Shown: piece after piece, positions 1 to 63,626 of the stretch | How the letters are laid out: every line of letters starts with the position of its first letter | How positions within the stretch are numbered: position 1 is the stretch's first letter | Virus record (IMG/VR): IMGVR_UViG_3300045988_147865 | Span: 1-63,626 of that record | DNA: 63,626 nt | Reading direction: 5' to 3' (one strand) | Source: a virus | The notes under the pieces: model-generated | What the model was told of the DNA's origin: nothing | The model's database searches: none | The model's input: the letters and a program-made list of their open reading frames with translations, nothing else | Position numbers and translations under genes: made by a program

Positions 1-75
1 ATCTTTCCCCTGAAACCCCTATAAAAGAAAACAAACAAAGAAAAGAGAAAGTCCACCCCCAAACACAAAAAAAAG
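1..75. repeat. Terminal direct repeat, copy 1 (identical to 63552..63626). Overlap of a circular or circularly permuted genome.
   Basis: 75/75 nt identity between the two window ends, read directly. Confidence 0.95.
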
Positions 76-740
76 AAAAAGAAAAAAAGTCGGGGGATGC
101 TGAAACTCAATTCTCGGAAGTGTTAAGGCTCTTCAATCGCCTCTTCCTGGGCACGCAAGTTAAGCCAATCTCGAAGATGACTCCCGACCGCAAGAAGCTA
201 GTCGCCAAGTTTATCTCTGATTACTCCTTTGAGGACATTGAGCCGATGCTTCGCAAGGCACTCGATTCCGACCTTCTATCCGGGCGCAAGGATGGTGGCT
301 GCTATATCTCCTTCAACTGGCTTTTCAATCCAAAGAACTACGAGCCTCTGATGGAAGGAACGTTCGACAACCCATCAGTTGAAGCCTCAGCCAGAAAGAA
401 GCCTCAGCCTTCAAGTTCTACACCATCTTCTTCTCCACAGCCTCAACACGAGGAAACCAACGAGGAAATTGAAGCTCGTCTCAAAAGGAAGGAAGAACGC
501 AAGAAGGAACTGGAGAAAGAACAGGCCGAAGCCTTACGCCAGAAGTATCTAGGCTGGATAGAAGCTGCCAAGAAGAACCCGGATGGTTCCATGGCACAGA
601 TGGTGAAAGATGCCTACAAGAATGGCACTTTAGCTAAACTGGGCATCGACTGGACACCACCTGTGGAAGATGAAACGAAAAACCTCCTCGACTTGGACGA
701 TAAGACACAAAACTATCTCCAGTCCATCCTCAGCGACTAA
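3..740 (+). CDS. Replication initiator/organizer, C-terminal part (continuation of 62906..63626 across the junction).
   Basis: Frame is open from nt 3 and in phase with 62906 through the 75-bp repeat. C-terminus (KLVAKFISDYSFEDIEPMLRKALDSDLLSGRKDGGCYISFNWLFNPKNYEPL) resembles the conserved C-terminal domain of phage replisome-organizer/DnaD-like proteins (recollection). Stop TAA at 738-740. Confidence 0.55.
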   Translation, partial: LSPETPIKENKQRKEKVHPQTQKKEKEKKSGDAETQFSEVLRLFNRLFLGTQVKPISKMTPDRKKLVAKFISDYSFEDIEPMLRKALDSDLLSGRKDGGCYISFNWLFNPKNYEPLMEGTFDNPSVEASARKKPQPSSSTPSSSPQPQHEETNEEIEARLKRKEERKKELEKEQAEALRQKYLGWIEAAKKNPDGSMAQMVKDAYKNGTLAKLGIDWTPPVEDETKNLLDLDDKTQNYLQSILSD

Positions 741-779
741 GTGCAAACATAAAGTGACAATTCAAAAATTCCAAAAGTT

Positions 780-1352
780 ATGGACAAACAAGAATTAATA
801 GACCGTCTCAACGGCAATTATCCCGAGTACACGCAAAAGCCTCAGCACAAGAAGGTGCAGCGTGAAGGTCAGTTGCAGATAGCCTGTGTACGATGGTTTC
901 GACTACAGTACCCAGCTTTCTCCACACTCCTCTTCCATCCCAAGAACGAGGCAGACGGTGCTACCAGTGGCAAGAAGCTAGCCATCAATGCAGCATCGGG
1001 CGTGGTCCCAGGCGTTCCCGACCTCATCCTTGCTCTCCCTTCCATGAAGGATGGCAAGACAGGCATCATCTACGAGAACCCAGAAGTTTACTTCGGCTTG
1101 GGCATCGAATTGAAGTATGGCAAGACCAACAACCAGTCTGCCAATCAGAAACGCTTTCAGGGCTATTGGCAGTGCGCTGGCTACAAGTACGCCCTCTGTC
1201 GTTCCCTCGAAGACTTCATCGAAGTGGTCAAGGCTTACATGCAAGCAGCCGAAGCCAACGCCTTCGAGAAAGTTCGCTCCTATCACCTCATCAATGATGA
1301 TACTGAGCACAACAAGCAGGTATTAAACAAAATCATTAAAAACAAGAAGTAA
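780..1352 (+). CDS. VRR-NUC family PD-(D/E)xK nuclease.
   Basis: 190-aa ORF with GVPDLILALP ... GLGIELKYGK ... SANQKRFQ, the pattern typical of VRR-NUC. Confidence 0.7.
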   Translation: MDKQELIDRLNGNYPEYTQKPQHKKVQREGQLQIACVRWFRLQYPAFSTLLFHPKNEADGATSGKKLAINAASGVVPGVPDLILALPSMKDGKTGIIYENPEVYFGLGIELKYGKTNNQSANQKRFQGYWQCAGYKYALCRSLEDFIEVVKAYMQAAEANAFEKVRSYHLINDDTEHNKQVLNKIIKNKK

Positions 1353-1353
1353 T

Positions 1354-1581
1354 ATGGAAATCGGATTTATCATCATCATGCTGTGCCTTGTAATGATGGC
1401 CAGCACATTCATCTATCTAGTTTACCACCATGGTCATCGCTCATGCAAGAACTGCAAGTTCTTCAAGCCTACAGCAAATAGTAAGTACAGCGGAACATGC
1501 AACGGCTTCGGTCATCATCGCTTCCACTGGGAATGTTGTGGGGAATGGAAACGTAAAACTACTAAGGAGGATGAACTATGA
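1354..1581 (+). CDS. Small membrane protein with a Cys/His-rich tail.
   Basis: 75 aa. N-terminal TM helix (IIIMLCLVMMASTFIYLV) then CKNCKF...CNGFGHH...CCGEW. Tightly packed between neighbouring genes. Confidence 0.5.
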   Translation: MEIGFIIIMLCLVMMASTFIYLVYHHGHRSCKNCKFFKPTANSKYSGTCNGFGHHRFHWECCGEWKRKTTKEDEL

Positions 1582-2237
1582 TAGGATATAAAAATGTAGA
1601 CGAACGGAAACTACTCGGACTGTTCTACTGCAAAGGAAGCCTCTCTGCAATGCCTCTTCTCAAAGACAACAAGGTTTTTGCTACTGATGGGCACAAGGCT
1701 ATCTACGTCAATGCAGAAGTCTGCCAAGGCGAGTATGAGAAAACCAAACGGTTTAACATCGAATTGCCACCTGAAGAGCAAGAACTGAATATTCCTCTGT
1801 TAAGCATACAGAAGGCATACGATTCTCTGCCAAAAGTAGAAACAGAGGAATATGATTCAGAAGATTGCAAAGAATGTAATGGTACAGGTTCTGTGGAATG
1901 GGAGTATCTAGACAAGAAAGGAAATACCCATTATAAAGATTTTGACTGTCCTTCCTGCGATGGTTTTGGTTTTTTCAAGCGAAATATCAGAAAATGCATT
2001 GAACCAGAATATAATGCAGTCATAGAACTGGATGGATTCTTTATTAATAATAGTCATATAAAAGCAATAATTGATGCTTTATTGCTTCTGGGTAAGGATC
2101 ACATTACACTTCTCTCAAAAGCTAAAAAAAATAGCGTGGTTTATGCATACTTCCGTATTGACGAGAGCATCACTATCGTAATCTCTCCGTATTGTAATTA
2201 CGATGAGGAAGATGCTGATGCAAAGGCTGAACTTTAA
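1578..2237 (+). CDS. Hypothetical protein with DnaJ-type zinc knuckles.
   Basis: 219 aa. ATGA overlap with the upstream gene. Motifs CKECNGTG and CPSCDGFG. Confidence 0.6.
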   Translation: MIGYKNVDERKLLGLFYCKGSLSAMPLLKDNKVFATDGHKAIYVNAEVCQGEYEKTKRFNIELPPEEQELNIPLLSIQKAYDSLPKVETEEYDSEDCKECNGTGSVEWEYLDKKGNTHYKDFDCPSCDGFGFFKRNIRKCIEPEYNAVIELDGFFINNSHIKAIIDALLLLGKDHITLLSKAKKNSVVYAYFRIDESITIVISPYCNYDEEDADAKAEL

Positions 2238-2249
2238 AATCATACATCT

Positions 2250-2816
2250 ATGGGCAATTACATCAAACAAAACCTGATGCAGCCAACGCCATCGGTTGCT
2301 GATCAGGAGGAAATGAGGATGTGCAAGTTCTGTGTACATAGCCACATCAGCGACCTCGGCTACAACCATTGCTGGAAGTCTGATAGTGCTAATTATAACC
2401 GAGATTCCCCTACAGGCGTCTGCTGGGCTTTCCGGGACAATCGAATATGGAAACCCTATTATTTCTCTAGACTCATGTCTAGCTACAGAGGGAATATCTG
2501 TTGGGTAAGACCGATTTACAGCTCTTCTAAAAAGAGGAAGAACCGTATTATTCAATACGAAATCATCGACCCAGTAGCCTCAACAATAGATAAAGTTTCC
2601 CCCAAGGAGTTTGCTAGGGATTACATTCCAGCCACTCCAGGCTCCAAGCCTCCACATACTATGAAGGAGTATGAGAAATGGGACACCTATTGTTTCGGTG
2701 GCTGTGATCCACAGCTTTCTGAAAAACAGGAGGCAAGAAATTATCATGAAGCCAACTGGCAGCAAATCCTTGCTCAGGAAGCAATAGACAAACAATTAAA
2801 ACAAGAAGCAATATGA
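2250..2816 (+). CDS. Hypothetical protein (Cys/His-rich N-terminus).
   Basis: 188-aa ORF, ATGA-coupled to the next gene. Confidence 0.55.
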   Translation: MGNYIKQNLMQPTPSVADQEEMRMCKFCVHSHISDLGYNHCWKSDSANYNRDSPTGVCWAFRDNRIWKPYYFSRLMSSYRGNICWVRPIYSSSKKRKNRIIQYEIIDPVASTIDKVSPKEFARDYIPATPGSKPPHTMKEYEKWDTYCFGGCDPQLSEKQEARNYHEANWQQILAQEAIDKQLKQEAI

Positions 2817-3283
2817 AGAAAAGGATTTTAGACATGTGCTGTGGCTCTCGAATGTTCTATTTCGATAAACATGACCCAAATGTTCTCTTCACAGACATAA
2901 GAGAGTATCACGACACATTATGTGATGGACGCAAGCTAGACGTGCAACCAGATATGATAGCCGATTGCACTGCCTTGCCATTCGAAGATGAAACGTTTAA
3001 TATGGTAGTATTCGACCCTCCTCATCTGTTAAAGGTAGGTCCTAACTCCTGGTTATGCAAGAAGTATGGCAAACTGCCCGAAAATTAGCAAGCGTTCATC
3101 AATGACTCTATCCACGAGGGCATGAGAGTGCTGAAAACAAACGGAACGCTCATTTTTAAGTGGAACGAGCAACAGATAAAGGTAGGTGAAGTACTAAAGG
3201 CAATTAAAGATTACAAACCTATATTCGGACATCGTACCACCATCAAGAACCAAACAATATGGATGGCATTCATGAAATGGTAG
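2813..3283 (+). CDS. Small SAM-dependent DNA methyltransferase (DPPH type, N6A/N4C-like) interrupted by an in-frame TAG at 3086-3088.
   Basis: LDMCCGS (motif I-like) and VVFDPPH (motif IV) lie upstream of the TAG. The same frame continues for 64 codons (EGMRVLKTNGTLIFKWNEQQ...) to TAG 3281-3283. Confidence 0.6.
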
Positions 3284-3310
3284 CGATAGAAGTTGCTCCC
3301 ACTTAGTCCC

Positions 3311-3337
3311 CGTTCCCAGCGATTCTATCGCTGGTCC
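3311..3337 (+). promoter_or_regulatory. Conserved hairpin family, copy a (CGTTCC + 8-bp stem + TCT loop).
   Basis: ccagcgat/TCT/atcgctgg at 3316..3334, preceded by CGTTCC. Same architecture as 11727, 11859 and 31457. Confidence 0.6.
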
Positions 3338-3369
3338 CATAAAAAAAAGTAAAATATCAAAGCAAGAAT

Positions 3370-3849
3370 ATGGAAAAGACTATTTATATACCAGGTGATT
3401 TGGTTATGACCAACGGCATTCCTATCGGAACCAAAAAGGGCATCGTTTACCAGGTCACAGAAAGTAATGCTGATAAATATGCAAAAGTGAAAGATGGAAA
3501 TGCATTCACAGAACTGAAAGGTTCCGTCACTCTTTCCAACTTAAAAGGAAAAACCATTAAAGATGATGGATTCCTATTTTGTGATAGTGGTGCATGGGTG
3601 AAGGATATTGTTCCTATCCCTCTCACTCCTTCCATCCTAGAAAAGAACGGATGGAAGAATGATGGTTATGATTGTTATAAGTTGCCAACAAAAAGAGCTT
3701 ATCTGTATATAGAAAAAGATACAAAAGTGAATGATGAGTTCTTAGTGTGTGTTAGTTTAGAAATGAACAACTTGGCAAGTGTTAGCTTCGTTCACGAACT
3801 TCAACACCTTCTTTACGGATTGAAAATCAACTCAGAAATGGAGATATAA
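3370..3849 (+). CDS. Hypothetical protein.
   Basis: 159-aa ORF starting after an intergenic gap. No recognisable motif. Confidence 0.55.
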   Translation: MEKTIYIPGDLVMTNGIPIGTKKGIVYQVTESNADKYAKVKDGNAFTELKGSVTLSNLKGKTIKDDGFLFCDSGAWVKDIVPIPLTPSILEKNGWKNDGYDCYKLPTKRAYLYIEKDTKVNDEFLVCVSLEMNNLASVSFVHELQHLLYGLKINSEMEI

Positions 3850-3853
3850 GCGT

Positions 3854-4186
3854 ATGACAAAGGAAGAATATGAAGAAATGCGTAACACCATCGACTCCGT
3901 ACGCGGATACTTCTACTCCATCGAAGAGCTAACCAAGGTCAGAGATCTCGTACAAGAAGTTGATGCATCAAACGACATTACTATACTAGAAAGCCCTGTA
4001 AAGTTTGAAATATTCATCCAGGGAATGTGCAGTGATACAAACGGAGACATCACCAAGTATCTCGATGCAGAAGCAATCAGCTACATCAGAAGTGCCATCC
4101 TCCGAAGATTAAATAGACGTATCGCATTCTTCGAAAATCAGATAGAAAACATTAATTACACCAAACGTAAAACAAAGAAAAAGTAA
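3854..4186 (+). CDS. Hypothetical protein.
   Basis: 110-aa ORF, tightly packed. Confidence 0.55.
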   Translation: MTKEEYEEMRNTIDSVRGYFYSIEELTKVRDLVQEVDASNDITILESPVKFEIFIQGMCSDTNGDITKYLDAEAISYIRSAILRRLNRRIAFFENQIENINYTKRKTKKK

Positions 4187-4434
4187 TGAAGATAAAAATA
4201 ATCAAACCAACAAAGTGCGCTCAGGATGTTCACGAAACGACAAAATATCCACGCCCATGGTTTAAGCCGAAGCCAGAGCTTCCAGCAGGTACGATTTTGG
4301 AGGTGAGTGATGTATGGTTGAATTTCTATGGTCAATATTATCGCTGTCAATTGCCAGAAGAAATGAAAGATAAAGGCTATTCTCTTCCATGGTACGACAT
4401 CCCAATAGAGAATGCTGAAATATATAAAAGTTAA
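4186..4434 (+). CDS. Hypothetical protein.
   Basis: 82-aa ORF. Its start overlaps the upstream stop (TAATG). Confidence 0.5.
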   Translation: MKIKIIKPTKCAQDVHETTKYPRPWFKPKPELPAGTILEVSDVWLNFYGQYYRCQLPEEMKDKGYSLPWYDIPIENAEIYKS

Positions 4435-4452
4435 ATTTAAATCATAACAATT

Positions 4453-5139
4453 ATGGCTGTAGTAAATGTAGATTATTCAGAGTTCGAAACCTTGAAGAAT
4501 CGAGTAAAGGAATTAGAAGAGACCGTCAAAGAGAAGGATAAGACCATTGCGTCCCTCAAAGACGGTTCCAGAGTCATCATCCGCAAGGAAGTGCAAGTAG
4601 AGTATGAGAGATACCGTGACCCATTCTACGAAATGGGTGGCATTGACAAAGACCCTTTGTATTCACAAGATGATAAGCCAAGACGCACTGTTGAGACCTC
4701 TGAGTCTTACCTTGGATTTGAAGATGTACGCTTGCAGGTTGAGAATCGAATGAAAGACGAGATAAACCGTAGCATCAAGCAGCGAGACGCTGCACGCGAA
4801 GATTACGAATCCCGTATTGAAAGATACAATAAGAAAGAAAAAGAGTTGGATGACAAGGAAAAGTCTCTCAAAGATATGTACGCCAATAAGGAAGCAGCTC
4901 TCATTTCTGAATATAAGGAGAAGGAAGAAGCACTTGAAGCAGCCTATCTAGACAAAGGCAAGGCGTATAAGCGACAATTAGAAGCGGATTATAAAAGTTA
5001 CAAAAATAGAGCTGGCTACTTGTCATCCATCTACGATAATGCAAAAGAAGCCCTGTCTCTCCTCAATGCCAATCGCTTCTTCAAACCAAAGGGTGTTGAA
5101 AGTATTCTAGCACAGATAATTCAAAAGTGTGAACAATAA
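4453..5139 (+). CDS. Hypothetical coiled-coil protein.
   Basis: 228 aa with E/K-rich heptad-like stretches. Confidence 0.55.
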   Translation: MAVVNVDYSEFETLKNRVKELEETVKEKDKTIASLKDGSRVIIRKEVQVEYERYRDPFYEMGGIDKDPLYSQDDKPRRTVETSESYLGFEDVRLQVENRMKDEINRSIKQRDAAREDYESRIERYNKKEKELDDKEKSLKDMYANKEAALISEYKEKEEALEAAYLDKGKAYKRQLEADYKSYKNRAGYLSSIYDNAKEALSLLNANRFFKPKGVESILAQIIQKCEQ

Positions 5140-5150
5140 AAAATACAATT

Positions 5151-5831
5151 ATGGAAGTAACAATAACATTAATTATCTGCCTCAGCGTGGTCTTTATTAT
5201 CACGCTAGGCATCGTCTCTTGCACGTTAAGAGACAAGAACTTCAAAGTTCGCTTTGATGACAGGAACAAGCGTTTAAGTCGAATTATTCAAGAGCAGCGT
5301 GATGAACTTATCAAATACAGAGAGGCTATCAAGAAAAATGATGCCAATCTAGAAAAATCTCTAGAGGTGTTAGCTTCTGCTTCCGATACGGTCAACAAAA
5401 AAATATCTCGCTTGAAAGATACGGAAGAACTTCTAGCAAGGCTCAAGGCAGAAATTGCAGATTTCAATTTGGGACAAGATAAGTCTTTAAAGAAAACAGA
5501 TGAAACTATTCGTTCATTCTCCTCATTCGTAAAGAAAATTAATGATGATAATGTGAGATTATTTCAGCACTTTGAGGAACGTCTTGTCAGTCGTCCTTCC
5601 TACCTCTCCCCAGTAGAGAAGAAGCATTTTAAGAAATACATGCAATCATGTGCTAGAGGCTATACATTTATTAGCAATATGCCAAACAAAATGGACTTAG
5701 ATTTTGTTCGTGTTGAAGATGTAGATAAAGCACTTGAATTTGTAGGTAGAGACCAATGGGATTCATTATACATTAAATGCCCATCAGAAAAAGAATATGC
5801 AAATGGACAGAATACAGAACGAAATCAGTAA
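5151..5831 (+). CDS. Hypothetical membrane-anchored coiled-coil protein.
   Basis: 226 aa. N-terminal TM (TITLIICLSVVFIITLGIVSC) followed by coiled coil. Confidence 0.55.
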   Translation: MEVTITLIICLSVVFIITLGIVSCTLRDKNFKVRFDDRNKRLSRIIQEQRDELIKYREAIKKNDANLEKSLEVLASASDTVNKKISRLKDTEELLARLKAEIADFNLGQDKSLKKTDETIRSFSSFVKKINDDNVRLFQHFEERLVSRPSYLSPVEKKHFKKYMQSCARGYTFISNMPNKMDLDFVRVEDVDKALEFVGRDQWDSLYIKCPSEKEYANGQNTERNQ

Positions 5832-6033
5832 ACTTCGTCATGAGCAGCATTTGCATGAAAGACTGCAAGAAGCCCAACTTCGACAGATAAAGCGTGAGCA
5901 CGATGGTCTTCACAAGTGGATTACCATTAAGCCAAATCTCAGGCTCCTCTGCCGGTTAGACGAACATGGCAAACTCCTCCCTATAGAACAGGAGCGCATC
6001 AATAAGATTAAGAAAACATTAGGCATCAAGTAA
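5797..6033 (+). CDS. Hypothetical protein.
   Basis: 78-aa ORF overlapping the upstream gene by 35 nt. Confidence 0.4.
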   Translation: MQMDRIQNEISKLRHEQHLHERLQEAQLRQIKREHDGLHKWITIKPNLRLLCRLDEHGKLLPIEQERINKIKKTLGIK

Positions 6034-6034
6034 T

Positions 6035-6610
6035 ATGAGTGAACAGGCAGCCCTCGCATTTCGTAAGCTAGTAGCTTCTATGCGAACATTAGAAAAGCAG
6101 TATTGGGCACGCAGAGATAAAGGCATCCTACGCCAATCCATTGAACTGGAAAAGCGAGTTGACGATACCATCATGAAGGTTGAACCCAAAAACGTACCTC
6201 AAACTGACAATGGGAACTTCTTTATCCTGGTAGCTGAACTTCGTGTGGCAACTAAGCAGTATTTCTCTGAGAAGAAGAAGCCTGAGCCTGACAAAGAACT
6301 GGTGAAGACTCTCTTTAATACCATCAAGGAGAAAGAATCAAAGATTGATAAGCAACTCATCCATTTTCAGGAAGAAGACTTTCGCAAACAAGGCTACACC
6401 ATTCAGTACCACGTCATGGAACGGCCATACAAATGCCCTCCTCATAGCCTCTTCCAGTCAACTGATGAAGAACTGGCGAATGTGATGTTTAATGATTACT
6501 TACGAAATCCCTCACCCGGTACAATGATCTTCAGGATGAAAAAGTATATCGGCAAGGATGGAAAACCTCTCTCAGACGAAGAAATCAATAAAATATTGTA
6601 TAACAAATAA
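6035..6610 (+). CDS. Hypothetical protein.
   Basis: 191-aa ORF, tightly packed. Confidence 0.55.
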   Translation: MSEQAALAFRKLVASMRTLEKQYWARRDKGILRQSIELEKRVDDTIMKVEPKNVPQTDNGNFFILVAELRVATKQYFSEKKKPEPDKELVKTLFNTIKEKESKIDKQLIHFQEEDFRKQGYTIQYHVMERPYKCPPHSLFQSTDEELANVMFNDYLRNPSPGTMIFRMKKYIGKDGKPLSDEEINKILYNK

Positions 6611-6622
6611 AAACAAAGAATT

Positions 6623-7204
6623 ATGAAAAAATCAGAAAAGAAAGAAGAGTCTGCACAAAATGTTGCAGCCAAAGTAAACGAAGCAACAGAAAAAATCATC
6701 GGCACAGGTAATTTTCAATCTCTCCGCTCTCGCTCCTCAACCTGGTTTGAGTGCAAAGTGAGATACGAAAAAACACGTGAAGATGGCTCCGAAAAAATGA
6801 CAACGGAACTCTACACAGTAGATGCTCTCTCTTTCACCGAGGCAGAAGCTAAAATCGTTGAAGAAATGGCAGTGTACGTATCAGGCGAACTGAAGGTAGC
6901 TAATATCAACAGAGCTGCCTATGGAGAAATCTTCTTCTCTGACATCTGCGATGATGATCTCTGGTTCAAGGCTCGTCTTGCCTTCATCACCATTGATGAG
7001 AAGAGTGAAAAGGAGAAACGTTCCTACGTTACCTATCTCGTACAGGCAAAGAGTCTTGAACGTGCTCGCCGCTATATTGATGAGGTGATGGGTAAAACCA
7101 TGATAGATTACGAGGTCAAAGGCCTCAACGAGACTAATATTATGGATGTTTTCGAACATAAATCATCTTCTGACGAGAAAAAGGATGAGAAGTCCGAAAA
7201 ATAA
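6623..7204 (+). CDS. Hypothetical protein, possibly DUF4494-like.
   Basis: 193 aa. WFECKVRYEK...SFTEAEAKIVEE...YLVQA pattern recalls a Bacteroidota DUF family (recollection, unverified). K/E/S-rich tail. Confidence 0.5.
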   Translation: MKKSEKKEESAQNVAAKVNEATEKIIGTGNFQSLRSRSSTWFECKVRYEKTREDGSEKMTTELYTVDALSFTEAEAKIVEEMAVYVSGELKVANINRAAYGEIFFSDICDDDLWFKARLAFITIDEKSEKEKRSYVTYLVQAKSLERARRYIDEVMGKTMIDYEVKGLNETNIMDVFEHKSSSDEKKDEKSEK

Positions 7205-7212
7205 GTAGTAAT

Positions 7213-7251
7213 CTTGCGCATTTCGGTCTACTATGACCGAAGTTGCGCAAG
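7213..7251 (+). terminator. Long hairpin after the early block (about 16-bp arms).
   Basis: cttgcgcatttcggtc (7213-7228) pairs with gaccgaagttgcgcaag (7235-7251). The 3' arm overlaps the late motif. Confidence 0.5.
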
Positions 7252-7258
7252 TTATCAC
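7242..7258 (+). promoter_or_regulatory. Late-operon motif, copy 1 (GTTGCGCAAGTTATCAC), 62-78 nt upstream of ATG 7320.
   Basis: Same 17-22 nt motif, sense-oriented, as upstream of the 15006, 28180, 34176 and 52368 operon starts. Confidence 0.55.
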
Positions 7259-7319
7259 TTTTTATCCTCATTTTTCTCGTACCTTTACCCACATTATTAA
7301 TATATAACATCAATCATAT

Positions 7320-7652
7320 ATGAAAAAGTTGAAACGTTTAATCATTTACCTACGCCTCTGGTTTATCCGCCAGATGGGGTACAATCTCCCATCCCTCCGT
7401 GAGGCTACCTTTATCGTTCCCGGTCAACTCTATGACCACTTTGGCCGTGTTGTCAGGGCAGTACCAAGTAAGATGCCTGCAACTGATAATGGAGACAGCA
7501 AAGAGCAGGAAGAAGTGCCTGAACATTGCCTTCAGTGCGATCTGTACAACAAGCATATCCCTTGCTCCTTCAATCATCAGATGGCAAACGGAAACGACAT
7601 CTGCGAGAATCATCATTTTGAAATCATCTGCCTCAACACTGGCAACATTTAA
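7320..7652 (+). CDS. Hypothetical Cys/His-rich protein.
   Basis: 110-aa ORF, first gene behind late motif copy 1. Confidence 0.5.
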   Translation: MKKLKRLIIYLRLWFIRQMGYNLPSLREATFIVPGQLYDHFGRVVRAVPSKMPATDNGDSKEQEEVPEHCLQCDLYNKHIPCSFNHQMANGNDICENHHFEIICLNTGNI

Positions 7653-7664
7653 AGACTACTCATT

Positions 7665-8414
7665 ATGGAAAAGCAAAAAACAAGATACAAACTTGATAAG
7701 AAAACTGGTCATCTTCTGGAAATACCTTCTAAGAAGCAGGTTCGTGAAAACGTTAAGAAGATTCGTGAGCAAAAGGGAAAAGATCAGTTGCCTCAATCTC
7801 CGGTCACTATTCATGAGACTCAGGCAGAGAAAAACTTCAAAAAGGTCCAGAAGGTCATCGACCGCATGCACGCCAAGGCGAAACTGCCTGATTTTCTCTC
7901 CATGGCTCGCCACAAGTTCCTCTCGACCGTCTGTGTCATCAATAAGCCGGGCAAACAGCGTAGCCTACTTCCTGATAAGAAAGGCCGCTTCGTCATGCTT
8001 TGCCATCGCAAGATGGCTAAAGTTTTCACGGCTGATGTTTGCCTTCTCGTTAAGATTCAGAAGTCCATCATCACGAAACATGAAATGGCACCAGGTGGAG
8101 TAGAGACCACAGAGCATTGGCAGGATGGTAGCTGGAGCATCGTTCCATGCCGGGCAGACAAGAGTAATTACACCACCATTCAGGAGGTCCGTCTTCGTCC
8201 ATGGTTCTTTCTCCACCGCTACTGGTATGAGATTTCCTTCGATGGCAGAGTAGAGCCAGCTATGATGCTGAACGATTACGGCCTCAACCCTACTCTTAGC
8301 AAGAAGCATTTCTATGTTACCAGAGAATACGTCAAAGTACGAAACCAGGACGCCGAAAACGATTATTTCCGTTTCTGGCTCCATAAACCTGCAAATCATG
8401 AAGCTAACAAATGA
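7665..8414 (+). CDS. Hypothetical protein.
   Basis: 249-aa ORF with a basic N-terminus. Confidence 0.55.
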   Translation: MEKQKTRYKLDKKTGHLLEIPSKKQVRENVKKIREQKGKDQLPQSPVTIHETQAEKNFKKVQKVIDRMHAKAKLPDFLSMARHKFLSTVCVINKPGKQRSLLPDKKGRFVMLCHRKMAKVFTADVCLLVKIQKSIITKHEMAPGGVETTEHWQDGSWSIVPCRADKSNYTTIQEVRLRPWFFLHRYWYEISFDGRVEPAMMLNDYGLNPTLSKKHFYVTREYVKVRNQDAENDYFRFWLHKPANHEANK

Positions 8415-8820
8415 TGTCATTATTCTCAATCGTCCTCGCGTTCAGAAGCGAGGACTTGCCCTTAATATCTCTGGGCGTATCACTCTGAGGTCTAGTCCTT
8501 GCAAACTGCTGGATCTCCATCCGGGTGATAAGATTTGTTTCTGTTTCTATACGCCAAGTAAGCAGATGTATGTAATCAAGTCCACACCGGAGTTAGAAAC
8601 TAAAGATGTATGCATCAAACTGTCTGGCCGTAAGGGGCAGCTCCATGCCAGTAATGTTTCTACCGTCAGTTTCTTGCTTAGCTATATACCGAATATCCCG
8701 ACTGGTACTAAGCAGATAGAACTGGTTACGGCAAATGAAACTATAAATCTCAATGTAGATGGCGTCAGTTGTCCAGCTTTGGCTATCGTCAACAGGGCCG
8801 ACAGCGAGCATTGCCGATAG
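8398..8820 (+). CDS. Hypothetical protein (possible AbrB/SpoVT-like N-terminus).
   Basis: ATG at 8398 within ORF 8314..8820. ISGRITLRSSPCKLLDLHPGDKICF loosely resembles a swapped-hairpin motif. Confidence 0.45.
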   Translation: MKLTNDVIILNRPRVQKRGLALNISGRITLRSSPCKLLDLHPGDKICFCFYTPSKQMYVIKSTPELETKDVCIKLSGRKGQLHASNVSTVSFLLSYIPNIPTGTKQIELVTANETINLNVDGVSCPALAIVNRADSEHCR

Positions 8821-8843
8821 TAAAATATTAAACATTAAGAAAT

Positions 8844-11714
8844 ATGCAACAATCAATTAGATACAAAGGCCTCAGCCTCACTCCTGATGAAATGGCAGTA
8901 GAAAACGGTGCGTTATCCCTCTGCGGCAATCTAGAGCTGCATGATGGCGCGCTGCGCCCTTCTATTGTCACAGGAACACCCCTCTCTCAGCCACTCACCA
9001 TTAATGGTGTAGTGGCTAAAATTCTCTATGTGCACGAAACTGGCAATTACCGCCACCTCATAGCCATAGCCTCATCAGCCATCTACTGGTTCATGCAGGA
9101 TGGATCTCTTGGCTCAAAAAAACCTATCAAGTCCTTCGACTACGAAGCATCGGTTCTTTCCGTTAATTCCATAGGCAATACGCTTATCATTGTAGCTACA
9201 GATGGTATTCACTATGCTCTGTGGGGGGACGGAGGCTATAAAAATCTGCCACAGAAGCCTCCTTTTCTAGAAATTTCCTTTTCTATTTCTGATGATTACC
9301 CGGAAAACTACAGTAATGGTGGAGTTGATGCGGAAGGAAGCGCAAATGGTTTTCGGGATGCCTTCCAACAAACCATATACTCTTGTGATGAAATCTTCAA
9401 TAAGGTTAAAATGTCATTTGGAGATTATATGACAAAATATTGTGAATATCTTTCAATAAAAGAAGATAAGCAATCGGAAGTCACACAGAGTATCTATGCA
9501 CTTGTTAATAGGACAAATAACCTCATTGCCAGTAAAGGACGTTTCTATGCCAATTTCTTTGTAAGATATTGCTATAGAATGTTTGATGGCTCCATGATTA
9601 TGCACTCTTCACCAGTATTCATACCAGTACAGGTTCCAGATAGCTTCATAGTGATGTCGGCTAATGCTCATTCTTTTAATGCAACTGATGGCTATATCAA
9701 TACCTATGATGATTTTACCTTCCAACGCGAAGATGGAGAGAACAATAAATCAAAGGTACATATCACAAAGGCTGCATTTATCTATTATCCACGAAATGTA
9801 GATCTTAAATATACTATACTCGACGCTAAACGTGATGAACTTGAAGAATGGAAAGATGTCATCAAATCGGTAGATGTGTTCATTACGCCTCCTATCATAA
9901 ATGTTAATACATCTGAGAAGATTACAAGTCTAGGTGCTACACGAAAGAATTATAAACTTGGTTATGGTCAAGTTTATGAAACGTATGAATCAGATCAGAA
10001 CACAATAGGAGGTACTTCTGTGTATTTCCCATCATTGAGCGTAGATGCCTACCGCAACAAATTAAAGAATACTTCAGCCTTCTACAAGGTCTGCTCTCTG
10101 AAAATTTCTGATTTGACAAATTATACAACGAAGAAATTACCTGTAGACAAGAATGCAGTCTATCAGGTATCATTGCAGGAGCAGATGAAGGATGATTATA
10201 AGACCCATAACTCGCTCTTCGCAAAAGGTAGTTATGTATACAATCATCGACTAAACCTGTACGGCATGAAAGAGAAACTGTTTCAAGGATTCAATGGTAG
10301 TGTTATGCTTCCAGGGCAATACATTCTTAAATACGATGATAGCGCAGGTAAAGAGATATATAGATATCGAATCCAGAAAATTGTAGTTAGCCTCAACACT
10401 ACATCCGGAACGAAATATGTTGAAAGCAGCGACAAATTCTTCTCTCGTCAGGATATTGATGTCTTCATGATCAGTAACCTTGTCAAGTTCTACCCGGACT
10501 CCAGAGCTGATAAAATGGCTATCTTCTGCAAGGATTCTTCTGACAATGATGTTATATTCGTCTTCCCTCTTGAACAATGCGCAGAACTGAATGGAGCCAT
10601 GCACATGGGAGATTTTACTGACAATTATGCACAATATAAGGTCGATTCGTTTGATTATACGGTTGATGATGTAGTGGAACTGTCCAATAAGATCTACACA
10701 TCAGAGTCTGACAATGCCTTCTATTTCCCATTAAACGGAATCAATACCGTAGGTATCGGAACCATACAGGGTATAGCCTCTACCACGCGTGCGCTCTCTC
10801 AGGGTCAGTTCGGTCAATACCCATTAATGGCATTCTCTACCGATGGTATCTGGGCACTCAACGTCTCTTCCTCCGGAACCTACAGCAGTATTCATCCTAT
10901 CAGTAGGGAAGTATGTTCTAACCCTAAGGCTATCACCCAGCTCGATCAGTCTGTAGCTTTCGTTACAAACCGTTCTTTCAGCCGGGTAGCAGAATCTCAG
11001 GTGGCTTCCATGTCCGATGTCTTAGATGGTCCCGGCTTCAACATTTCCGGTAGCCTAGGCAAATTTCTTAACTTCTTTAATGATGCTGAGGAGGATAGCG
11101 AATCTGTCAAGACTATCAAGGCTCAGATGCGTCAACTCATAGATTTTACTTCATCGCCAATAGAGTTCTTCCAGCGTTGTCAGGTCATCTACGACTACAA
11201 AAACTCTCGCATCTTATGCCTGGATGTTACACAGACGAGTAAGACCTCTACGGCTGATACGGTGGCACTCTGCTATTCTATCAAGGATGGTAGCTGGAGC
11301 ACTTTCCTTATACAGAACGTGCTCACAGCAATCAATTCCTACCCACACCCCTACATACAATATAGGGATGGCAGCGTGATGGTGCTCGATAAGGGTTACG
11401 ATTACGAAGATACAACAGAGTATCATGGTATCATAGTTACTCGTACCTTGAAGTTCGATGAAGATAACGTACCTGATTCCATTACAAGCTATATCCATTC
11501 CCTCACGTCTGGCAGCATACCAATCATGTGGTTATATGGTAGCAATGATAATCAGAATTGGCATTACATCGGTCGCTTGGGCGGCATGAAGTCCAACTAC
11601 ATGGCTACTCACAGCTATCGTTTCTTCCGTATCGCCCTATACCTGAAGATGAAATCCATGAATCAATACTTTGCTACGCGCCTCGAAATCATCAGGCGTT
11701 TCAGCAAGTTCTAG
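8844..11714 (+). CDS. Large virion-associated (tail/baseplate-like) protein, function unknown.
   Basis: 956-aa ORF, last gene of the operon behind late motif copy 1. Beta-rich composition. Ends in TAG followed by a hairpin cluster. Confidence 0.6.
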   Translation: MQQSIRYKGLSLTPDEMAVENGALSLCGNLELHDGALRPSIVTGTPLSQPLTINGVVAKILYVHETGNYRHLIAIASSAIYWFMQDGSLGSKKPIKSFDYEASVLSVNSIGNTLIIVATDGIHYALWGDGGYKNLPQKPPFLEISFSISDDYPENYSNGGVDAEGSANGFRDAFQQTIYSCDEIFNKVKMSFGDYMTKYCEYLSIKEDKQSEVTQSIYALVNRTNNLIASKGRFYANFFVRYCYRMFDGSMIMHSSPVFIPVQVPDSFIVMSANAHSFNATDGYINTYDDFTFQREDGENNKSKVHITKAAFIYYPRNVDLKYTILDAKRDELEEWKDVIKSVDVFITPPIINVNTSEKITSLGATRKNYKLGYGQVYETYESDQNTIGGTSVYFPSLSVDAYRNKLKNTSAFYKVCSLKISDLTNYTTKKLPVDKNAVYQVSLQEQMKDDYKTHNSLFAKGSYVYNHRLNLYGMKEKLFQGFNGSVMLPGQYILKYDDSAGKEIYRYRIQKIVVSLNTTSGTKYVESSDKFFSRQDIDVFMISNLVKFYPDSRADKMAIFCKDSSDNDVIFVFPLEQCAELNGAMHMGDFTDNYAQYKVDSFDYTVDDVVELSNKIYTSESDNAFYFPLNGINTVGIGTIQGIASTTRALSQGQFGQYPLMAFSTDGIWALNVSSSGTYSSIHPISREVCSNPKAITQLDQSVAFVTNRSFSRVAESQVASMSDVLDGPGFNISGSLGKFLNFFNDAEEDSESVKTIKAQMRQLIDFTSSPIEFFQRCQVIYDYKNSRILCLDVTQTSKTSTADTVALCYSIKDGSWSTFLIQNVLTAINSYPHPYIQYRDGSVMVLDKGYDYEDTTEYHGIIVTRTLKFDEDNVPDSITSYIHSLTSGSIPIMWLYGSNDNQNWHYIGRLGGMKSNYMATHSYRFFRIALYLKMKSMNQYFATRLEIIRRFSKF

Positions 11715-11726
11715 CAGAAAAGCCAC

Positions 11727-11750
11727 CGTTCCATGGCTTTCTAAGCCATG
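11727..11750 (+). promoter_or_regulatory. Conserved hairpin family, copy b1.
   Basis: CGTTCC then catggctt/TCT/aagccatg. The stem sequence differs from other copies but pairing is kept. Confidence 0.55.
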
Positions 11751-11760
11751 TCAAAAAACA

Positions 11761-11802
11761 AGAGCCTTCGCAAATCAGGAGTTGTCCCGAAGCGAAGGCT
11801 CT
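11761..11802. terminator. 11-bp perfect hairpin in the convergent intergenic region.
   Basis: agagccttcgc (11761-11771) pairs with gcgaaggctct (11792-11802). Confidence 0.5.
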
Positions 11803-11858
11803 TTCCATAAACACACCTAAAACGAAAGAAGAAAAAAAGTTTCATTAAGAAAAGCCAC

Positions 11859-11885
11859 CGTTCCAGGCGATTCTATCGCCTGTCC
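11859..11885 (+). promoter_or_regulatory. Conserved hairpin family, copy b2.
   Basis: CGTTCCAGGCGATTCTATCGCCTGTCC, identical over 27 nt to copy c at 31457. Confidence 0.6.
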
Positions 11886-11896
11886 CCAATAGCCTC

Positions 11897-12538
11897 TTAC
11901 GTAAAGCTCGGCCGTCTCAAAGTATAGTTATCCCGGCTCAGCAGGTTGCTCTTCATATTATTGAAGTCTGCTGTAGCACTCTCCCCATACTGTCCAGCCT
12001 TATCTGCATACTGATCCTGCAAAAATTGGCTCATCGTATAATCAACCATATACCGGTGCATGTTGCTCTTAAGCGCATCCGTCACAGCCACATTCCAGTT
12101 CGGAATCTCCAGTTTCAGGGTAACAGTCTCATAGATACTTTCCTCCCGATCATTACCAGCCTTAGTTACGGTAGAAGTCACTTCCTCATCTTCCTGGCCG
12201 ATGATGCTTGTGGTCACTACCTCCGTCCAAGTTCCGTTCTTGTTATCGGTGTATACATACTTTCTTGTACCCTTCACCAGTCGCTCCAGATTGTTGTTAT
12301 CCTCCACTCTACCTGAGGTCAGATAACGCTGAGCTGCAACCTTGATATTACCGATAGCTTCCGTAACTGCACGATTAATAATGCTGCGAGTCTCTTTACT
12401 GTCAGGGCTTTCAATAGTGGCTCTGATGTCCTTCTGGGCATCATCCACCAGTCCCTGGCTCAATACATAGCATCGAGCCAATATGTCATTGCATACCTGC
12501 TCCATGCTAAAGTTCAAAGTAATTAGTTTACTATCCAT
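11897..12538 (-). CDS. Hypothetical structural-module protein.
   Basis: 213-aa ORF at the distal end of the - strand late block. Confidence 0.55.
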   Translation of the reverse strand: MDSKLITLNFSMEQVCNDILARCYVLSQGLVDDAQKDIRATIESPDSKETRSIINRAVTEAIGNIKVAAQRYLTSGRVEDNNNLERLVKGTRKYVYTDNKNGTWTEVVTTSIIGQEDEEVTSTVTKAGNDREESIYETVTLKLEIPNWNVAVTDALKSNMHRYMVDYTMSQFLQDQYADKAGQYGESATADFNNMKSNLLSRDNYTLRRPSFT

Positions 12539-12567
12539 ATTTCGAAATATTTAGATGATTAATAAAT

Positions 12568-13422
12568 CTACCTCAGTTCATAAGGTGGCCTGCCTCCGCT
12601 CCAGTCTACACGATCCTGATGAAAATGCTGCGAAACGAAGTCCTGATTGCGCTCAGATCCTTTCAGCCCACTCTGACCATCCTTATCTACTTTGTCTTCA
12701 TTTCGAGCCTCAGCATCCAGTTCATTCTGACTTTTAGCCTCAGCATCTATACTGCGACTTTGAACAGCAAGTTCGCCATTCTCTTTCTCCCCAGTATCAA
12801 CTGATCTGCCGGATGTAGTCTGCGCATTCTTCTGCTTACCTATCTCATCCCCACTTCTTGCCGAAGCCATAGGAGAAGAACCAGCCTTCTCGTCACCGTC
12901 TACTGCTCTGACTGATGTATCACTGGCAGAAGAGCTTTCTTTCGTTGTATCATCGGCTTTTCTTTCAGCCTCAGCAAAGCTAAAGTCTTTCTTTAACAAA
13001 ATCTCTTTAATGGCGTCAAGGTCACTCGCTCCCATACCGGCATAATCCGTATGGTTCATATCCGGGAAGTCGCTCAGCCATCCGGCAAGAATAGCATGAA
13101 CCAGATAGTTCTGTATTTGGTTGCTCAAAACCCCACTTAGTCTAGGTGGCCAAGATACCAAAGTCTTGATGGTGATTGAGAAATCATCAGCCAGTGCCTG
13201 TAGGTCAAACTGCTGTGTGGTCGAAGAAGAGAATCTTGCCAAGAAGTTTTCCAAGTCGGTTATCGCCTCCCGATAGTATATATCCAGTTTCGCTTCCTCG
13301 CCATCACTCGCCCAGACGGTCTGAAAGTCCACCTCCGGGTTATGCTGCGCAATCGTGGCAGATAGTCCCTCTACCACGCCCATCACGCTCTTTTTCACTA
13401 TTTTTATAGTTATCGTTTTCAT
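12568..13422 (-). CDS. Hypothetical structural-module protein with an S/D/E-rich C-terminal half.
   Basis: 284-aa ORF. Confidence 0.55.
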   Translation of the reverse strand: MKTITIKIVKKSVMGVVEGLSATIAQHNPEVDFQTVWASDGEEAKLDIYYREAITDLENFLARFSSSTTQQFDLQALADDFSITIKTLVSWPPRLSGVLSNQIQNYLVHAILAGWLSDFPDMNHTDYAGMGASDLDAIKEILLKKDFSFAEAERKADDTTKESSSASDTSVRAVDGDEKAGSSPMASARSGDEIGKQKNAQTTSGRSVDTGEKENGELAVQSRSIDAEAKSQNELDAEARNEDKVDKDGQSGLKGSERNQDFVSQHFHQDRVDWSGGRPPYELR

Positions 13423-13430
13423 AAGCCTTA

Positions 13431-13997
13431 TTACTTTCTATGCCACAACCAAATCAGCAAACCAATCACTGCAACTACCAGGGTCCAGATGATCTTGGTT
13501 GTATACTTCCCCAGGGTAATATACCTCTGTTCTGCCTTGCTCAGTTCTCTACTCAATACATGGATAGAGTCCTGCTTTAACCGAATCAGACTGTCCTTTT
13601 GCACGATCAAGAGTTGATATTTATCCACCTTCTTACTCATAGTAGAGATAGAATCCTGTAGCTTCGTCACCTCTTTAGTGTCTCTATTGGTCACAACAGA
13701 GTGCCAACTTTCTGTTTTGATAGGCTTTCCGTTCTGGTCTACAGTGGTCGAAGTACTATCCTTTGTATGAGTTGTCTCCTTGGTCGAAGTCTCATGCTCC
13801 CGGTTACGGTATGTAGCCATCTGCTCGAAGGCTGATATAAACCGCTCCTGCCAACTGGCATCCAAACCCTTGCTCACAGTGTTGTCTGTGATATAATGCT
13901 CCTGCATCACGGTTTTCGTCTTGCAGCTCGTAAGGAAGAGTACAGAGAAATAAGCTATCCATACAAACAGATAGATAATTAAATGTTTCGATTTCAT
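13431..13997 (-). CDS. Unimolecular spanin candidate (N-terminal lipoprotein signal plus C-terminal TM).
   Basis: Lipobox FLTSC after a hydrophobic leader. C-terminal TM IIWTLVVAVIGLLIWLW. Lies immediately downstream of the endolysin. Confidence 0.55.
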   Translation of the reverse strand: MKSKHLIIYLFVWIAYFSVLFLTSCKTKTVMQEHYITDNTVSKGLDASWQERFISAFEQMATYRNREHETSTKETTHTKDSTSTTVDQNGKPIKTESWHSVVTNRDTKEVTKLQDSISTMSKKVDKYQLLIVQKDSLIRLKQDSIHVLSRELSKAEQRYITLGKYTTKIIWTLVVAVIGLLIWLWHRK

Positions 13998-14000
13998 AAG

Positions 14001-14537
14001 CTATGAGATATTGAGTGCTCGCTTTGACCTTTTCAAATACTCCTCGCATTCGTCCAGACCATTGTAGCCACCGTTAATTTTCCGTCTTATTGCTTTCAGA
14101 TTATCCTCGTCAGCCAATGTATTGCATCCGAAAGTATCGAATATCCACATCGATGAACGTGTGGCACCAAGAGGCTGTTCTAGCAGTCCAGGCTTCTCCA
14201 CTACATCATAGCCACAATATCCGGCATACTTGCTATAGTTGGCTCGCCCTGTTATCTGTATCAGTCCACGCCCCTTATACCTTACACCATCACCCTTATG
14301 GGTGTTACCAAGGTCTTTTCTTCCTTCATACGCCTTTCCGCTGGCAATCTCCTTGGTATATCTCAGTTCACCACTTTCATGTGCAATTTGAGCCAAGTAG
14401 TGCGCCCATCTCAAAGGCGTGTTTATTTCAAACTCCTCGGCAAATCGGTTCAGGTAAGGCAGAAACTTCTCTGCTCTCTTCCCTGCGTTAGGCATTGCCA
14501 TCAGCAACTGCTCTAATCTGATTTCCTTCATTTCCAT
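14001..14537 (-). CDS. Endolysin, glycoside hydrolase family 19 (chitinase-like lysozyme).
   Basis: LAQIAHESGELRY...YKGRGLIQITGRANYSKY...INGGYNGLDE, characteristic GH19 strings. Confidence 0.8.
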   Translation of the reverse strand: MEMKEIRLEQLLMAMPNAGKRAEKFLPYLNRFAEEFEINTPLRWAHYLAQIAHESGELRYTKEIASGKAYEGRKDLGNTHKGDGVRYKGRGLIQITGRANYSKYAGYCGYDVVEKPGLLEQPLGATRSSMWIFDTFGCNTLADEDNLKAIRRKINGGYNGLDECEEYLKRSKRALNIS

Positions 14538-15006
14538 TTTCTTTATTGTTTTTATATTCTTGATACTTCTTAAACATCGGGAATTTCTCTACGAATCCTA
14601 GAGTCAGTGCATAATAGGCATAGTCTACCAGTTTGTAGAAAGGTGTCTCAGCAACCAGCATCCGCCTCAGATTCTTCAGGATATTGGTAACAAACAGGTA
14701 AGTAGCTGCTATACACACCCACTTCACGCAAAACAAGGCCTCTGTGTCCGAGTGTAGGAAGTGACCGATAATGAACAGAGCTGCCACCGTCACAAAGAAC
14801 ACCGCACAACAGACAAAGAACATTCCGAATTTCTTCCAGCTCCATTCTTCACCGTTAAACACTGCAGCCACGATACCGAACACCAGGTTCAGCCCAAATA
14901 ATACCATCATGGCAATCATAAAATCCCTGATGGGAACCAGCAGACTCAGAAAAGTCCATATCGTCCCAATTAAGTAACCTCGAATATCATTCATTTTCTT
15001 TTTCAT
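14488..15006 (-). CDS. Holin candidate (multi-TM membrane protein).
   Basis: 172 aa with about 4 hydrophobic helices. Overlaps the endolysin start. First gene behind late motif copy 2. Confidence 0.55.
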   Translation of the reverse strand: MKKKMNDIRGYLIGTIWTFLSLLVPIRDFMIAMMVLFGLNLVFGIVAAVFNGEEWSWKKFGMFFVCCAVFFVTVAALFIIGHFLHSDTEALFCVKWVCIAATYLFVTNILKNLRRMLVAETPFYKLVDYAYYALTLGFVEKFPMFKKYQEYKNNKENGNEGNQIRAVADGNA

Positions 15007-15062
15007 TTTTCCGTCCCCACTCCGTTATGGAAACGATGCAAATATAAGCCATCATTCCCAGT

Positions 15063-15084
15063 TATCTGTGATAAGTTGCGCAAA
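15063..15084 (-). promoter_or_regulatory. Late-operon motif, copy 2.
   Basis: The - strand reads TTTGCGCAACTTATCACAGATA. A TATATTTG -7-like box follows (rc at 15039-15046). Confidence 0.55.
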
Positions 15085-15202
15085 TTCATACGAAAAAAGA
15101 GAACACAAGCCCATTTTCTGCCTGCATTCTCTTCTTCTGATAGTTTTCTTTTATATATCTCTAGTCATTATGGAATTTCCCACAAACTCAACATTCAACA
15201 TT

Positions 15203-15694
15203 TCAATGGTTGAAGTACCCCCAAGCCTTACAATGGCCATAAGGGTTATCATCATCCCTCAGCCAGTTCACGGCAAGGTCCACCATCTTGTCCATCATCT
15301 GCTCCTCGCTGTCCTCCGGAAACCATTTCTTCATCAGATTATAGTTGTCAGAGTAGATCATGTTCAGCACCACGGCAAAATCCCATTGGTTGTAAGGTCT
15401 GATCTCGTCCTTCACCGTCTCATAGATTTCCTGCGTCTTGGCCATGGTATAGTAAGGAGCACGATGCTCAACTTCCTTGTCATCCTCAAACACCATCTTC
15501 TTGATCTGAACATCAGCAAAGAAGTCGTTGAAGTGACCGTTACCCACTACGCCATAAATCTCCTTATAGAGTTTCAGGAGGTCATTTTCCTCTGCGTGCA
15601 TGGCCACAAACTTGCCGATGATCTTGGTTACCTTCACCATCTGCTCCGGTGTGGCATCACTCTGATATTTTGTGATAAGTTCTACTAAGTTCAT
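15203..15694 (-). CDS. Hypothetical protein.
   Basis: Internal ATG (MNLVELITKY...) abuts the upstream stop. The longer ORF to 15823 overlaps the upstream gene out of frame. Confidence 0.5.
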   Translation of the reverse strand: MNLVELITKYQSDATPEQMVKVTKIIGKFVAMHAEENDLLKLYKEIYGVVGNGHFNDFFADVQIKKMVFEDDKEVEHRAPYYTMAKTQEIYETVKDEIRPYNQWDFAVVLNMIYSDNYNLMKKWFPEDSEEQMMDKMVDLAVNWLRDDDNPYGHCKAWGYFNH

Positions 15695-15695
15695 A

Positions 15696-16187
15696 TCATT
15701 CTTGTTTTTGTGATTTGACAAATTTGAAAATCTCGTCCAGCTTGTTCTCCATCTGGTCGAGTCTTGCGTTGGTTTTCTGCTGGTCACGAAACGTTGTGTC
15801 CAACTCTGAGAGAAGTTGATCACAGTCCTTTACGGTCTGCTCGAAGTCCGGCATCTTATTGATGATGTCATTGGCTTGATTCTTCAATGCGTTCACCTCG
15901 TTGATGATACTCTCCTTGCTACAGGAGATTACAAGGGTGTCGCTGTATGCTGTTTGCTCAGTATCAACTACCGAATAGGTTGACTGCTTTCCGTCTTCCG
16001 TCTGAACATTCACCTTCACGTTCATGGTGCCAAAGTTTGGCATGCCAGGCATCTGTGGCATCATGTTGGGTTTGCTACCACTAATATCAGGGCTTGGAGT
16101 ATTCATTACTTTACCCTGCTTGAATTTTCTAGTCGCCCGGTCAAACAAAAAGACTGGGAAACCTGCCTTTAAATCTTTAAATATCAT
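15696..16187 (-). CDS. Hypothetical protein (C-terminal coiled coil).
   Basis: 163-aa ORF. Confidence 0.55.
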   Translation of the reverse strand: MIFKDLKAGFPVFLFDRATRKFKQGKVMNTPSPDISGSKPNMMPQMPGMPNFGTMNVKVNVQTEDGKQSTYSVVDTEQTAYSDTLVISCSKESIINEVNALKNQANDIINKMPDFEQTVKDCDQLLSELDTTFRDQQKTNARLDQMENKLDEIFKFVKSQKQE

Positions 16188-16216
16188 AATCGTATCTTTT
16201 TAAATGGATAATGCGA

Positions 16217-16248
16217 GGGAAACGATGGCTAACAAACCATCCTTTCCC
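16217..16248 (-). terminator. Hairpin after 16261..16704.
   Basis: gggaaacgatgg pairs with ccatcctttccc (11 of 12 positions). Confidence 0.35.
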
Positions 16249-16260
16249 CCTATAATGATA

Positions 16261-16704
16261 CTAAGCAGTAGTCAATGCTACGGTTAGACTGTCAAATATG
16301 CTCAGGCCTCTAGCCTTTCCGCATACCACATCGTTTGCCTTTTGCGTTCTGCCTACGCTGGTGATGGTCACAGCCGTTGGCAGAGCTGTCTGCCCTTGGA
16401 AGGCTGCTACCCATCTTTCCGTGTAAATCAATGGCTGCGCTCTCATCACGTTTCTGTTGCCTGTTACTGGCGAAATGATGGAGATTGTTGCCACGATAGG
16501 CACAAACACCGTTGTACCATTCAGGATAGGCTGCTCATAACTGTAGGTTATGCTTGCCTGTGGCTGCACATTACCATTCACGCAATAAGGTCTGCAAAGC
16601 TTCTCATTGTAAGTAGCTAAGACTGAAACTTGGTTGGCTACCAATGCTGTAGTAGCCAAACCCACTGGAGAAATCTTGTTCATACCACTACGCTTCTGTT
16701 TCAT
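16261..16704 (-). CDS. Hypothetical beta-rich structural protein.
   Basis: 147-aa ORF with T/V/A-rich composition. Confidence 0.5.
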   Translation of the reverse strand: MKQKRSGMNKISPVGLATTALVANQVSVLATYNEKLCRPYCVNGNVQPQASITYSYEQPILNGTTVFVPIVATISIISPVTGNRNVMRAQPLIYTERWVAAFQGQTALPTAVTITSVGRTQKANDVVCGKARGLSIFDSLTVALTTA

Positions 16705-16715
16705 TCTTTACTTTT

Positions 16716-17579
16716 TTACTGATAGCCACCTGCTACACCTGCGCCACATCCGCAACCGCCATTCATCAGATTGGCAAGGTAGATGTTCTGCTGCAACTGA
16801 GAGTTCTTAAACTTCAAGTCCTGAATCTCGTTTGCTTGCTCCTGGCTCCAATGTCCTGTCAAGGTGTCGATGATGCGCTGGGTGTTGTTCTCACCTGCAC
16901 GGATGATGTCACACTTGTCTTGCTGCAGCTGGAAACCGAGATTCGAAGCTGCTCTTTCTATACCAGTGTTGGTATAGCTAAAGCCCTGCTGCATCTGGTT
17001 AATGATGTCCTTCTGGCCCATCTGGTTCTCATAACCCATACGGATAATGTTCTGCTGCGTCTGGCAGCAGCAATCCTTAAGCGCAATTGTCATCTGCAAG
17101 TCACCTTGTGAAATCGCGTTGATTACTCGCTCTGCCGAGAATCCTACCTGACCGCCAAGCTGCTGGATGCCTGCCTGGATGCCACAGATAGAGTTCTGCA
17201 AGGCGTTGAAGTCACAGTTTAGATTGCTTGCCAACATCTTAAGGTCGTTGCCGTTACCCTGAATGGCACCCATCAGCAAGTTACTATTCTGGTTGTCTGC
17301 CATCTGGTTGCGCAAGCTCTCGATTTGACTCTGAATCTCCGCACGCTGCACATCTGCGCCATTGTCACGATTGTTCCAGTCTGCACCATACATATAGCGC
17401 ATCATGCCCATCATCATCATGTAGGCGAACGGATTGTTCCACATATCATCATCGTCACGGTTACGCATCATAGCCGCCATTGCCAAAGGATTGCTGTCAC
17501 GATTTGCCATCGCTCCAAGCAAACCACCAATCATTGCATCGTTGCAACAAGAGGTAGTCTTAATTACTTCTTCTGCCAT
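16716..17579 (-). CDS. Hypothetical Q/N/M/G-rich protein with Cys clusters.
   Basis: 287 aa. Contains AYMMMMGMMRYMYG, CCCQTQQ and a C-terminal GGCGCGAGVAGG. First gene after the 17.6-17.86 kb regulatory gap. Confidence 0.5.
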   Translation of the reverse strand: MAEEVIKTTSCCNDAMIGGLLGAMANRDSNPLAMAAMMRNRDDDDMWNNPFAYMMMMGMMRYMYGADWNNRDNGADVQRAEIQSQIESLRNQMADNQNSNLLMGAIQGNGNDLKMLASNLNCDFNALQNSICGIQAGIQQLGGQVGFSAERVINAISQGDLQMTIALKDCCCQTQQNIIRMGYENQMGQKDIINQMQQGFSYTNTGIERAASNLGFQLQQDKCDIIRAGENNTQRIIDTLTGHWSQEQANEIQDLKFKNSQLQQNIYLANLMNGGCGCGAGVAGGYQ

Positions 17580-17770
17580 AATTCCTAAAGAAATAAAAGT
17601 TGTACATTTTGTTTATTCACACATGTAATCGATTACGGCAGCAAAGTTACTGATAATAGGCAAGTTCTTAGATAACTCTGTCACACTTTCTTTAATTGTC
17701 TGTTTTCCAAAGATTTAAGGTGACATAGACCCATATCAAAACCACCGATTATATATTTTCACAAAAATAT

Positions 17771-17790
17771 TGTATATAATTGTATATAAT
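17771..17790. repeat. Perfect tandem TGTATATAAT x2 (third partial copy at 17802) in a regulatory gap.
   Basis: Read directly. On the - strand it is followed by a TATTTTTG -7-like box. Confidence 0.6.
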
Positions 17791-17820
17791 TTAAGGCAAA
17801 AATTGTATGTTTTAGAGCAT

Positions 17821-17856
17821 AAAAAAGAGAGAAGCAATCTCTCGCCTCTCTCCTTT
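17821..17856 (-). terminator. Intrinsic terminator after 17858..18202.
   Basis: GAGAG/CTCTC-type hairpin followed by a T-run on the - strand. Confidence 0.5.
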
Positions 17857-17857
17857 T

Positions 17858-18202
17858 CTACTTGTTTCGTTTCAATCTTTTCTTGATAAACTCCTTAACG
17901 TCCCATTTCTTGAAGAAATGGCTATGGTCCCCAGCGTTCCCCACACTCTCCAGCTCCCCATCTGCAATGGCCCTTCTTAGAGTAGATTCGCTGATATGAG
18001 CCTCCTTCTTTACCTGACCTGCAGTCATATAAGGATTCAGCATGAACGGAATCTGTTCACAAAGATTGTCCAGATCGTCATCGCTCATACCGCAAGCCGT
18101 AACCTTCTCCCCATTCTTCTGCTGTTCTGCTGCCTTAAAGCAAGCATCGCTCAATGATTTCAATGCCCATCCCAGGGTATCATAATTCAGTACCTTCTTC
18201 AT
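17858..18202 (-). CDS. Excisionase/MerR-like HTH DNA-binding protein.
   Basis: MTAGQVKKEAHISESTLRRAIADGELESV resembles an HTH_17-type motif. Confidence 0.5.
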   Translation of the reverse strand: MKKVLNYDTLGWALKSLSDACFKAAEQQKNGEKVTACGMSDDDLDNLCEQIPFMLNPYMTAGQVKKEAHISESTLRRAIADGELESVGNAGDHSHFFKKWDVKEFIKKRLKRNK

Positions 18203-18269
18203 AAGTCTTCTTTTTCAATATTATTCCTAAAAATATCTGTTATTCTCCGATTATCTCCAGCATTCTCTA

Positions 18270-18776
18270 TCAGGAGCAAATCTTTCTGCCCATCTTCGTT
18301 TCATTAACAAACATTTTAGCAAAGCTATACAAATAGAATATAGCTGTCACGGCCATGACCGTAAAGCATGAATCCACCATATCTTTAGTTGTGTACCAAT
18401 TCCACTCTACAATATGAGCCGCATTGATACCTAAGAAGTATATAAATGGAATGCGATACCGCTGGCACAAGAAGAAAAATCTACTTGCCAGTATCGTCAC
18501 CATCGGCAGGACGTAAACCATGAAATAAATAAAGATATAGCAAGGCATATTTTCATTATAGGGGATAAACATCTCACGGGGATGCTGAGAGAACTCCCAT
18601 ATTCCATAAGCGTGAAAGCACATAATAATGATAGGCACATACTTACAAAACCATCTGAAAAACTTCAATATTCTTCTGCTATACCGATTACCATGCTTCT
18701 TAAGCATATTCATCAGTTCCGTCACATCAATGTCCTTTATCAACCGTTGGACTTCGGCTTCCTGTTCTTGTGTCAT
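18270..18776 (-). CDS. Multi-TM membrane protein.
   Basis: 168 aa with about 4 hydrophobic helices. Confidence 0.5.
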   Translation of the reverse strand: MTQEQEAEVQRLIKDIDVTELMNMLKKHGNRYSRRILKFFRWFCKYVPIIIMCFHAYGIWEFSQHPREMFIPYNENMPCYIFIYFMVYVLPMVTILASRFFFLCQRYRIPFIYFLGINAAHIVEWNWYTTKDMVDSCFTVMAVTAIFYLYSFAKMFVNETKMGRKICS

Positions 18777-18987
18777 GATAAAATCTCCTTTTGTCTATAG
18801 TTTATTGTTCACGTTCTTGATAAAATTAAAATCTGTGGCAAAATTACATCTTTTTGCTCAAATCAATTCATTTTGAGCAAAATTTTAAAGTTAAACTTTG
18901 CTAAAGTAACAATCCGTAAGCAATATTGCAACATATTTATAGTTATTTTATGTAAGTAAAAGAGTATTAATCATTCAAAGCAAAATT

Positions 18988-19284
18988 ATGAGCGGCAAAG
19001 AATTAAGAGAATTATTGGCATCAAATGGCATTTTGCAAAAAGACATTGCAAAAGCACTCAACATTACACCTGGAGCATTTAGCCAATTTTTGAGGGCTAA
19101 AGATATAAAGACTAGCTTATTGGAATCTATTTGTGAAGTGCTTAATGTAAAAATGGACTTCTTCTACAAAGGAACTAAATATATGGATAGTTATATTGCG
19201 TTTCAATTGGAAGATTACAAGAAACTTTCTGCACAGATGGACAAAATCCAAAAGGCATTTGAAAAGATAGATAGTAAGTTATGA
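18988..19284 (+). CDS. XRE-family HTH regulator (Cro/CI-like).
   Basis: LRELLASNGILQKDIAKALNITPGAFSQFLRAK is a classic XRE HTH. Confidence 0.7.
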   Translation: MSGKELRELLASNGILQKDIAKALNITPGAFSQFLRAKDIKTSLLESICEVLNVKMDFFYKGTKYMDSYIAFQLEDYKKLSAQMDKIQKAFEKIDSKL

Positions 19285-19308
19285 TAGCATTTCTGCTTAA
19301 CTTATAAA

Positions 19309-19340
19309 GAGAGTGCGCCATGGATCCATGGCGCACTCTC
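19309..19340. terminator. Perfect 32-bp palindrome between convergent genes (bidirectional terminator candidate).
   Basis: gagagtgcgccatgga|tccatggcgcactctc. Confidence 0.6.
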
Positions 19341-19372
19341 AATTAATATTTACGAAGTCAGCGACTTAGAGT

Positions 19373-19582
19373 TCAAATGCAACTCTTTACGAGCCAACCT
19401 ATTGTTATCACGATGCCGTATCTCACCACATCCTCCCATTCAAATCGCTCCAAATGATAGCGAAAAAACTGATATATCTCTCTCGCTATCATTAAGGTGT
19501 AGGCTACCCAACCAATTATGAGGGTAACCATAAACCAGAGGAGTAAGCCGAGAATGTCTCGGCTGTTGATTTTTCTCCACAT
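19373..19582 (-). CDS. Small membrane protein.
   Basis: 69 aa with two hydrophobic helices. Confidence 0.4.
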   Translation of the reverse strand: MWRKINSRDILGLLLWFMVTLIIGWVAYTLMIAREIYQFFRYHLERFEWEDVVRYGIVITIGWLVKSCI

Positions 19583-19626
19583 AGTGCTTCTGTTCCTAAA
19601 AGGACGTAAACTCTGTGACTTAGAGC

Positions 19627-19824
19627 TTACTCCCTATACTTTGGTTTCTCATACACCAAGTTATGCTCATCTACGTAAGCCTTTGCTTCTGAGTATTTGT
19701 CAAACTCTACTGCGGTGGAATTCTCTGCTGGGAATACATCTGCATTGTCACCTTCCTCTGTGAGAGGGAACACCATCTTGGTTCCCTCATGTACTACCTT
19801 GTACTTCTTAGTTAGCTTATTCAT
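19627..19824 (-). CDS. Small hypothetical protein.
   Basis: 65-aa ORF directly downstream of the fibre genes. Confidence 0.4.
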   Translation of the reverse strand: MNKLTKKYKVVHEGTKMVFPLTEEGDNADVFPAENSTAVEFDKYSEAKAYVDEHNLVYEKPKYRE

Positions 19825-19856
19825 ATCTTTTATTTTAGAGTTAAACTTATGATACC

Positions 19857-20816
19857 TTATGCAGGATTGATAGAGACTGAGTAGCCTTTACTCTGCAAAG
19901 TCTGTACTGCCGCATCAGAGGCAGAGGTACGAGTACCTGTAGCAGATATAATCTTTTCCCAACTTGGCGTAGAAGAAGTAATATTGCTCTGGCACTTTGC
20001 TAAATCAATAAGCATCTTGTCTATGTTGTCAATCTTAGGAGAATTGTTTATAGCAAACGCCTTACTACTAGCAGGTCTTTCTGACCATGTAAAATTACCA
20101 TTAGTTAGCTGTGTAAATATAACATTTGCTGGAAGTTGTGACAAATCTCCTACTGAATTGTATAATTCTAAGTAAGCAAGTGATGCCATCTTTGCCAAAG
20201 AAGATACATTTCCTGATACGCCAGCAGGCAAGTAGAGTGTTTGCAAACTTGCTAAATCTGAAATCTCAGACAAATCACCCTCAATCTTTGAATCAGGAAA
20301 ATTTAGTTCGATAAGAGAAGTTAGCCTACTCAAATCAGAAAGTTTACCTGTACAGTTATATGATGAAAGGCTAAGATTCGTAAGACCAACTAAATCTTTC
20401 AAACAAGACACATCTCCAAAAGACTTTTGAGATTGAGACCATAAAAATGTTAATCCGTTAGAATACTTGAAGTCTTCAATATTTATAGAGGCATTATTAG
20501 AATAGCCTTTAAATACAACAATACTATATTTATCAGCAATAGAAACCTCATAATCACCATTGCTAAAGTAAACATCAGAACTTATATTTGCCGGTATTAC
20601 TATTGATTTACCTTTGTTCTCAGACAAATTAGAATCAGTAATATAGCCATCACCGATTATCCTTACTTCGCAATCCTTATTAAAATTAAAAGTAATCAAC
20701 TGACTAGCTGCTGTAGGATTTGCAGCAGATGTTACTTTAAATCTCATTTCTCCCAATTTTAAAATAGCATTGTTGTTAACGCTGCCATTTAGCTTTGTTA
20801 CTAAACATTTATTCAT
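19857..20816 (-). CDS. Leucine-rich-repeat receptor-binding/tail fibre protein.
   Basis: About 22-aa repeats: LTNLSLSSYNCTGKLSDLSRLTSLIELNFPDSKIEGDLSEISDLASLQTLYLP... Confidence 0.6.
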   Translation of the reverse strand: MNKCLVTKLNGSVNNNAILKLGEMRFKVTSAANPTAASQLITFNFNKDCEVRIIGDGYITDSNLSENKGKSIVIPANISSDVYFSNGDYEVSIADKYSIVVFKGYSNNASINIEDFKYSNGLTFLWSQSQKSFGDVSCLKDLVGLTNLSLSSYNCTGKLSDLSRLTSLIELNFPDSKIEGDLSEISDLASLQTLYLPAGVSGNVSSLAKMASLAYLELYNSVGDLSQLPANVIFTQLTNGNFTWSERPASSKAFAINNSPKIDNIDKMLIDLAKCQSNITSSTPSWEKIISATGTRTSASDAAVQTLQSKGYSVSINPA

Positions 20817-20829
20817 ATTTTCTTTTAAT

Positions 20830-23800
20830 TTAAATTAAACCATAATTTTTATCTAGAAAAGCTAACCTGTTCTTTAGCCAATTATATACTCTGATAACAG
20901 AATTATAATATCCTCCAGCAGTAGGTGCTTTATCATAGAACTGAGATATTGGAGCAACATTTTGAACAACGTTTAAAGCCTTAAACTTGTAACGTGCATA
21001 TATACAAGTTTCTCCATTCTGATATTCTTTTTCGTTATTATAATCATCTGTTTGATAACCATAATCTAAAATAGCCCAATTCTCGTTAAAGTAACCTTTT
21101 CTATATGAAGGTGTCTGTGGGAATAATGTAAATTCTTTCTTCAAATTATCATATCCAACAGATTCAAGCCACTTCTTCAACAGACCGATGATGTTATCTG
21201 TAGATAAGATACCATTATTTCTCAACTCCTTGTATCTAGCTTTAATTTCCTCAGAATATAGAGTTTCCAAACCAAGGCATCTTTCTTCACCAAGTATAGT
21301 ACCTTTATCACTATTTGGTAAAACGAATATTCCAGCAGCATGGCTTCCAAATATACTATCTGTATCGTATAGTGTAGGTGTCCAGTGCAGACCATCCCAT
21401 GTGCACCATATCCAGTTCTTAATAAAACCGTCATAATGGTATAGTACTTGTGAAACGATATAATAATCAATAAATGGATTGACTAAGAAAAATGATTCAA
21501 ATGTTTCCTTTGAATTATTTTCCCTAAGCTTTGCTGCAACTGTAGATAGACGAACTATACTATCCTTTACAGATTTACTGAATTTATCTGTATCAGACAA
21601 TTCCTTCGGATTGTCACCATCATACTTGTTGCCATCAATATCCTTAAGAGATTTTGGATTTCTAACTTCAAATTGAGTCCAATCTATATTTCCTCCAAAA
21701 AGAGTAGGATTCCATATAGAACCATCTAAGATAATGTTCTTTGAATTCTTCTTATCGGCATAGTATACCTCCTTAGACTTTTTTAAGTTCCATGTATAGA
21801 TACCCATATCTGTTTCTTTACCATCGTTTGAAACCCATGTGATATTAATAGGGAAACCATCAGGATGGCACTTTGCTCCAGTGAAAAAATCCTTCTTAGG
21901 GCTACCTAGTCCTTCTGAAACGCTGTCGTTAGCAATGGTGTACTCATAAGGATATTGCTGACCAATAGGTCGAGACTGGTATACTTGCTCCATCAACCTA
22001 TAGCCTACAATACACTGACCACGGAAAGCATCAATGTAGTACTTCTTTAAGTGGAAACTATCTTGCGTTGGGAAATCACCAAACTTAATTTCACAACCAT
22101 CATTAATATCAATAGCCATGTTCTTGACATAGTAACCCATAGATGAAGAACCTTGTGCATTTAAGATAACTGGCTTACGGAAGTAGTTTCCATACTTGTC
22201 ATTGTACTCAATCTCGGCTTCAATATCATCTTGCTTTGATGTTGGCAATTTAGGGGCATAAAGTCTTACTTGTGCTGCAATACGAGGGATAGGCAATTCT
22301 ATATGGCTATTCTTGCTGTAATCTGATGGATTATCTATCTTGATACCAGCAGACTTGAAGGCATTGCTCACTTCTGTTGCAGCTTCATCAGACAATTCAA
22401 GGTGTTTAGCGGAAATCTTGTGCTCATGACGAGTACCTTCTGAATCTCTATAGCCAAGAATCTTATCTTCTGCATCTGTTGTGATTTCTGTTCTTCCTTC
22501 AGGGTCATCAATATGAGAAAACTCTGTTGGGATAGTCTCTGATTTAGCGTTGTAGATATAATGGCTACCATCGGTATTTGTTGAAGCAAGAACTTTTCCT
22601 TCTGCATCTTTCTCGACTGCAAGATATTCGTTGTTGTCTATACTGCTTACAGATGAAGCATACTCTTCATCTATCAAACTTTTGCCAAAAACTCTTTCAA
22701 CGTTCTTGTTTTTAGAAATCACTTCCAAGACTTTCTCTGCAACTACTTGCATAGAATCCTTTTGGTAATGACCGCTAGATAACGTGAGTTTAATATTTCG
22801 CAAATCAACATACCCAAACAACTGGTAGTGTTCACATATTGAAATAATACTATTTGCATACTCGTTTGAAACGATTGATGGTATAACAAGTATAATGTTT
22901 GTATGTTTATACTTATCCAAAATGCAGCGAATTAAGAAATCGTAAGCATCTGAAAATTCATTAATGTTCAAATCGTTCAAAGGGCTATCAAAATGCAGTT
23001 CTCCTGCTGGAACGTTTGCCCAAGAAGCATCATTTGTTCCACCATGAATTATAATGTATTCTGGGTTTCCTAGTTCAGTATGACGGGTTATGAATGAACT
23101 AGCATCAGTTCCAGACACCTTTGCTCCTGAAAACGAATTGTTAATCTCCAATGTTGCATTTATAGTGTTAAGCAGTATATCCCACCATGTCTGTTTTACA
23201 CTATTTACGTCATTGTTCACATTTGGATAATATGAAATATTTTGAGGAGGGATATACCCTTCAAATGTAGAAAGACTATCTCCCAATATTGATATTTTCT
23301 TTTTTCTTAAATCTACTTTGTTTTCAGCAAACAATTTAATTATGTCAGACTTGATAGCTTCAATATCATCAAGCCACTGAGCCTTGGCTGCCCAACAAGT
23401 ACCATCTTGCTGAATACCAAGAAGGGGATGATTAGCTGCATCAAGAATTACCCAAAGGAATTCCTCGCTCTGTGATATGTGGTACATATCATTCTGAGGG
23501 AAATATGGTTTACCAGAGTCTCTGTAGATTCCAAAGAGAAGTCTACCCTCAAAATCTATTACTGCATGGATAAACTCCTCATTCTCGATTACCTTGAAGC
23601 ACTTTTTTACTTCATCTTCAATGAGAGACTTGCCTTCTTCTTTGTCTACCTTACCTTCCTGCAATACTGCGATGCTTGCAGACAACTCTTTCTTGGCAGC
23701 ATTAATAGCTTCAAGAATATCTGTCTTATCTTGCTGGCACTGATTGATAATCTCTTGCAACTTGGCTCTGATTGGTGCAGGAATACCCTTGCCCCACTCA

Positions 23801-24531
23801 ATGGAACCATCAAGCTGGATTCCAAACAAGAAGTGGTCTTCTGCATCTACTATTGCCTTGATAAACTCAGGAGACTCAATCTCCCTGAAAGGAAGAGCAA
23901 ACTGGGAGACTACTTTATCCTCTGAATCACCGAACTCTTGGACAACACTCGCCTTGTCGAACTTCTTAGCAAGCTCGTCATCAACACGCTTATTGTCTGC
24001 CTTCTTAGCCAATGCCTCATTTACATAACTCTGGTTAGCCTTAAGATTCAATGCATCATTCAAGGTCTTCTGGCTTACAACCTTATTGGTGTTCCCGCCC
24101 AACTCCTGAGCCACTTCCAGCAAGGTTGTGTTTACCCAGCTGCTGCCATTCTCAGAATAGAGCACATTGATGCCCTGAGGTACTACGAGATCACCAAAGT
24201 TTTTATACGTACCAGCTATGGTCGCAAAATAATACATCTTGGCACCGATAGCCTTAGCTGGCACAGTGTCAAGACTAGCCACGCCCATATACGTAGCACC
24301 TCTTACGAGCTTAAACTTTTCTATGATATTCGTTATCAACTCGTCCCAATAGCTATCCCTCTCGGCATTTACACACCAAGTTCCTCTGTCTGCATTCCAG
24401 TAATGAGCCCAACCGTCTATCACCACAAAGTCACCGGCAACACCTCCTGTAGGGAACTTTCGGTTCACCTCATAGATGCTGCCATATTCTCCCTTGTAGT
24501 GAGGATCTTCTTTATTAATATCGTTAGCCAT
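20830..24531 (-). CDS. Tail fibre/spike with a central SGNH (GDSL) esterase domain and a C-terminal CotH-like domain.
   Basis: ISILGDSLS (about 23270-23296) and HGGTNDASW (about 23040-23066). C-terminal WDGLHWTPTLYDTDSIFG (21345-21400) resembles the CotH DxD..FG motif. Confidence 0.65.
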   Translation of the reverse strand: MANDINKEDPHYKGEYGSIYEVNRKFPTGGVAGDFVVIDGWAHYWNADRGTWCVNAERDSYWDELITNIIEKFKLVRGATYMGVASLDTVPAKAIGAKMYYFATIAGTYKNFGDLVVPQGINVLYSENGSSWVNTTLLEVAQELGGNTNKVVSQKTLNDALNLKANQSYVNEALAKKADNKRVDDELAKKFDKASVVQEFGDSEDKVVSQFALPFREIESPEFIKAIVDAEDHFLFGIQLDGSIEWGKGIPAPIRAKLQEIINQCQQDKTDILEAINAAKKELSASIAVLQEGKVDKEEGKSLIEDEVKKCFKVIENEEFIHAVIDFEGRLLFGIYRDSGKPYFPQNDMYHISQSEEFLWVILDAANHPLLGIQQDGTCWAAKAQWLDDIEAIKSDIIKLFAENKVDLRKKKISILGDSLSTFEGYIPPQNISYYPNVNNDVNSVKQTWWDILLNTINATLEINNSFSGAKVSGTDASSFITRHTELGNPEYIIIHGGTNDASWANVPAGELHFDSPLNDLNINEFSDAYDFLIRCILDKYKHTNIILVIPSIVSNEYANSIISICEHYQLFGYVDLRNIKLTLSSGHYQKDSMQVVAEKVLEVISKNKNVERVFGKSLIDEEYASSVSSIDNNEYLAVEKDAEGKVLASTNTDGSHYIYNAKSETIPTEFSHIDDPEGRTEITTDAEDKILGYRDSEGTRHEHKISAKHLELSDEAATEVSNAFKSAGIKIDNPSDYSKNSHIELPIPRIAAQVRLYAPKLPTSKQDDIEAEIEYNDKYGNYFRKPVILNAQGSSSMGYYVKNMAIDINDGCEIKFGDFPTQDSFHLKKYYIDAFRGQCIVGYRLMEQVYQSRPIGQQYPYEYTIANDSVSEGLGSPKKDFFTGAKCHPDGFPINITWVSNDGKETDMGIYTWNLKKSKEVYYADKKNSKNIILDGSIWNPTLFGGNIDWTQFEVRNPKSLKDIDGNKYDGDNPKELSDTDKFSKSVKDSIVRLSTVAAKLRENNSKETFESFFLVNPFIDYYIVSQVLYHYDGFIKNWIWCTWDGLHWTPTLYDTDSIFGSHAAGIFVLPNSDKGTILGEERCLGLETLYSEEIKARYKELRNNGILSTDNIIGLLKKWLESVGYDNLKKEFTLFPQTPSYRKGYFNENWAILDYGYQTDDYNNEKEYQNGETCIYARYKFKALNVVQNVAPISQFYDKAPTAGGYYNSVIRVYNWLKNRLAFLDKNYGLI

Positions 24532-24537
24532 AAAATA

Positions 24538-25263
24538 TTATATTTGAGATAATTGGTTATACTTTTCTGCCAAATCACTTTCCTTCTTACTTACCAGGAA
24601 GATGCTGATGGCACGATAGATAAGATATTTCTTGCATTCATCTGTCAGGGAAAGGATGATCTTCTGGTCGGTCACTTCCTTTTCATGCCCAGCATCAGTA
24701 GAATACACATTCTCTAACTTTTGATAAGGGATATACGTGAACAGTTCAACCTCATGATCATATACAGCTCCAACAGGTGCATGGTTGGCATCATACCTTC
24801 CGGCAGTCCAGTACATCAGCACTCGCTTTCCTGTAGTTGGCGATGTGGTAATCATGCCCTTTGGCTTCTGGGGCGTTCCCCTGGTCCACCGGGAGGCTTG
24901 CATCTGAGCCTCCTTGCTGCCCGGTTCCATCAGCATAGTCAGCGTGCTTTGCCAACTTCGTAGCCTCAACTCTACAAGTCTCAGCCAGTCTTCTGGAATA
25001 GTCAGACAACCATGACCATCTGTAAACTGTGTCTGGATGGCATCATAATCCTGCTTGCCGCTTTTGTTCAGCGAAACGCTCACCCTTTTGGGGAGAATCA
25101 TTTGCGCCGGTGCTTGCAGCAGAATCTGTTGAGCTGCCGTTTCAATGGCTTGCTTCATTTCCGTGTCCGAATCATCTGTAATGATGTCATTCACCTCATC
25201 ATGGATCACTTCGTCCATAGCTATGCGCATTTCCTTCACAAGGTCACTCATCAATGCTTCCAT
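24538..25263 (-). CDS. Hypothetical head/neck-module protein.
   Basis: 241-aa ORF between the capsid genes and the fibre. Confidence 0.55.
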   Translation of the reverse strand: MEALMSDLVKEMRIAMDEVIHDEVNDIITDDSDTEMKQAIETAAQQILLQAPAQMILPKRVSVSLNKSGKQDYDAIQTQFTDGHGCLTIPEDWLRLVELRLRSWQSTLTMLMEPGSKEAQMQASRWTRGTPQKPKGMITTSPTTGKRVLMYWTAGRYDANHAPVGAVYDHEVELFTYIPYQKLENVYSTDAGHEKEVTDQKIILSLTDECKKYLIYRAISIFLVSKKESDLAEKYNQLSQI

Positions 25264-25283
25264 ATCGCAAGAAAATTATATTA

Positions 25284-25661
25284 TTAAAACTCAATCACCA
25301 CGCCCAACTCTTTAGCCTTCTCCTTCACACTCTGAGGTGATTTCAGTTTCCTTACATCTACCTTATATGTCTTCTGGAGATAATTCTTGGCTTTGGTGAT
25401 GTTTTCGAAATGAAGGGCATTCTCGTCCTTCACCTGCTCTTCTTTTTGTTGCTGAATCTGCACCTCTTCCGGCTGGCTCTCATCAATGATACGTCCTGCC
25501 TTCGTAAGAGGGTGCTTCCTGATGCATTCTGCCACCTGCTTGTTATCCGTAATGTACGAATAAGCATCGTTGCTGCACCGCTCAAACTCAATGTTCTTGA
25601 TCAGTCCGCTCGGCAGAGTCACCACAAAGATGAGCATGCTCTTAGCTACAAATCTATACAT
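25284..25661 (-). CDS. Hypothetical protein.
   Basis: 125-aa ORF. Confidence 0.5.
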   Translation of the reverse strand: MYRFVAKSMLIFVVTLPSGLIKNIEFERCSNDAYSYITDNKQVAECIRKHPLTKAGRIIDESQPEEVQIQQQKEEQVKDENALHFENITKAKNYLQKTYKVDVRKLKSPQSVKEKAKELGVVIEF

Positions 25662-25683
25662 ATCTATTTGTGTTTATGGTGAA

Positions 25684-25717
25684 GGGATAGCGAGGCTGCA
25701 TTAGCCTCAACTATCCC
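25684..25717 (-). terminator. Nested hairpin after the capsid gene.
   Basis: gggatag...ctatccc enclosing gaggct...agcctc. Confidence 0.45.
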
Positions 25718-25761
25718 CTAGATTGATATATGTAGAAAACTATCAGTTTCCTATACGATGA

Positions 25762-27327
25762 TTACGCTGCCTCCTGAATCTCCTCATCTGTAACACCATC
25801 ACCAGTGAAGACTGGTCGGGCTACACGCGCATGAGCATCAGGGAAGGTCAGTACCCAGCAGCTATACTCCTCCATCACAACACCAGCAGTGTTACGAATC
25901 AAGAGATCCTTAGCGTTAAACTCATTTCTGGTCCATGTGCCGAATACATACTTATCCAGATAACGAGCATCCAGGCAGAAAGCTCTACCATCCATACCCC
26001 AGGAGTTAAAAGCATCGTGACGATAAATCAGAATCTTAGTACCCATACTCTCAAACTTCTCGAAGTCAAGTTTCCATCCCTGGTAGTCCTTTTCTGTCTG
26101 GGTAATGATACGCTTGTTTGATCGAAGGTTAGCAAATGCCTGATAAATCAAGTTGTCAACAAAGAGGAGTTTGGTACGGCTAGAGTTACCTGCGCCCTTC
26201 AACATAGCAGCAATAAACTGAGTCAACTCTTTCTCGCTAATCACATACTCGTATACCTGCTTCACAACCTCAGTTGTACCATCAGAGTTTGTAACCTTTA
26301 CCTTTGTTGTTACAGGAACAAGATCGCCTTTATCGTTCTTTTGCATCTTTGGCTCCCAGTGACCTAGTTGTAAATCCTTTCCAGCTTCCCAGAAGATGCC
26401 TCCCATAGTGTATACCATACCGACATCCTTTCCACCCTGCGACTGAGAACGATACCCAAAGAGACCACTCAACTCCTGACCCTGACGCATATCATCCATC
26501 GCCATTTTCTCCTGTCTGGTGAAGTCCCACTGAACCTGGGTCTTCATCATACGGTCAATAAGAGATTCCTCTACCTGCATGATGAATCGCTGGCAATACT
26601 GGAAGCTCTTGTCAGGCATAGAATAGTAACTACCTGTTTCAACCTCCTTTTCTCCAGCGGCTCTACCAAGTCGCATCACTACTGTTCCAATGGCAATATC
26701 CTCAGGAATGTCTCTGTTACCACGTGATACATTCTTTTTGCCGTTCAGTGCATAACAGGTTGGATTACCATCGTTGTCAACAGACGTAACTCGCAACTGC
26801 AGAGGAATCATCTTGCTTCTGTCGGTACCATTATCATCATAACCCAGCATGCCGTTAACCATGATAATATCACCAATACCAAACACAGTAGGATTTTCTA
26901 CCTTAAATGTCACAGATCCACCACTTGTTGTTTTAGTAACTTTCTCTGTAAGTTTGGTTTTGATTGGGCGTTGACCGATGGAATAGTAATAAATGATGTT
27001 ACTATCGATTGGAGTCATGCGTTTAGAGGCACGCAAAATCTGGTCAATAGGACAACTCTCCAACTTCATTTCAACCACGGTTGGGTTAACATGTGCTACA
27101 TAGTAGTCCCAGTTATCCATTTTCTCCTGCTGTTCCTTACTAGCAGCCGCCCATTTAGGGCCAGTACCAGCACCACCGGGACCTTCCAAAGGACCTGTCG
27201 GACCACCGCCACCTTCACCAGCCGGAACTGCTGGAGCCGTTTCTGCCATTGCATAAGAGCTTCCACCACTAAGAATCATGACGAGCATCGCCATCATGAA
27301 ACCAAACCATTTCTTAAACTGTTTCAT
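25762..27327 (-). CDS. Putative major capsid protein.
   Basis: 521 aa, directly downstream of an acidic scaffold-like gene and followed by a hairpin. Called from position and size only. Confidence 0.5.
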   Translation of the reverse strand: MKQFKKWFGFMMAMLVMILSGGSSYAMAETAPAVPAGEGGGGPTGPLEGPGGAGTGPKWAAASKEQQEKMDNWDYYVAHVNPTVVEMKLESCPIDQILRASKRMTPIDSNIIYYYSIGQRPIKTKLTEKVTKTTSGGSVTFKVENPTVFGIGDIIMVNGMLGYDDNGTDRSKMIPLQLRVTSVDNDGNPTCYALNGKKNVSRGNRDIPEDIAIGTVVMRLGRAAGEKEVETGSYYSMPDKSFQYCQRFIMQVEESLIDRMMKTQVQWDFTRQEKMAMDDMRQGQELSGLFGYRSQSQGGKDVGMVYTMGGIFWEAGKDLQLGHWEPKMQKNDKGDLVPVTTKVKVTNSDGTTEVVKQVYEYVISEKELTQFIAAMLKGAGNSSRTKLLFVDNLIYQAFANLRSNKRIITQTEKDYQGWKLDFEKFESMGTKILIYRHDAFNSWGMDGRAFCLDARYLDKYVFGTWTRNEFNAKDLLIRNTAGVVMEEYSCWVLTFPDAHARVARPVFTGDGVTDEEIQEAA

Positions 27328-27367
27328 AATCTATACATTTAAAATTATTAATTATAAATTTCTAATT

Positions 27368-28180
27368 CTACATTCCAACCATCTTGCTGTACACCTGTTC
27401 TGTACGGCTCTTTTCCTTTGGAAGTGATGGTGCACCACCGCCTCCATCGATGTTGATGTTCTTCTTGCCGCCCTGCTTGCCATCATGCAGTTGTTTCTGC
27501 TGGTCAATCTTCTCGTTTTTACCACGCTTGTAGCCTCGCTCTTCTGCATCAGACACAGCCTTGTCGAAGTCCTTGATTTGAAAGAGGCGCAAGAAGTCTT
27601 CCTTCTTCAAGCCATACCGAGCTGCACGCCATATGAAACCATCATCATCGTGATCCTCGCCATCATCGCTACGCTTGTAAAGCCATTCTATCAAATCGGT
27701 AATCGCCTCAGGCTTCAATTTCGCTTCTTTAATAGCTGCGTCAAGTTCGGCATCTTCCTGCTCCATATTGGCAGCAAGTTGCTCATTGTCCTTTGCTAGT
27801 TTCTCGCTGGCTTCAAGTTTCTCTTTCTCGCTAGCTTTCAAGCGTGCTTTAGCCTTCTCGTCACCATTGATGGCATCAACATAGTCCTGACCCAACTCAT
27901 CAATAATGAAATCGATAAAATTGAAGTCGCTGCCATCTGCATTTTTCTTTGTTACAAGACCTGTCACCAGACTTGGAGCATGAGGGTTGTCTTGCAGCAT
28001 TTTATTGAAGTCATCCATTTTTTGCTTATTCTGGTCATACTGGTCGTAATCGGTCGAAAGTTGACCATAAACAGCCTCATCATCATCCATATTCAAGTCA
28101 GGATAACGCTGAGCAAGACGCTCTCTGAAAGAATCTCGCTTTGACTTAACATTCTGATTATCAATAGTTTCTTTTGCCAT
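27368..28180 (-). CDS. Putative scaffolding protein.
   Basis: 270 aa, highly acidic and helical (E/D/K-rich). First gene behind late motif copy 3. Confidence 0.5.
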   Translation of the reverse strand: MAKETIDNQNVKSKRDSFRERLAQRYPDLNMDDDEAVYGQLSTDYDQYDQNKQKMDDFNKMLQDNPHAPSLVTGLVTKKNADGSDFNFIDFIIDELGQDYVDAINGDEKAKARLKASEKEKLEASEKLAKDNEQLAANMEQEDAELDAAIKEAKLKPEAITDLIEWLYKRSDDGEDHDDDGFIWRAARYGLKKEDFLRLFQIKDFDKAVSDAEERGYKRGKNEKIDQQKQLHDGKQGGKKNINIDGGGGAPSLPKEKSRTEQVYSKMVGM

Positions 28181-28234
28181 AAATATTCATTTTTAATATT
28201 TGTGTGCTAAATTAAGGAAAATTTCGCATTACTT

Positions 28235-28250
28235 TGTGATAAGTTCTGCA
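28235..28250 (-). promoter_or_regulatory. Late-operon motif, copy 3 (degenerate).
   Basis: The - strand reads TGCAGAACTTATCACA, 55-70 nt upstream of ATG 28180. Confidence 0.4.
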
Positions 28251-28274
28251 TCTTGATGAATTAATTTTGCTGGT

Positions 28275-28709
28275 ATGAAACATCTAAATTCCATATCCGA
28301 AATTTACCTTAAAAGAGATCAAGAAATGTATCTGCTCTTTCGTAAGGCCAAGAGGATGGTAGAATATCCTACCACCATGGCTAAGATATGCGATTACATC
28401 GCCAAGATGCCTGCCTCTTGCTATTATCTTGCCGATAGCACAGCCTATCGGTATGTATGTAAACGCATCAAGGGGGAAAAGCCTAAATTCGGCAAATATC
28501 AAGCCATGAAAGAAAAACTCTTTGAAGATTTCTATCAGGATTTCTTGCGTCTCCGGCAGATGGATCAATACAAGGAATACAATACCAAAAATCTTGTGTA
28601 TGTATGCCTGAATCTTCCTGCGCCCAATTTGGGCATGGCTCCTAGATATATACAGATGAAAATAAACAATTATTTCCGCAATAAGAAAACATCATTCATA
28701 ACTCGATAA
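28275..28709 (+). CDS. Hypothetical protein (small terminase candidate by position only).
   Basis: 144-aa ORF, first gene of the terL operon. Confidence 0.4.
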   Translation: MKHLNSISEIYLKRDQEMYLLFRKAKRMVEYPTTMAKICDYIAKMPASCYYLADSTAYRYVCKRIKGEKPKFGKYQAMKEKLFEDFYQDFLRLRQMDQYKEYNTKNLVYVCLNLPAPNLGMAPRYIQMKINNYFRNKKTSFITR

Positions 28710-28721
28710 ATCACTTCCATT

Positions 28722-29201
28722 ATGCGTACATTATATATTACACTTCTCATCATCCTCCTGATGGCTTTCATCATTCCGCTTCATGCCTCGCTGGCTGTGT
28801 CTCCATCATCGCCATTATACACCCATTTCGCCTATATGTTCGGTCATGCCAACTTTATACACTGGGGTATCAACGGCTGGTGCATATTGATGTTTCATCA
28901 TCAGTTCCGTTTCCATCGCTTACTGGCTGCCTGGCTCTGCTCCGTCTTGGTGTCGTTCATATACTATCCGGCATTACCTGTATTGGGTGCATCCGTATTG
29001 ATTTCTTTCTTCATGGGATTCTCTGCGCAATGGTATTATCGGTATCACCGCATCTACTTCTGGCAGATGATGCTCGGTATGGCTATAGGTTTCCTTCTCC
29101 CTTACATAGCTGGTATCTTCCACATAGTTCTATTCTGTTTAGGTTTCATCTATGCCAAGGCAGAGAGATTTATCCGACATGCCAATACACTTAACATTTA
29201 A
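28722..29201 (+). CDS. Rhomboid-like intramembrane protein.
   Basis: 159 aa, polytopic. GHANFIHWGIN (HxxxxHxxxN), LGASVLISFFMG (GxS) and AGIFHIVLFCLG (H in the last TM) occur in rhomboid order. Confidence 0.5.
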   Translation: MRTLYITLLIILLMAFIIPLHASLAVSPSSPLYTHFAYMFGHANFIHWGINGWCILMFHHQFRFHRLLAAWLCSVLVSFIYYPALPVLGASVLISFFMGFSAQWYYRYHRIYFWQMMLGMAIGFLLPYIAGIFHIVLFCLGFIYAKAERFIRHANTLNI

Positions 29202-29233
29202 CATTCAACACTTAACATTATTATATATAACGA

Positions 29234-31420
29234 ATGCCAGTAGCAAAATCCTCCTTAAAGGTTCGACCTCAGCAGCAGATTTCTGATAAGAAGCTCAAAG
29301 AGATTCTTGAAGAAGATAAGAGAAGACTCCAAAGTCTCCTCGCTACTTATCGTCCAATTACAGGAGAGAATGCCCCTGGTCTCCGCTTTGAATGTGTCAT
29401 CACGGATTTCTTGAAGGGAAAGAAACTCTGGCTACCGGTAGAAATGTTGAAGGAAAAGAAGTTCTGCGCCATCATCAAGTGTGGTTCTATAGAGGCCTTT
29501 TGCGATAAGTACATGCCAGACTTCGACCAAGAGAAGGCTCGCGATGCTGTCTTCCGCTACCTCATACGCCTGCGCTGTAAGCACGATTTCTATTTCTTCG
29601 CCTACGCCTACGCCCGAATCAAGAATAAGGATGGAGGTGAAGATATACCTTTTCTTCTTCGCAATGCCCAGATCAAACTAGCCAAGGTCTTCGAACAGTT
29701 ACGCCTTCACAGTCAGTACCACTATATCCGTGTCATTCTCTTGAAGTGCCGTCAATGGGGTGGTTCTACCCTTACCGACATCTACATGGCTTGGCTGCAG
29801 ATCTTCTGGAAGACAAACTGGAATAGTAATATCGTTGGTCACCAGTCTTCATCTGCCACACAGGTATTCGACATGTATGAGAAGTTAATTAATGCCATTC
29901 CTACATGGCTCTTCTACGACATTGGTGTACCATTCAAGAACGACCCTCGCAAAATCAAGACATCAGGAACCATACAGAATATCAAGTATCTCATTCCACG
30001 CGATTGCAAGATACAGACTGGTTCTGCACGTAACCCAGAATCATGCCGCTCCGGTGATGCTGCACTTGCTCATATCACTGAGGAAGCCTTCTTCCCTAAC
30101 ACCACAGAGTGGACTCCGGCTAAGGTTATTAAGGCTGCATCATCATCTATCCAACCGGACCCTCTAACCTTTATAGTAAGAGAGTCAACGCCAAACGGAC
30201 GAGAAAACGAGTTCCACGATGCCTGGGTAGCTGCAAACTCAGTAGACAAAGATGGAAAACCTCTGTCAGCATTTACTCCTGTCTTCGTGGCATGGTTCGA
30301 AATTGAAAAATATATATTGCTATTTGCTTCCGAGGATGAACGTGCCGATTTCGCAATCTGGCTGTGGAAGAATCGCAATGACGAGCAAGGTCATGGTAAG
30401 TACTATTGGTGGCTCTACGAATGTAAAGGCGCATCTTTCGAGGGCATCCATTGGTATATCGAGAAGTCCAAGGAGTATGAGACTCTTGACGATATGCGTC
30501 AGGAGTTCCCTTCTGATGATGTAGAAGCCTTCCTCTTCTCCGGTACAACTGTCTTCGACCCATACAAGTTGAAGGAAATGGAAGAGGACTGCAAGGGTAT
30601 TGAGCCTATCATGGTGGGTGACATTGAAGGTGACTCTTATGATGCTGCCGATGATGCTTGTATGAACAACATCCGCTTCATCGAGCGTTCAGGCGGACCA
30701 TTGAAGGTGTGGGCTGGACCAGACAACTCTGAAATTGTCAGACATCGGTACATCGTAGCCTGCGATATTGGTGGATCACATAAAACCAGCGACTTCTCAG
30801 ATATTGTAGTCCTTGACCGCTACGATGAAATCTATGGTGGTGTACCGGAAATCGTAGCTGAATGGCATGGTCACTGCGATGCCGATCAGTTGGCTATGCG
30901 CTGCGCCCAGATAGCCCATTTCTATAATGATGCTTATCTGGTCATCGAGAACAATACCGCCTACTCGCGCATGAACAATACTGAGGGTAACCAGTCAGAG
31001 CTGTTCTTCCCTATCCTTCTGCCTCTATACGATAACCTCTATAGCGCATCACAGTCCAAACTGAAGAAGGTGAAGAATATTGAAATGAAATGGGGATTCA
31101 ACACCAACAAGGCAACCAAGGTGGCAGTAGTGAAGACCATGGCTCGCATCATCCGTGATGGCGGCTATATGGAGCGAGAACTTGCGGCAATAGACGAATG
31201 TACCTACTTCCTCTATTACAAGCAGAATGATTGTTATGGAGCTGTAGCCGGCAAGCATGATGACCGTGTCATGGCCAGAGCCATAGCCCTCTACGTAGAA
31301 AAGGATATGCCAGCACCGGAAATCGTTCCATTCCGTTCAAAGGCAGAGATAGAGCGTGAACGTCTCCGCAACCGCCCACCAGTAGTAGCTGAGTTGTCAG
31401 GCATAGGTGGTGGCAGCTAG
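29234..31420 (+). CDS. terL: Terminase large subunit.
   Basis: 728 aa. LKCRQWGGSTL Walker-A-like segment. C-terminal RNaseH-like strings DIGGSHKTSDFSDIVVLD and HDDRVMARAIAL. Confidence 0.8.
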   Translation: MPVAKSSLKVRPQQQISDKKLKEILEEDKRRLQSLLATYRPITGENAPGLRFECVITDFLKGKKLWLPVEMLKEKKFCAIIKCGSIEAFCDKYMPDFDQEKARDAVFRYLIRLRCKHDFYFFAYAYARIKNKDGGEDIPFLLRNAQIKLAKVFEQLRLHSQYHYIRVILLKCRQWGGSTLTDIYMAWLQIFWKTNWNSNIVGHQSSSATQVFDMYEKLINAIPTWLFYDIGVPFKNDPRKIKTSGTIQNIKYLIPRDCKIQTGSARNPESCRSGDAALAHITEEAFFPNTTEWTPAKVIKAASSSIQPDPLTFIVRESTPNGRENEFHDAWVAANSVDKDGKPLSAFTPVFVAWFEIEKYILLFASEDERADFAIWLWKNRNDEQGHGKYYWWLYECKGASFEGIHWYIEKSKEYETLDDMRQEFPSDDVEAFLFSGTTVFDPYKLKEMEEDCKGIEPIMVGDIEGDSYDAADDACMNNIRFIERSGGPLKVWAGPDNSEIVRHRYIVACDIGGSHKTSDFSDIVVLDRYDEIYGGVPEIVAEWHGHCDADQLAMRCAQIAHFYNDAYLVIENNTAYSRMNNTEGNQSELFFPILLPLYDNLYSASQSKLKKVKNIEMKWGFNTNKATKVAVVKTMARIIRDGGYMERELAAIDECTYFLYYKQNDCYGAVAGKHDDRVMARAIALYVEKDMPAPEIVPFRSKAEIERERLRNRPPVVAELSGIGGGS

Positions 31421-31456
31421 CCTCTATGCAGCATGATCCATCCCCTGTATAGCCCT

Positions 31457-31483
31457 CGTTCCAGGCGATTCTATCGCCTGTCC
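31457..31483 (+). promoter_or_regulatory. Conserved hairpin family, copy c.
   Basis: CGTTCCAGGCGATTCTATCGCCTGTCC, 37 nt after the terL stop. Confidence 0.6.
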
Positions 31484-31515
31484 ATATAAGTTAATAATAA
31501 AAAGTAAAAAGAAAA

Positions 31516-31983
31516 ATGAAACAAAGTTATTCTAACCTGCTGCGTAAGATGCTCATAGCCATCTACCAGCCTATCGTCACTCGTATCGAACTCTTCCGTG
31601 CTACACGCATGTGGCAAAAAGGAGTCAAGGCAACCATTGCCAAGTATAAAGAATGTGGTGCGCCTCGTTTCTACATGCTCTACGACCAGTCGCATAAAGA
31701 TTGGGCGATTATGACCTACGATCCTAACAGAAAGAAGATGCTCGCCTATCGAAAATTAGTCCAAATGGGCAAGTGGAAAGCTACTCGCTATTTCAAAAAT
31801 GTAGAAGACATCAAGGCTGCCTCCTACTACTACACTCCTTCCAAGTGGGGAGCCATCGGCTGCGATGCGGACAACAAGGTGCGCACAACCAAACTAAAAA
31901 ACTGGCAAGAGTATTACATGTACCGAGTTTCTACCCTGATGTTTAAGTTACGCATATACAAGAAGAAACATGGTATTGACTAA
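31516..31983 (+). CDS. Hypothetical protein.
   Basis: 155-aa ORF. Confidence 0.5.
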   Translation: MKQSYSNLLRKMLIAIYQPIVTRIELFRATRMWQKGVKATIAKYKECGAPRFYMLYDQSHKDWAIMTYDPNRKKMLAYRKLVQMGKWKATRYFKNVEDIKAASYYYTPSKWGAIGCDADNKVRTTKLKNWQEYYMYRVSTLMFKLRIYKKKHGID

Positions 31984-31990
31984 ACAAAAA

Positions 31991-32019
31991 GAAGAGGAGA
32001 CCATCACGGCTTCCTCTTC
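31991..32019 (-). terminator. Terminator after the portal gene (also faces the + gene).
   Basis: gaagagga pairs with tcctcttc. A T-run follows on the - strand. Confidence 0.55.
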
Positions 32020-32121
32020 ACAATCAAATAACCTTAAAAACTAAAAACCCTATAAAATAATCTAATCAAAGAACTGAACAACATTTCGTTCAATATTATG
32101 AATTAACTAAGAACTTCTTTT

Positions 32122-34176
32122 CTACATAGCTGCCGAAGGAAGAGCTGCCAAATCATTTGCTCCATCACCGGATTCCTTTAGATGCGTATCAGGTGCTGTT
32201 GCCTGTTGTTGCCCTCCATCTGTAGGCATCTGCCCATTGGCTGCTTGCTGTGCCCGAAGAGCTTCTAGCTTTTCCAGTTGCTCCTTGAAGTATTTCCTCA
32301 TTCTTCCTGTACCAGGGAAATTAGCAACCGTAAGCATGGTATAAGGATCCATCTTGCCGCTCACCATCATCTGCCAAGCCATATCGTTGTTGGCAGTTCT
32401 GATAAGTGGACTGTATGCATCCAAGTCGATAGAAACATCTAGATCCATATCCCTCATGGTCTCTGAATTGAAGTGAATTTCAAATTCATCACCTGTCAGT
32501 TTCACGCTGTCAGCATCGGTACAAAATTCCTGTATCAGGTAAAGTTTCTTCTTGGCCACACGTACCTTAAAGTTGTTGAAACTCTCCACAAAGTCCTGTA
32601 TTGTGGTAGATGATGATTCTCTTTCCAACTGATATTGCTTGCCACTTGTATTCCGGTGCTGTCCTTGAAGAGCACCCTGCACACCACTCCCCTCGCTTGC
32701 CATCGTCTTGGCAAAGTTCACCATGAAGTCAACACCTGCCGGAATACTCTTGTTGACCAGTGTCTGAGGTGGTTTACCTCCATTCTTCGAGTTCCACAAG
32801 ATAATACTATCTGTTTTGGTATAGTTCACCTGCATTTCATCGATGCTCTGTTTCTCGCTCAATGCGTTCTCGTCCACAAGCATCGTACCCTTGGCACCAT
32901 TGGCCACAATAAAGTTAATCATCATCATATAATGATTCAAGGTGCGCTGGTTGTTTTCGGCTCGCATCGTAAAACTTCTTACCTCGCCATTCAAGCATGG
33001 ATAGGCAACGAAGGTGTATGGATGGATAGAGGTTCTGAATCCGTCCCTGAGCACATAGTATGGTGATTCCCTGGCATCTAGCAGATAGCCATTCGGTGTG
33101 ATATATCTTCTGAACCAGTAGGTTTCAGCCTCATCCTTAATCTCAATGGTCTTAAGTTCGTCAGGATCCACATAGTAGATAGGCTCACCATTCTCATCGA
33201 GCACAGGTAGGCCATTCTCATCTTTCATGATGTTGGATTCCTCTATCTTGCGCTTCTTTTCCTCATAGAAGGCTCGCTGGTCAGGAGAAGCATAGCCGCA
33301 ATCTCCACTCTCCCAGTCATGCACCCAGATGGCTGGTCTGGTTTCTTTTGTCCAGATTTCCAATACCCGGTACTTGCCTACTACTGAAGAATGGGTGAAA
33401 TCATCTATTCCAGCATACTGGGCTTCACCAGTCGGGTGATATGTCTGTTCGGGCGCAAAATGGTGCTGCGTCTGTAGATAGATCTCACTAAGTTTATTAG
33501 CCTCTACCTTGCTTCCATTTGTAAAGGTAGCAATAATCTCTCGCCAAGTCAAATCATGAGCCTCAGCAATAAATTCCACATCGCTCAGGTCATACTTAAA
33601 GAAAGGTGGTAAAGCTAGCTTAAAGATGTCTACAGAATAGTCAAAGATGCCATTCTTGCCATCCCTTCTGCCATAATAGGTTTTCATGCCCACAAAGGCG
33701 AAGACACAAAAGGCATAGAACATTCTCGCATCTAACTCTTGCCTGTCGTTCAAGTTGTCGTTCTGACGAAGATATTCATTGAAGAAACTGATATAGTCTT
33801 CCTCGTTTGGATCCACGGCACTACATGTAGCAGTACTACGCTGCTGGCGCACAAGACCAACGAGTGAAAGAAGTTTGTCTCCGATTACATCGTATTCCAG
33901 TATTGGCATACCTTTCAGTTCCATATACTGCCGGATGGTAATCTTTCTTCCGTTCCATTCTATCAGCTCTTCCAACTGTCTTCCCATCACGAAGTCTTGC
34001 GCTCGCTTCCACTTCTTTCTCAGTTCTGCACCATCATAGAAGTATTGGCAAGCCCATTGCAGCAACAGAAGATTGCTTTCGCTCTGCGTAAACCGCTCCC
34101 GGCTCACTCCTTCAAGTGAGTCAGGTCCCGGCTCTGCATAGTTCGATATGTCATTTATTACATGATTGTCAACCAT
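32122..34176 (-). CDS. Portal protein (putative).
   Basis: 684 aa, adjacent to terL and behind late motif copy 4. Size and position are typical of a portal. Confidence 0.6.
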   Translation of the reverse strand: MVDNHVINDISNYAEPGPDSLEGVSRERFTQSESNLLLLQWACQYFYDGAELRKKWKRAQDFVMGRQLEELIEWNGRKITIRQYMELKGMPILEYDVIGDKLLSLVGLVRQQRSTATCSAVDPNEEDYISFFNEYLRQNDNLNDRQELDARMFYAFCVFAFVGMKTYYGRRDGKNGIFDYSVDIFKLALPPFFKYDLSDVEFIAEAHDLTWREIIATFTNGSKVEANKLSEIYLQTQHHFAPEQTYHPTGEAQYAGIDDFTHSSVVGKYRVLEIWTKETRPAIWVHDWESGDCGYASPDQRAFYEEKKRKIEESNIMKDENGLPVLDENGEPIYYVDPDELKTIEIKDEAETYWFRRYITPNGYLLDARESPYYVLRDGFRTSIHPYTFVAYPCLNGEVRSFTMRAENNQRTLNHYMMMINFIVANGAKGTMLVDENALSEKQSIDEMQVNYTKTDSIILWNSKNGGKPPQTLVNKSIPAGVDFMVNFAKTMASEGSGVQGALQGQHRNTSGKQYQLERESSSTTIQDFVESFNNFKVRVAKKKLYLIQEFCTDADSVKLTGDEFEIHFNSETMRDMDLDVSIDLDAYSPLIRTANNDMAWQMMVSGKMDPYTMLTVANFPGTGRMRKYFKEQLEKLEALRAQQAANGQMPTDGGQQQATAPDTHLKESGDGANDLAALPSAAM

Positions 34177-34221
34177 AATTCTTAATTTTTCGCCAAAAAT
34201 ACCGCATTTTTCTCGCTTATT

Positions 34222-34239
34222 AGTGATAAGTTGCGCAAC
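34222..34239 (-). promoter_or_regulatory. Late-operon motif, copy 4.
   Basis: The - strand reads GTTGCGCAACTTATCACT. A TATTTTTG box follows (rc at 34194-34201). Confidence 0.55.
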
Positions 34240-34305
34240 TTAACATTACTTTCTCATATTTTCTCCTTATTTTTGTTCCGCATTTCATTTAAAACGTTTT
34301 AAATT

Positions 34306-34782
34306 ATGGGTAAATCAATCAATGTACATGAAGCCTGCGTCATTACTAAAGATGATAAAGGCAACTTGTCTCTGGTAGGAAAGGCAAAAGAAGCCCTTAC
34401 CTCCTTAGATAAGCACAAGGTTGCTATCCACATCAAACTCTGCGATAGCAAAAAAGATGATGTAGAAAAGTTCCTTCAGGAAAATAATGTTCCTTTTACC
34501 TCTATCACCGCAAAGGGTGAATCACCAGAAGGTAAAGATGAAAAGGGCGAGAAGAAGAATGATTCTACAGTTACCGTTGTTCCTAGATCCAAGTTCGTCA
34601 CGCTCGATGGCGATTGGTCCTGGTGTTTGGATAGCATCGTCCAACGGCTCTGGGGCGAAAAAAAGAAGGAGAATCCGAAGAGTGAACAGCAGCGCATGGA
34701 TGACAGCATGGCTGATTACATACGCTGGGCATCACCAAAGAAAAAGGAACCAGAGAATGCATCTGGTACTTCTCTCGGATAA
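34306..34782 (+). CDS. Hypothetical K/E-rich protein.
   Basis: 158-aa ORF. Confidence 0.5.
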   Translation: MGKSINVHEACVITKDDKGNLSLVGKAKEALTSLDKHKVAIHIKLCDSKKDDVEKFLQENNVPFTSITAKGESPEGKDEKGEKKNDSTVTVVPRSKFVTLDGDWSWCLDSIVQRLWGEKKKENPKSEQQRMDDSMADYIRWASPKKKEPENASGTSLG

Positions 34783-34880
34783 CATCGCTCCAACATCTTC
34801 AACTTTAAACACACAAATGATTCATTAATCATAACTATTTTAAATTTATTTGGAATTAGATTTTTTATAACTATCAAAAA

Positions 34881-34904
34881 GGGACTCGCTGTGAAGCAAG
34901 TCCC
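34881..34904. terminator. Bidirectional terminator (A-run, hairpin, T-run).
   Basis: aaaaaGGGACTcgctgtgaagcaAGTCCCcttttt between convergent genes. Confidence 0.65.
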
Positions 34905-35001
34905 CTTTTTCTGTTTGTAGAAATATCGAACATAAAATTGAATTGGCCAAAGCCTATTTTCGGAAATATAGAACATTTCCTAGAGTGAAGTAGCCCGAAG
35001 G

Positions 35002-38000
35002 CTACTCCATTCCGTTCAACGTTTTAAGCAGTTCCTTTCTGATCTTCCGAATCTCCACCAGTCTGGCAGCATCGTTCTGACCGTCCATTTGCTTCTTGGC
35101 TTTGTTCATCTTCTTTTTGGCAGCAGAGATAGCCTTTCTAGCCGCAAACAGTCGCTTGTTGGTTTTGCTGTTCTTAAAGGCATTTGCCTTCGCCTTATCA
35201 ACATCCTTCAAACGCTGATACTCCTGATAAGTCTCAATGGTTCCGTTCCAGACGTTCTGTATTCTCCAGTCCTCCGTCACGTCCTCTGCCTTAGCCTTCA
35301 TCAGGTACTTGCTTTCAGCCTTCTCCATTTCCTTCAAGTCTTCATCACCATTCAGATAACCCTGCACCATGTCCAGAGCCTCCTTCTGGGTGAAAGCCTT
35401 GTAGTCACTCTGCGAGAGGAATTTCTTCATCTTCTGGCGCATCTTCTTCTTTTCCGTGATACTCTTGGCAGCATCAAAGCGTTTACTTGCCTCCTGTAAG
35501 GAAGTCACTCCATCGCTCATTTCTGCACTCTCCAGTGCCTTCACCGAACCGATGGCAGCCTTAATCTGAGCCTCTGGGTCGATACCATTGCGCTGGCAGC
35601 TCTGATAGGTCATCACCACGCCCTCCATGTCACCGCTAAGGATAAAGTCCTTGAAGTAACTCTGAGCCTTCCATGGAGAGAAACCCTTGCTAGATGGGAA
35701 GAAGAAATCCACGGCCTTGAACTCCTTGTTCTCCTGGCTCGGAATCAGGAAAGGTGCCCAGTACAAAGCATCCTTATAAAGCAGTCCGATGGTCTTGCCA
35801 TATTTGCGCTGAATCTCCTGATCAGCATGGCTGGCTTGGAAATCGCTCAGATAATTAATATCATCCAGCGTCATTCTTACCATAGGGTTAGCCTTACCTA
35901 TCATTCTCTGAACCATTGGACCAGGGAACTCTAGTTCTCCCTTATGGTTGAATAGGTATTCAGGAACCTCACGGAACTGCTTACCATGTCTCACATACAT
36001 TTCTGTACCATCTTCATATCTGCCTAAGAAGATCTTGCTCTGCTGGCCAAGGCTGTTGCCTCTCATCAGATAGTCATACCATTTCATACCCTCGTCACCA
36101 TAAGCCAGTTCATACATGCTCTTATAGCTAGGGTTGGTCTTCCTGATCTCCTCAGCCTTCTTGCGTTCCTTCTCCTCGTCCATGGCACGGAAGGCAGCAT
36201 TGATGCCATTGGCAATACCCTCATAGAATACCATGAATCCGATACCATAACAGAGGAGTGCAGAAATCTGTCTGCTTCTTCTGCCTTCATCCTCCGGTGT
36301 AAGTTCCTTATGTTTGAGCCTCTTGTAATACTGCTTGAAGTTCTCAAAGGTTGCCTCATTCCAGATAGAACCAAATCCGGTTAATGCCAGGAAGTGTCGA
36401 GTAGTAGAAGCATTCCAGTCTGGAGAAAGAAGAACTCGTCCTGCATAGCGCAAGGTTCGATGGCTGGCTCCCAACACATCCCAGTGCTGCCCACCAAACA
36501 TATCGTTCACAAACTGACCGTCTTCATCTAAAGCACGGTTCAGTTCCTCGGCACTCCATCCCTTCTTCTTGGCACGCTCTTTGGTCTTGTCTGCCCTCAT
36601 ACGATAGGTAGCAAGTTTCAGTCCGTCATGAAGGAAATCCCACAAAGCTACATCCATGCCCTTATTGATGAGCGAAAGCATCTGCGTTGCCACCGTCAAT
36701 GGCATAGAAGCCTTAGCCACCGTTCCGGAAATTCCATTTCCGTCCTTCAACTTCTCCTGCACCTTCATCATCGCATTGCGCATGTTGTCAAACATGTTCT
36801 GTACATCCGCTGCAGCATAGTCGTTGGTCGCTCCGAACTTCACCAGATGGGAAGCAGCCTCTTGAAAATCCTCAGGATTGGCAAAACAAGGCAACTCATG
36901 GTTCTTGGCTGTATCTGCAAAGATATACTTCATAAAGTTGGCCATGGCCTTCTTAGGACCAAACTCCACCATATTCTGCACCATATAGACCTCGGTCAAG
37001 GCTCCGGCATGGAAACCGCTAAAGCCCAGCTCCAACTTCTTGGCACTAGAAGCTAGCGTATCAAAGGTTTTCCAGAATGGGGATGACTGATAGGTATCAA
37101 ACACAACACCAAATCTGTCACCGGCACTAGCCTCACTATAGATCACCTTCTCCTTGCCGGTGATAGGATTCTTCACCTTCACCTGCTTAGGCGATACATT
37201 ATACACCCACACAGGTCCCACGCCCGGAATCTCAAAGTACTTATATTGCTCCAAATTGAATGGAGCAGAAGAAGAAAGTAGTGGATCAGTAGAAATTACC
37301 TCTCCTTTTTCATTCCGCTCTATCACGTTCAGTCCGGTCAACTCCTGCAACATGGTCTTGTTAGCCCAAGCCTCAATATTACTTCTGCTGTAGTAGGCCA
37401 TCATTTTCGTTATGTCGGTAGTCTTTGGCACAAGTCCGGCATAAATACCTTCCATTAATGTGCTGATGGTTCTCGGCTTCTCATTCGGACTCTTCGTGCG
37501 CTGTCTGTTCTCCACAAAGGTAGCATACGCCTCAGGATCAGATTTCTCTTTATCCCAAATATGATTTACGTAGTCAACATTATAACCAGTGCCAGCTTTC
37601 AAAGCATGATTATCCATTAACCAGTCGTAGGTATAGTTATACCAGTCACGGATGGAATCAATGGCAGCCTGCATTTCAGGAGAAAGTTCCTTATAATTGA
37701 TACGTCCTGGCACTACCCTCTCTTTTACGAGTTTCAAAACATGTTTACTGAGGATGTCCGTTCCATCACATGGAACAAAACCTTCTTCGCCTTGGTGATT
37801 GGCATTGATAGCCTGTGCCATCTTGCTTGCCACCTCGCTCACAGCCTTAGGATCATCGTATACCTCTATCTCCTTGCCTTTTTTAATCTCTATATGCTTC
37901 TTTGCTGTCTCGGTAATCAAGTCTGTCACGTATGGCTGGATAGCCTCAACATCAGATGGCTGGATATGGATATGTCCCTTATCAAAGACACCAGTGGCAT

Positions 38001-41000
38001 TCAGATTGTGCGCCATGTCACGCAAACGTCTAGGAGCCTCTATTATATAAGGTATAGTCTCAGCCAGTTTTTCTGCCCGGTTTTTCTTTCCCTTGTAATC
38101 AGATAGCAACTTGTCAAAAACACCGCTATCAGCCATCTTCTCGATTCTGTTCTTCACATCATTGATATAGATAGCATCATCAGCACTAGCCTCCTCCATA
38201 TTCTTTCTACGATGGATAACCGCATGCTTCACAGTCTTTGCTGCACCTTCCTTGCTCACATCAGTACTGGTCACTTCTGCCAAATCCTGCATCACTTGCT
38301 GCTCCAGTGCATCAGCCTTCGGATTGGTCTCTGCTGGGTAAATCTTACCCTCATACAAGTCCAGATCGGCTTGTTGCTGCTCCAGCAGATCATGTTTGAC
38401 CAGCCAGTCCTCATACTTGCGTTTCACCTCCTCCTGCTTTTTCTTTTCGAAGGCAAACATATCTGGCAAAGGGTCTTCCTGGTCCTTCATGGCTGCCTGC
38501 CATTTCTCATATTCATGAATACGATTCATGTAGGCATCATCCTCTTCACCTTCCATTCGGATAGGCATACCAGTAGGTTCCTCGCCAACAAGGTGGTGGC
38601 GTTCACGCCAGTCTTTATTGAGCTTTGCCCATTCCTTCTTACCTGCTTCATCCTTATCAATATCGTAGAACATTGGAGGCTCTGGGTTCTCTTTATCCTC
38701 GCGTGCATTCTGCCATTTGCGCCACTCCTGTACACGTTTCATGTACTGAATAGTGCTTTCGCCCTTCTTCTGTCTCGGCTTGCCCTTACCTGCACCATCA
38801 CCCAGCGCATCCTTGATTTCAGCATTGCTAGCCTGCTTCATCATGGCTTCCTGCTTCTCCTGAGGCATTTCGTCCCATACATGGAGAGCCTTGCCAGCCT
38901 TCATCAGGTAGTATCTCAAATCCTTGTCATTGAGAAGTCCCGGCACTCGAACACCCAACTTCTTCAGCAACTTGATAAGGTAATGCTTAATCTTAGTCCA
39001 AAGAGTAAAGTCCTCTGCTGATTTAGGGCCATCCTCTGCCAAATGAGCGATATACTCCTGCGTTCCCACATTCATGCGGTCAGGGTTCTTCCAGTCCGGA
39101 TCATACTTGTTGGCAAAGTCAATAATCTTGCCTCGAACATCCTTACCTACGGAACGATAAACGAAGTTGGCGAACTTTCTCACGCCATCTTCGCCACCAA
39201 GAAGTACTTCCATACCCTCATGGCCTATCTTTTCATGAAGCACCGTTCTCTCAGCCTCGTTGGCATCAGCACAATTAGGCAGATAAACATGCACCGTGTG
39301 TGTAGTAGGGTCATACCAGCCGGTAGCACCATTCTTTACATCACTCAGATAAGCATCTGGAACCTCATCCACAGAAGTGTAAACTGTAGCCTCAGCACCA
39401 CCCAGTTTGTTGGCAGTGTTCACTACCCGGTCACTCACTTGTTTCTGCTTGTCTGCATCCCAGTTGTTCTTGAAGATAGAGCTGCCAAGTCGTGCCAATA
39501 CATTTCTGCCCGACAAGTCATCCTTATTCAGCAGAGGAGCAATCACGCCCTGGGTCAACTGCACCGGAATACCATTGCCAATGATGGTATGTGCCAAAGA
39601 TTCCGTCTTAGGCAATTTATAGTCATCGCCCAGTCCGGTAATCCTAGCCAATACCCTGCCATCTGCACGCAATACCTTTCCACCCGGCATGATGATCACA
39701 TCACCACTCTTGGTTCTCAGCGTAGGCAGAATGTCATCCCCATAGGCATGAGGAATCTTGCCATCGGCATAAGCACTACCCATTACATAAAGAGGCTTCT
39801 CCACCTTCTGCCAGTCGATTCCGTCAGCCTTCAATCTGGCATCCATCCATGGAGCCACACCGCTTTCCTTCACCGTCAGGGTAGGAAGAATATCCTCCAC
39901 AGCCTCTAGCCATCCACCCTTGCGTGGTTGCTTCTTTGGCTTTTCAGGCAGTTCTCCGTCCTTCACGGCTCTAATAATCAGTCGTTCCCTGCTGGTATAG
40001 CCACCATAGTCTGCGGCATTATACACATCAGAATCCCATGTATAGCCATTCTTATCAAGTGTCTTGGTGATAATCTTCATCGCCTCAGAGTCCTTGTAGC
40101 CCTTCACGTTCTCGATAGTCACCACTCGCGGCTTCACGGCATCAATGAACTCGGCAGTACTCTTGGCAGTCTCCTTGTCAAGTTCCACCTCTCCACTATT
40201 ACTTTTGGCCTGCGAATAGTTCTTGCATACAGGCGAAGCATGGAAATACTCTACCTCACCATCAATATGCTTCACCAGTTCCTTCGGATCCACGTCTCTC
40301 ACGTCAGCCGTAACAATATGCTGCCCGAAGTTATTGCGATATACGCCGCTTATCTTCCGGTCATATTCCACAGCCACAACTGGGTCGATGATACCCTTCA
40401 AACCTTCCTCTACCAGTCCACCACCGCTAAAGTAGGTTCCAGCCTTCATCAGAGAATCAGGGTGCTTCTTCAACTTCTGCTGCATGATAGGAGATTTCAC
40501 GATACCCTTACCGCCCCATTCCTTGAAAGCGTCCTTGGTCATTTTCACGTCAACGAACTGAGCCTGAGGAAATTCCTTCTTCAAATCTGCCATTTGCTCC
40601 AGGAACTTCTCCTTAACCTCTGGGTTCTGTCTACCTTGCTCCACGGTCGTGATAGGCACACCAAGTTTGGCAAGCTCTCTCAACTGGTTAGGGGTAACTA
40701 CATTCCAAGGAATAGCCAAGCCTGTACCGCTCAGTTGTGCAGCGATTTTCTCAGCCACCTCCTCGTCAGGCACAATTCTCACTGCCTTTCTCCAACGAGA
40801 TAGCATCACGCTTCTCTGTCTGTCCTTAGGCAGAAGACTGTTCACTGTTCCAGAAGTCCAAGGTACCAAGCCCACAGAGTCCTTTGCTCCCTCGGCATGA
40901 TAACCGCTCGTCTTCTCGCTCTCCGGAATCTCCCATTCCACAACCTTGATGTTACCTCTAGCGTAAGCACCAGAGAATTGGTCGTTCATCACCGAAGTTG

Positions 41001-44000
41001 AAGTGTGCATGTAAGGATTGTAAGCAGCTGGCACAGGACCTTCTCCTGCCCCAGGGTTCTTATCGGTCTTTACAAGTTGGAATTTTCCGTTCTTCACAAG
41101 GTCCGGTCTTTCATCAGCCCCCATCCAGGCACCAATTTCTGTAGCATCGGTACGCTTGCCATCAATGATAGCTGCCATAGGCGAATAGAGCTTGCCATCC
41201 ACCTCCTGCATTCCGCTATACATCCGGAAAGTCTTCTCCTTATTCAGCCTATCCAGTTCCTCCGGCTCAGTCACACGATGGAAGCGAACATCCTGCTTGC
41301 GAGAATTGAAACGCTTAGAAGGAGGAATAACGTCACCATTATCATCATAGGTAACAAGGTCGTTCAACTTTCTATTATTCTTGGCATTCTTGTATTTATA
41401 AGCCTTGCCATCATCAAAGCCAAACTCGTTTGCGTCATTACCATCCCACCACAGTTGATTTGCAGGCACTTCATCCTCAATGATACGATATTTGCCTTCC
41501 AGACGGTTTGTTCCGTGCATTTCGGCATATTTCTTAGAAGGAGTAACCCAGTCACCATTACGTAACTTACCTTCCTTCACGGAAGTAGGAACAGCACGAT
41601 AAACCTTTACCTTAACATCCTTCTCGCCATTCTTAATAGCATCAATAGCTGCATTAATAGCTTTCACTGATTCCAATCCATGAGGAGTGTTCTGAGAATA
41701 ACGCTCAGGGTGAGAGAAGTAATCATCCGGCTGAGGAGTATAGCCCAAGGCAATATCCTCCAGGTTCACATCCGAGCCACTGGATTCCCAATCGTCACGT
41801 CTCGCCTTGTCACTTTCATACCCAGGGTTCCCCGGTGCAGCCCAGGCACCTACACCCTGATATGCGCTTTCGGTATCATCATACCCCTTGCGTCTGGCAG
41901 CCTCATCAAGCATTTCCCTGGCAGTAGCATCATCACCCTTGGCAAGAGCATCCATATACTGCTTGTCAAGTTGATCATCAGGAATCAGAGAAAGTTCCTC
42001 CAGGTGCTTCTGCCGTTTGGCCTCCTCTTCCTCAGCTCTCTTTCTAGCGGCTTCCATGGCGTTACGCTCAGCCTCTACCTGCTTTCTGCGCTCCTCAAGC
42101 ATGGCATCAAGGTCTCCAAAGTTCTCCTTCAAGGCATTATTTACAGGCTTGGTGTACTTAGCTATATCCTTCAAAGAGGAAATGTTATCTTCATTTACCT
42201 GCATCAAGTGACGCCTAATATTGGCTCTGGCACGTGCTGCCTCAGCAGTAGAACCCTTCTTGATAGCATTGGCATACATCGCCACATCAGCCTCATCAAC
42301 CCCAAATTGCTGAGATACAGCCTTTATTTTATCCTCCACAGATAAATTTTCGCCATTTTCCTTGGCGGTTTCAGAATTATTATCTACCTTTGCACGCATA
42401 AAAGCATTTCCATCGGTTTTGCGTGCTCCTTCCGGAGTGTAAGTGTTGCCTTCTGCAACATGGGACGCATCTGATGGATTTGCTTTTCTATCTGAATAGA
42501 AATTCTGAAAATGTTCCTTATTTCCCACAGGTTTTGTTACCACAGTATAAGTAACGCCACTCTCTTTATCTGTATATGAGTATTCTATCGTTCCTTTTTT
42601 ACTAGGTTTGCGAGTAGAAACGTTCAACATTTTTGGAAGTGAAAGAATATCATCAACAGTGATATAATTCTTGTTTACACCAAAGTGACGATATAAGCTA
42701 TGTTTAGTTCCAGCATGATCATCATTTCCCTGTCGCATAACCATAATTCTTTCTGCTCCACCACTAGTAAATGAAAAATCTTTATTATTATCTTTACCAG
42801 AATAAACATCAGCTACAACCTGCTGAGCCTTATCAAGTTCTCGACCTTCAAACTGTGAAGCAACATTCTTCATACGTTTCTTGGTAGTAGAACCCATAAA
42901 CTTGATGTCATCAGCATTCTCAGCCTCATGAAGTTTAGTACGTGGGTCCACCCCATTCGCCAAGTCTCTCAACACAAGGTTACGAATATCCTCCAAGGTC
43001 ATTTTCTTAATGTCCTCAGGCTTCCACTTCGTAAATGTATCAAGAGTCCAATACCAGAATTTTTTCAGCCACTCCTTCAACTTATTGATAACACTCAGTT
43101 CCTTGGCTGTATCAAGCGGATTCTCCTTGATAGCATCCTTAGCCATCTGTTCCAGGATGGCAGCTCCGTCCTCACCGGTCAAACGAGCAAAAGCCTCATC
43201 GCAAATTTGCTCATCTGTCAGATGATTATAGTTAGGATCCTGCTTTAAATCGGCAAATAGCTGGGTCTGCATGATGAGTTTATCACCATGCTCTATAAGT
43301 TCCGGATTCATTTCCTTGGCAGCAGTACGCCAAAGATGCTGATACTCATGAATAGGAGTATTGGGATTCAGATGCTCCTGGTTCAGCACAATCTCCTTGC
43401 CATCAGTGTAGCCATAAACCACACCCTTACCCTTCAAATACTGCACTCCCGGCTCAGCAACAGCCTTCAACTGATTATCTAACTCAACATACTTATGGAA
43501 CAAGTCATCAAGTGTATCTTGATACTTTTCAAAGGATTTATCCCTGTAGTCAGTCCAAACATCATCTGGAATATCGTTCTCAGAAGATAAGCCATGCTGA
43601 TCCATATAGTCCTGCATTAACTGATTTTGATACTCTGCGCGCTCTTTCTTCTTGGCATTATAGGAATCTTCGGTTTCTTTAATCTGCTTCTCTAACTCGA
43701 TTCTCTTATTGAGCAGAGATTCTGCCTTATAAGGGTCAAACTCACTAGGAACATCACCCTTCACGTCCTTGATCTGTTCCTCAAAAGGCTTATTCAGATT
43801 AAATGCCTTGTAGTTTCCAATCTTCCAGGCATTGGTATAGTACTTGCGCCACTTCTCTGCTAAGTCCTTCTTCTCAAAGTACTGAGGAGGTTCGTTCGGA
43901 TTATCCATATTGACGATGGCATACTGCTTAAATTTGTCCGGTCTGTTCTTTGCAGCCCAGTCATAAGCAGCCTTGGCCGCCTCCTTCTGCTCAGGAGTCT

Positions 44001-47000
44001 TGATATAGAAGCGAAGACGAGAATCATTCAAAAGCATTTCTACTGCCAGATTATCCTGCGCCTCAGCCACCTTCTCCATATCCTCATTGCTAACAATCTT
44101 CACCGGGATGCCAGCCTTCTTAAGCATAGCAGATACAGCATCATAAGCCACCCTCTGCGCCTCTGTCAGATTCTCCGGCTTCACCTCCTTCACATCGCGG
44201 TCAAATTTCGCCTGTTCCTTCTGTACCATAGCATACTCCGCAAAAGGCTTAGTCTTGCGGTCAGAAGACTCCAGCCACTTGTCAAAGGTAGCCTTAGGCA
44301 CAGCAGTAACCTTACCAAGTCCCTTCCAGCCTTTAGAGTAGTTGGCAAGATAAGCCTTTGTAGCAGCCTCCTCAGAAGGATAGCCATAAATTACTTTATG
44401 CTCATCAAACTCTCCAGTCTCTGGGTTCACCTGGTCAACAACATAAACGTTACCATCAAAAGTATCAAGGTCTGCGGCATCATTGATGAACATATCAATA
44501 TGGTCACCATCAACGCCAATTTTACCAAGAATATAGCCGTAAGTATCGTGCATGGTCACGCTCCAAGGCTTACCCTGCTCGTCCTTACCGCTGCGAGTCA
44601 CGCCCTTTGGTGTTTCTACGGTATAATCGTAGCCACCAAAGGACAAATGACCTTTTTTGTAATTGCCAGCCTTCTTCTGAGCCTCTGTAGGTTCGGTCTC
44701 AGTTTCGGCAATGGCACTCTTTAAACGTTCTCCGAAGGATGCTTCTTGCGGTAGATGTGAGCCTCGAACAGTTGAGCCTTCGCCACGTTCCAGGCTGCCA
44801 GTCTCTTGTCGCCCTTTGCGTCCGCTATCAGAGCCTTCTCCAATCTCGGACTCAGAAGATGCTTCTCCGTTACCAACTTCTTCGCCTTGGCTATTTCCTT
44901 CATCAACTCCTCTCCGTGAAGAGTCGCTACCCAGGCTACTGCCTCCTCCATATCCTTCATCATTGCTTCTGTCATCATAATCTGCTAATTCTGGTAAAAT
45001 TGATTTGACATATTGTTTATATTCTCGTTCACGATCCTCAATCTCCATCATGCGGTCATATTCTAGCCCATAGATGTGATCAAGTTCGCTTTCAGACGGC
45101 AAAGATAACTCTTTTTCGTGAATATACGATTTATATTTCTCAATTTCTGCCTGTCTTTCGAAAATTTCTCGCTCTTTCTGTGCTTCGTAATACTCTTCCT
45201 CGCTTGAAAGTTCATCTTCTGCAGCAGCTATGCGGTTCATCAGAGCCACATTTCTCATTTCCTTCACGCTGTCATAAGACTTGAACATATCAAGAAGGGC
45301 ATTACGAACATCCTGGTCGGTATATCCCATATCCTGCAAGTTTACAGGAAGGTCATTATATACTCTCACGGCAAATTCGTTAACCGACATACCGGTTCCT
45401 TTCTTGGCAATAAGATAATTGAACTTATTAGAATCATACCCCTTGCCAATACCAAACTTAAAATTGCTCTTGCCCAACTCATATTGAAGAGATTCTGGAT
45501 TCAAGCTATGAGGAAACAAAGACTCTGACACAGCCTCTTCGAGAGTCTGAGGAGTTAAGTCCATCACATCAACGGAAGCATCCTTATATATTTCATGGAT
45601 AGCATTCATATCGTTCTTCTTCAGCGCGTCAGCCACCAATGCCTTGCGTTGCTCTGAAGGTGTCATGCCCAGTTTCTCCATTTCCTGCTTGCTAACTTCC
45701 GTTTTGTAGAGTCTGCTGAGTTTATTAGCCTGAGCCTTCAAACCCTTGGCAGCAACAGACAAATTAGTCTGCAGGGTCTTCAGTTGAGCCTTTGTAGTAT
45801 TCAATTCCATGAGTTGGGTAGGGTCCAGCTCTGTTTCGCCATTGATATACTGATCCAGCATATCATTCACATCATTTATCTTGCGCTCCACATCCTCCTG
45901 GGTATGATAGAGGTCTTTGCGCTGAGAAGTAATATAGTCGGTAGCCTTATCCATAGTTGGATATTGCTTCTTCAATTCTTTATCATCAAGTACGAGTACA
46001 TGGAAATCATCAGATGGCACGATGGCAGATTCATCAACACCAGCCTTCTCTACCTCAGCCTTGCGCTCCTCCTTCATAGCTTTCACCTCATCAGGAGTCA
46101 TCACACTGTTGCGGATAGTATTCCAGTTCTTGAAACGAGCATCAAGATCAGCAATCTGCTCATTAACCAGACTCAACTCATCCTCCACCTTCTTAGCTTT
46201 TTCCGGGTCAAGATCGGCATTGGTATCAAGCCAGTTCTGATATTCAATAGCAGCCTTTCTCTTGTTGGCAAGTTGCGTTTTTATGTCATCACGGCTGCCA
46301 TTAACCAGATTCAAAAGTTTGCCATGGTCTTCCCCAAACTGCTCCTGCAGATACTCAGCCGCCACATTTGGATCTGAATCCTTAGAAGAATAGTCCGGCT
46401 GACCCTCGCTCAGCCCCACGATGCCATTGGCATAACGTTGTTTCTTATCAGCCTCAGCCTGAGAAGCTGCTTTCTGCTCACGTTCAACGTCCTCGGCATC
46501 CAAATGCTCATTAATGGTATTGTCGAGCGCATTCTTGCGCCATGCTGCAAACTCTTCTTTAGACAAAGGAAGATAATCTTTGCCATCAGTAAGTACAATT
46601 TTTCCGTCCTCGCTATATCCGGCAAAGGTCATGTTGACATTAGCATCACCCTCCTCCATGGCAACTGTTACCTGATCATTCGGTTTCAAACCGCTGCCAT
46701 CAAACTGGCTGATAAACTGCTGCGCTCTTGCATTTTTCTGCTGAGTCACCATATTTTCGATGTATTCATCAAGAGAAACAGGAGTGCCCACCTCTCTAAT
46801 CTCGGCATTAGATACCTGCTTAATTGTAGCCTGTCCCTGCTCATCAGGAACGACAACAAAGGCTCCACCATATTCGTTGGCCTTCTTCAGGAACACCTGT
46901 TTTCCACTATCCAAAGTAGCTGGCACGATGTTTCCGTCTTCCGTCTGGTATGGCCAGAGCTGCTGCTTCAACGCCTCACCATAGCCATCATCAGCATGCT

Positions 47001-50000
47001 GCAGAGCATCAATAGCACCCTTCTTGGCATCCATAGCCTCCACATACTTACTGATAGCCTCTTTCTGTGCCGGGGTCAGACTGGCACGCTGAGCCACAAA
47101 CTGCTCCATATCTCTACCCTCATTATAGGCATTGGCTACAATTTCAGGCATCTTCTCGTTATCAGCAAACGCTCGCTTCAAACGTCCTGTTGCCAAATCG
47201 CTATTATAGTCGATAGCCTGCAAAGCCTCAGAATCCCCATTCTTATAGGCATTCTGTCCCATAACAAAAGCATCAGAGTTTGCAACCTTAGGCTCATTTC
47301 CTGCACCCTCAGCAGCAGAGTTTGCAGGGTTTGCAGCAACTTCTGCATCACTCGGAGTTGGTACGGAGTTGGTACGGTCTTGATATGGAGCAGGTTCCTC
47401 TGAAACAGGAGGCTCCTGACCACCAGCTGAACCCTCTACAGAAGCAGGTCCCTCAACAGGAGTAGCTGGTTTTGCGCCATCAACATCGCCCTGCTCTATA
47501 CGTTTTTTATCATCCTCTATCTGCTTCATTTCACGTTTCAGTTCAATGGAATTGTAAAGTTCCTTAAGATAAGACTCAACCAAAGGTGCATATTTCTTAT
47601 CTTTCGACTCCAAAGCCTTACGAAGTGTACCGCGCGCCACGCCATGGGAATCCTCAAACGTGTTGACAAACTCCCTCATCACAGAACTATTCTCCAGAGC
47701 ACTGTCATAATAATGACGGTAGGCGTTAACCTGCTTCTGCTCCTCGTCAGTAAGGATAATACCCTTCTGCTGCTTATCCATGATGTCTTTGATGGAACCA
47801 GCATTCTGATGAAGATAAACCGCTGCCTTATCCTCATCTGTCAATTTCTCACCCATATTGTATTTCTGGGCTGCCTTGTTGTATAAGCCATCAAGATGCT
47901 CCTGCGTAAACTCATTGTGGAACTCACCTTCCAGCACAGAAGCCAAACCAAGAGTCTTCTCATACTCCAGTTTCTTATCTGCCTTCTGAGCCTCATCAAG
48001 AGAAGAAAACTCCTTTCTCTCAACAATACCGCCATCCTTATTTAAGGTTTCGAGATAAACCTTGCCACCATTATCCATTGGCTGCACGATGATGGAATCT
48101 ACAATAGGCGAGAAAGAAGAAGGGCGCTTGCCTTCTACAACTGCCATCATCTTAGCCTTCAACACCTCCGGTACGCTCTTGTCGTTCATCAGGTCCATAT
48201 ACTTCTGGGTTAACTGCCCATCAAGTCGCTGAGCATTCTCACCAACCACAGCATACTCCCCGATGCCCATCTTCTCAAAAGCATCACGAAGACCATCATA
48301 GCCGAATCGTTTCAACTCGGCAATATCCTGATCAGTAAAGTCAAACTTCTTGTTAAACTCCCTCGCATCCTTGAATCGGGCATACTTGCCCACAAAACCA
48401 GGGAAACCAATAGACAAAAGATTAGCACCACTCTCCAAGAAAGTTTCAGCAGCATCCTTGCCGGTAGGCTTGAAATTCGGGTCGTGCGCCATACGCTCCA
48501 ACAACTGCTGACCGGTCATAATACCGGAATCCACAACCTTACCACCAATATCAGCAAGAATATTGGTAGCTAAGCCTCTGCCCTTACCTACCATGTTAGC
48601 GATGGTTCCACCCTGCATGATAGCACCTACGGCACTCTGTTTAGCCACTTCGCCCAAAGTGTTGGCAATAACCTTACCCACAGAAGGATTGTAAATCTTG
48701 CCATTCTCATCGAACTGACCTGTACGATAAATCTCATCAATAGGCTTCGAGATTGCAGACTGACCACCAAAGGTAACAGCACCATGCGCGGCTCCACTCT
48801 TCAAAGCCGCGGCCTTACTCTTACCGATAAGCACCTTGGCAACTCGCTCAGCCACCCTACGCTCCATACCCTTAGCCATGAGGTCACCAGCCAGTTTACC
48901 CTCTGCCTTGGCTACCATGCTCTTAGTCAACTTGCCACCTGCGGCTCCCGGCAGCCAATAACTCCAGGCATCACCTGCAAAGGTCAGAGCACCACTAGCC
49001 ACGTTCTCCCAGAAGCCCGGATGATACTGCTGATTGGCAATATCCTCCAGCCAGTTCTGGTAGTCCGTCTGCATAATCTTGCGAGATACCTTGCCGATGA
49101 TGGTGTTCTCTATACCTGTCTTCAGGATATAGTCTGCACTACCTCTAGGTATCATGCCCTTCACCTCCAACTGATCCAACTCATTCTTGATGGCAGCATT
49201 GATCATTGGCTTGAACTGCTTAGGATCACCACTAAGAGTGCCATTCATGCCATATCGCTGCATCACCTTAAATGCCGCATTGCTCATATCATTCAGGAAC
49301 TCTGGATTCCGGTAGAGCTTGCCAAACTTCTGCTGCAAACCGCTCAGAATCTTCTGAGGGTCGCGTGTCTTGTTTGCCTCAGCGATAGCACCAATAGCAA
49401 AAGGAGAAGCAGCATCCACATACTTAGACTGCTCATTATACTTCGCCATCTGTGCATTAGAAGCCGCCTCTGCGTCCTGAATAGCCTTAGCTACAGATGT
49501 ACTGGTATATTTGCTGATAACGTCAGAAAGCGCATCATTGATGTCCTGATTCATCAGTCTGTCCTGTACATTCTCATCGTGAGAATAGAGGCGTGTAGCA
49601 ATACCCTCAGCGATGTCACGATAGTTCGGACCATACTTGTTAACCAAACTCTGTACCATAGCTGGCTTCAAGAACAGTCCCACATAGTCATCATAGCTGA
49701 TACCCATGTTATATGCCTCCTGCTTCAACTTATCCTGCACGCCATGGCTATACCATTGCGCTTCAATACTCTTCTCTGCATCCTGCACAGTATCATCAGG
49801 CAAAGAAGATACTACCTGGTTGGTAACGTCCATGGCAGAGCGATTGGCATATCTGTGCAAAGCAGGCATCACCATATTCACAGCCTCCTCATTGCTATTG
49901 GCAGTACCATCAGCCAACAAGTCGGCAACCAAATTCTCAAAGTAAGTACTCTGCTTATCCGGTCTCTGCTTCCAGTCCTCAATATAGTTGGCAAGTTTGG

Positions 50001-50559
50001 CATCCATCAACCCCTCATTATTCACCACACCGGTTGGAGTCGTAACAGGAGCCGCCTCTTTAGATTCAGGAGAAGCCGCATTAGCTGATGATGAAGAAGA
50101 AGTTTCTTCCTTCACTGGCATTTCCTCACCTTTTACAACTGGCTGAGGAATCTCTGGTGATGGCTGATATGTTCCGTTGCTCGTCTGAACACCAGTAGGA
50201 ATCATATCCAAAACTTTTGCTATAAGACCAGGAACCTTGTCTGTTGTTTCCTGCTTCTTTGCTGGTTGAGCCACCTGCGGCTTAGTTTCAGTAGAAGCCT
50301 TCTGCTCTACACTCTGAGTCGTAGCAGAAGCATCTACCTGCTTACCACCACCAGAAGTAGATGGAGCTGGCTCCAGCACCATCTTGTCAAAGTCTGCCTG
50401 TGTTCCCACATCATACCCCATGTTCTTGGCCTCATTGTAGTACCAGTTACGATCTTCCTCGTTGTTCAAGTCCTTTTTGAAGTCATCATAGCTACCTACT
50501 TCATAGCCATTGTTCTTGAACTCATTATAAAAATATTGTCTGTCTTGCTCGTCAAACAT
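35002..50559 (-). CDS. Giant polyvalent virion/ejection protein (5,185 aa).
   Basis: Single uninterrupted ORF between the portal block and two further virion-type ORFs. Contains several recognisable enzymatic modules separated by low-complexity linkers (see domain features). Confidence 0.85.
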   Translation of the reverse strand: MFDEQDRQYFYNEFKNNGYEVGSYDDFKKDLNNEEDRNWYYNEAKNMGYDVGTQADFDKMVLEPAPSTSGGGKQVDASATTQSVEQKASTETKPQVAQPAKKQETTDKVPGLIAKVLDMIPTGVQTSNGTYQPSPEIPQPVVKGEEMPVKEETSSSSSANAASPESKEAAPVTTPTGVVNNEGLMDAKLANYIEDWKQRPDKQSTYFENLVADLLADGTANSNEEAVNMVMPALHRYANRSAMDVTNQVVSSLPDDTVQDAEKSIEAQWYSHGVQDKLKQEAYNMGISYDDYVGLFLKPAMVQSLVNKYGPNYRDIAEGIATRLYSHDENVQDRLMNQDINDALSDVISKYTSTSVAKAIQDAEAASNAQMAKYNEQSKYVDAASPFAIGAIAEANKTRDPQKILSGLQQKFGKLYRNPEFLNDMSNAAFKVMQRYGMNGTLSGDPKQFKPMINAAIKNELDQLEVKGMIPRGSADYILKTGIENTIIGKVSRKIMQTDYQNWLEDIANQQYHPGFWENVASGALTFAGDAWSYWLPGAAGGKLTKSMVAKAEGKLAGDLMAKGMERRVAERVAKVLIGKSKAAALKSGAAHGAVTFGGQSAISKPIDEIYRTGQFDENGKIYNPSVGKVIANTLGEVAKQSAVGAIMQGGTIANMVGKGRGLATNILADIGGKVVDSGIMTGQQLLERMAHDPNFKPTGKDAAETFLESGANLLSIGFPGFVGKYARFKDAREFNKKFDFTDQDIAELKRFGYDGLRDAFEKMGIGEYAVVGENAQRLDGQLTQKYMDLMNDKSVPEVLKAKMMAVVEGKRPSSFSPIVDSIIVQPMDNGGKVYLETLNKDGGIVERKEFSSLDEAQKADKKLEYEKTLGLASVLEGEFHNEFTQEHLDGLYNKAAQKYNMGEKLTDEDKAAVYLHQNAGSIKDIMDKQQKGIILTDEEQKQVNAYRHYYDSALENSSVMREFVNTFEDSHGVARGTLRKALESKDKKYAPLVESYLKELYNSIELKREMKQIEDDKKRIEQGDVDGAKPATPVEGPASVEGSAGGQEPPVSEEPAPYQDRTNSVPTPSDAEVAANPANSAAEGAGNEPKVANSDAFVMGQNAYKNGDSEALQAIDYNSDLATGRLKRAFADNEKMPEIVANAYNEGRDMEQFVAQRASLTPAQKEAISKYVEAMDAKKGAIDALQHADDGYGEALKQQLWPYQTEDGNIVPATLDSGKQVFLKKANEYGGAFVVVPDEQGQATIKQVSNAEIREVGTPVSLDEYIENMVTQQKNARAQQFISQFDGSGLKPNDQVTVAMEEGDANVNMTFAGYSEDGKIVLTDGKDYLPLSKEEFAAWRKNALDNTINEHLDAEDVEREQKAASQAEADKKQRYANGIVGLSEGQPDYSSKDSDPNVAAEYLQEQFGEDHGKLLNLVNGSRDDIKTQLANKRKAAIEYQNWLDTNADLDPEKAKKVEDELSLVNEQIADLDARFKNWNTIRNSVMTPDEVKAMKEERKAEVEKAGVDESAIVPSDDFHVLVLDDKELKKQYPTMDKATDYITSQRKDLYHTQEDVERKINDVNDMLDQYINGETELDPTQLMELNTTKAQLKTLQTNLSVAAKGLKAQANKLSRLYKTEVSKQEMEKLGMTPSEQRKALVADALKKNDMNAIHEIYKDASVDVMDLTPQTLEEAVSESLFPHSLNPESLQYELGKSNFKFGIGKGYDSNKFNYLIAKKGTGMSVNEFAVRVYNDLPVNLQDMGYTDQDVRNALLDMFKSYDSVKEMRNVALMNRIAAAEDELSSEEEYYEAQKEREIFERQAEIEKYKSYIHEKELSLPSESELDHIYGLEYDRMMEIEDREREYKQYVKSILPELADYDDRSNDEGYGGGSSLGSDSSRRGVDEGNSQGEEVGNGEASSESEIGEGSDSGRKGRQETGSLERGEGSTVRGSHLPQEASFGERLKSAIAETETEPTEAQKKAGNYKKGHLSFGGYDYTVETPKGVTRSGKDEQGKPWSVTMHDTYGYILGKIGVDGDHIDMFINDAADLDTFDGNVYVVDQVNPETGEFDEHKVIYGYPSEEAATKAYLANYSKGWKGLGKVTAVPKATFDKWLESSDRKTKPFAEYAMVQKEQAKFDRDVKEVKPENLTEAQRVAYDAVSAMLKKAGIPVKIVSNEDMEKVAEAQDNLAVEMLLNDSRLRFYIKTPEQKEAAKAAYDWAAKNRPDKFKQYAIVNMDNPNEPPQYFEKKDLAEKWRKYYTNAWKIGNYKAFNLNKPFEEQIKDVKGDVPSEFDPYKAESLLNKRIELEKQIKETEDSYNAKKKERAEYQNQLMQDYMDQHGLSSENDIPDDVWTDYRDKSFEKYQDTLDDLFHKYVELDNQLKAVAEPGVQYLKGKGVVYGYTDGKEIVLNQEHLNPNTPIHEYQHLWRTAAKEMNPELIEHGDKLIMQTQLFADLKQDPNYNHLTDEQICDEAFARLTGEDGAAILEQMAKDAIKENPLDTAKELSVINKLKEWLKKFWYWTLDTFTKWKPEDIKKMTLEDIRNLVLRDLANGVDPRTKLHEAENADDIKFMGSTTKKRMKNVASQFEGRELDKAQQVVADVYSGKDNNKDFSFTSGGAERIMVMRQGNDDHAGTKHSLYRHFGVNKNYITVDDILSLPKMLNVSTRKPSKKGTIEYSYTDKESGVTYTVVTKPVGNKEHFQNFYSDRKANPSDASHVAEGNTYTPEGARKTDGNAFMRAKVDNNSETAKENGENLSVEDKIKAVSQQFGVDEADVAMYANAIKKGSTAEAARARANIRRHLMQVNEDNISSLKDIAKYTKPVNNALKENFGDLDAMLEERRKQVEAERNAMEAARKRAEEEEAKRQKHLEELSLIPDDQLDKQYMDALAKGDDATAREMLDEAARRKGYDDTESAYQGVGAWAAPGNPGYESDKARRDDWESSGSDVNLEDIALGYTPQPDDYFSHPERYSQNTPHGLESVKAINAAIDAIKNGEKDVKVKVYRAVPTSVKEGKLRNGDWVTPSKKYAEMHGTNRLEGKYRIIEDEVPANQLWWDGNDANEFGFDDGKAYKYKNAKNNRKLNDLVTYDDNGDVIPPSKRFNSRKQDVRFHRVTEPEELDRLNKEKTFRMYSGMQEVDGKLYSPMAAIIDGKRTDATEIGAWMGADERPDLVKNGKFQLVKTDKNPGAGEGPVPAAYNPYMHTSTSVMNDQFSGAYARGNIKVVEWEIPESEKTSGYHAEGAKDSVGLVPWTSGTVNSLLPKDRQRSVMLSRWRKAVRIVPDEEVAEKIAAQLSGTGLAIPWNVVTPNQLRELAKLGVPITTVEQGRQNPEVKEKFLEQMADLKKEFPQAQFVDVKMTKDAFKEWGGKGIVKSPIMQQKLKKHPDSLMKAGTYFSGGGLVEEGLKGIIDPVVAVEYDRKISGVYRNNFGQHIVTADVRDVDPKELVKHIDGEVEYFHASPVCKNYSQAKSNSGEVELDKETAKSTAEFIDAVKPRVVTIENVKGYKDSEAMKIITKTLDKNGYTWDSDVYNAADYGGYTSRERLIIRAVKDGELPEKPKKQPRKGGWLEAVEDILPTLTVKESGVAPWMDARLKADGIDWQKVEKPLYVMGSAYADGKIPHAYGDDILPTLRTKSGDVIIMPGGKVLRADGRVLARITGLGDDYKLPKTESLAHTIIGNGIPVQLTQGVIAPLLNKDDLSGRNVLARLGSSIFKNNWDADKQKQVSDRVVNTANKLGGAEATVYTSVDEVPDAYLSDVKNGATGWYDPTTHTVHVYLPNCADANEAERTVLHEKIGHEGMEVLLGGEDGVRKFANFVYRSVGKDVRGKIIDFANKYDPDWKNPDRMNVGTQEYIAHLAEDGPKSAEDFTLWTKIKHYLIKLLKKLGVRVPGLLNDKDLRYYLMKAGKALHVWDEMPQEKQEAMMKQASNAEIKDALGDGAGKGKPRQKKGESTIQYMKRVQEWRKWQNAREDKENPEPPMFYDIDKDEAGKKEWAKLNKDWRERHHLVGEEPTGMPIRMEGEEDDAYMNRIHEYEKWQAAMKDQEDPLPDMFAFEKKKQEEVKRKYEDWLVKHDLLEQQQADLDLYEGKIYPAETNPKADALEQQVMQDLAEVTSTDVSKEGAAKTVKHAVIHRRKNMEEASADDAIYINDVKNRIEKMADSGVFDKLLSDYKGKKNRAEKLAETIPYIIEAPRRLRDMAHNLNATGVFDKGHIHIQPSDVEAIQPYVTDLITETAKKHIEIKKGKEIEVYDDPKAVSEVASKMAQAINANHQGEEGFVPCDGTDILSKHVLKLVKERVVPGRINYKELSPEMQAAIDSIRDWYNYTYDWLMDNHALKAGTGYNVDYVNHIWDKEKSDPEAYATFVENRQRTKSPNEKPRTISTLMEGIYAGLVPKTTDITKMMAYYSRSNIEAWANKTMLQELTGLNVIERNEKGEVISTDPLLSSSAPFNLEQYKYFEIPGVGPVWVYNVSPKQVKVKNPITGKEKVIYSEASAGDRFGVVFDTYQSSPFWKTFDTLASSAKKLELGFSGFHAGALTEVYMVQNMVEFGPKKAMANFMKYIFADTAKNHELPCFANPEDFQEAASHLVKFGATNDYAAADVQNMFDNMRNAMMKVQEKLKDGNGISGTVAKASMPLTVATQMLSLINKGMDVALWDFLHDGLKLATYRMRADKTKERAKKKGWSAEELNRALDEDGQFVNDMFGGQHWDVLGASHRTLRYAGRVLLSPDWNASTTRHFLALTGFGSIWNEATFENFKQYYKRLKHKELTPEDEGRRSRQISALLCYGIGFMVFYEGIANGINAAFRAMDEEKERKKAEEIRKTNPSYKSMYELAYGDEGMKWYDYLMRGNSLGQQSKIFLGRYEDGTEMYVRHGKQFREVPEYLFNHKGELEFPGPMVQRMIGKANPMVRMTLDDINYLSDFQASHADQEIQRKYGKTIGLLYKDALYWAPFLIPSQENKEFKAVDFFFPSSKGFSPWKAQSYFKDFILSGDMEGVVMTYQSCQRNGIDPEAQIKAAIGSVKALESAEMSDGVTSLQEASKRFDAAKSITEKKKMRQKMKKFLSQSDYKAFTQKEALDMVQGYLNGDEDLKEMEKAESKYLMKAKAEDVTEDWRIQNVWNGTIETYQEYQRLKDVDKAKANAFKNSKTNKRLFAARKAISAAKKKMNKAKKQMDGQNDAARLVEIRKIRKELLKTLNGME
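38945..39335 (-). other. Domain of the giant ORF: zincin-like module 2 (HEKIGHEG), a paralogue of module 1.
   Basis: GWYDPTTHTVHVYLPN...TVLHEKIGHEG ... IAHLAEDG ... IKHYLIKLLKKL, collinear with module 1. Confidence 0.45.
39540..40440 (-). other. Domain of the giant ORF: C5-cytosine DNA methyltransferase.
   Basis: Motif I YFSGGGL (40410-40437), motif IV SPVCKNYS (about 40225-40240), motif VI ENVKG (40105-40113), motif VIII TSRERLI, motif X GNGIPV (about 39566-39583). Confidence 0.8.
43035..43440 (-). other. Domain of the giant ORF: zincin-like module 1 (HEYQH).
   Basis: VVYGYTDGKEIVLNQEHLNPNTPIHEYQHLW ... FARLTGEDG ... KLKEWLKKFW. Confidence 0.5.
44230..44670 (-). other. Domain of the giant ORF: inorganic-pyrophosphatase-like module.
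   Basis: GNYKKGHLSFGGYDYTVETPKG ... YGYILGKIGVDGDHIDMF. DGDxxD resembles the PPase signature. Confidence 0.45.
44700..44990 (-). other. Domain of the giant ORF: S/G/E-rich low-complexity linker.
   Basis: GGGSSLGSDSSRRGVDEGNSQGEEVGNGEASSESEIGEGSDSGRKG... Confidence 0.7.
48430..49020 (-). other. Domain of the giant ORF: Gly/Ala-rich hydrophobic segments.
   Basis: GFWENVASGALTFAGDAWSYWLPGAAGG ... GAAHGAVTFGGQSAI ... AVGAIMQGGTIANMVG. Confidence 0.5.
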
Positions 50560-50635
50560 ACCTTATCTTATTTTTTTGATTAATAATCAGTTACTTTCTT
50601 CTCCTTGATGGTGGAACCTTACTACCTCCTCTACG

Positions 50636-51850
50636 TTAAGGAGGGACTTTACTGCCACCACTACCTTTACGAGAAGGAGGAGTCCGGTCAAACTTCATCT
50701 GAGCCTTAGCCCATCTAGATGCCTGCTGGCGATTCTTCTCATTCGCCCAAGTGCCACCTCGGCCATCATTACCACCGATAGCCATACCATTATTCTTGGC
50801 CCACTGGTTTACATGTTTCTTGAAAACAGGGTCGTTCACATACCTGGTGTTGAAATCATCAGCCTCCTTCTGGTTGGCATTCCTCTGATTCTGTCCCTCT
50901 GTTTGGGAATTAATATGCCTAACTTGCGCTCCCTTAACGTTAACGCTAGCATTATGATCAGCAGCTCCGGCATTGGCATTATTAGTTTGAGCATCAAGTA
51001 ATTTTCCCTTCTTACCTCTCAAAGCATCCTCAGTTTCCTTCTTCGATGTACTAAGTGCAGCCTGTGCAGCAGCAGCATTGCCTCTCTCCTTCTCCGTCTG
51101 AACCTTTACAGGAGTAAGAGCATCCGTCTGATTCTTCTGTGAACCACGATAAGCAGCCAGTGCCTCATTTGCCTTTGCAGCAGCCTCTGCCTGCATCTGT
51201 GCCTGTTTGTCTTTACGGTCCTTATAGATATTCACCATCAACTGGTTATATCCCTTGGCACGAAGAGCCTCAGTAGCCTCTCTTATCTTGCGTTGGCGAT
51301 CAGTAAGTTCTTGTGCAGATTCTATTTTTTGCGATGGAGCACCTTGAACTGTACCAAAGAAGTTACCCAAGTGCATGAAAAGATTTCCCCATTGTTCCCA
51401 TTTGGCTTGATTCTCTGCCTTCTTTTGCAGAGCTGCATTTGCAGCCACAGTTTTATCGGCATCACCAAGTGAAGAAAGCCAAGGCATGAAGGTAGACCAG
51501 TTTCCATCACCATTCTTCTGGTAATCCCTCATAATGTCATAAGGCTTCATCTGCTGCAAGATAGGATTCTGTTCTATCTCGCTATAAGGTCTACTCCAGT
51601 CAATCTTGATACCCTGGTTAGGCTCCACCTTGGTAACTTCCTCGGTTGGCTGCTGGGCAAAAGATTCCTTGCCACCATTCTTAGTAATACCGGTCGTATC
51701 TATGGCTGTACCCTTTCCCGGTTCTGTATTAGTTGTCTGAACTGGTACTGCAAACTCCGGCTTCACCGCATTATCATCAGGGAAATTAGTAACAGGAGTA
51801 ACGGCAGTAGCCGGGCGTTTAGAAGTTAAATCATCTAATGTAAATCCCAT
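50636..51850 (-). CDS. Hypothetical virion/internal protein.
   Basis: 404-aa ORF immediately upstream of the giant ORF. A/Q/K-rich central region. Confidence 0.55.
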   Translation of the reverse strand: MGFTLDDLTSKRPATAVTPVTNFPDDNAVKPEFAVPVQTTNTEPGKGTAIDTTGITKNGGKESFAQQPTEEVTKVEPNQGIKIDWSRPYSEIEQNPILQQMKPYDIMRDYQKNGDGNWSTFMPWLSSLGDADKTVAANAALQKKAENQAKWEQWGNLFMHLGNFFGTVQGAPSQKIESAQELTDRQRKIREATEALRAKGYNQLMVNIYKDRKDKQAQMQAEAAAKANEALAAYRGSQKNQTDALTPVKVQTEKERGNAAAAQAALSTSKKETEDALRGKKGKLLDAQTNNANAGAADHNASVNVKGAQVRHINSQTEGQNQRNANQKEADDFNTRYVNDPVFKKHVNQWAKNNGMAIGGNDGRGGTWANEKNRQQASRWAKAQMKFDRTPPSRKGSGGSKVPP

Positions 51851-51864
51851 AATTACCTCCTTCC

Positions 51865-52368
51865 TTAAATTGGCAATTTACTTGCAGCTCCAGCCAAGCC
51901 ACCAGCTGCATCCGTGATACCCTGAGCAGTCGAAAGAGCCTTCTCCTTCTTGGCTGTGGCGATGTAGTTAGTCATCTGGTCTATCTGCGAATCAGCAGTA
52001 TTCCACACGTTTTCTTTTGTTTGAGCACCTTGTACAGCAGCCTCTTGCATCATCTTACCCACCTGCTCCTGGGCAGCCTGCTTACTCAGCGCAACCGCTT
52101 CATCAGATCCACCACTAACAATATTGGTGTTCTTTGCGGTTGCTGTAGCATTATCCAATACCTTCTGGGCATTGGTCACGGCTACCTGATTCTCCGCTGA
52201 CTGAGTAGGATCCTGATAATACAAGTTGTCACGATGATCCTTCACCTGTTGCATACGGTCTTGAAACATGTTGATATAATCATTATATCCCTTGTTTCTT
52301 GCTTTAGCTGCTAGAGCACCACCTACAGCAGAGGTCAGTCCACCAGCAATACTTCCAATAATTCCCAT
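51865..52368 (-). CDS. Hypothetical virion/internal protein (G/A-rich termini).
   Basis: 167-aa ORF, first gene behind late motif copy 5. Confidence 0.55.
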   Translation of the reverse strand: MGIIGSIAGGLTSAVGGALAAKARNKGYNDYINMFQDRMQQVKDHRDNLYYQDPTQSAENQVAVTNAQKVLDNATATAKNTNIVSGGSDEAVALSKQAAQEQVGKMMQEAAVQGAQTKENVWNTADSQIDQMTNYIATAKKEKALSTAQGITDAAGGLAGAASKLPI

Positions 52369-52421
52369 AAAATTCGAATTTTAATGTTTAAACTGTTCAA
52401 AAGTAATGCGTTTTTCTTACC

Positions 52422-52443
52422 TATCTGTGATAAGTTCCGCAAC
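52422..52443 (-). promoter_or_regulatory. Late-operon motif, copy 5.
   Basis: The - strand reads GTTGCGGAACTTATCACAGATA. A TACTTTTG box follows (rc at 52398-52405). Confidence 0.55.
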
Positions 52444-52519
52444 TTGAACACCAAGTTTCGTATTTTTTTTCTATATTTGCACCCGAAAACTATCAGTAAA
52501 CATTAAAAATCAATAGAAT

Positions 52520-52903
52520 ATGGCAGTAAAACAAGACAATAATAATGAGCCGAAGCCAAAGAGGAAGAAGACTGGCGGACGTAAGGCTGGCACACCTAAT
52601 AAGGTAACTAAAAGCGTGCGTGAAAGCCTCCGTGATGCTCTTACTGGCTACATCAATGGCATCAATGAGAAGAACTATTCCCTTTTCACGGATCTCATGC
52701 AGATTCAAGAGCCTGCCGGACGTCTGGCGATGGTGGCTAAGTTCCTTCCATACGTGGCTCCTAAGTTGCAGTCTGTATCGTTCAATAATGATGAATCCAG
52801 AAACTTATCTGTGGAGGAATCTTTCATGCAGTTGGAAGAGAAATTTGAGAAACAAGAAGCCACTATCAACATCAAAAATCTCAAAATTGTTAATAATGGC
52901 TAA
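52520..52903 (+). CDS. Hypothetical basic DNA-binding-like protein.
   Basis: 127 aa with N-terminal KPKRKKTGGRKAGTPNKVTK. Convergent with the integrase. A TATATTTG box lies upstream. Confidence 0.5.
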   Translation: MAVKQDNNNEPKPKRKKTGGRKAGTPNKVTKSVRESLRDALTGYINGINEKNYSLFTDLMQIQEPAGRLAMVAKFLPYVAPKLQSVSFNNDESRNLSVEESFMQLEEKFEKQEATINIKNLKIVNNG

Positions 52904-53036
52904 TTATAAAAAATGGGTAGCCCTCTCTAAATTTTCTTCAACTTTAGAGAAGACTACCCTTGACTTGGTTATTGAACAAAAACGCTCTATTTTAACTTAT
53001 ATTGGGTCAATTTTAATCTGTATTAACACAAAATAG

Positions 53037-54515
53037 CTATTTTATGTCCCTGACTCGCTCAAAGTACTTCGTCTGGTCCTTGGTGATATTCTTCACCTTG
53101 ATCTGTATCGTGCAGTTCTTAGGCACAGTATCATTTATGCTGTCCATGAGCTGTTCTATTATCTCATCTGTGTTCCGATAGCCCTTGCCATCCACATGAG
53201 CCACAACCTCACCCATAAAGTAAGCATCAGCTGACAACTCAAAGTTTTCCTCTACCTTATCGAATACAGGCAGATGATGTTCCTCCAGGCGTTTGCTCTT
53301 GTCGTTAGTAAAAAACACCTTCTCAACAATTTTCTCGTTTATCTCCCATATCTTTGAAAAATCCGGTTTCACATATCCCATAGTGATTTTATGCCTATTA
53401 ACATGATTTAATCCGAATGCTACATCATCGAAACTAACTCCAAGATCATTTTGAGCAATAGTTGCCCATGTGTGCCTGAAGGTATAGGTAGAATATGTTT
53501 TATCACCTTGTTTCATTCCAAGATAATTAAGACAGATTAAACGAATCTCGTGACTCTGGCTTGCAACAAAATTTCTATCATTAAGAAACATCTTATGAAA
53601 CTTGAAAAGATACTCATCTTTCTCATCACTTAGATATTTCTCAATGGTAGGAATTAACATGTCGGGAACTCTGATTTCTATATAAGCCTTATCCTCTCTT
53701 CTTGTTCTCGTCTTAGCGCGCTCGTAATGCAAAATTCCATCATAATAGGCAGTCTTCTTCATCCTATAGAGATCAACACCATTAATTCCTGCTAAGCAAA
53801 GCGTCATTTTGCAAATATCCTGAGCCATCTTTCTAGCCTTCTGGGTTACATTAATGGCAAAAAACGCTCTACACTCCTCCATGGTAATAGCTTTTTTCTC
53901 AGGTACATCATGCTTAGGAATCTTCACTTTTGCCCAAGGATTCACCTTTATACGAATGATGTCATTATCATAATCATTATATTTAAGAAGTCCAGCCTTA
54001 AAGATGGTTTTTATTGTGACAGGGTATGTCTCTTTAACTCGCTTGAAACAAGATAATGAATCTATCCACGACTGTATAAAAGACGTAGTCATCTGAGAAA
54101 ACATTATCTTATGAGTCCCAGCGAATTTTTCCAAAGCAACCAAAGATGCTTTATTTAATTCTACTGTTCTTTGCTGGTGCGTATAAGAAATCTTATCAAT
54201 ATATTCTCTAGCATAATCAGAAAAGCAAAGATCATCATGAGAAGCCAAAAGAAGATCTCTAACCTGTTCTGCCGACAAATTAGCCGTATCATATCTATTA
54301 AGCATTTCCACCCACTTTGTAATCGTCACCATACAGGAGTTAAGAACAAACGGATCCTTCACTTCACGCTTACCAGGAACCACACCCTTACTGTTCACCA
54401 TCTTGTCTGTTTTGATGTTGATTATTCTGCGTTTATGTGTTAAACGTATATAGACTACATAAAGTCCATCTGAACGTTGATGTTGTACCACTACTTTAAA
54501 TGTTGCCATACACAA
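53037..54515 (-). CDS. int: Tyrosine recombinase/integrase (Bacteroides type, arm-binding N-terminus).
   Basis: N-terminus MATFKVVVQHQRSDGLYVVYIRLTHKRR (arm-binding-like). C-terminal catalytic strings YTFRHTWATIAQ and GLNHVNRHKITMGYV. Confidence 0.8.
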   Translation of the reverse strand: MCMATFKVVVQHQRSDGLYVVYIRLTHKRRIINIKTDKMVNSKGVVPGKREVKDPFVLNSCMVTITKWVEMLNRYDTANLSAEQVRDLLLASHDDLCFSDYAREYIDKISYTHQQRTVELNKASLVALEKFAGTHKIMFSQMTTSFIQSWIDSLSCFKRVKETYPVTIKTIFKAGLLKYNDYDNDIIRIKVNPWAKVKIPKHDVPEKKAITMEECRAFFAINVTQKARKMAQDICKMTLCLAGINGVDLYRMKKTAYYDGILHYERAKTRTRREDKAYIEIRVPDMLIPTIEKYLSDEKDEYLFKFHKMFLNDRNFVASQSHEIRLICLNYLGMKQGDKTYSTYTFRHTWATIAQNDLGVSFDDVAFGLNHVNRHKITMGYVKPDFSKIWEINEKIVEKVFFTNDKSKRLEEHHLPVFDKVEENFELSADAYFMGEVVAHVDGKGYRNTDEIIEQLMDSINDTVPKNCTIQIKVKNITKDQTKYFERVRDIK

Positions 54516-54731
54516 AAAATTCTATAAACAATTTCTAAACATTCACCTCAATTTGACACGTTAAACTTGCCAAACGATGTATTTTTTATTTAAAATAACC
54601 CTCTAATATCTGAAACTTTGCGCTATATCTCAGAAAATCAAGACATTAGCACAAGAAGACTAATATTAGCGGTTCACTCATAGTAATATCCTATAATCAC
54701 TATAGTTTTGAAGCATTTCTCTAAACTATCT

Positions 54732-55358
54732 CTATTCTTTTGATAAGTCAAAGATATAAATGTTTCCATTAACAGGAACCTTCAATATCAAGTTCTGAGC
54801 CTTTGGATTCTTCGCAACAACCATACCATAACGCATTTGACCGGCATTGATAGTTACACGCTTGAAGTATCTACTATTAATACTTGCCTCTGCTTGTGCC
54901 CTAGCCTCATCATTAGCGTTGGTTACAACCTGGGCTTTAGTTTCGATGGTTGTAGTCTTACCATCAGCTCCTTTAACATTAGTGCTTACAGACTGCTCCT
55001 CTACATTATTTGGACCCCATAACAGAATCCTTGTCTTTTCTTTCTTCACCCATTCATCACAAGTGTACACTTCGCAAGACTCAGTCTTATTCTTGTTAAT
55101 AGCCTCAACTTGTATTTTTGATGGGTCAAAGTTAAATCTATTCTGACTCTGGTTAATAATCGAAACATAAAATTCCTGATGTTTGGTTATCTTTCTATCA
55201 TCTTTTTTAGAGACAACAACTATTACACCATCATCACCATCAACCTGTATACCTTTATTTCCTGATTCATAACCAACAGTATACTTCTCAAATGTTTTCT
55301 GTGCCATTGCCGGAACACTCAAAAGAAACATTGAAAGAGCAAATAAAATCTTCTTCAT
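54732..55358 (-). CDS. Secreted/periplasmic protein (signal peptide).
   Basis: MKKILFALSMFLLSVPAMAQ leader. 208 aa. Confidence 0.55.
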   Translation of the reverse strand: MKKILFALSMFLLSVPAMAQKTFEKYTVGYESGNKGIQVDGDDGVIVVVSKKDDRKITKHQEFYVSIINQSQNRFNFDPSKIQVEAINKNKTESCEVYTCDEWVKKEKTRILLWGPNNVEEQSVSTNVKGADGKTTTIETKAQVVTNANDEARAQAEASINSRYFKRVTINAGQMRYGMVVAKNPKAQNLILKVPVNGNIYIFDLSKE

Positions 55359-55388
55359 ATCTTAATCCATTTGAAATTTAACCATATA

Positions 55389-55742
55389 TCATTTACCGCA
55401 CCAGCCACATAAAGTTTTGCCTTGATCAATGGCACTAGCCTCATCTGTAGCAGTTATCTTGCCTGTAGTTCTCTTAAGAGCTGGGCAATTTCTGTCCTTG
55501 TGGTACCGCTTAGAACCTGGACTGTCTGATACATATACGTTGCCTCCTGCTGTTACCTCAGTTTGGAAGCCATCAGCCTCAGCATTACTAGAAGAGGAAG
55601 ACAACCTGCCTATTGCAAAGCCAAGCATCAAGAAGCCAATGCAGAAGGTCACTAGACCAAAGCAAAAGAACTTCTTTGAAAGCCTCAGCTTTCTGTCTAT
55701 ATCTTTAATTTGTGAATCAACCATATTCTCTTTCATTTTCAT
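55389..55742 (-). CDS. Single-pass membrane protein with a C-terminal YH...C...CxxC metal-binding module.
   Basis: TM FFCFGLVTFCIGFLMLGFAIG. C-terminus VYVSDSPGSKRYHKDRNCPALK...EASAIDQGKTLCGWCGK. Confidence 0.55.
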   Translation of the reverse strand: MKMKENMVDSQIKDIDRKLRLSKKFFCFGLVTFCIGFLMLGFAIGRLSSSSSNAEADGFQTEVTAGGNVYVSDSPGSKRYHKDRNCPALKRTTGKITATDEASAIDQGKTLCGWCGK

Positions 55743-55748
55743 TCATAT

Positions 55749-57095
55749 TTAATGATTATACGCACGTCTAAAACCTTCTTGAATAGCCTCGGCAATTTCG
55801 AACTTATAGCCTTTTCCCTTGGCGTTAATCTTCACCAGGTCATAATGCCTATCAAATGGCAGATGGTAAATCTTATGACCTGTATTATGATTTATATTAC
55901 ATTTAATGGCCGGAAACCTATCCATAGGCAAACGTCTAACCTTAACACCTAGCAAATTGGCACATTTGATAGCTTCAGGAGACAAGTCACAAGTAATATA
56001 AAGCCAGGGTTCTACTTCCACACCTTTGATTTTATCTTCATTATCCAACTTCCATTGAACAAACGAGCCATATAATTGAAAAACAACATTTTCCCGAACA
56101 AGCGAACTCCAATTTTTACATTGAACAATCAGGATCTTTCCTGTCTTTTTATGCGTTGCAATAATATCACGTCCACCATCTTCCAGTTTCTTATTTAAGC
56201 CTTCCTGAATAATGTCGTAATCTTCATTAAAAAGCTTGTAGGCACAATATATCTCGTAGTTGCGCCCTTTCTCCCAGTCTGACCATTTAGAACTATCAGA
56301 AATGTAGCGATCCACAGCCAACTGCTCTCTGCCTTGTTCTGTCATCTGAAAATATTCATTATCAGACAACCAGTTTCTAATATTACACCTCTTCTCTTCT
56401 TCATGCATATAATTGATATAAGCATCATCATCCTTAAATTTTCCCAATTCAGGATATATAGAAAGAAGATATTCAAACTTATATTGATATTTAAACAAAG
56501 AAGCAAGCCCCTCTACATTAGAATCAATATACATGTTCTTGTGTTCCAAAGCATGAGCACGAAGATGGGCAACATAATCAAATGGATTCTTTGCATTAAT
56601 CATCTGATCAAAATCATCTACTTTCTGCTCCAGATTCTTAATGTCAGATTTGGCGCATTCATACTTATCATATAGTTCACGATAAATATATTCCGCCTCA
56701 TCAAGCTCTTTCTTTAGCTTGGCATTCAAATCCTGCAATTCATTTTTTTCGAAGTTCAATCCATGGACAACAGTTTTCTGATTAGATAACTCTACAGTCT
56801 GCTTGTTAATCATTTTAAGCTTTGATTCAACATCTGATTCCAGTTGCCTTATCAAATCCACCTGCCTGGCATTCAGATCTGCCAATATGGATTTCTCCTT
56901 CTTAATCTTTTGCAATTCTTCTCCTTGCCGGGTAAAATCAGCCTTCCATCTTTCTATTTGATTTCGAAGCATATTAATAGTACTATTGAAGTATGTCATA
57001 TCAGCAACAGGTTCATTCTTTTGGAATATCCCCAGTAACAACACAACAATAACAACAACACATAGAACTACTATGATCAGCAATACACCATCCAT
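55749..57095 (-). CDS. Membrane-anchored coiled-coil protein with an Mrr-type PD-(D/E)xK restriction-endonuclease domain.
   Basis: N-terminal TM (LLIIVVLCVVVIVVLLLGIF), about 200 aa of coiled coil, then YEIYCAYKL...EDGGRDIIATHKKTGKILIVQCKNW (Mrr_cat pattern), then a KIYHLPFDRHY...AEAIQEGFRRA tail. Confidence 0.65.
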   Translation of the reverse strand: MDGVLLIIVVLCVVVIVVLLLGIFQKNEPVADMTYFNSTINMLRNQIERWKADFTRQGEELQKIKKEKSILADLNARQVDLIRQLESDVESKLKMINKQTVELSNQKTVVHGLNFEKNELQDLNAKLKKELDEAEYIYRELYDKYECAKSDIKNLEQKVDDFDQMINAKNPFDYVAHLRAHALEHKNMYIDSNVEGLASLFKYQYKFEYLLSIYPELGKFKDDDAYINYMHEEEKRCNIRNWLSDNEYFQMTEQGREQLAVDRYISDSSKWSDWEKGRNYEIYCAYKLFNEDYDIIQEGLNKKLEDGGRDIIATHKKTGKILIVQCKNWSSLVRENVVFQLYGSFVQWKLDNEDKIKGVEVEPWLYITCDLSPEAIKCANLLGVKVRRLPMDRFPAIKCNINHNTGHKIYHLPFDRHYDLVKINAKGKGYKFEIAEAIQEGFRRAYNH

Positions 57096-57113
57096 TTCAC
57101 TAAAATAGCTTTA

Positions 57114-57446
57114 CTACCCTACATGAACCTGACTTCTAGCAGAAAGTCCCTGAATCTCCCTCAACACCTTATTTTCAGCCCTAAGAGCTATCACTTCTCT
57201 CTCCAGTTCATTCATATCAGCCACATTACTGCTGTTAGCTAAAGAAGGCGTTTTCTTATCTGAACTAAAAAACTCAGCAACATCTACACCAAGGACTTCT
57301 GCAAGGTTTTCAACTGTACTAACCTTCACATCAGCACCGTTCAGAAGGTTATCCAACGTAGTTCGACTAACCTTCATCCTAGAAGCAATATCAATTTTGC
57401 TAAGTTTGTTGGACGTTATAATGTCCACTATTCTTTGCACATTCAT
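57114..57446 (-). CDS. CI-like XRE-family repressor.
   Basis: LSKIDIASRMKVSRTTLDNLLNGADVKVSTVENLAEVLGV is an XRE HTH. Divergent from the early operon and heads the lysogeny operon. Confidence 0.65.
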   Translation of the reverse strand: MNVQRIVDIITSNKLSKIDIASRMKVSRTTLDNLLNGADVKVSTVENLAEVLGVDVAEFFSSDKKTPSLANSSNVADMNELEREVIALRAENKVLREIQGLSARSQVHVG

Positions 57447-57551
57447 ATTAAAATCCTTTAAATGTTCAACAAAGTGGGTTAATATATACTAATAATGCCC
57501 ACCAAACCATACACTTTCAAAAAGTTTATTGTACTTTTGCACCGTAAAGTT

Positions 57552-57600
57552 AGTAAATAAATAAATAAGTACCAAATAAATTTGAAGAAAAATGAAGAAA
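57552..57600 (+). repeat. Upstream copy of the duplicated early-operon leader (pairs with 57827..57875).
   Basis: ACCAAATAAATTTGAAGAAAAATGAAGAAA versus ACCAAATTAATTTGAAGAAAAATGAAAAAA (28/30). Flanking sequence is also similar. Confidence 0.7.
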
Positions 57601-57696
57601 TTAGATAAAATATTTCCGGAATCGGCAAAAGCAGAGGATGGATAGAAAAGAAAAGATGTTTGTCTTTCTGTGATTTGGCAACACCTCCCTTCCGCT

Positions 57697-57720
57697 GTTT
57701 GCTAACGGTCATTAGCAAAC
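57697..57720. promoter_or_regulatory. Palindromic operator candidate (GTTTGCTAA-N6-TTAGCAAAC).
   Basis: 9-bp perfect inverted arms. A further half-site, TTAGCAAA, lies at about 57826-57833. Confidence 0.45.
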
Positions 57721-57726
57721 AAAAAA

Positions 57727-57751
57727 GCCCCCTCCGTTGCAGTGAGGGGGC
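57727..57751 (-). terminator. GC-rich hairpin with a T-run on the - strand.
   Basis: gccccctc pairs with gagggggc. The - strand continues TTTTTTG. Confidence 0.5.
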
Positions 57752-57826
57752 TAACATAGTCCGTTGTTATGGACAAAGGTTTCCAAAGCATGGATGACTC
57801 CATGAATAATTTGCTGGTGCAAAATT

Positions 57827-57875
57827 AGCAAATAAACAGATAAGAACCAAATTAATTTGAAGAAAAATGAAAAAA
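57827..57875 (+). repeat. Downstream copy of the duplicated leader (contains ATG 57867).
   Basis: See 57552..57600. Confidence 0.7.
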
Positions 57876-58157
57876 TATAATGAAGCTTTCGATTTTTTTG
57901 TACTTGAAATACTTCTTAACTACAAGGGTATTGACGAGGAAAAGGCAAAGCAGGTAAAGCGTTTCTGGCTAAGAGAAGAACTCTACAACTACTACGGAGC
58001 ATCACATACTAAGGAAATGGAAGAAGCCTTCGAGTGGATATACAATGCGTCACTGATAGATTGGGAAGGTATGCTGCTATGTATAAAATATCCAGACAAC
58101 AAGACCTTCCCAAAGCCATTAGAAGATGCTAAGAAGTTATTCGCTTTTCTCAGCTAG
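57867..58157 (+). CDS. Hypothetical early protein.
   Basis: 96-aa ORF, first gene of the rightward early operon. Confidence 0.55.
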   Translation: MKKYNEAFDFFVLEILLNYKGIDEEKAKQVKRFWLREELYNYYGASHTKEMEEAFEWIYNASLIDWEGMLLCIKYPDNKTFPKPLEDAKKLFAFLS

Positions 58158-58328
58158 AAAAGTCACGGAGATATAAGAGTAACCATTCAATGTAAGGGCG
58201 TTTTGAAATACTTGCTTAATAACCCAACCTTGGTTAGTGATGTTGGAAACTTCTTCACTAAAGTCAAAGGTCATTGATGAGCCAACTGTAGCTACTTTCT
58301 TGCAAATTGTAAAAATGTTTTGTACCAT
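58137..58328 (-). CDS. Small hypothetical protein (uncertain).
   Basis: 63-aa ORF on the opposite strand, overlapping the end of 57867..58157. Confidence 0.25.
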   Translation of the reverse strand: MVQNIFTICKKVATVGSSMTFDFSEEVSNITNQGWVIKQVFQNALTLNGYSYISVTFLAEKSE

Positions 58329-58469
58329 AATCTATAAAATTTAAAATTAGTCGGTGCAAAGATAAACAAAAATATTCAATCGGGCAACGATGGGTAAGGA
58401 AAATTTAAAATTAGTCGCTTTCCATTGTGTACCATAACCCATCGCCCCGATTGTTTTAAAGCAAAGCGT

Positions 58470-58640
58470 ATGAAAAAGAATAAAGCTCTATTCCTCGATA
58501 TTATGCTCAATAACAGATTTGTATGCACACTGAAATACATGTATTGTCCATTGTTCGCGATAAGATACGAGGAGTTATTAAAGTTTGTTCTCGATAAGAG
58601 ACCGTCTTTGAAAGGCAAACCATTCAGAATAATGTTTTGA
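58470..58640 (+). CDS. Small hypothetical protein.
   Basis: Internal ATG of ORF 58425..58640 (MKKNKALFLDIM...). An antisense ORF of similar size also exists. Confidence 0.35.
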   Translation: MKKNKALFLDIMLNNRFVCTLKYMYCPLFAIRYEELLKFVLDKRPSLKGKPFRIMF

Positions 58641-58662
58641 ATCAACAAACGAAATAAAGCGT

Positions 58663-59247
58663 ATGAAAAAGATAATGTTCAATGACCAGTACGGTCTCAC
58701 CGAAGCTGTTCTAGATGGTCGCAAGACTCAGACAAGAAGAATCGCTTATAAAGAGCCTTTCAAGTATTACTGCAATTGCGGTTTCTATACGGAAGGAAAA
58801 GACAAAGGCAAACTCGCCATCAATGATGGAAATGAGATTGTGGCAAAGTCCACTTATAAAATAGGTGAAATCGTAGCAGTCGCACAAAGATACAGCGATA
58901 TTCCGTATATCAAAGAACTACACCCAAGGATAAATACTTCCGAAGGATGGGGAAACAAGATGTTTGTGAAGTCTGATTTGATGCCTCATCAAATCAAAAT
59001 TACCAAAATTTGGTGTGAAAGACTACAGGACATCAGCACCGATGACTGCATGAAGGAAGGAATCATCTGTAGTCACGTGCCCTGGTTTCATGATTCCTAT
59101 TCATCCGATGCCACTAACGATAGAAAACGTAAGAAATGGTGGTACAGAACTCCTATCGAAGCATACAAGATGCTTAGCTGTAAGCTACACCTCCACTGGG
59201 ACAGCAATCCTCTCGTTTTCGTTTACGATTTCGAACTAGTTAAATAA
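58663..59247 (+). CDS. ASCH-domain (PUA-like) protein.
   Basis: N-terminal MFNDQYGLTEAVLDGRKTQTRRI matches the ASCH G.KT.E.R-type start. 194 aa. Confidence 0.55.
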   Translation: MKKIMFNDQYGLTEAVLDGRKTQTRRIAYKEPFKYYCNCGFYTEGKDKGKLAINDGNEIVAKSTYKIGEIVAVAQRYSDIPYIKELHPRINTSEGWGNKMFVKSDLMPHQIKITKIWCERLQDISTDDCMKEGIICSHVPWFHDSYSSDATNDRKRKKWWYRTPIEAYKMLSCKLHLHWDSNPLVFVYDFELVK

Positions 59248-59265
59248 TAATTAAATTCAAGCAAT

Positions 59266-59457
59266 ATGTCAGAAGAAAAAGTACCACTCAGACCTCAGAT
59301 CAGAGAGCTGGAGTTGGGTAAATCAATCAGTTTTCCCATTCAGAGAATGAGGACGATCAAGACAACCTGCTCGGAATTAGGTGTAATTTACTGTCGTAAG
59401 TTCAGAACCAAAATCAACCGGGAGAAAGAGATCATCACAGTTACAAGAACAAAATAA
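59266..59457 (+). CDS. Small hypothetical protein.
   Basis: 63-aa ORF. Confidence 0.4.
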   Translation: MSEEKVPLRPQIRELELGKSISFPIQRMRTIKTTCSELGVIYCRKFRTKINREKEIITVTRTK

Positions 59458-59468
59458 AAACAATAGTC

Positions 59469-59768
59469 ATGAACGAAGTAGTACAAATCCAGTTTGCAGA
59501 TAAGATGCTATCCTTTGATACATTCCTGTCAGCCATACGTAACGTTGTGAAAGAAGAAGTCTGCAAGGCTGTGGGTAAACGTCCGTTCCTCACACAAGCC
59601 AAGGCATACGACATCTACGGAAGAAAAAACGTAGAGCGATGGAAACGTGAAGGAAAGGTGAAGGATTTCGCAAGAGGCAGTAATGGCAAGATTACTCGCC
59701 ACGAATACAAAGTATCAGAGCTGGAAGCCTGTGCCTGCCAAGTTCAAGACTATCTGTGTCCCAAATAA
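59469..59768 (+). CDS. Excisionase-like HTH protein.
   Basis: FLTQAKAYDIYGRKNVERWKREGKV resembles an HTH_17/excisionase motif. Confidence 0.45.
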   Translation: MNEVVQIQFADKMLSFDTFLSAIRNVVKEEVCKAVGKRPFLTQAKAYDIYGRKNVERWKREGKVKDFARGSNGKITRHEYKVSELEACACQVQDYLCPK

Positions 59769-59829
59769 GATTTTACTTTTAGGATAGATATAAGGCTGAT
59801 ATTGATTAGTACAAATTATGCGAAACTAT

Positions 59830-59970
59830 GGTAGGTAACAGTTGCTTTGCCCATTGGGGGCGATGTTCAAGTTATAACGTTTAAATTACTTAGTTCTGGG
59901 TGTTAATCAAAAAAGACTGCGAAGAAGGACTAAGCAGCCGGGCACGGGGTTCGAATCCCTTTACCTACCG
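59830..59970 (+). ncRNA. tRNA-like structured element (not a canonical tRNA). It could instead be a tRNA-3'-end mimic or attP core.
   Basis: GGGGTTCGAATCCC T-arm (59946-59959). ggtaggtaa (59830-59838) is perfectly complementary to ttacctacc (59961-59969). Lies in a 230-nt ORF-free gap. Confidence 0.3.
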
Positions 59971-60000
59971 CAAATATAAACAATATAAAAAGATAAAGTT

Positions 60001-60219
60001 ATGAAAACAATTAAGATCTTCTTCTGCATTGCCATCTGGCTAGTCCTTGGATGGCTCTGCCTCAGTAAACTCTCACAGGGCATTCATGATGAGAACCTCA
60101 TTTCACAGATGCCTCAGAGCACCTATGATGAGATAGTAGATACGCTTACTACTAGAAATGGCTTCCAGCCTACTGAACATCAGATAGTAACCTACTATTA
60201 TGAGCGATTCCAGAAGTAA
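60001..60219 (+). CDS. Small membrane protein.
   Basis: 72 aa with N-terminal TM IFFCIAIWLVLGWLCL. Confidence 0.45.
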   Translation: MKTIKIFFCIAIWLVLGWLCLSKLSQGIHDENLISQMPQSTYDEIVDTLTTRNGFQPTEHQIVTYYYERFQK

Positions 60220-60340
60220 GAGCACCTATGCTGCTCGTAAGTGCCTCCTGTGTCAAGATGGACGTAACTGCATCAATGGCATGTATTGTCTTAAATACAA
60301 GATGTACGTGCAGCATCAGGAGAAACTGCCGTGTGAATGA
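60200..60340 (+). CDS. Small Cys-rich protein (46 aa, below the ORF-track cutoff).
   Basis: ATG 60200 to TGA 60338-60340, ATGA-coupled to the next gene. Contains CLLCQDGRNCINGMYC. Confidence 0.35.
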   Translation: MSDSRSKSTYAARKCLLCQDGRNCINGMYCLKYKMYVQHQEKLPCE

Positions 60341-60555
60341 AAAGTAGATTAACTAACCATCTTATAAAAGAAGATAATATGGCAAAAATGAATGTAACAG
60401 AAAAGGACTTTGAAGCTTTCTTCCAAGCAACAGAATCCATTATGGCTATGTCTGGTACTTTAGAGGAAGGCTTCAATGAAGAGGCTTATGCTATAAACAG
60501 ACAGTTCAAAAGTTTCAAGCGAAGATACTTAAAGGCAAAGGAGAATAAGCAATGA
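60337..60555 (+). CDS. Small hypothetical protein.
   Basis: 72-aa ORF, ATGA-coupled on both sides. Confidence 0.45.
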   Translation: MKSRLTNHLIKEDNMAKMNVTEKDFEAFFQATESIMAMSGTLEEGFNEEAYAINRQFKSFKRRYLKAKENKQ

Positions 60556-61181
60556 GCAAAGAAAAAGCTATTGAGTATATTAAACGTGCTATGGATAGCA
60601 TAGACAAGTTACCATTTTCCGATAATGGAATGTTGGCTTTCTATGATTTAGAAAGAGCACAAAAAGAGTGGGTGGACAATATGGAACAGAACAACATACA
60701 GACGATGCCATGTTTCGAACTTGGCAACCTTTACGTCTTCTGCGAAGAAGACGAGGATGGCGTGTTGACCATTATAGGCGAACTCATCGCCAAGAACGAG
60801 AGCCAAGACACATTGACATTCGGCAATCAGTATGAGATTGAGACCGAGAACTTCGTTACCGATCAGGCTTTTGACCTTCGCATAAGTACAAACAAGGAAC
60901 TTCGAGAAGCAAAAGAGGATGAAGCCAGTTTGTTCCAAGAGGCTTACACTCTCTGGAAAAAGAGCAAGGAGCAGACATCATTCAAGACCTTCGATAAGGT
61001 TCTTGTGCGTAACCAAGATGAACATAAATGGAGACCAGCAATCTTTGTTCAAACACGTATAGGTGATTCCCCATACAGGTACAACGCTTTGCTATTGTCT
61101 ACCGGGCAGGTAGGTGACTTTGTCCAATGCATTAAATACGAAGGTAATGAGAAAATGGCATTCACCACTGACCCATTTTAA
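60552..61181 (+). CDS. Hypothetical protein.
   Basis: 209-aa ORF. Confidence 0.55.
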   Translation: MSKEKAIEYIKRAMDSIDKLPFSDNGMLAFYDLERAQKEWVDNMEQNNIQTMPCFELGNLYVFCEEDEDGVLTIIGELIAKNESQDTLTFGNQYEIETENFVTDQAFDLRISTNKELREAKEDEASLFQEAYTLWKKSKEQTSFKTFDKVLVRNQDEHKWRPAIFVQTRIGDSPYRYNALLLSTGQVGDFVQCIKYEGNEKMAFTTDPF

Positions 61182-61219
61182 GTAAACAGAAATGTGGTTT
61201 TTATATAATTTCAATCATT

Positions 61220-61654
61220 ATGGAATCAGAAAAAGCAAAGTCAGACCGCATAGCCAGGCAGCGAGAATACTATCTTAAGCATCGTGATAAAATGCTCGCC
61301 TATTCTCGCAAATACATCAAGGATCATCCCGAAAAGAAAAAGCTATATCGGGAAAATGCAGCCAAGAAACGAGCCAACGGCACTGGATATTATCAGAGAT
61401 ACTATCAGCGCAACAAAGAAAAATTGCTGGAAAAATCTAAGAGCTGGAGACTGAATCACCCCGAAAAGGTGAAGGAGTACCAGCGCAGATACTATCAGAA
61501 GAAAAGAGCTGCAGCAAAGAAAGAAAAGAAGATAATGCTGAATCCAGATATAGATAAGGCAAAATCCCTCTTCCGTGATCCTTCTAAGACTGTTCACCTA
61601 CAGTGGCTCCTGGAGCACAACAGAAACAAAAGTAAGCAATATGAATCACGCTAG
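61220..61654 (+). CDS. Basic repeat protein (about 30-aa YYxxxxEK...HPEKxK repeats).
   Basis: QREYYLKHRDKMLAYSRKYIKDHPEKKKLY / YQRYYQRNKEKLLEKSKSWRLNHPEKVKEY / QRRYYQKK. Confidence 0.55.
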   Translation: MESEKAKSDRIARQREYYLKHRDKMLAYSRKYIKDHPEKKKLYRENAAKKRANGTGYYQRYYQRNKEKLLEKSKSWRLNHPEKVKEYQRRYYQKKRAAAKKEKKIMLNPDIDKAKSLFRDPSKTVHLQWLLEHNRNKSKQYESR

Positions 61655-62861
61655 TTTATTCAGCGGAATCGGTGGTGCTGAGGTCGCGGCATCCATGATG
61701 GGATGGCAGAACCTCTTCCATTGCGAGATACAAGAGTTCCCTCGCAAGGTGCTCCAATACTGGTTCCCAAATTCAGAAAGTTATGAAGACATTACCAAAA
61801 CAGACTTCACAAAGTGGCACGGCAAAGTCGATGTTCTCACAGGAGGATTCCCCTGCCAACCTTTCTCCCTCGCTGGCAGAAGAAAGGGAGCGGACGATAA
61901 CCGCTACCTCTGGCCACAGATGCTTCGAGCGATACGGCAGATACACCCCACTTGGGTCGTTGGTGAAAACGTTGCTGGCATCAAGACGATGGTGGAGTCC
62001 TGCCAAGTCACTCAGATGGGACGCACAGACTATCTTTTCGAAGAGAATCACCTATACCGAGAGGAAAGCCGATTCACCCTCGACAAAATCTGTGCAGACC
62101 TCGAAGCCGAAGGATATTCCGTCCAACCGATTGCTATTCCAGCTTGTGCCATCGGAGCACCTCACAGAAGAGACCGAGTTTGGATTGTTGCCCACACCCA
62201 ATGCGATGGACCTTCCTCACAAGGACATGGAAATCAACGAGCGAGGGCGAAGAAATCCAAAGAAGGGCAAGACAGACCACAGCCTAGGTCTAGAAGACAT
62301 GGCAGTGGCACAACTCCTTCCTACGCCCACGGCACTCGACAAAGGAGGAGGAAGAATAAACAAGAGCCTTTCACCGAATGCAGCAGAACGCCCAACCTTG
62401 GCACTCGCCGCTCGAAAAGGCTTGCTTCCCACTCCTTGCAGCATAGAAGCCACGAAGTTCACCAAGACCATCAATCCCAATTCCCAGATGGGGCAAGGTC
62501 TAACAGCCTTGGCGGTCAATGGTCTTCTTCCCACTCCTACGGCAATGGAAGTAAAACACTCCAACCGGGTGAAGGGTCTGAAAGAACAGGGTGTAAAAGG
62601 GATGTACAGCCGAAAGAACGGAGCACTTCGCCCGAATGGACTGACCGACTTTCTCGACTTCAACAATCAGGTAGGTGGCGGAACTTCCCAACTCAATCCC
62701 CTGTTTGTAGAGGAAATGATGGGATTCCCTTTGATGTGGACAGCCTTACCATTTCTTTCCCCAAGTGGCGACAAGAATCCATAAAGGCTTACGGCAATGC
62801 CTGGGTGCCACAAGTGGCTTACGAGATATTCCGTGCCATCGAGGCAGAAGAAAACAAATAA
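61641..62861 (+). CDS. C5-cytosine DNA methyltransferase, frame A (motifs I, IV, VI, VIII and X present; central about 180 codons are low-complexity R/S/Q/G-rich).
   Basis: MNHASLFSGIGG, GGFPCQPFS, VVGENVAG, APHRRDRVWIV, then NFPTQSPVCRGNDGIPFDVD...KAYGNAWVPQV. ATG 61641 lies within ORF 61575..62861. Confidence 0.7.
   Translation: MNHASLFSGIGGAEVAASMMGWQNLFHCEIQEFPRKVLQYWFPNSESYEDITKTDFTKWHGKVDVLTGGFPCQPFSLAGRRKGADDNRYLWPQMLRAIRQIHPTWVVGENVAGIKTMVESCQVTQMGRTDYLFEENHLYREESRFTLDKICADLEAEGYSVQPIAIPACAIGAPHRRDRVWIVAHTQCDGPSSQGHGNQRARAKKSKEGQDRPQPRSRRHGSGTTPSYAHGTRQRRRKNKQEPFTECSRTPNLGTRRSKRLASHSLQHRSHEVHQDHQSQFPDGARSNSLGGQWSSSHSYGNGSKTLQPGEGSERTGCKRDVQPKERSTSPEWTDRLSRLQQSGRWRNFPTQSPVCRGNDGIPFDVDSLTISFPKWRQESIKAYGNAWVPQVAYEIFRAIEAEENK
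61783..62784 (+). CDS. Overlapping +1-frame ORF (frame B) encoding four LLPTP repeats and an NPLFVEEMMGFPLMWT tail. It may be an alternative frame of the methyltransferase or an overprinted gene.
   Basis: 333 codons open, entirely inside frame A. LLPTP at 62185, 62314, 62422 and 62524. Composition is protein-like, unlike the frame A middle. Confidence 0.4.
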   Translation: MKTLPKQTSQSGTAKSMFSQEDSPANLSPSLAEERERTITATSGHRCFERYGRYTPLGSLVKTLLASRRWWSPAKSLRWDAQTIFSKRITYTERKADSPSTKSVQTSKPKDIPSNRLLFQLVPSEHLTEETEFGLLPTPNAMDLPHKDMEINERGRRNPKKGKTDHSLGLEDMAVAQLLPTPTALDKGGGRINKSLSPNAAERPTLALAARKGLLPTPCSIEATKFTKTINPNSQMGQGLTALAVNGLLPTPTAMEVKHSNRVKGLKEQGVKGMYSRKNGALRPNGLTDFLDFNNQVGGGTSQLNPLFVEEMMGFPLMWTALPFLSPSGDKNP

Positions 62862-62905
62862 ATGATAGATTCGTAAATTCTACATTCCAAATAAAAGAAG
62901 AATAA

Positions 62906-63626
62906 ATGAAAACAGATGGCTACATATTTACTCCAGAGCTGTTGCAGTGGCGTTACTTCCATCGTCCTGTGGTCGTTCAGGTGCTCATCCATGTGCTCCT
63001 CTCCTCCGCTCACAACGAGGCTTCCGCTGCAACCCTCTCTTATCGTGATTTGGCTCTACAGCTCCATACCACGGTCAAGACCATCCGTGTCGCCATCGAT
63101 GTGCTCATAGCCGAGAAAATCATCACCAAGTGCTCTGCTCCAAGAGCCTCAACCAAACTCTACGTTAACAGTTCTCACCCCCTATCCCACTGCATCATAC
63201 CGTGGCAAAGAGACCAAGGGGCACAGGTTACGGCACACTTCGGGGCACAGATTGGGGCACAATCTAGGGCACAGATTCAATCTTCCGAAGTTCCTTTAAA
63301 TAAAGGCGATTCCGAAGATTCAGAAACTAGCAAGGGCACAGATAAGGGCACAATTAAGGGCACGAATAGGGCACAATCTAGGGCACAGACAAAACAAGGG
63401 GCACAGCCAATGGCACAATCTGGGGCACAGATTTCACACACTGAAACCCCTTTAAATAAAGGTGATTCCGAAGATTTAGAGATAGTCAAGGGCACAGATA
63501 AGGACATAGCAAAGGGCACAGAAGTAAGAGAAAAGAAACAAATAAAAGAAAATCTTTCCCCTGAAACCCCTATAAAAGAAAACAAACAAAGAAAAGAGAA
63601 AGTCCACCCCCAAACACAAAAAAAAG
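62906..63626 (+). CDS. Replication initiator/organizer, N-terminal part. The gene runs off the window end and continues in frame at 3..740.
   Basis: ATG at 62906 with no stop to the window end. N-terminus is winged-helix-like (LSYRDLALQLHTTVKTIRVAIDVLIAEKII), followed by a GAQ/KGT repeat region encoded by GGGCACAG iterons. Not in the ORF track because it lacks a stop in the linear window. Confidence 0.6.
   Translation, partial: MKTDGYIFTPELLQWRYFHRPVVVQVLIHVLLSSAHNEASAATLSYRDLALQLHTTVKTIRVAIDVLIAEKIITKCSAPRASTKLYVNSSHPLSHCIIPWQRDQGAQVTAHFGAQIGAQSRAQIQSSEVPLNKGDSEDSETSKGTDKGTIKGTNRAQSRAQTKQGAQPMAQSGAQISHTETPLNKGDSEDLEIVKGTDKDIAKGTEVREKKQIKENLSPETPIKENKQRKEKVHPQTQKK
63218..63521 (+). repeat. 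Iteron array (about 16 copies of GGGCACA[G/A], mostly at 12-bp spacing) inside the replication gene. Origin candidate.
   Basis: Copies at 63218, 63232, 63242, 63254, 63266, 63333, 63345, 63357, 63368, 63380, 63398, 63411, 63422, 63489 and 63513, plus a degenerate one at 63500. Confidence 0.7.
63552..63626. repeat. Terminal direct repeat, copy 2 (identical to 1..75).
   Basis: 75/75 nt identity with the window start. Confidence 0.95.

Follow-up and report, generated by a model that had tools for sequence, protein, structure and literature searches.

A predicted membrane-tethered Mrr-type nuclease in a variable slot between repressor and integrase of a temperate phage

Genes and features of the repressor–integrase interval

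We analysed a stretch of 63,626 nucleotides (positions 1 to 63,626 of IMG/VR virus record IMGVR_UViG_3300045988_147865), referred to as the window, which represents a temperate phage of ~62 kb, probably with a Bacteroidota bacterium as its host. According to the ORF list, the genes of a repressor, a 448-aa nuclease, a 117-aa protein (p117), a 208-aa protein (p208) and an integrase follow one another in the same orientation on the minus strand (Table 1). The first four are separated by 18, 6 and 30 nt, and a gap of 216 nt lies between the p208 and integrase genes. A preliminary description of this DNA had placed all five genes exactly here and had assigned the middle three to a lysogeny-operon slot. 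We arrived at the same positions and the same assignment, the slot being the interval between the CI-like repressor and attP/integrase, and recovered all quoted motifs in the translations.

Table 1. Positions of genes, protein segments and the putative attP region in the window
Feature	Position	Strand	Basis
Tyrosine integrase	53037..54515	-	PHROG_1 integrase E 1.5e-16; Pfam Phage_int_SAM_5
Intergenic region, putative attP	54516..54731	.	Comparison with relatives
p208, 208-aa exported protein, beta-sandwich plus two helices	54732..55358	-	ORF; 25 homologues; AF2
p117, 117-aa single-pass membrane protein	55389..55742	-	ORF; 119 homologues
448-aa membrane-tethered Mrr_cat nuclease (predicted), stop codon included	55749..57095	-	ORF; Pfam; homologues; AF2; Foldseek
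C-terminal 'sunset' domain, residues 391-448	55752..55925	-	NCBIfam NF051437; beta-beta-beta-alpha
PD-(D/E)xK (Mrr_cat) core, residues 273-390	55926..56279	-	Pfam Mrr_cat; invariant catalytic positions; structural matches
Conserved helical domain, residues 171-272	56280..56585	-	AF2 helices 171-266; 82% mean identity
Long single helix, coiled-coil type, residues 32-166	56598..57002	-	AF2, pLDDT ~90-96
N-terminal TM helix, residues 2-23	57027..57092	-	AF2 helix; hydrophobic segment in family
CI/XRE-type HTH repressor, 110 aa	57114..57446	-	Pfam HTH_3 E 2.6e-7, HTH_31, HTH_26; PHROG transcriptional regulator/repressor families

The repressor, which ends in a short zipper-like helix, is encoded by the first gene of the leftward operon, which immediately precedes the nuclease gene in all 23 close loci. 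A sigma-70 promoter scan was uninformative for operon expression (14 sites against 13.5 expected); that the repressor promoter drives the nuclease gene is an assumption based on gene spacing only. At the other end of the slot, the integrase probably starts at the ATG at 54509. Two relatives, one integrated (L001) and one that keeps the integrase beside its cargo (L002), are identical to ~105 nt past the last cargo gene, beyond which their sequences split into host DNA or integrase. The cargo is directly abutted by host genes in L001, L003, L004 and L007. Together, the divergence point and the host genes lead us to expect attP within the intergenic region of Table 1, and the relatives suggest that the accessory slot abuts the att junction. 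DNA methyltransferases are encoded by the same phage.

Architecture, topology and spread of the nuclease

The AF2 model of the 448-aa protein had a mean pLDDT of 86, with values above 90 in the nuclease core. Pfam assigned Mrr_cat (PF04471) to residues 300-347 with 26.4 bits against a cut-off of 21 (E 7.8e-6), an annotation that most homologues already carry. A lack of catalytic residues had been named beforehand as a point that would speak against the proposed defence cassette. E281, D310 and the Q325-x-K327 pair were all present, and all four were invariant across 56 diverse homologues, down to 26% identity. Foldseek matched the model to NucS (2vld, E 1.9e-5), EndoMS (5gke), AF1548 (1y88), Hjc and MspJI, the core itself aligning with 2vld, 5gke, 1y88, 2wj0 and 4f0p. 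The modelled core has a restriction-endonuclease-like alpha/beta fold in which the PD-(D/E)xK catalytic set is intact. Both the Mrr_cat core and the N-terminal TM helix read from the sequence earlier were thus confirmed, by Pfam and AF2 respectively. Outside the core, no DNA-binding or modification-reading domain was recognised by Pfam, NCBIfam or PHROG. By its architecture the protein is not the type IV enzyme Mrr, having no Mrr_N or other reader domain and instead a TM helix and coiled coil at its N-terminus.

The segments flanking the core differ strongly in conservation. The long helix after the TM segment, which we call the stalk, had a mean identity of 43% and 16% gaps, compared with 77-87% identity elsewhere in the protein. 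Homologues were mainly 378-474 aa long, with most of the length differences falling in residues 32-166. Scans of Pfam, NCBIfam and PHROG returned coiled-coil noise only for this helix (SMC, CALCOCO1, Rz-like spanin). The preliminary description had given the coiled coil as about 200 aa; the long helix is indeed present, but it covers only ~135 aa and is followed by a separate, better conserved helical domain. This domain carries an ...ER(N/E)QLA(L/V)DRY... motif, in which region Q258 was invariant and Y205, P215, E247, R256, A260 and D262 were nearly so among the 56 homologues, and it matched no family in Pfam, PADLOC, NCBIfam or PHROG scans.

The best-conserved part of the nuclease is its C-terminal sunset domain (87% mean identity), modelled as strands 397-401, 408-411 and 429-431 followed by helix 434-439. 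K398, I409, Y410, H411, P413, D415, Y418, A437 and G441 were invariant in the 56 homologues. Against a cut-off of 27 bits, the NCBIfam profile NF051437 scored 19.5 bits on the tail of the window protein, covering profile positions 1-22 only, and 26.9 and 28.1 bits over the full profile on two nuclease relatives. The sunset domain therefore appears to belong to the nuclease family, with the copy in the window as a probable divergent member.

At least one N-terminal hydrophobic segment was found in 128 of 139 family representatives. Two such segments were present in 53 of the 139 (~38%), compared with the one TM helix of the window protein. On average, 0.24 K+R residues preceded the TM segment and 3.2 followed it, and the count was higher after than before in 64 of the 70 single-TM members; the two-TM members likewise had a positive C-terminal flank. 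This excess places the C-terminal part, including the nuclease, in the cytoplasm, and we consider it likely that the protein is a membrane-tethered cytoplasmic nuclease. A straight stalk of ~135 residues could put the nuclease ~20 nm from the membrane, a reach that weakens the simple argument that it is sequestered there.

The family is large and uncharacterised. We matched 1300 homologues of the 448-aa nuclease, which formed 1247 clusters at 50% identity with residues ~200-448 as the conserved part, and RefSeq labels its members only as 'restriction endonuclease'. A set of genomes from 185,579 species yielded 469 matching stretches, from which at least 80 distinct loci were kept, and 80 loci were surveyed for distant contexts. 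The family was present in Bacteroidota, Bacillota, Melainabacteria and Alphaproteobacteria; no homologue was found in deposited phage genomes. A co-oriented XRE/CI HTH gene lay directly upstream of the nuclease in 25 of the 80 distant loci (Pfam Peptidase_S24 in 11, Phage_CI_repr in 5), and a recombinase within 4 kb also in 25. Either was present in 34 loci and both in 16. About half of the loci had neither nearby, and the family is therefore not confined to prophages. Other neighbours were AbiH (3 loci), AbiU2, RhuM, PIN_12, OLD-TOPRIM and DUF4238, the last adjoining a family member on a plasmid, outside prophage modules. Besides the repressor and recombinases, no conserved neighbour emerged across the 80 loci. 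The repressor/integrase association would fit any lysogeny-expressed moron equally well.

Two envelope proteins and the assortment of the slot genes

The two smaller genes are real, as judged by their homologues, and we likewise read their products as a single-pass membrane protein and an exported protein. For p117, a single TM segment is predicted, flanked by five K/R before and one after it in the translation, which points to an N-in orientation with an external C-terminal H/C/C/C domain (YH..C...CxxC). One homologue (P0177) is named 'Metal binding domain of Ada' in nr, and the spacing of H74, C79, C112 and C115 is plausible for the four zinc ligands of the Ada N-terminal domain. A local hhalign alignment put C112/C115 (CGWC) on Ada Cys69/Cys72 with a probability of only 0.8%; placing H74/C79 on Ada Cys38/Cys42 is our own reading of the spacing, outside the alignment. 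Pfam gave no Ada_Zn_binding match for p117. The N-terminus of p208 resembles a signal peptide (MKKILFALSMFLLSVPAMA/QK) when read by eye and lacks a lipobox cysteine. Its AF2 model had a pLDDT of 78 and, as top PDB match, YjhA (3cfu) at only E 7e-3. In one relative (L110), p208 adjoins a type I R-M system.

According to the preliminary description, the three genes formed one defence or exclusion cassette in which p117 shared a C-terminal module with the nuclease. The common module did not hold up: the tail profiles aligned with an hhalign probability of 2% over 16 columns, and the p117 tail had no match to the sunset profile NF051437 at E <= 10. What resemblance there is lies in an ...EA..G(F)R/C..C segment that hhalign put on Ada residues 57-75 for both tails, with probabilities of 0.8-3.3%, far below significance, and the nuclease tail lacks the cysteines, unlike the Ada zinc domain (PDB 1WPK, 1ADN). 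In addition, the predicted topologies put the membrane between the two tails, with that of the nuclease in the cytoplasm and that of p117 in the periplasm.

We then counted the genes in a census of 51 related phage loci anchored on the repressor, which come largely from one metagenome project and are non-independent samples. The nuclease was carried by 11 loci, p117 by 25 and p208 by 16, and all three were combined in only one locus, of the same type as the window itself; a 100% identical relative (L012/L112) has this trio. A lack of co-occurrence outside this phage had been set beforehand as what would refute a cassette, and this is essentially what the census showed. No positive association was detected among the 51 loci (Fisher's test; nuclease and p208, p = 1; p117 and p208, p = 0.56). 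For nuclease and p117 the association, if any, was negative (odds ratio 0.16; p = 0.04 without correction, from non-independent samples). Each gene was found without the other two. The nuclease was missing from 23 of the 25 census loci with p117, as well as from L104-106, and from 13 of the 16 with p208. It was also absent from phages whose repressors were 98-99% identical. Alongside a nuclease of only 63% identity, p117 was 89% identical, indicating separate exchange.

Some observations do favour a joint system, namely the tight packing and co-orientation of the genes, the identical trio in the relative and the weak alignment of both tails to one Ada segment. Furthermore, small exported YH..C...CxxC proteins are encoded directly downstream of two distant nucleases (L035, +16 nt; L044, +1 nt) and another 1.5 kb downstream of a third (L090). 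Against these stand the independent assortment in the census, the separate exchange, the dissimilar tails on opposite membrane sides and the absence of a conserved partner across the 80 distant loci. We are confident that this is not an obligate three-gene system. The slot is better described as a hypervariable moron slot of this phage lineage, a hotspot of cassette swapping between repressor and attP whose cargo consists mostly of exported proteins and lipoproteins, and in which the three genes were acquired independently of one another.

Known tethered nucleases and the possible role of the family

The preliminary description had recognised no named defence system, and a scan of the three proteins against PADLOC-DB v2.0.0 agreed, giving no real match. 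The nuclease had coiled-coil-type matches only, the best being PbeC (E 5e-4, residues 44-190), and there was no match for p117, p208 or 10 alternative cargo proteins.

The closest parallel in design is SNIPE (PD-lambda-1) of E. coli, a membrane-tethered nuclease shown experimentally to cut incoming DNA (Saxton et al., Nature 2026, PMC13190303). This is exactly the mechanism proposed earlier for the 448-aa nuclease. Both are single proteins whose N-terminal TM segment leaves the N-terminus in the periplasm and the main body in the cytoplasm (predicted here for the 448-aa protein), with an elongated middle and a C-terminal nuclease, and in both the N-terminal region is variable and the nuclease conserved (for SNIPE, PMC13190303). 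However, SNIPE combines a GIY-YIG (T5orf172-type) nuclease with DUF4041, whereas in the 448-aa protein a long simple helix and another kind of helical domain precede a Mrr_cat PD-(D/E)xK core, and a sunset tail follows it. We found no DUF4041 in it at Pfam E <= 1 and no PADLOC PD-lambda-1 match and, with GIY-YIG also missing, rejected membership of SNIPE. The SNIPE gene is moreover chromosomal, while that of the 448-aa nuclease is prophage-borne, directly behind the repressor.

RmuC and Mrr_cat both belong to the PD-(D/E)xK superfamily. In the Shield system of Pseudomonas, the membrane-bound nuclease ShdA is alone sufficient for defence (Macdonald et al., PLoS Genet 2023, PMC10270631). The 448-aa protein resembles ShdA in its membrane attachment through an N-terminal TM helix and its predicted cytoplasmic nuclease, and differs in its Mrr_cat subfamily and additional sunset domain. 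RmuC (PF02646), the domain expected of ShdA, was absent from it in Pfam, and we therefore rejected membership of Shield; a weak PADLOC match to 'RTasRmuC' (E 1.4e-3) fell on residues 4-162, the TM helix and coiled coil, off the nuclease. Removing the anchor has similar consequences in both known proteins. Anchor-less ShdA could not be cloned or expressed, from which its authors infer genotoxicity (PMC10270631), and SNIPE without its TM helix was likewise not clonable or toxic, which its authors blame on DNA damage (PMC13190303). SNIPE and ShdA are experimental precedents, in non-homologous proteins, for the mechanism proposed here and, with Epona, for membrane-anchored nucleases that defend on their own.

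A third system, Epona, combines Mrr_cat with a holin-like two-TM domain, is a single-gene anti-phage system in a V. cholerae superintegron cassette and is nearly confined to that species (bioRxiv 10.1101/2024.07.02.601686). Compared by description only, it shares Mrr_cat and transmembrane segments with our family, ~38% of which has two segments; the description mentions no coiled-coil stalk and no sunset domain, and Pfam gave no holin family match in the 448-aa protein.

Accessory exclusion genes are known from the immunity region of temperate phages, such as lambda cI-rexA-rexB, lactococcal Sie2009 and S. thermophilus Ltp; they adjoin the repressor gene, share its transcript or separate it from the integrase gene. 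The likeness of our locus to these is positional, with the same slot occupied in the window and in 25-34 of the 80 distant loci; profile scans and structural matching of the window proteins revealed no relation in sequence or fold to RexAB, Sie2009 or Ltp.

On balance, we favour a hypervariable moron slot that holds a single-gene tethered nuclease and two independent envelope morons, and we lean to a similar degree towards an anti-phage or anti-MGE role of the nuclease. Here we infer its expression in lysogens, its activity, its defence role and its mechanism. [quoted passage not shown] In lysogens, its gene would be co-transcribed with the repressor. Kept on its tether and at a distance from the nucleoid, the nuclease could cut foreign DNA, from a superinfecting phage or possibly other mobile DNA, on entry; alternatively, it might be released or activated upon infection. 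The fast-evolving stalk and TM region may determine specificity or reach, and the sunset domain may assist DNA binding. p117 and p208 would be separate envelope morons, each of which may act alone in superinfection exclusion or in surface modification. We consider it rather unlikely that, like SNIPE, the nuclease cleaves DNA specifically where it is injected.

The strongest competitor, which we nevertheless regard as unlikely, is an abortive-infection or toxin function. A latent tethered nuclease, released or activated by infection or envelope stress, would degrade host and phage DNA, giving population-level protection, as has been proposed for Shield ShdA, or serving as a prophage addiction module. 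The intact core with no recognisable sequence- or modification-reading domain would suit such a toxin, as would the behaviour of TM-less ShdA and SNIPE, the Abi-type neighbours (AbiH, AbiU2, PIN) and the XRE-type HTH gene directly upstream, a layout like that of type II toxin-antitoxin pairs. Yet instead of antitoxins, these upstream HTHs are frequently phage repressors of the S24-peptidase CI/LexA type, and the HTH gene of the window has a divergent early operon opposite it. Since some phages have this repressor and no nuclease, the two form no obligate pair, and no protease site or trigger was identifiable.

Less probable still is a role other than defence (lysogeny control, excision or host-DNA processing at induction), or a tethered type IV modification-dependent restriction enzyme. 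Linkage to repressor and integrase across phyla, the Pfam description of Mrr_cat as the catalytic domain of type IV Mrr and the methyltransferases of the phage would be compatible with one or the other. However, the nuclease is dispensable in the lineage, being present in 11 of the 51 loci and absent next to nearly identical repressors; its family is not limited to prophage modules, as the plasmid copy beside DUF4238 shows; it has no recognised reading or DNA-binding domain beyond the core; and its gene runs in the direction of the repressor gene and not in that of the lytic genes. A single defence or exclusion system of all three genes, joined by a common C-terminal module, is very improbable given the assortment described above.

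Extending the favoured reading of a single-gene tethered nuclease, we tentatively suggest that the TM/coiled-coil/Mrr_cat/sunset proteins might be a widespread, unnamed single-gene immunity family, located mainly in temperate-phage repressor-integrase modules of Bacteroidota, Bacillota and other phyla. Its members would cut incoming DNA from their tether, with stalk and TM region setting specificity or reach and the Ada-like, zinc-less sunset domain acting as a DNA clamp, as an independently arisen PD-(D/E)xK counterpart of SNIPE.

In this slot, tight packing and co-orientation should not be taken for a functional system. If the nuclease does defend, a large family of more than 1200 clusters at 50% identity, spread over several phyla and common in gut Bacteroidales and Clostridia, would be added to the few known membrane-tethered nucleases (SNIPE, Shield, Epona). 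The tethered-nuclease design would then have evolved repeatedly on different nuclease folds, and temperate gut phages would routinely carry such a nuclease in their immunity region, which would be relevant to phage–phage competition in the gut and to the host range of Bacteroides phage therapy.

The interval between repressor and integrase

Reading of the ORFs placed the repressor, the 448-aa nuclease, the 117-aa membrane protein p117 and the 208-aa exported protein p208 in this order, separated by 18, 6 and 30 nt, with the integrase beyond a 216-nt gap, and all motifs quoted in the preliminary description were present in the translations. The remaining genes of the window (terminase, portal, tail-fibre, methyltransferase) are those of a tailed-phage genome, and the contigs of many relatives are 61–64 kb long. 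Genes for a SusC-like TonB-dependent receptor and BACON-domain proteins flank integrated relatives, which points to a Bacteroidota host.

Features of the window, the nuclease and the comparison loci from other genomes or contigs
Feature	Position	Strand	Basis or remark
5185-aa ORF	35002-50559	-	InPase domain PF18823 (E 6e-50, ~aa 1959-2097); C-5 cytosine DNA methylase domain PF00145 (E 3e-27, ~aa 3377-3673)
Tyrosine integrase	53037-54515	-	PHROG_1, E 1.5e-16
p208, 208 aa	54732-55358	-	ORF
p117, 117 aa	55389-55742	-	ORF
Nuclease, 448 aa	55749-57095	-	Mrr_cat
Nuclease, TM helix	residues 2-23		AlphaFold2
Nuclease, single unbroken helix (stalk)	residues 32-166		AlphaFold2
Nuclease, helical domain	residues 171-272		AlphaFold2
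Nuclease, alpha/beta nuclease core	residues 273-390		AlphaFold2
Nuclease, small beta-beta-beta-alpha tail	residues 397-439		AlphaFold2
Repressor, 110 aa	57114-57446	-	HTH_3, E 2.6e-7
56-nt direct repeat, first copy	57546-57601		TAnnTTTG-like motif
GC-rich hairpin and T-run	57716-57750	-	CCCCCTC, 9 nt, GAGGGGG, CTTTTTTGTTTG
56-nt direct repeat, second copy	57821-57876		overlaps start of + strand gene at 57867
DNA methyltransferase, 428 aa	61575-62861	+	PHROG_363, E 2e-71; rightward operon
Phage end and host HAD-hydrolase ORF	L001:8419-8530		compared with L002
Alternative cargo	L104:4091-4989; L107:294-791; L006:7151-8044; L004:7360-8331		also in L009, L013 and L022
Duplicated repressor end	L107:793-873; L108:1390-1470; L109:977-1057		nuclease-less relatives
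YH..C...CxxC proteins	L035:6775-7011; L044:7018-7266; L090:8334-8591		+16 nt; +1 nt; +1.5 kb
p208 homologue and neighbours	L110:62-5472		6-kb contig
Plasmid-borne family member	L167, NZ_CP010057.1 84233-95021		Hymenobacter

By comparing an integrated relative (L001) with one in which the integrase lies beside the cargo (L002), we located the att junction ~105 nt past the last cargo gene. The accessory-gene interval between the repressor and attP/integrase (the slot) thus forms the very end of the prophage. At the junction, the neighbouring HAD-hydrolase ORF of the host takes approximately its first 20 nt, the ATG among them, from the phage end. Alternative cargo of this slot was nearly all destined for export or for the membrane (lipobox proteins, proteins with signal peptides, multi-TM proteins), as exemplified by LLxSC-type lipobox lipoproteins, a secreted M48 peptidase and multi-TM proteins in seven relatives, and the alternative cargo of relatives had no match in PADLOC. 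Three relatives without the nuclease carry, after the first cargo gene, a second copy (85–89% identical) of the final 27 repressor codons, which resembles a recombination scar at the junction of a cassette.

The three genes had been proposed to form one membrane defence or exclusion cassette, and a survey of their co-occurrence had been suggested. Among 23 close loci, all found through the nuclease, the repressor–nuclease pair was constant and the downstream genes varied: 117 + 208 aa, 208 aa alone, 197 + 111 aa, a 297–307-aa lipoprotein, a 319-aa lipoprotein, or a 323-aa M48 peptidase. p117 was 89% identical at a locus where the nuclease was only 63% identical, and p208 99% identical where the nuclease was 72% identical, a sign of separate exchange. 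To avoid ascertainment bias, we anchored a census on the repressor. Across its 51 informative loci, the nuclease was present in 11, p117 in 25 and p208 in 16, and all three genes occurred together in just one, the window's own type. Fisher tests over these 51 non-independent loci, uncorrected, gave an odds ratio of 0.16 for nuclease and p117 (p = 0.04), p = 1 for nuclease and p208, and p = 0.56 for p117 and p208; since the samples are non-independent and the tests uncorrected, we limit the claim to the absence of a positive association. Furthermore, in phages whose repressor is 98–99% identical, the place of the nuclease is taken by a 165-aa lipoprotein together with a 122-aa membrane protein, and the slot of other relatives holds genes of 191, 130 and 159 aa together with a p117 homologue. 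With each gene found without the others, the 'three-gene cassette' consists of morons, that is, independently acquired prophage genes. The tight linkage to the repressor had also raised a role of the nuclease in lysogeny control, which we rejected on its absence from the phages with a 98–99% identical repressor.

Several further observations concern these genomes. A p208 homologue (60% identical) adjoins a TPR protein and a type I R-M methylase/specificity-subunit pair on a contig with no visible phage genes. The regulatory region that separates the repressor from the divergent early gene holds two copies of a 56-nt direct repeat (88% identical), both with a ...AATTTGAAGAAAAATGAA... stretch; the motif in the first copy is like the Bacteroides -7 element. 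A promoter and terminator scan of the region, with models that do not cover Bacteroidota promoters, returned counts equal to the shuffled expectation. It overlooked the hairpin upstream of the repressor gene, within the divergent promoter region, because of the 9-nt loop; this hairpin could be the terminator of a short leftward transcript. The 5185-aa ORF, without annotation outside its two domains, resembles the 'polyvalent proteins' of phages, and relatives have ORFs of >1947–2068 aa in the same place that extend past the locus end. Its methylase domain is separate from the 428-aa DNA methyltransferase.

Architecture and distribution of the nuclease

The assignment of an Mrr_cat-type PD-(D/E)xK core held up well. 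Pfam placed Mrr_cat at residues 300–347 (26.4 bits; cut-off 21), and E281, D310, Q325 and K327 were invariant in 56 homologues down to 26% identity. E281...D310...Q325-x-K327 matches the E...D...QxK signature of Mrr-type PD-(D/E)xK enzymes, as read from the alignment, and we conclude that the protein is a bona fide member of this family with an intact nuclease core. In the same 56 sequences, the tail residues K398, I409, Y410, H411, P413, D415, Y418, A437 and G441 were invariant. An AlphaFold2 model (mean pLDDT 86) resolved the protein into five segments, and Foldseek searches with the core returned NucS/EndoMS, AF1548, Hjc, MspJI and Card1, as well as viral proteins annotated as 'restriction endonuclease'. 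The isolated tail resembled the sunset model of NCBIfam (NF051437; cut-off 27), with 19.5 bits for the window copy and 26.9 and 28.1 bits for two relatives. Mean identities over 80 homologues, each <90% identical, were 82% for the helical domain, 77% for the core and 87% for the tail, against 43% for the stalk (16% gaps). Homologue lengths were mainly 378–474 aa, and the stalk is where length variants differ. This variability suggests the stalk or TM region as the site where specificity may evolve.

An exhaustive HMMER search recovered 1247 clusters at 50% identity, of which 374 had E <1e-30; the clusters have residues ~200–448 in common and full lengths of 217–728 aa. Scanning one genome per species yielded 469 matching stretches, from which we kept the best 80 loci, leaving out close relatives; their sources were Bacteroidota, Bacillota, Melainabacteria, Alphaproteobacteria and others. 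In 25 of these 80 best loci, the gene ending just upstream of the nuclease was a co-oriented XRE/CI-type HTH gene, and a tyrosine or serine recombinase lay within 4 kb in 25; 34 loci had at least one of these features and 16 had both. By Pfam, the upstream ORFs contained HTH_3 (20/67), Peptidase_S24 (11/67) and Phage_CI_repr (5/67). Further adjoining genes in the 80 best loci were AbiH (three loci), AbiU2, RhuM, PIN_12, an OLD-like TOPRIM protein and DUF4238, and no other conserved neighbour was found in these distant loci. DUF4238 is a reported P2/P4-hotspot defence gene; it adjoins a 398-aa family member, annotated 'restriction endonuclease', on a Hymenobacter plasmid, where an FRG-domain gene lies ~3.3 kb upstream of the nuclease homologue. 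Given this repressor and recombinase bias with otherwise no conserved neighbour, the family behaves like an accessory module of one gene that strongly favours the prophage repressor–integrase interval. The same kind of position is taken by lambda rexAB and by the Sie/Ltp genes of lactococcal and streptococcal phages.

Of 139 family representatives, 128 had one or more N-terminal hydrophobic segments. In single-TM members, K+R averaged 0.24 before the helix and 3.2 after it (more after the helix in 64/70), and the positive flank of two-TM members was likewise C-terminal. The stalk, core and tail are thus predicted to be cytoplasmic. On these family-wide positive-inside statistics we rejected a periplasmic nuclease with a spanin-like TM helix and coiled coil, as weak Rz-like PHROG matches might have implied.

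Tail domains of the nuclease and p117

The preliminary description had p117 sharing the C-terminal tail module of the nuclease, which profile comparison did not bear out. Aligning the two sets of tails with hhalign gave a probability of 2% over 16 columns, p117 did not match the sunset model, and the isolated tails matched no Pfam family, nor did PDB sequence searches with either tail profile return anything significant. Both tails bear some resemblance to the Ada zinc domain. Using the Ada N-terminal sequence, checked as identical to 1WPK, hhalign placed both on Ada residues 57–75 in the same register, with probabilities of 0.8% and 3.3%, far below significance; at this same level, the CGWC of p117 aligned with Ada Cys69 and Cys72. 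One p117 homologue is named 'Metal binding domain of Ada' in its nr record. Because the alignments agree in register but fall far below significance, we keep a common Ada-like fold only as a reasonable lead. With five K/R ahead of its TM helix and one behind it, p117 is predicted to have a periplasmic Cys domain. The nuclease tail is predicted to be cytoplasmic.

Small exported proteins (78–85 aa) with a YH..C...CxxC pattern occur downstream of distant nuclease homologues (34–42% identical) at three loci, too few to tell partnership from a shared slot. Three slot lipoproteins of relatives have an LH..C...CxxC pattern like that of p117 with no nuclease nearby, and we therefore read the proteins behind nucleases as common residents of the moron slot rather than as partners. 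The AlphaFold2 model of p208 was a moderate-confidence beta-sandwich with marginal PDB matches.

Relation to known systems and mode of action

Searches of the three proteins against PADLOC, NCBIfam, PHROGs and Pfam returned only Mrr_cat, the weak sunset match, coiled-coil noise and, for p208, a weak DUF3465 match below the Pfam cut-off. PADLOC gave only coiled-coil noise for the nuclease, in line with the preliminary description, which did not recognise the design as a named defence system. Neither the 8-kb region (megablast) nor the nuclease (tblastn) had a match among deposited phages in INPHARED, and we found no description of the TM/coiled-coil/Mrr_cat/sunset architecture in the literature on prophage lysogeny modules. 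Similar in design are SNIPE (PMC13190303), Shield ShdA (PMC10270631) and Epona (bioRxiv 10.1101/2024.07.02.601686). By Pfam and PADLOC, however, the nuclease lacks both DUF4041 and GIY-YIG of SNIPE and the RmuC of Shield; Epona, compared by description only, has Mrr_cat in common with it. Unlike type IV Mrr, it has no Mrr reader domain. We hypothesize that it is a membrane-tethered defence nuclease of novel architecture.

The protein combines a membrane anchor and predicted cytoplasmic orientation with an intact nuclease, a conserved DNA-domain-like tail and a variable stalk, and its gene is an accessory one placed in the lysogeny module. The best-supported model, by analogy, is that the tethered nuclease attacks foreign DNA as it enters: the gene would be co-transcribed with the repressor, and its product would cleave DNA and protect the lysogen. 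Localisation or auto-inhibition may keep self-damage in check, as has been demonstrated for SNIPE (PMC13190303). A model of sequestration alone is genuinely hard to square with the long stalk, and the main rival is an infection-triggered release of the nuclease, as the Shield authors propose (PMC10270631).

The more exotic part of the original proposal, in which an envelope partner shares a module with the nuclease, is not borne out, and the concept of a tethered nuclease has been familiar since SNIPE and Shield. What emerges is a large, unstudied, cross-phylum prophage family with a clean architecture, which is worth testing.

Follow-up and report, generated by a model that had tools for sequence, protein, structure and literature searches.

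Nested same-strand reading frames in a viral C5 cytosine methyltransferase gene probably encode the two subunits of one enzyme

The window examined here is a 63,626-nucleotide stretch of viral DNA (IMG/VR record IMGVR_UViG_3300045988_147865), near the end of which a C5 cytosine methyltransferase gene is open in two frames of the same strand. The best explanation for this locus is probably a heterodimeric enzyme produced from nested genes, with frame A encoding an alpha polypeptide and frame B, in the +1 frame and wholly inside it, encoding a beta polypeptide 82% as long (333 versus 406 aa). Phages and prophages throughout the Bacteroidota share this two-frame layout, and the overlap is far larger than in known precedents. 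Gene callers normally bar long overlaps on the same strand, and few such overlaps are well supported in bacteria or their viruses. The evidence for this one is comparative: stop avoidance, selection that switches between frames, reciprocal constraints of each frame on the other, and a compensated internal start. A sequence-only reading of the window had noted the frame A, frame B, LLPTP and tail features, as well as an ORF on the minus strand, and all are present at the coordinates it gave (Table 1); the string NPLFVEEMMGFPLMWT in frame B corresponds to 62695-62742.

Table 1. Positions of the overlapping methyltransferase reading frames and their features in the window
Feature	Coordinates	Strand	Details and basis
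Frame A ORF, proposed alpha polypeptide	61641..62861	+	406 aa; ATG 61641, stop 62861; ORF listing
Alpha catalytic core	61641..62192	+	Motifs I, IV, VI, VIII
Motif I, LFSGIGG, frame A	61656-61676	+	Sequence
Motif IV, GGFPCQPFS, frame A	61842-61868	+	Sequence
Motif VI, VVGENVAG, frame A	61956-61979	+	Sequence
Motif VIII, APHRRDRVWIV, frame A	62157-62189	+	Sequence
Alpha spacer, ~160 aa	62193..62675	+	Frame A reading of the nucleotides encoding the beta modules
Alpha conserved C-terminal region, W..FPTQSPVC..DG..D..ISFPKWRQESIKAYGNAWVPQV	62676..62861	+	Alignment, diversity
Motif X, frame A, within ...KAYGNAWVPQV	62793-62816	+	Aligned to M.HhaI KQFGNSVV
Frame B ORF, proposed beta polypeptide	61783..62784	+	333 aa; +1 frame, nested in alpha; ORF listing
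Beta start codon and A-rich context	61773..61790	+	ATG 61783-61785; low synonymous variation in alpha
Beta N-terminal structured element	61945..62157	+	Residues ~55-125; overprinted on alpha between motifs VI and VIII
Four LLPTP-headed beta modules	62185..62682	+	Starts 62185, 62314, 62422, 62524; presumed target-recognition cassettes
Beta motif IX, TSQLNPLFVEEMMGFPLMWT	62683..62742	+	Aligned to M.HhaI motif IX, KTRKLHPRECARVMGYPDSY
Stretch under dual purifying selection	62685..62759	+	Beta QLNPLFVEEMMGFPLMWTALPFLS; alpha FPTQSPVCRGNDGIPFDVDSLTISF
Minus-strand ORF, 149 aa	62217..62666	-	By-product, outside the system

Frame A carries motifs I, IV, VI and VIII in order in one polypeptide, as in C5 methyltransferases, but not the complete series of variable recognition region, motif IX and motif X that follows motif VIII in the single polypeptides of that class: motif IX is in +1, and motif X is again in frame A. 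It matches phrog_363 over residues 1-403 (E = 3e-70) and scores 111 bits against TIGR00675, above the cut-off; PF00145 is matched at E = 7e-38, aligned to profile positions 1-250 of 324 only. In an alignment of 39 frame A proteins, the core has invariant residues, the C-terminal region is conserved in all 39, and the intervening spacer is unalignable. Among relatives, the span from motif VIII to motif X ranges from 95 to 325 codons. An artificial A-B-A hybrid extended the frame A match to PF00145 to profile positions 1-323, with a small gain in score (134.6 versus 131.3 bits for frame A alone). Given this match, and the alignment of frame B's motif IX and frame A's motif X to M.HhaI, the two frames together supply the full motif set.

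Frame B has real homologues as well. It is matched by 2646 database proteins (E <= 0.001), the best 120 of which cover 88-100% of it, and by 3915 cluster representatives, many of them aligned from residue 1; phrog_1008 matches it as well. The beta family was found in neither Pfam nor NCBIfam, and a PDB sequence search with the beta profile gave no match, so the label of target recognition for the LLPTP modules, presumed here, is based on where they lie and on their homology to mycobacteriophage proteins in which they are in frame with the catalytic motifs. The modules lie in tandem between motifs VIII and IX, and have been gained, lost, shuffled and recombined among relatives; a regular expression for LLPTP counts 0-8 across genome loci, and many more in one relative (L007).

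The related loci were collected with an alignment of motif IX. In 63 of the 66 loci from Bacteroidota genomes, motifs IV, VIII and X share one frame and motif IX lies in +1; motif I, wherever its pattern was found, is in the frame of motif IV in all loci but one. The sequence-only reading had asked whether homologues have the LLPTP region in the frame of the other motifs: those of mycobacteriophages do. The two-frame layout recurs in two cultured phages, BS-TP4 and BKO1-TP3, in complete bacterial genomes, Bacteroides and Segatella among them, and in many independent metagenome assemblies. Megablast against phage records returned a single 150-nt match to the window. When the A-B-A hybrid was used as a query, the only close collinear relatives were sporadic single-contig fusions at differing positions, the rare frame A-to-B variants being P0270, P0274, P0286, P0283, P0071 and P0048. 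Matches to the hybrid with 100% coverage, considered as further collinear relatives, were ordinary frame A proteins. The records of BS-TP4 and BKO1-TP3 annotate frame A only, and frame B, where a database copy bears a source name, is labelled 'hypothetical protein'. Annotation pipelines miss beta, and an apparently complete methyltransferase gene can be only half of one.

The start of frame B is conserved. A frame B ATG occurs 26-71 nt upstream of motif IV in 70 of 70 diverse loci (59 nt in the window), and where the usual codon is missing a replacement ATG is found nearby, at a compensating position. Such an ATG is present in 30/30 loci, against an expectation of 0.30 per locus. The nucleotides around it are also unusually invariant in the overlapping gene: mean diversity at frame A third positions of codons 45-49 is 0.028, the lowest of any five-codon window of all-degenerate codons in the 5' block (permutation P = 0.009).

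To estimate how often stop codons would arise in one frame with the protein of the other held fixed, we resampled codons with the usage of 27 long ORFs of the window. With the frame B protein fixed across 62185-62745, 16.5 stops are expected in frame A and none is observed; 0 of 3000 resamples left frame A stop-free (P < 1/3000). With the frame A protein fixed across 61782-62186, 4.0 stops are expected in frame B, again with none observed (P = 0.005). The third plus-strand frame has 14 stops where 9 are expected, showing that stop trinucleotides are not generally depleted. The pattern holds well beyond the window: for 36 genome loci resampled with local codon usage, the mean number of stops expected is 8.0 in frame A and 4.45 in frame B, compared with a mean of 0.03 observed in each. 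The frame A stretch between motifs VIII and X lacks stops in 62 of 63 genome loci, and frame B is likewise open in 62 of 63, with a mean of 16 stops in the third frame. Both frames are retained in about 70 of the 78 viral contigs, frame A being open end to end. Altogether, the double openness extends to over 60 independent genomes of Bacteroidota and to some 70 phage contigs, although the sequences compared are related and joint probabilities over them therefore overstate independence. These results confirm that the double openness is neither chance nor artefact. They also show that the stretch of each frame that is not under selection for its amino acids is still kept open.

Diversity by codon position places that selection on A in the core, on B in the modules and motif IX, and on A again in the tail. 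The core has the coding pattern of frame A, third positions being the most diverse (0.188-0.204 versus 0.02-0.12). Across the modules the signature is that of frame B (third positions 0.405, first 0.205, second 0.165). Frame A first positions vary most in the spacer, which implies no amino-acid conservation there, and after 62760 only the frame A signature is seen. The earlier view that both frames look protein-coding over about 1 kb therefore does not hold for the whole length, where amino-acid selection alternates between segments; it appears to hold for short stretches, to which strict dual constraint is limited.

Within the frame A core, frame B-specific selection is evident at W79 of beta. 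TGG encodes this residue throughout the 139 unique sequences, whereas nine different dipeptides occur at the frame A codons that overlap it, every valine among them being GTG. Synonymous constraint in frame A forms islands at PTWVVG and MVESC. The surrounding beta element has invariant or near-invariant columns at G58, L64, S67, W70, L77, W79, L118 and L121; most of the first ~50 residues upstream show no frame B-specific constraint.

The reciprocal case, frame A-specific selection, is found inside motif IX of frame B, where L304, P306, E311, M313, G314 and P316 are invariant. Across the dual stretch, second and third positions of frame A are nearly invariant and only positions that are first in A and third in B vary, with a diversity of ~0.13, as opposed to ~0.4 for the modules and ~0.36 for the tail of alpha. 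Frame B codon choice is correspondingly skewed: P306 is CCC in 82 of 90 sequences, compared with 21-37% at control prolines, the position x1 changes its amino acid and has T as third base in 84/90, and CTC is used in 70/90. These biased third positions hold frame A residues F349, P350, Q352, P354 and C356. Each frame thus shows constraint within the territory of the other, at W79 and at FPTQSPVC. Of the explanations offered in the sequence-only reading, an overprinted gene translated from the ATG at 61783 fits best, given the conserved start, W79 and the openness of both frames.

We infer from these comparisons that both frames are translated and that their products would assemble as a heterodimer. 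Alpha would form the large catalytic domain, comprising motifs I-VIII, a hydrophilic spacer and a motif X tail. The spacer sequence would be a shadow of frame B that need only stay open, and the piece containing FPTQSPVC and motif X would complete the catalytic domain. Beta would consist of a poorly constrained leader, a helix and beta-hairpin containing W70, L77 and W79, the cassettes, and motif IX. Since the cassettes occupy the target-recognition position and are joined to motif IX, beta would be the small, DNA-recognition domain. The two polypeptides may join non-covalently into an active enzyme, as in M.EcoHK31I and M.AquI, which could methylate phage DNA against host restriction. We lean slightly towards a stricter form of this proposal, in which the methyltransferase is obligately two-subunit, function alternates A/B/A along the gene, the silent stretches are translated as spacer and leader, and the cassettes can be swapped for retargeting. 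AlphaFold2 gave a low-confidence model of beta alone from a 72-sequence alignment (mean pLDDT 56, pTM 0.27), in which moderate confidence is reached only by the hairpin element and the helix of motif IX; the N-terminal element is predicted as a helix and a long beta-hairpin (block-mean pLDDT 58-81). The alpha model, from a shallow alignment, is uninformative (pLDDT 34.5).

The closest precedent is M.EcoHK31I of E. coli (Lee, Kam and Shaw 1995). According to the passages on this enzyme in two later papers, its beta gene is entirely contained in the alpha gene, is read in another frame and has motif IX as the only conserved motif assigned to it, and the target-recognition domain is in alpha (PMC2836561, PMC3404938). 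By that description, the locus here has the same nested same-strand topology, with motif IX in beta and motif X in alpha. It differs in that beta, at 333 aa, takes in all of the presumed recognition region as well as an N-terminal element that overprints motifs IV-VIII, whereas alpha has a long unconserved spacer in place of the recognition domain, the selected sequence between motifs VIII and X being in frame B. M.EcoHK31I is also a single enzyme, unlike the phylum-wide phage and prophage family described here. In M.AquI of Agmenellum quadruplicatum (Karreman and de Waard 1990), as it is outlined in PMC3404938, alpha has motifs I-VIII and beta motifs IX-X, split in the variable region. It resembles the arrangement proposed here in being two-subunit, but has motif X in beta, where the window has it in alpha, and the family differs further in its overlap of hundreds of nucleotides and in a beta with an overprinted N-terminal region. 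The relative L007 divides exactly as M.AquI does, with ORFs that overlap in +1: its alpha (201 aa) ends after motif VIII and its beta (660 aa) contains modules, motif IX, FFPTQSPV and motif X, the overlap being 428 nt, against 1002 nt for the window's pair. C5 methyltransferases tolerate fragment complementation (PMC2836561, PMC3404938), and the overlap could have originated when a collinear gene acquired two compensating frameshifts and was rescued in this way.

Two kinds of single-frame phage enzyme offer further comparison. The multispecific C5 methyltransferases of Bacillus phages SPR, phi3T, rho11s and H2 are orphan, single-polypeptide enzymes in which several short recognition modules follow one another between motifs VIII and IX, in sets that differ from one related phage to another. 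They share with the present family a phage setting and several short tandem modules at that position, but are encoded in one frame and their modules are not of the LLPTP type. Babsiella gp54 and DillTech15 gp66 of mycobacteriophages match 95% of the frame B segment at ~30% identity, the homology spanning the LLPTP modules and motif IX; their motif order is the same, but all their motifs are in one frame. A +1 ORF overlapping motifs VI-VIII in these mycobacteriophages still reads LLPTP-like sequence; as their genomes are GC-rich, its openness is not informative. A literature search on LLPTP, and on phage cytosine methyltransferases with overlapping or alternative frames, found nothing relevant.

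If confirmed, nested subunits would turn the M.EcoHK31I curiosity into a widespread design, in which catalytic and recognition domains are drawn from two frames of one gene, and would provide a natural system for studying how overlapping genes originate and persist. Confirmation would also point to a large library of short cassettes that may determine which targets gut phages methylate, and so how they escape restriction. The layout reaches many Bacteroidota genera, including prominent ones of the human gut and mouth such as Bacteroides, Segatella and Prevotella. Should the obligate two-subunit reading be true, this would be among the longest and best-supported prokaryotic overlapping gene pairs.

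An unlikely alternative is that beta functions with the N-terminal part of alpha alone, the spacer staying open for another reason, such as the avoidance of early termination and of polarity on downstream genes, and motif X being supplied by internal initiation or by a -1 shift from beta, to give a three-piece or alpha-truncated enzyme. This would agree with a spacer that is variable in length and not conserved in amino acids, and with L007, where alpha stops just after motif VIII and motif X is on beta. However, motif X and FPTQSPVC are in frame A and are linked to the core by a frame free of stops in 62/63 lineages, which makes a continuous alpha the simplest reading. In hydrophilicity, too, the spacer slightly exceeds a stop-free null (z = -2.7), which is what translation of it would predict.

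A single polypeptide made through two programmed frameshifts, +1 at ~62184 after motif VIII and -1 at ~62757 after motif IX, had been raised in the sequence-only reading and is very unlikely. Part of its basis stands: the canonical motif order and the switch in amino-acid selection both run A, B, A, the artificial hybrid fits PF00145 from end to end, the mycobacteriophage homologues are collinear, and 62181-62191 (TGGATT[G/A]TTGC) is almost invariant in the close clade. Yet neither junction in the window has a slippery heptamer or shifty stop, a lack already remarked on, and no slip motif is conserved at the motif VIII junction across ~60 diverse loci, among which the distance between motif VIII and the first LLPTP varies from 0 to 10 codons. 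Inspection by eye of the window and its close relatives revealed no slip site at the junction from motif IX to motif X, and synonymous sites downstream of that junction vary freely. Frameshifting would leave unexplained why frame A is stop-free for ~160 codons past the first supposed shift, in all running open ~225 codons more to its own conserved C-terminus, and why frame B is stop-free for ~134 codons before it. It would equally leave aside the conservation of an ATG in frame B, the frame B-specific constraint on W79, which lies before the junction, and the frame A selection on FPTQSPVC, a sequence absent from the mosaic product. A review of recoding includes no DNA methyltransferase case.

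Compositional bias around one real frame, another earlier suggestion, is scarcely credible even with a local GC of 52% versus 42.9% window-wide and an open minus-strand frame, being refuted by the resampling here and in the genome loci, by the excess of stops in the third frame, by repetition of the pattern in more than 60 independent lineages that differ in GC, and by the real homologues of frame B. The raised GC is in our preferred reading a result of avoiding stops in two frames. Nor is faulty assembly, or a pseudogene in which two indels compensate each other, a serious contender: the rare A-to-B fusion contigs do show that indels occur at the locus, but recurrence of the same frame relation in BS-TP4, BKO1-TP3, complete genomes and independent metagenomes excludes paired errors, and both frames are under purifying selection.

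We also considered the minus-strand ORF and set it aside as a by-product. Its openness is unremarkable: the same resampling predicts only ~3.5-4.4 stops in the minus-strand frames, and 2-4 are observed over the whole region.

The 61641-62861 region had been described, from its sequence alone, as a C5-methyltransferase locus in which two same-strand frames look protein-coding, and its ORFs and motifs do read that way. All of motifs I, IV, VI and VIII fall within residues 1-184 of frame A, with motif X (KAYGNAWVPQV) near its C-terminal end, and Pfam profile PF00145 matches frame A with E = 7e-38 over profile positions 1-250 of 324 only. In PHROGs, frame A belongs to phrog_363 and frame B to phrog_1008, two families that each carry the label 'DNA methyltransferase'.

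Coordinates of the overlapping frames, neighboring ORFs and related loci. Positions are those of the window unless another locus is named.
Feature	Coordinates	Strand	Details	Source
Frame A ORF	61641-62861	+	ATG 61641 to stop 62861, 406 aa	ORF listing
Frame B ORF	61783-62784	+	333 aa, +1 to frame A, wholly nested in it	ORF listing
LLPTP copies in frame B	62185, 62314, 62422, 62524	+		sequence
NPLFVEEMMGFPLMWT in frame B	62695-62742	+		sequence
Minus-strand ORF	62217-62666	-	149 aa	ORF listing
Upstream ORF	61220-61654		144 aa, very basic	
Downstream ORF	62906-63626		continues past window end; GGGCACA repeats at 63219-63520	
Bacteroides phage BS-TP4 locus L001 (PQ571277)	1852-3174		frame A CDS alone annotated, 'DNA methyltransferase'; nested frame B unannotated	
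Bacteroides phage BKO1-TP3 locus L002 (PQ571269)	2559-3728		frame A CDS alone annotated, 'DNA methyltransferase'; nested frame B unannotated	
Locus L007 (JGI 3300071631 contig, 63.6 kb)	2823-4983		M.AquI-like layout	
Babsiella locus L003, +1-frame ORF	677-1171		over motifs VI-VIII of a collinear methyltransferase	
DillTech15 locus L004, +1-frame ORF	1190-1498		over motifs VI-VIII of a collinear methyltransferase	

Judged by its homologues, frame B is a real coding sequence. A protein-database search returned 2646 proteins at E <= 0.001, of which the best 120 share 66-99% identity at 88-100% query coverage and, except for the A-to-B fusion protein P0071, carry no Pfam domain. Searching cluster representatives gave 3915 families of matches, many aligning residue 1 to residue 1; database copies with a named source are called 'hypothetical protein'. 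Used as a tblastn query, the frame B segment 62176-62784 hit methyltransferase genes in two groups of phages: at 38-40% identity in Bacteroides phages BS-TP4 and BKO1-TP3, and at about 30% identity, over 95% of its length, in mycobacteriophages, Babsiella and DillTech15 among them. Whether homologues hold the LLPTP region in the frame of the motifs, a question raised with the original description, depends on the group. The mycobacteriophage match falls in the annotated frame, and motifs I-VIII, at least five LLPTP repeats, EWMMGWPAGW and GNGVCP are collinear in these enzymes; the match in the two Bacteroides phages is shifted by +1 from the annotated CDS, and paired long ORFs occur as in the window, with a nested frame B of 372 aa (BS-TP4) or 320 aa (BKO1-TP3) inside a frame A of 440 or 389 aa.

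The arrangement is widespread. IMG/VR holds 78 loci encoding frame A relatives (48-99% identity), and both frames are intact in about 70 of them, with a frame A of 318-466 aa and a frame B of 245-393 aa that has the same ATG start; the third frame of these loci has 11-32 stops. Scanning bacterial genomes with an alignment of motif IX yielded 80 loci, complete isolate genomes among them, mostly from Bacteroidota (including Prevotella, Segatella, Bacteroides, Parabacteroides, Porphyromonas, Sphingobacterium, Aquimarina and Flagellimonas). All three of motifs IV, VIII and X were recognized in 66 loci; in 63 of these they share one frame, and motif IX is in +1. Frame A is stop-free from VIII to X in 62 of these 63 loci, as is frame B from IV to VIII (62/63), and the third frame averages 16 stops.

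Conservation of its ATG indicates that frame B has its own start codon, the one at 61783 proposed from the sequence. An ATG lies 26-71 nucleotides upstream of motif IV in 70 of 70 diverse loci, in most of them, including the window, at -59, where frame A codons TAT-GAA create it. Loci whose frame A forbids an ATG at -59 have a substitute at -71, -56, -53, -38 or -26. Synonymous resampling of frame A gives each locus a chance of 0.30 of a usable ATG in this stretch, and one was observed in 30 of 30. For the close clade, mean diversity at the frame A third positions of the five codons around ATG 61783 is 0.028 (P = 0.009), the minimum of all five-codon windows in the 5' block made only of degenerate codons.

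To see which frame is under selection, we computed nucleotide diversity per codon position from 65-71 unique close relatives. The third position of frame A (A3) is the most variable in the 5' part covered by frame A only (A3 0.188, A1 0.049, A2 0.023) and still so over 61783-62184, where frame B runs over motifs IV-VIII (A3 0.204, A1 0.124, A2 0.060). In the LLPTP region the most variable position is that of frame B (B3 0.405, B1 0.205, B2 0.165), and after 62760 it is again A3. The proposed order of functional text, A then B then A, is thus upheld. Over the LLPTP region the frame A reading shows no protein conservation: this spacer is unalignable among 39 frame A proteins, and the distance from motif VIII to motif X ranges from 95 to 325 codons among relatives. 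Each frame's unselected stretch is still free of stops.

Finer patterns point to selection on both frames over the same bases. The codon for frame B W79 is TGG in 139 of 139 unique sequences, while the frame A dipeptide across it takes nine forms (MG, VG, LE, VE, LG, ME, VA, MA and VD), with every valine encoded by GTG and every leucine by xTG. Synonymous variation of frame A falls at PTWVVG and MVESC, which correspond to the conserved PLGSLV and RWWSP of frame B. By these substitution patterns, frame B selection is shown to act within the frame A core. Across 62688-62759, conversely, variation is confined to A1 (= B3) positions, at a diversity of about 0.13; the modules reach about 0.4, and the frame A tail next to this stretch about 0.36. 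Here frame B P306 is CCC in 82 of 90 unique sequences, against just 21-37% for the LLPTP prolines of the same genes, which keeps frame A P354; L304 uses CTC in 70 of 90, preserving frame A Q352; and the residue two before the frame B Q may be T, S, I, D, P, N, A, G or R with a third base T in 84 of 90, which keeps F349. These codon biases under motif IX therefore indicate that frame A FPTQSPVC and frame B (T)SQLNPLF are both selected on the same bases. As a record of substitution, the reciprocal frame-specific constraints show both frames to be read where they overlap.

The most economical model, and probably the correct one, is that the locus encodes a heterodimeric C5 methyltransferase from nested genes. 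Alpha (frame A) would join the core to motif X through a tolerated spacer, and beta (frame B) would consist of a leader and a hairpin element followed by the recognition cassettes and motif IX. An artificial A-B-A hybrid translation matches PF00145 over positions 1-323 of 324, at 134.6 bits versus 131.3 for frame A alone. Compared with M.HhaI, VGGGTSQLNPLFVEEMMGFPLMW pairs with VNGKTRKLHPRECARVMGYPDSY as motif IX and KAYGNAWVP with KQFGNSVV as motif X, both weak alignments yet on known motifs. By this motif placement, the large catalytic domain (I-VIII, X) has its pieces in frame A and the small domain (variable region, IX) has its own in frame B. AlphaFold2 gave low overall confidence for frame B alone (pLDDT 56), with the first 50 residues disordered, the motif IX helix confident, and a helix plus long beta-hairpin at residues 56-123 (block-mean pLDDT 58-81) that holds W70, L77, W79, L118 and L121; the frame A model was uninformative. 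The spacer is strongly hydrophilic, slightly more so than the stop-free synonymous null (z = -2.7 in the window; mean z = -0.65 to -1.1 over 23 loci), which is weakly consistent with its translation. The position and modularity of the cassettes, and their likeness to multispecific phage methyltransferases, suggest a role in target recognition and, for the enzyme, in anti-restriction.

Split C5 methyltransferases with a nested beta ORF are already known. M.EcoHK31I has its beta wholly encoded inside alpha in another frame, supplying motif IX (PMC2836561), M.AquI consists of two chains, and fragments can reconstitute C5 methyltransferases that are monomeric (PMC3404938). By layout, M.EcoHK31I and M.AquI are direct precedents for the nested two-chain model. 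The present variant appears to be undescribed within the literature searched: its nested frame is 82% of the host frame's length and contains all of the presumed recognition region together with an N-terminal element that is overprinted, the host frame has a long shadow spacer, and phages and prophages across the Bacteroidota conserve the design.

The heterodimer accounts for all of the comparative observations made here. We consider a version with no need for full-length alpha improbable. Less probable again is a double programmed frameshift yielding a canonical single chain, as the sequence-only reading had entertained: the A-B-A order of selection agrees with it, but the sequences after motif VIII in about 60 lineages have no slippery motif in common. 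The first LLPTP overlaps W(I/F)(V/I)AH in many lineages and lies 5-10 codons further downstream in others; TGGATT[G/A]TTGC is nearly invariant in the close clade because frame A RVWIV overlaps frame B GLLPTP. Inspection of the window sequence at 62745-62760, the second junction, shows no X XXY YYZ heptamer, and synonymous sites downstream of this junction vary freely. The A-B-A query found no conserved collinear close relative, only single-contig fusions at differing points. Nor would double frameshifting explain why both silent stretches are open, or account for the frame B start, for W79 or for the frame A-specific selection under motif IX.

In sporadic database proteins (P0270, P0274, P0286, P0283, P0071, P0048, P0238, P0158, P0153 and P0253) the N-terminus of frame A is fused to frame B, at many differing positions. 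Among the six with contig counts, five come from a single contig each and P0274 from three. Natural frameshift mutation or sequencing error could account for them; since both frames are open, any single indel gives a long fusion protein.

Compositional bias opening several frames by chance, also suggested earlier, is contradicted by synonymous-codon resampling (codon usage of 27 long ORFs of the window) and by the conservation of both frames. With the frame B protein fixed over 62185-62745, 16.5 frame A stops are expected and none is observed (0/3000 resamples stop-free); with the frame A protein fixed over 61782-62186, 4.0 frame B stops are expected and none occurs (P = 0.005). For the third forward frame the same resampling predicts 9 stops, and the sequence has 14, so there is no general avoidance of stop trinucleotides. 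Local GC content is 52% versus 42.9% for the window, as stop avoidance in two frames would give. Resampling 36 bacterial genome loci with their own codon usage predicts 8.0 (frame A) and 4.45 (frame B) stops against 0.03 observed for each; because the compared sequences are related, joint probabilities are upper bounds on significance. Double openness across Bacteroidota loci and viral contigs rules out compositional chance, and retention of the same layout in many loci rules out assembly error or a private pseudogene. For the minus-strand frames of the 149-aa ORF just 3.5-4.4 stops are expected, and that ORF needs no special explanation.

Some relatives have other layouts. In L007, frame A (201 aa) stops 15 codons past the first LLPTP, and frame B (660 aa) begins within frame A, upstream of motif IV, and has many LLPTP modules; one frame runs to the stop through modules, NPQFVAEMMGFPPDW and FFPTQSPV...ISFPKHRNESIKAYGNAICPQV (motif IX, then the motif X segment). 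This is an M.AquI-type division, with I-VIII on one chain and IX-X on the other. At the level of reading frames, L007 shows motif IX and the FPTQSPV-motif X segment to be both genuine protein segments of this methyltransferase family. The -1 frame of its motif IX still reads HPTQPSVCG*DDGIS, stop included, and a separate in-frame FFPTQSPVLGKDN copy follows 30 codons on; the layout looks like an overlap resolved by duplication.

The mycobacteriophage +1 ORFs read '...WNP.RQLWET.Q..LFSGHS.PYSETLPTSGMTR.G...LLPTP...'; that of DillTech15 stops 3 nt ahead of the first in-frame LLPTP, and part of that of Babsiella is annotated as gp55, 'DNA methylase domain protein'. This suggests that motif VIII already overlapped the first LLPTP before the actinophage and Bacteroidota lineages split, though at high mycobacteriophage GC the openness itself is uninformative.

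Between close relatives, LLPTP cassettes of about 25-60 aa come and go as whole units or are exchanged for others, all from a common repertoire including LLPTVQTQGLK..., MMPTPSARDWKG... and LLTPMAADGMRA... (proteins P0004, P0041, P0085 and P0102 and loci L008-L085, versus window 62185-62690). Any such change must leave both frames open.

Neither neighboring ORF has a Pfam match. The upstream one contains three similar segments, in order ...YYLKHRDKMLAYSRKYIKDHPEKKK..., ...YYQRNKEKLLEKSKSWRLNHPEKVK... and ...YQRRYYQKKR..., and its last 14 nt are shared with the start of alpha, an overlap suggestive of translational coupling. The downstream ORF has 12 copies of GGGCACA within 300 nt (whole window, 15 versus 5.2 expected), many successive ones 12 or 24 nt apart, and a 122-nt duplication (63242-63363 and 63398-63519, 77% identical). 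The array could merely encode a repetitive GAQ/KGT peptide. It also looks like iterons inside a gene, in the style of phage lambda, whose origin lies inside gene O.
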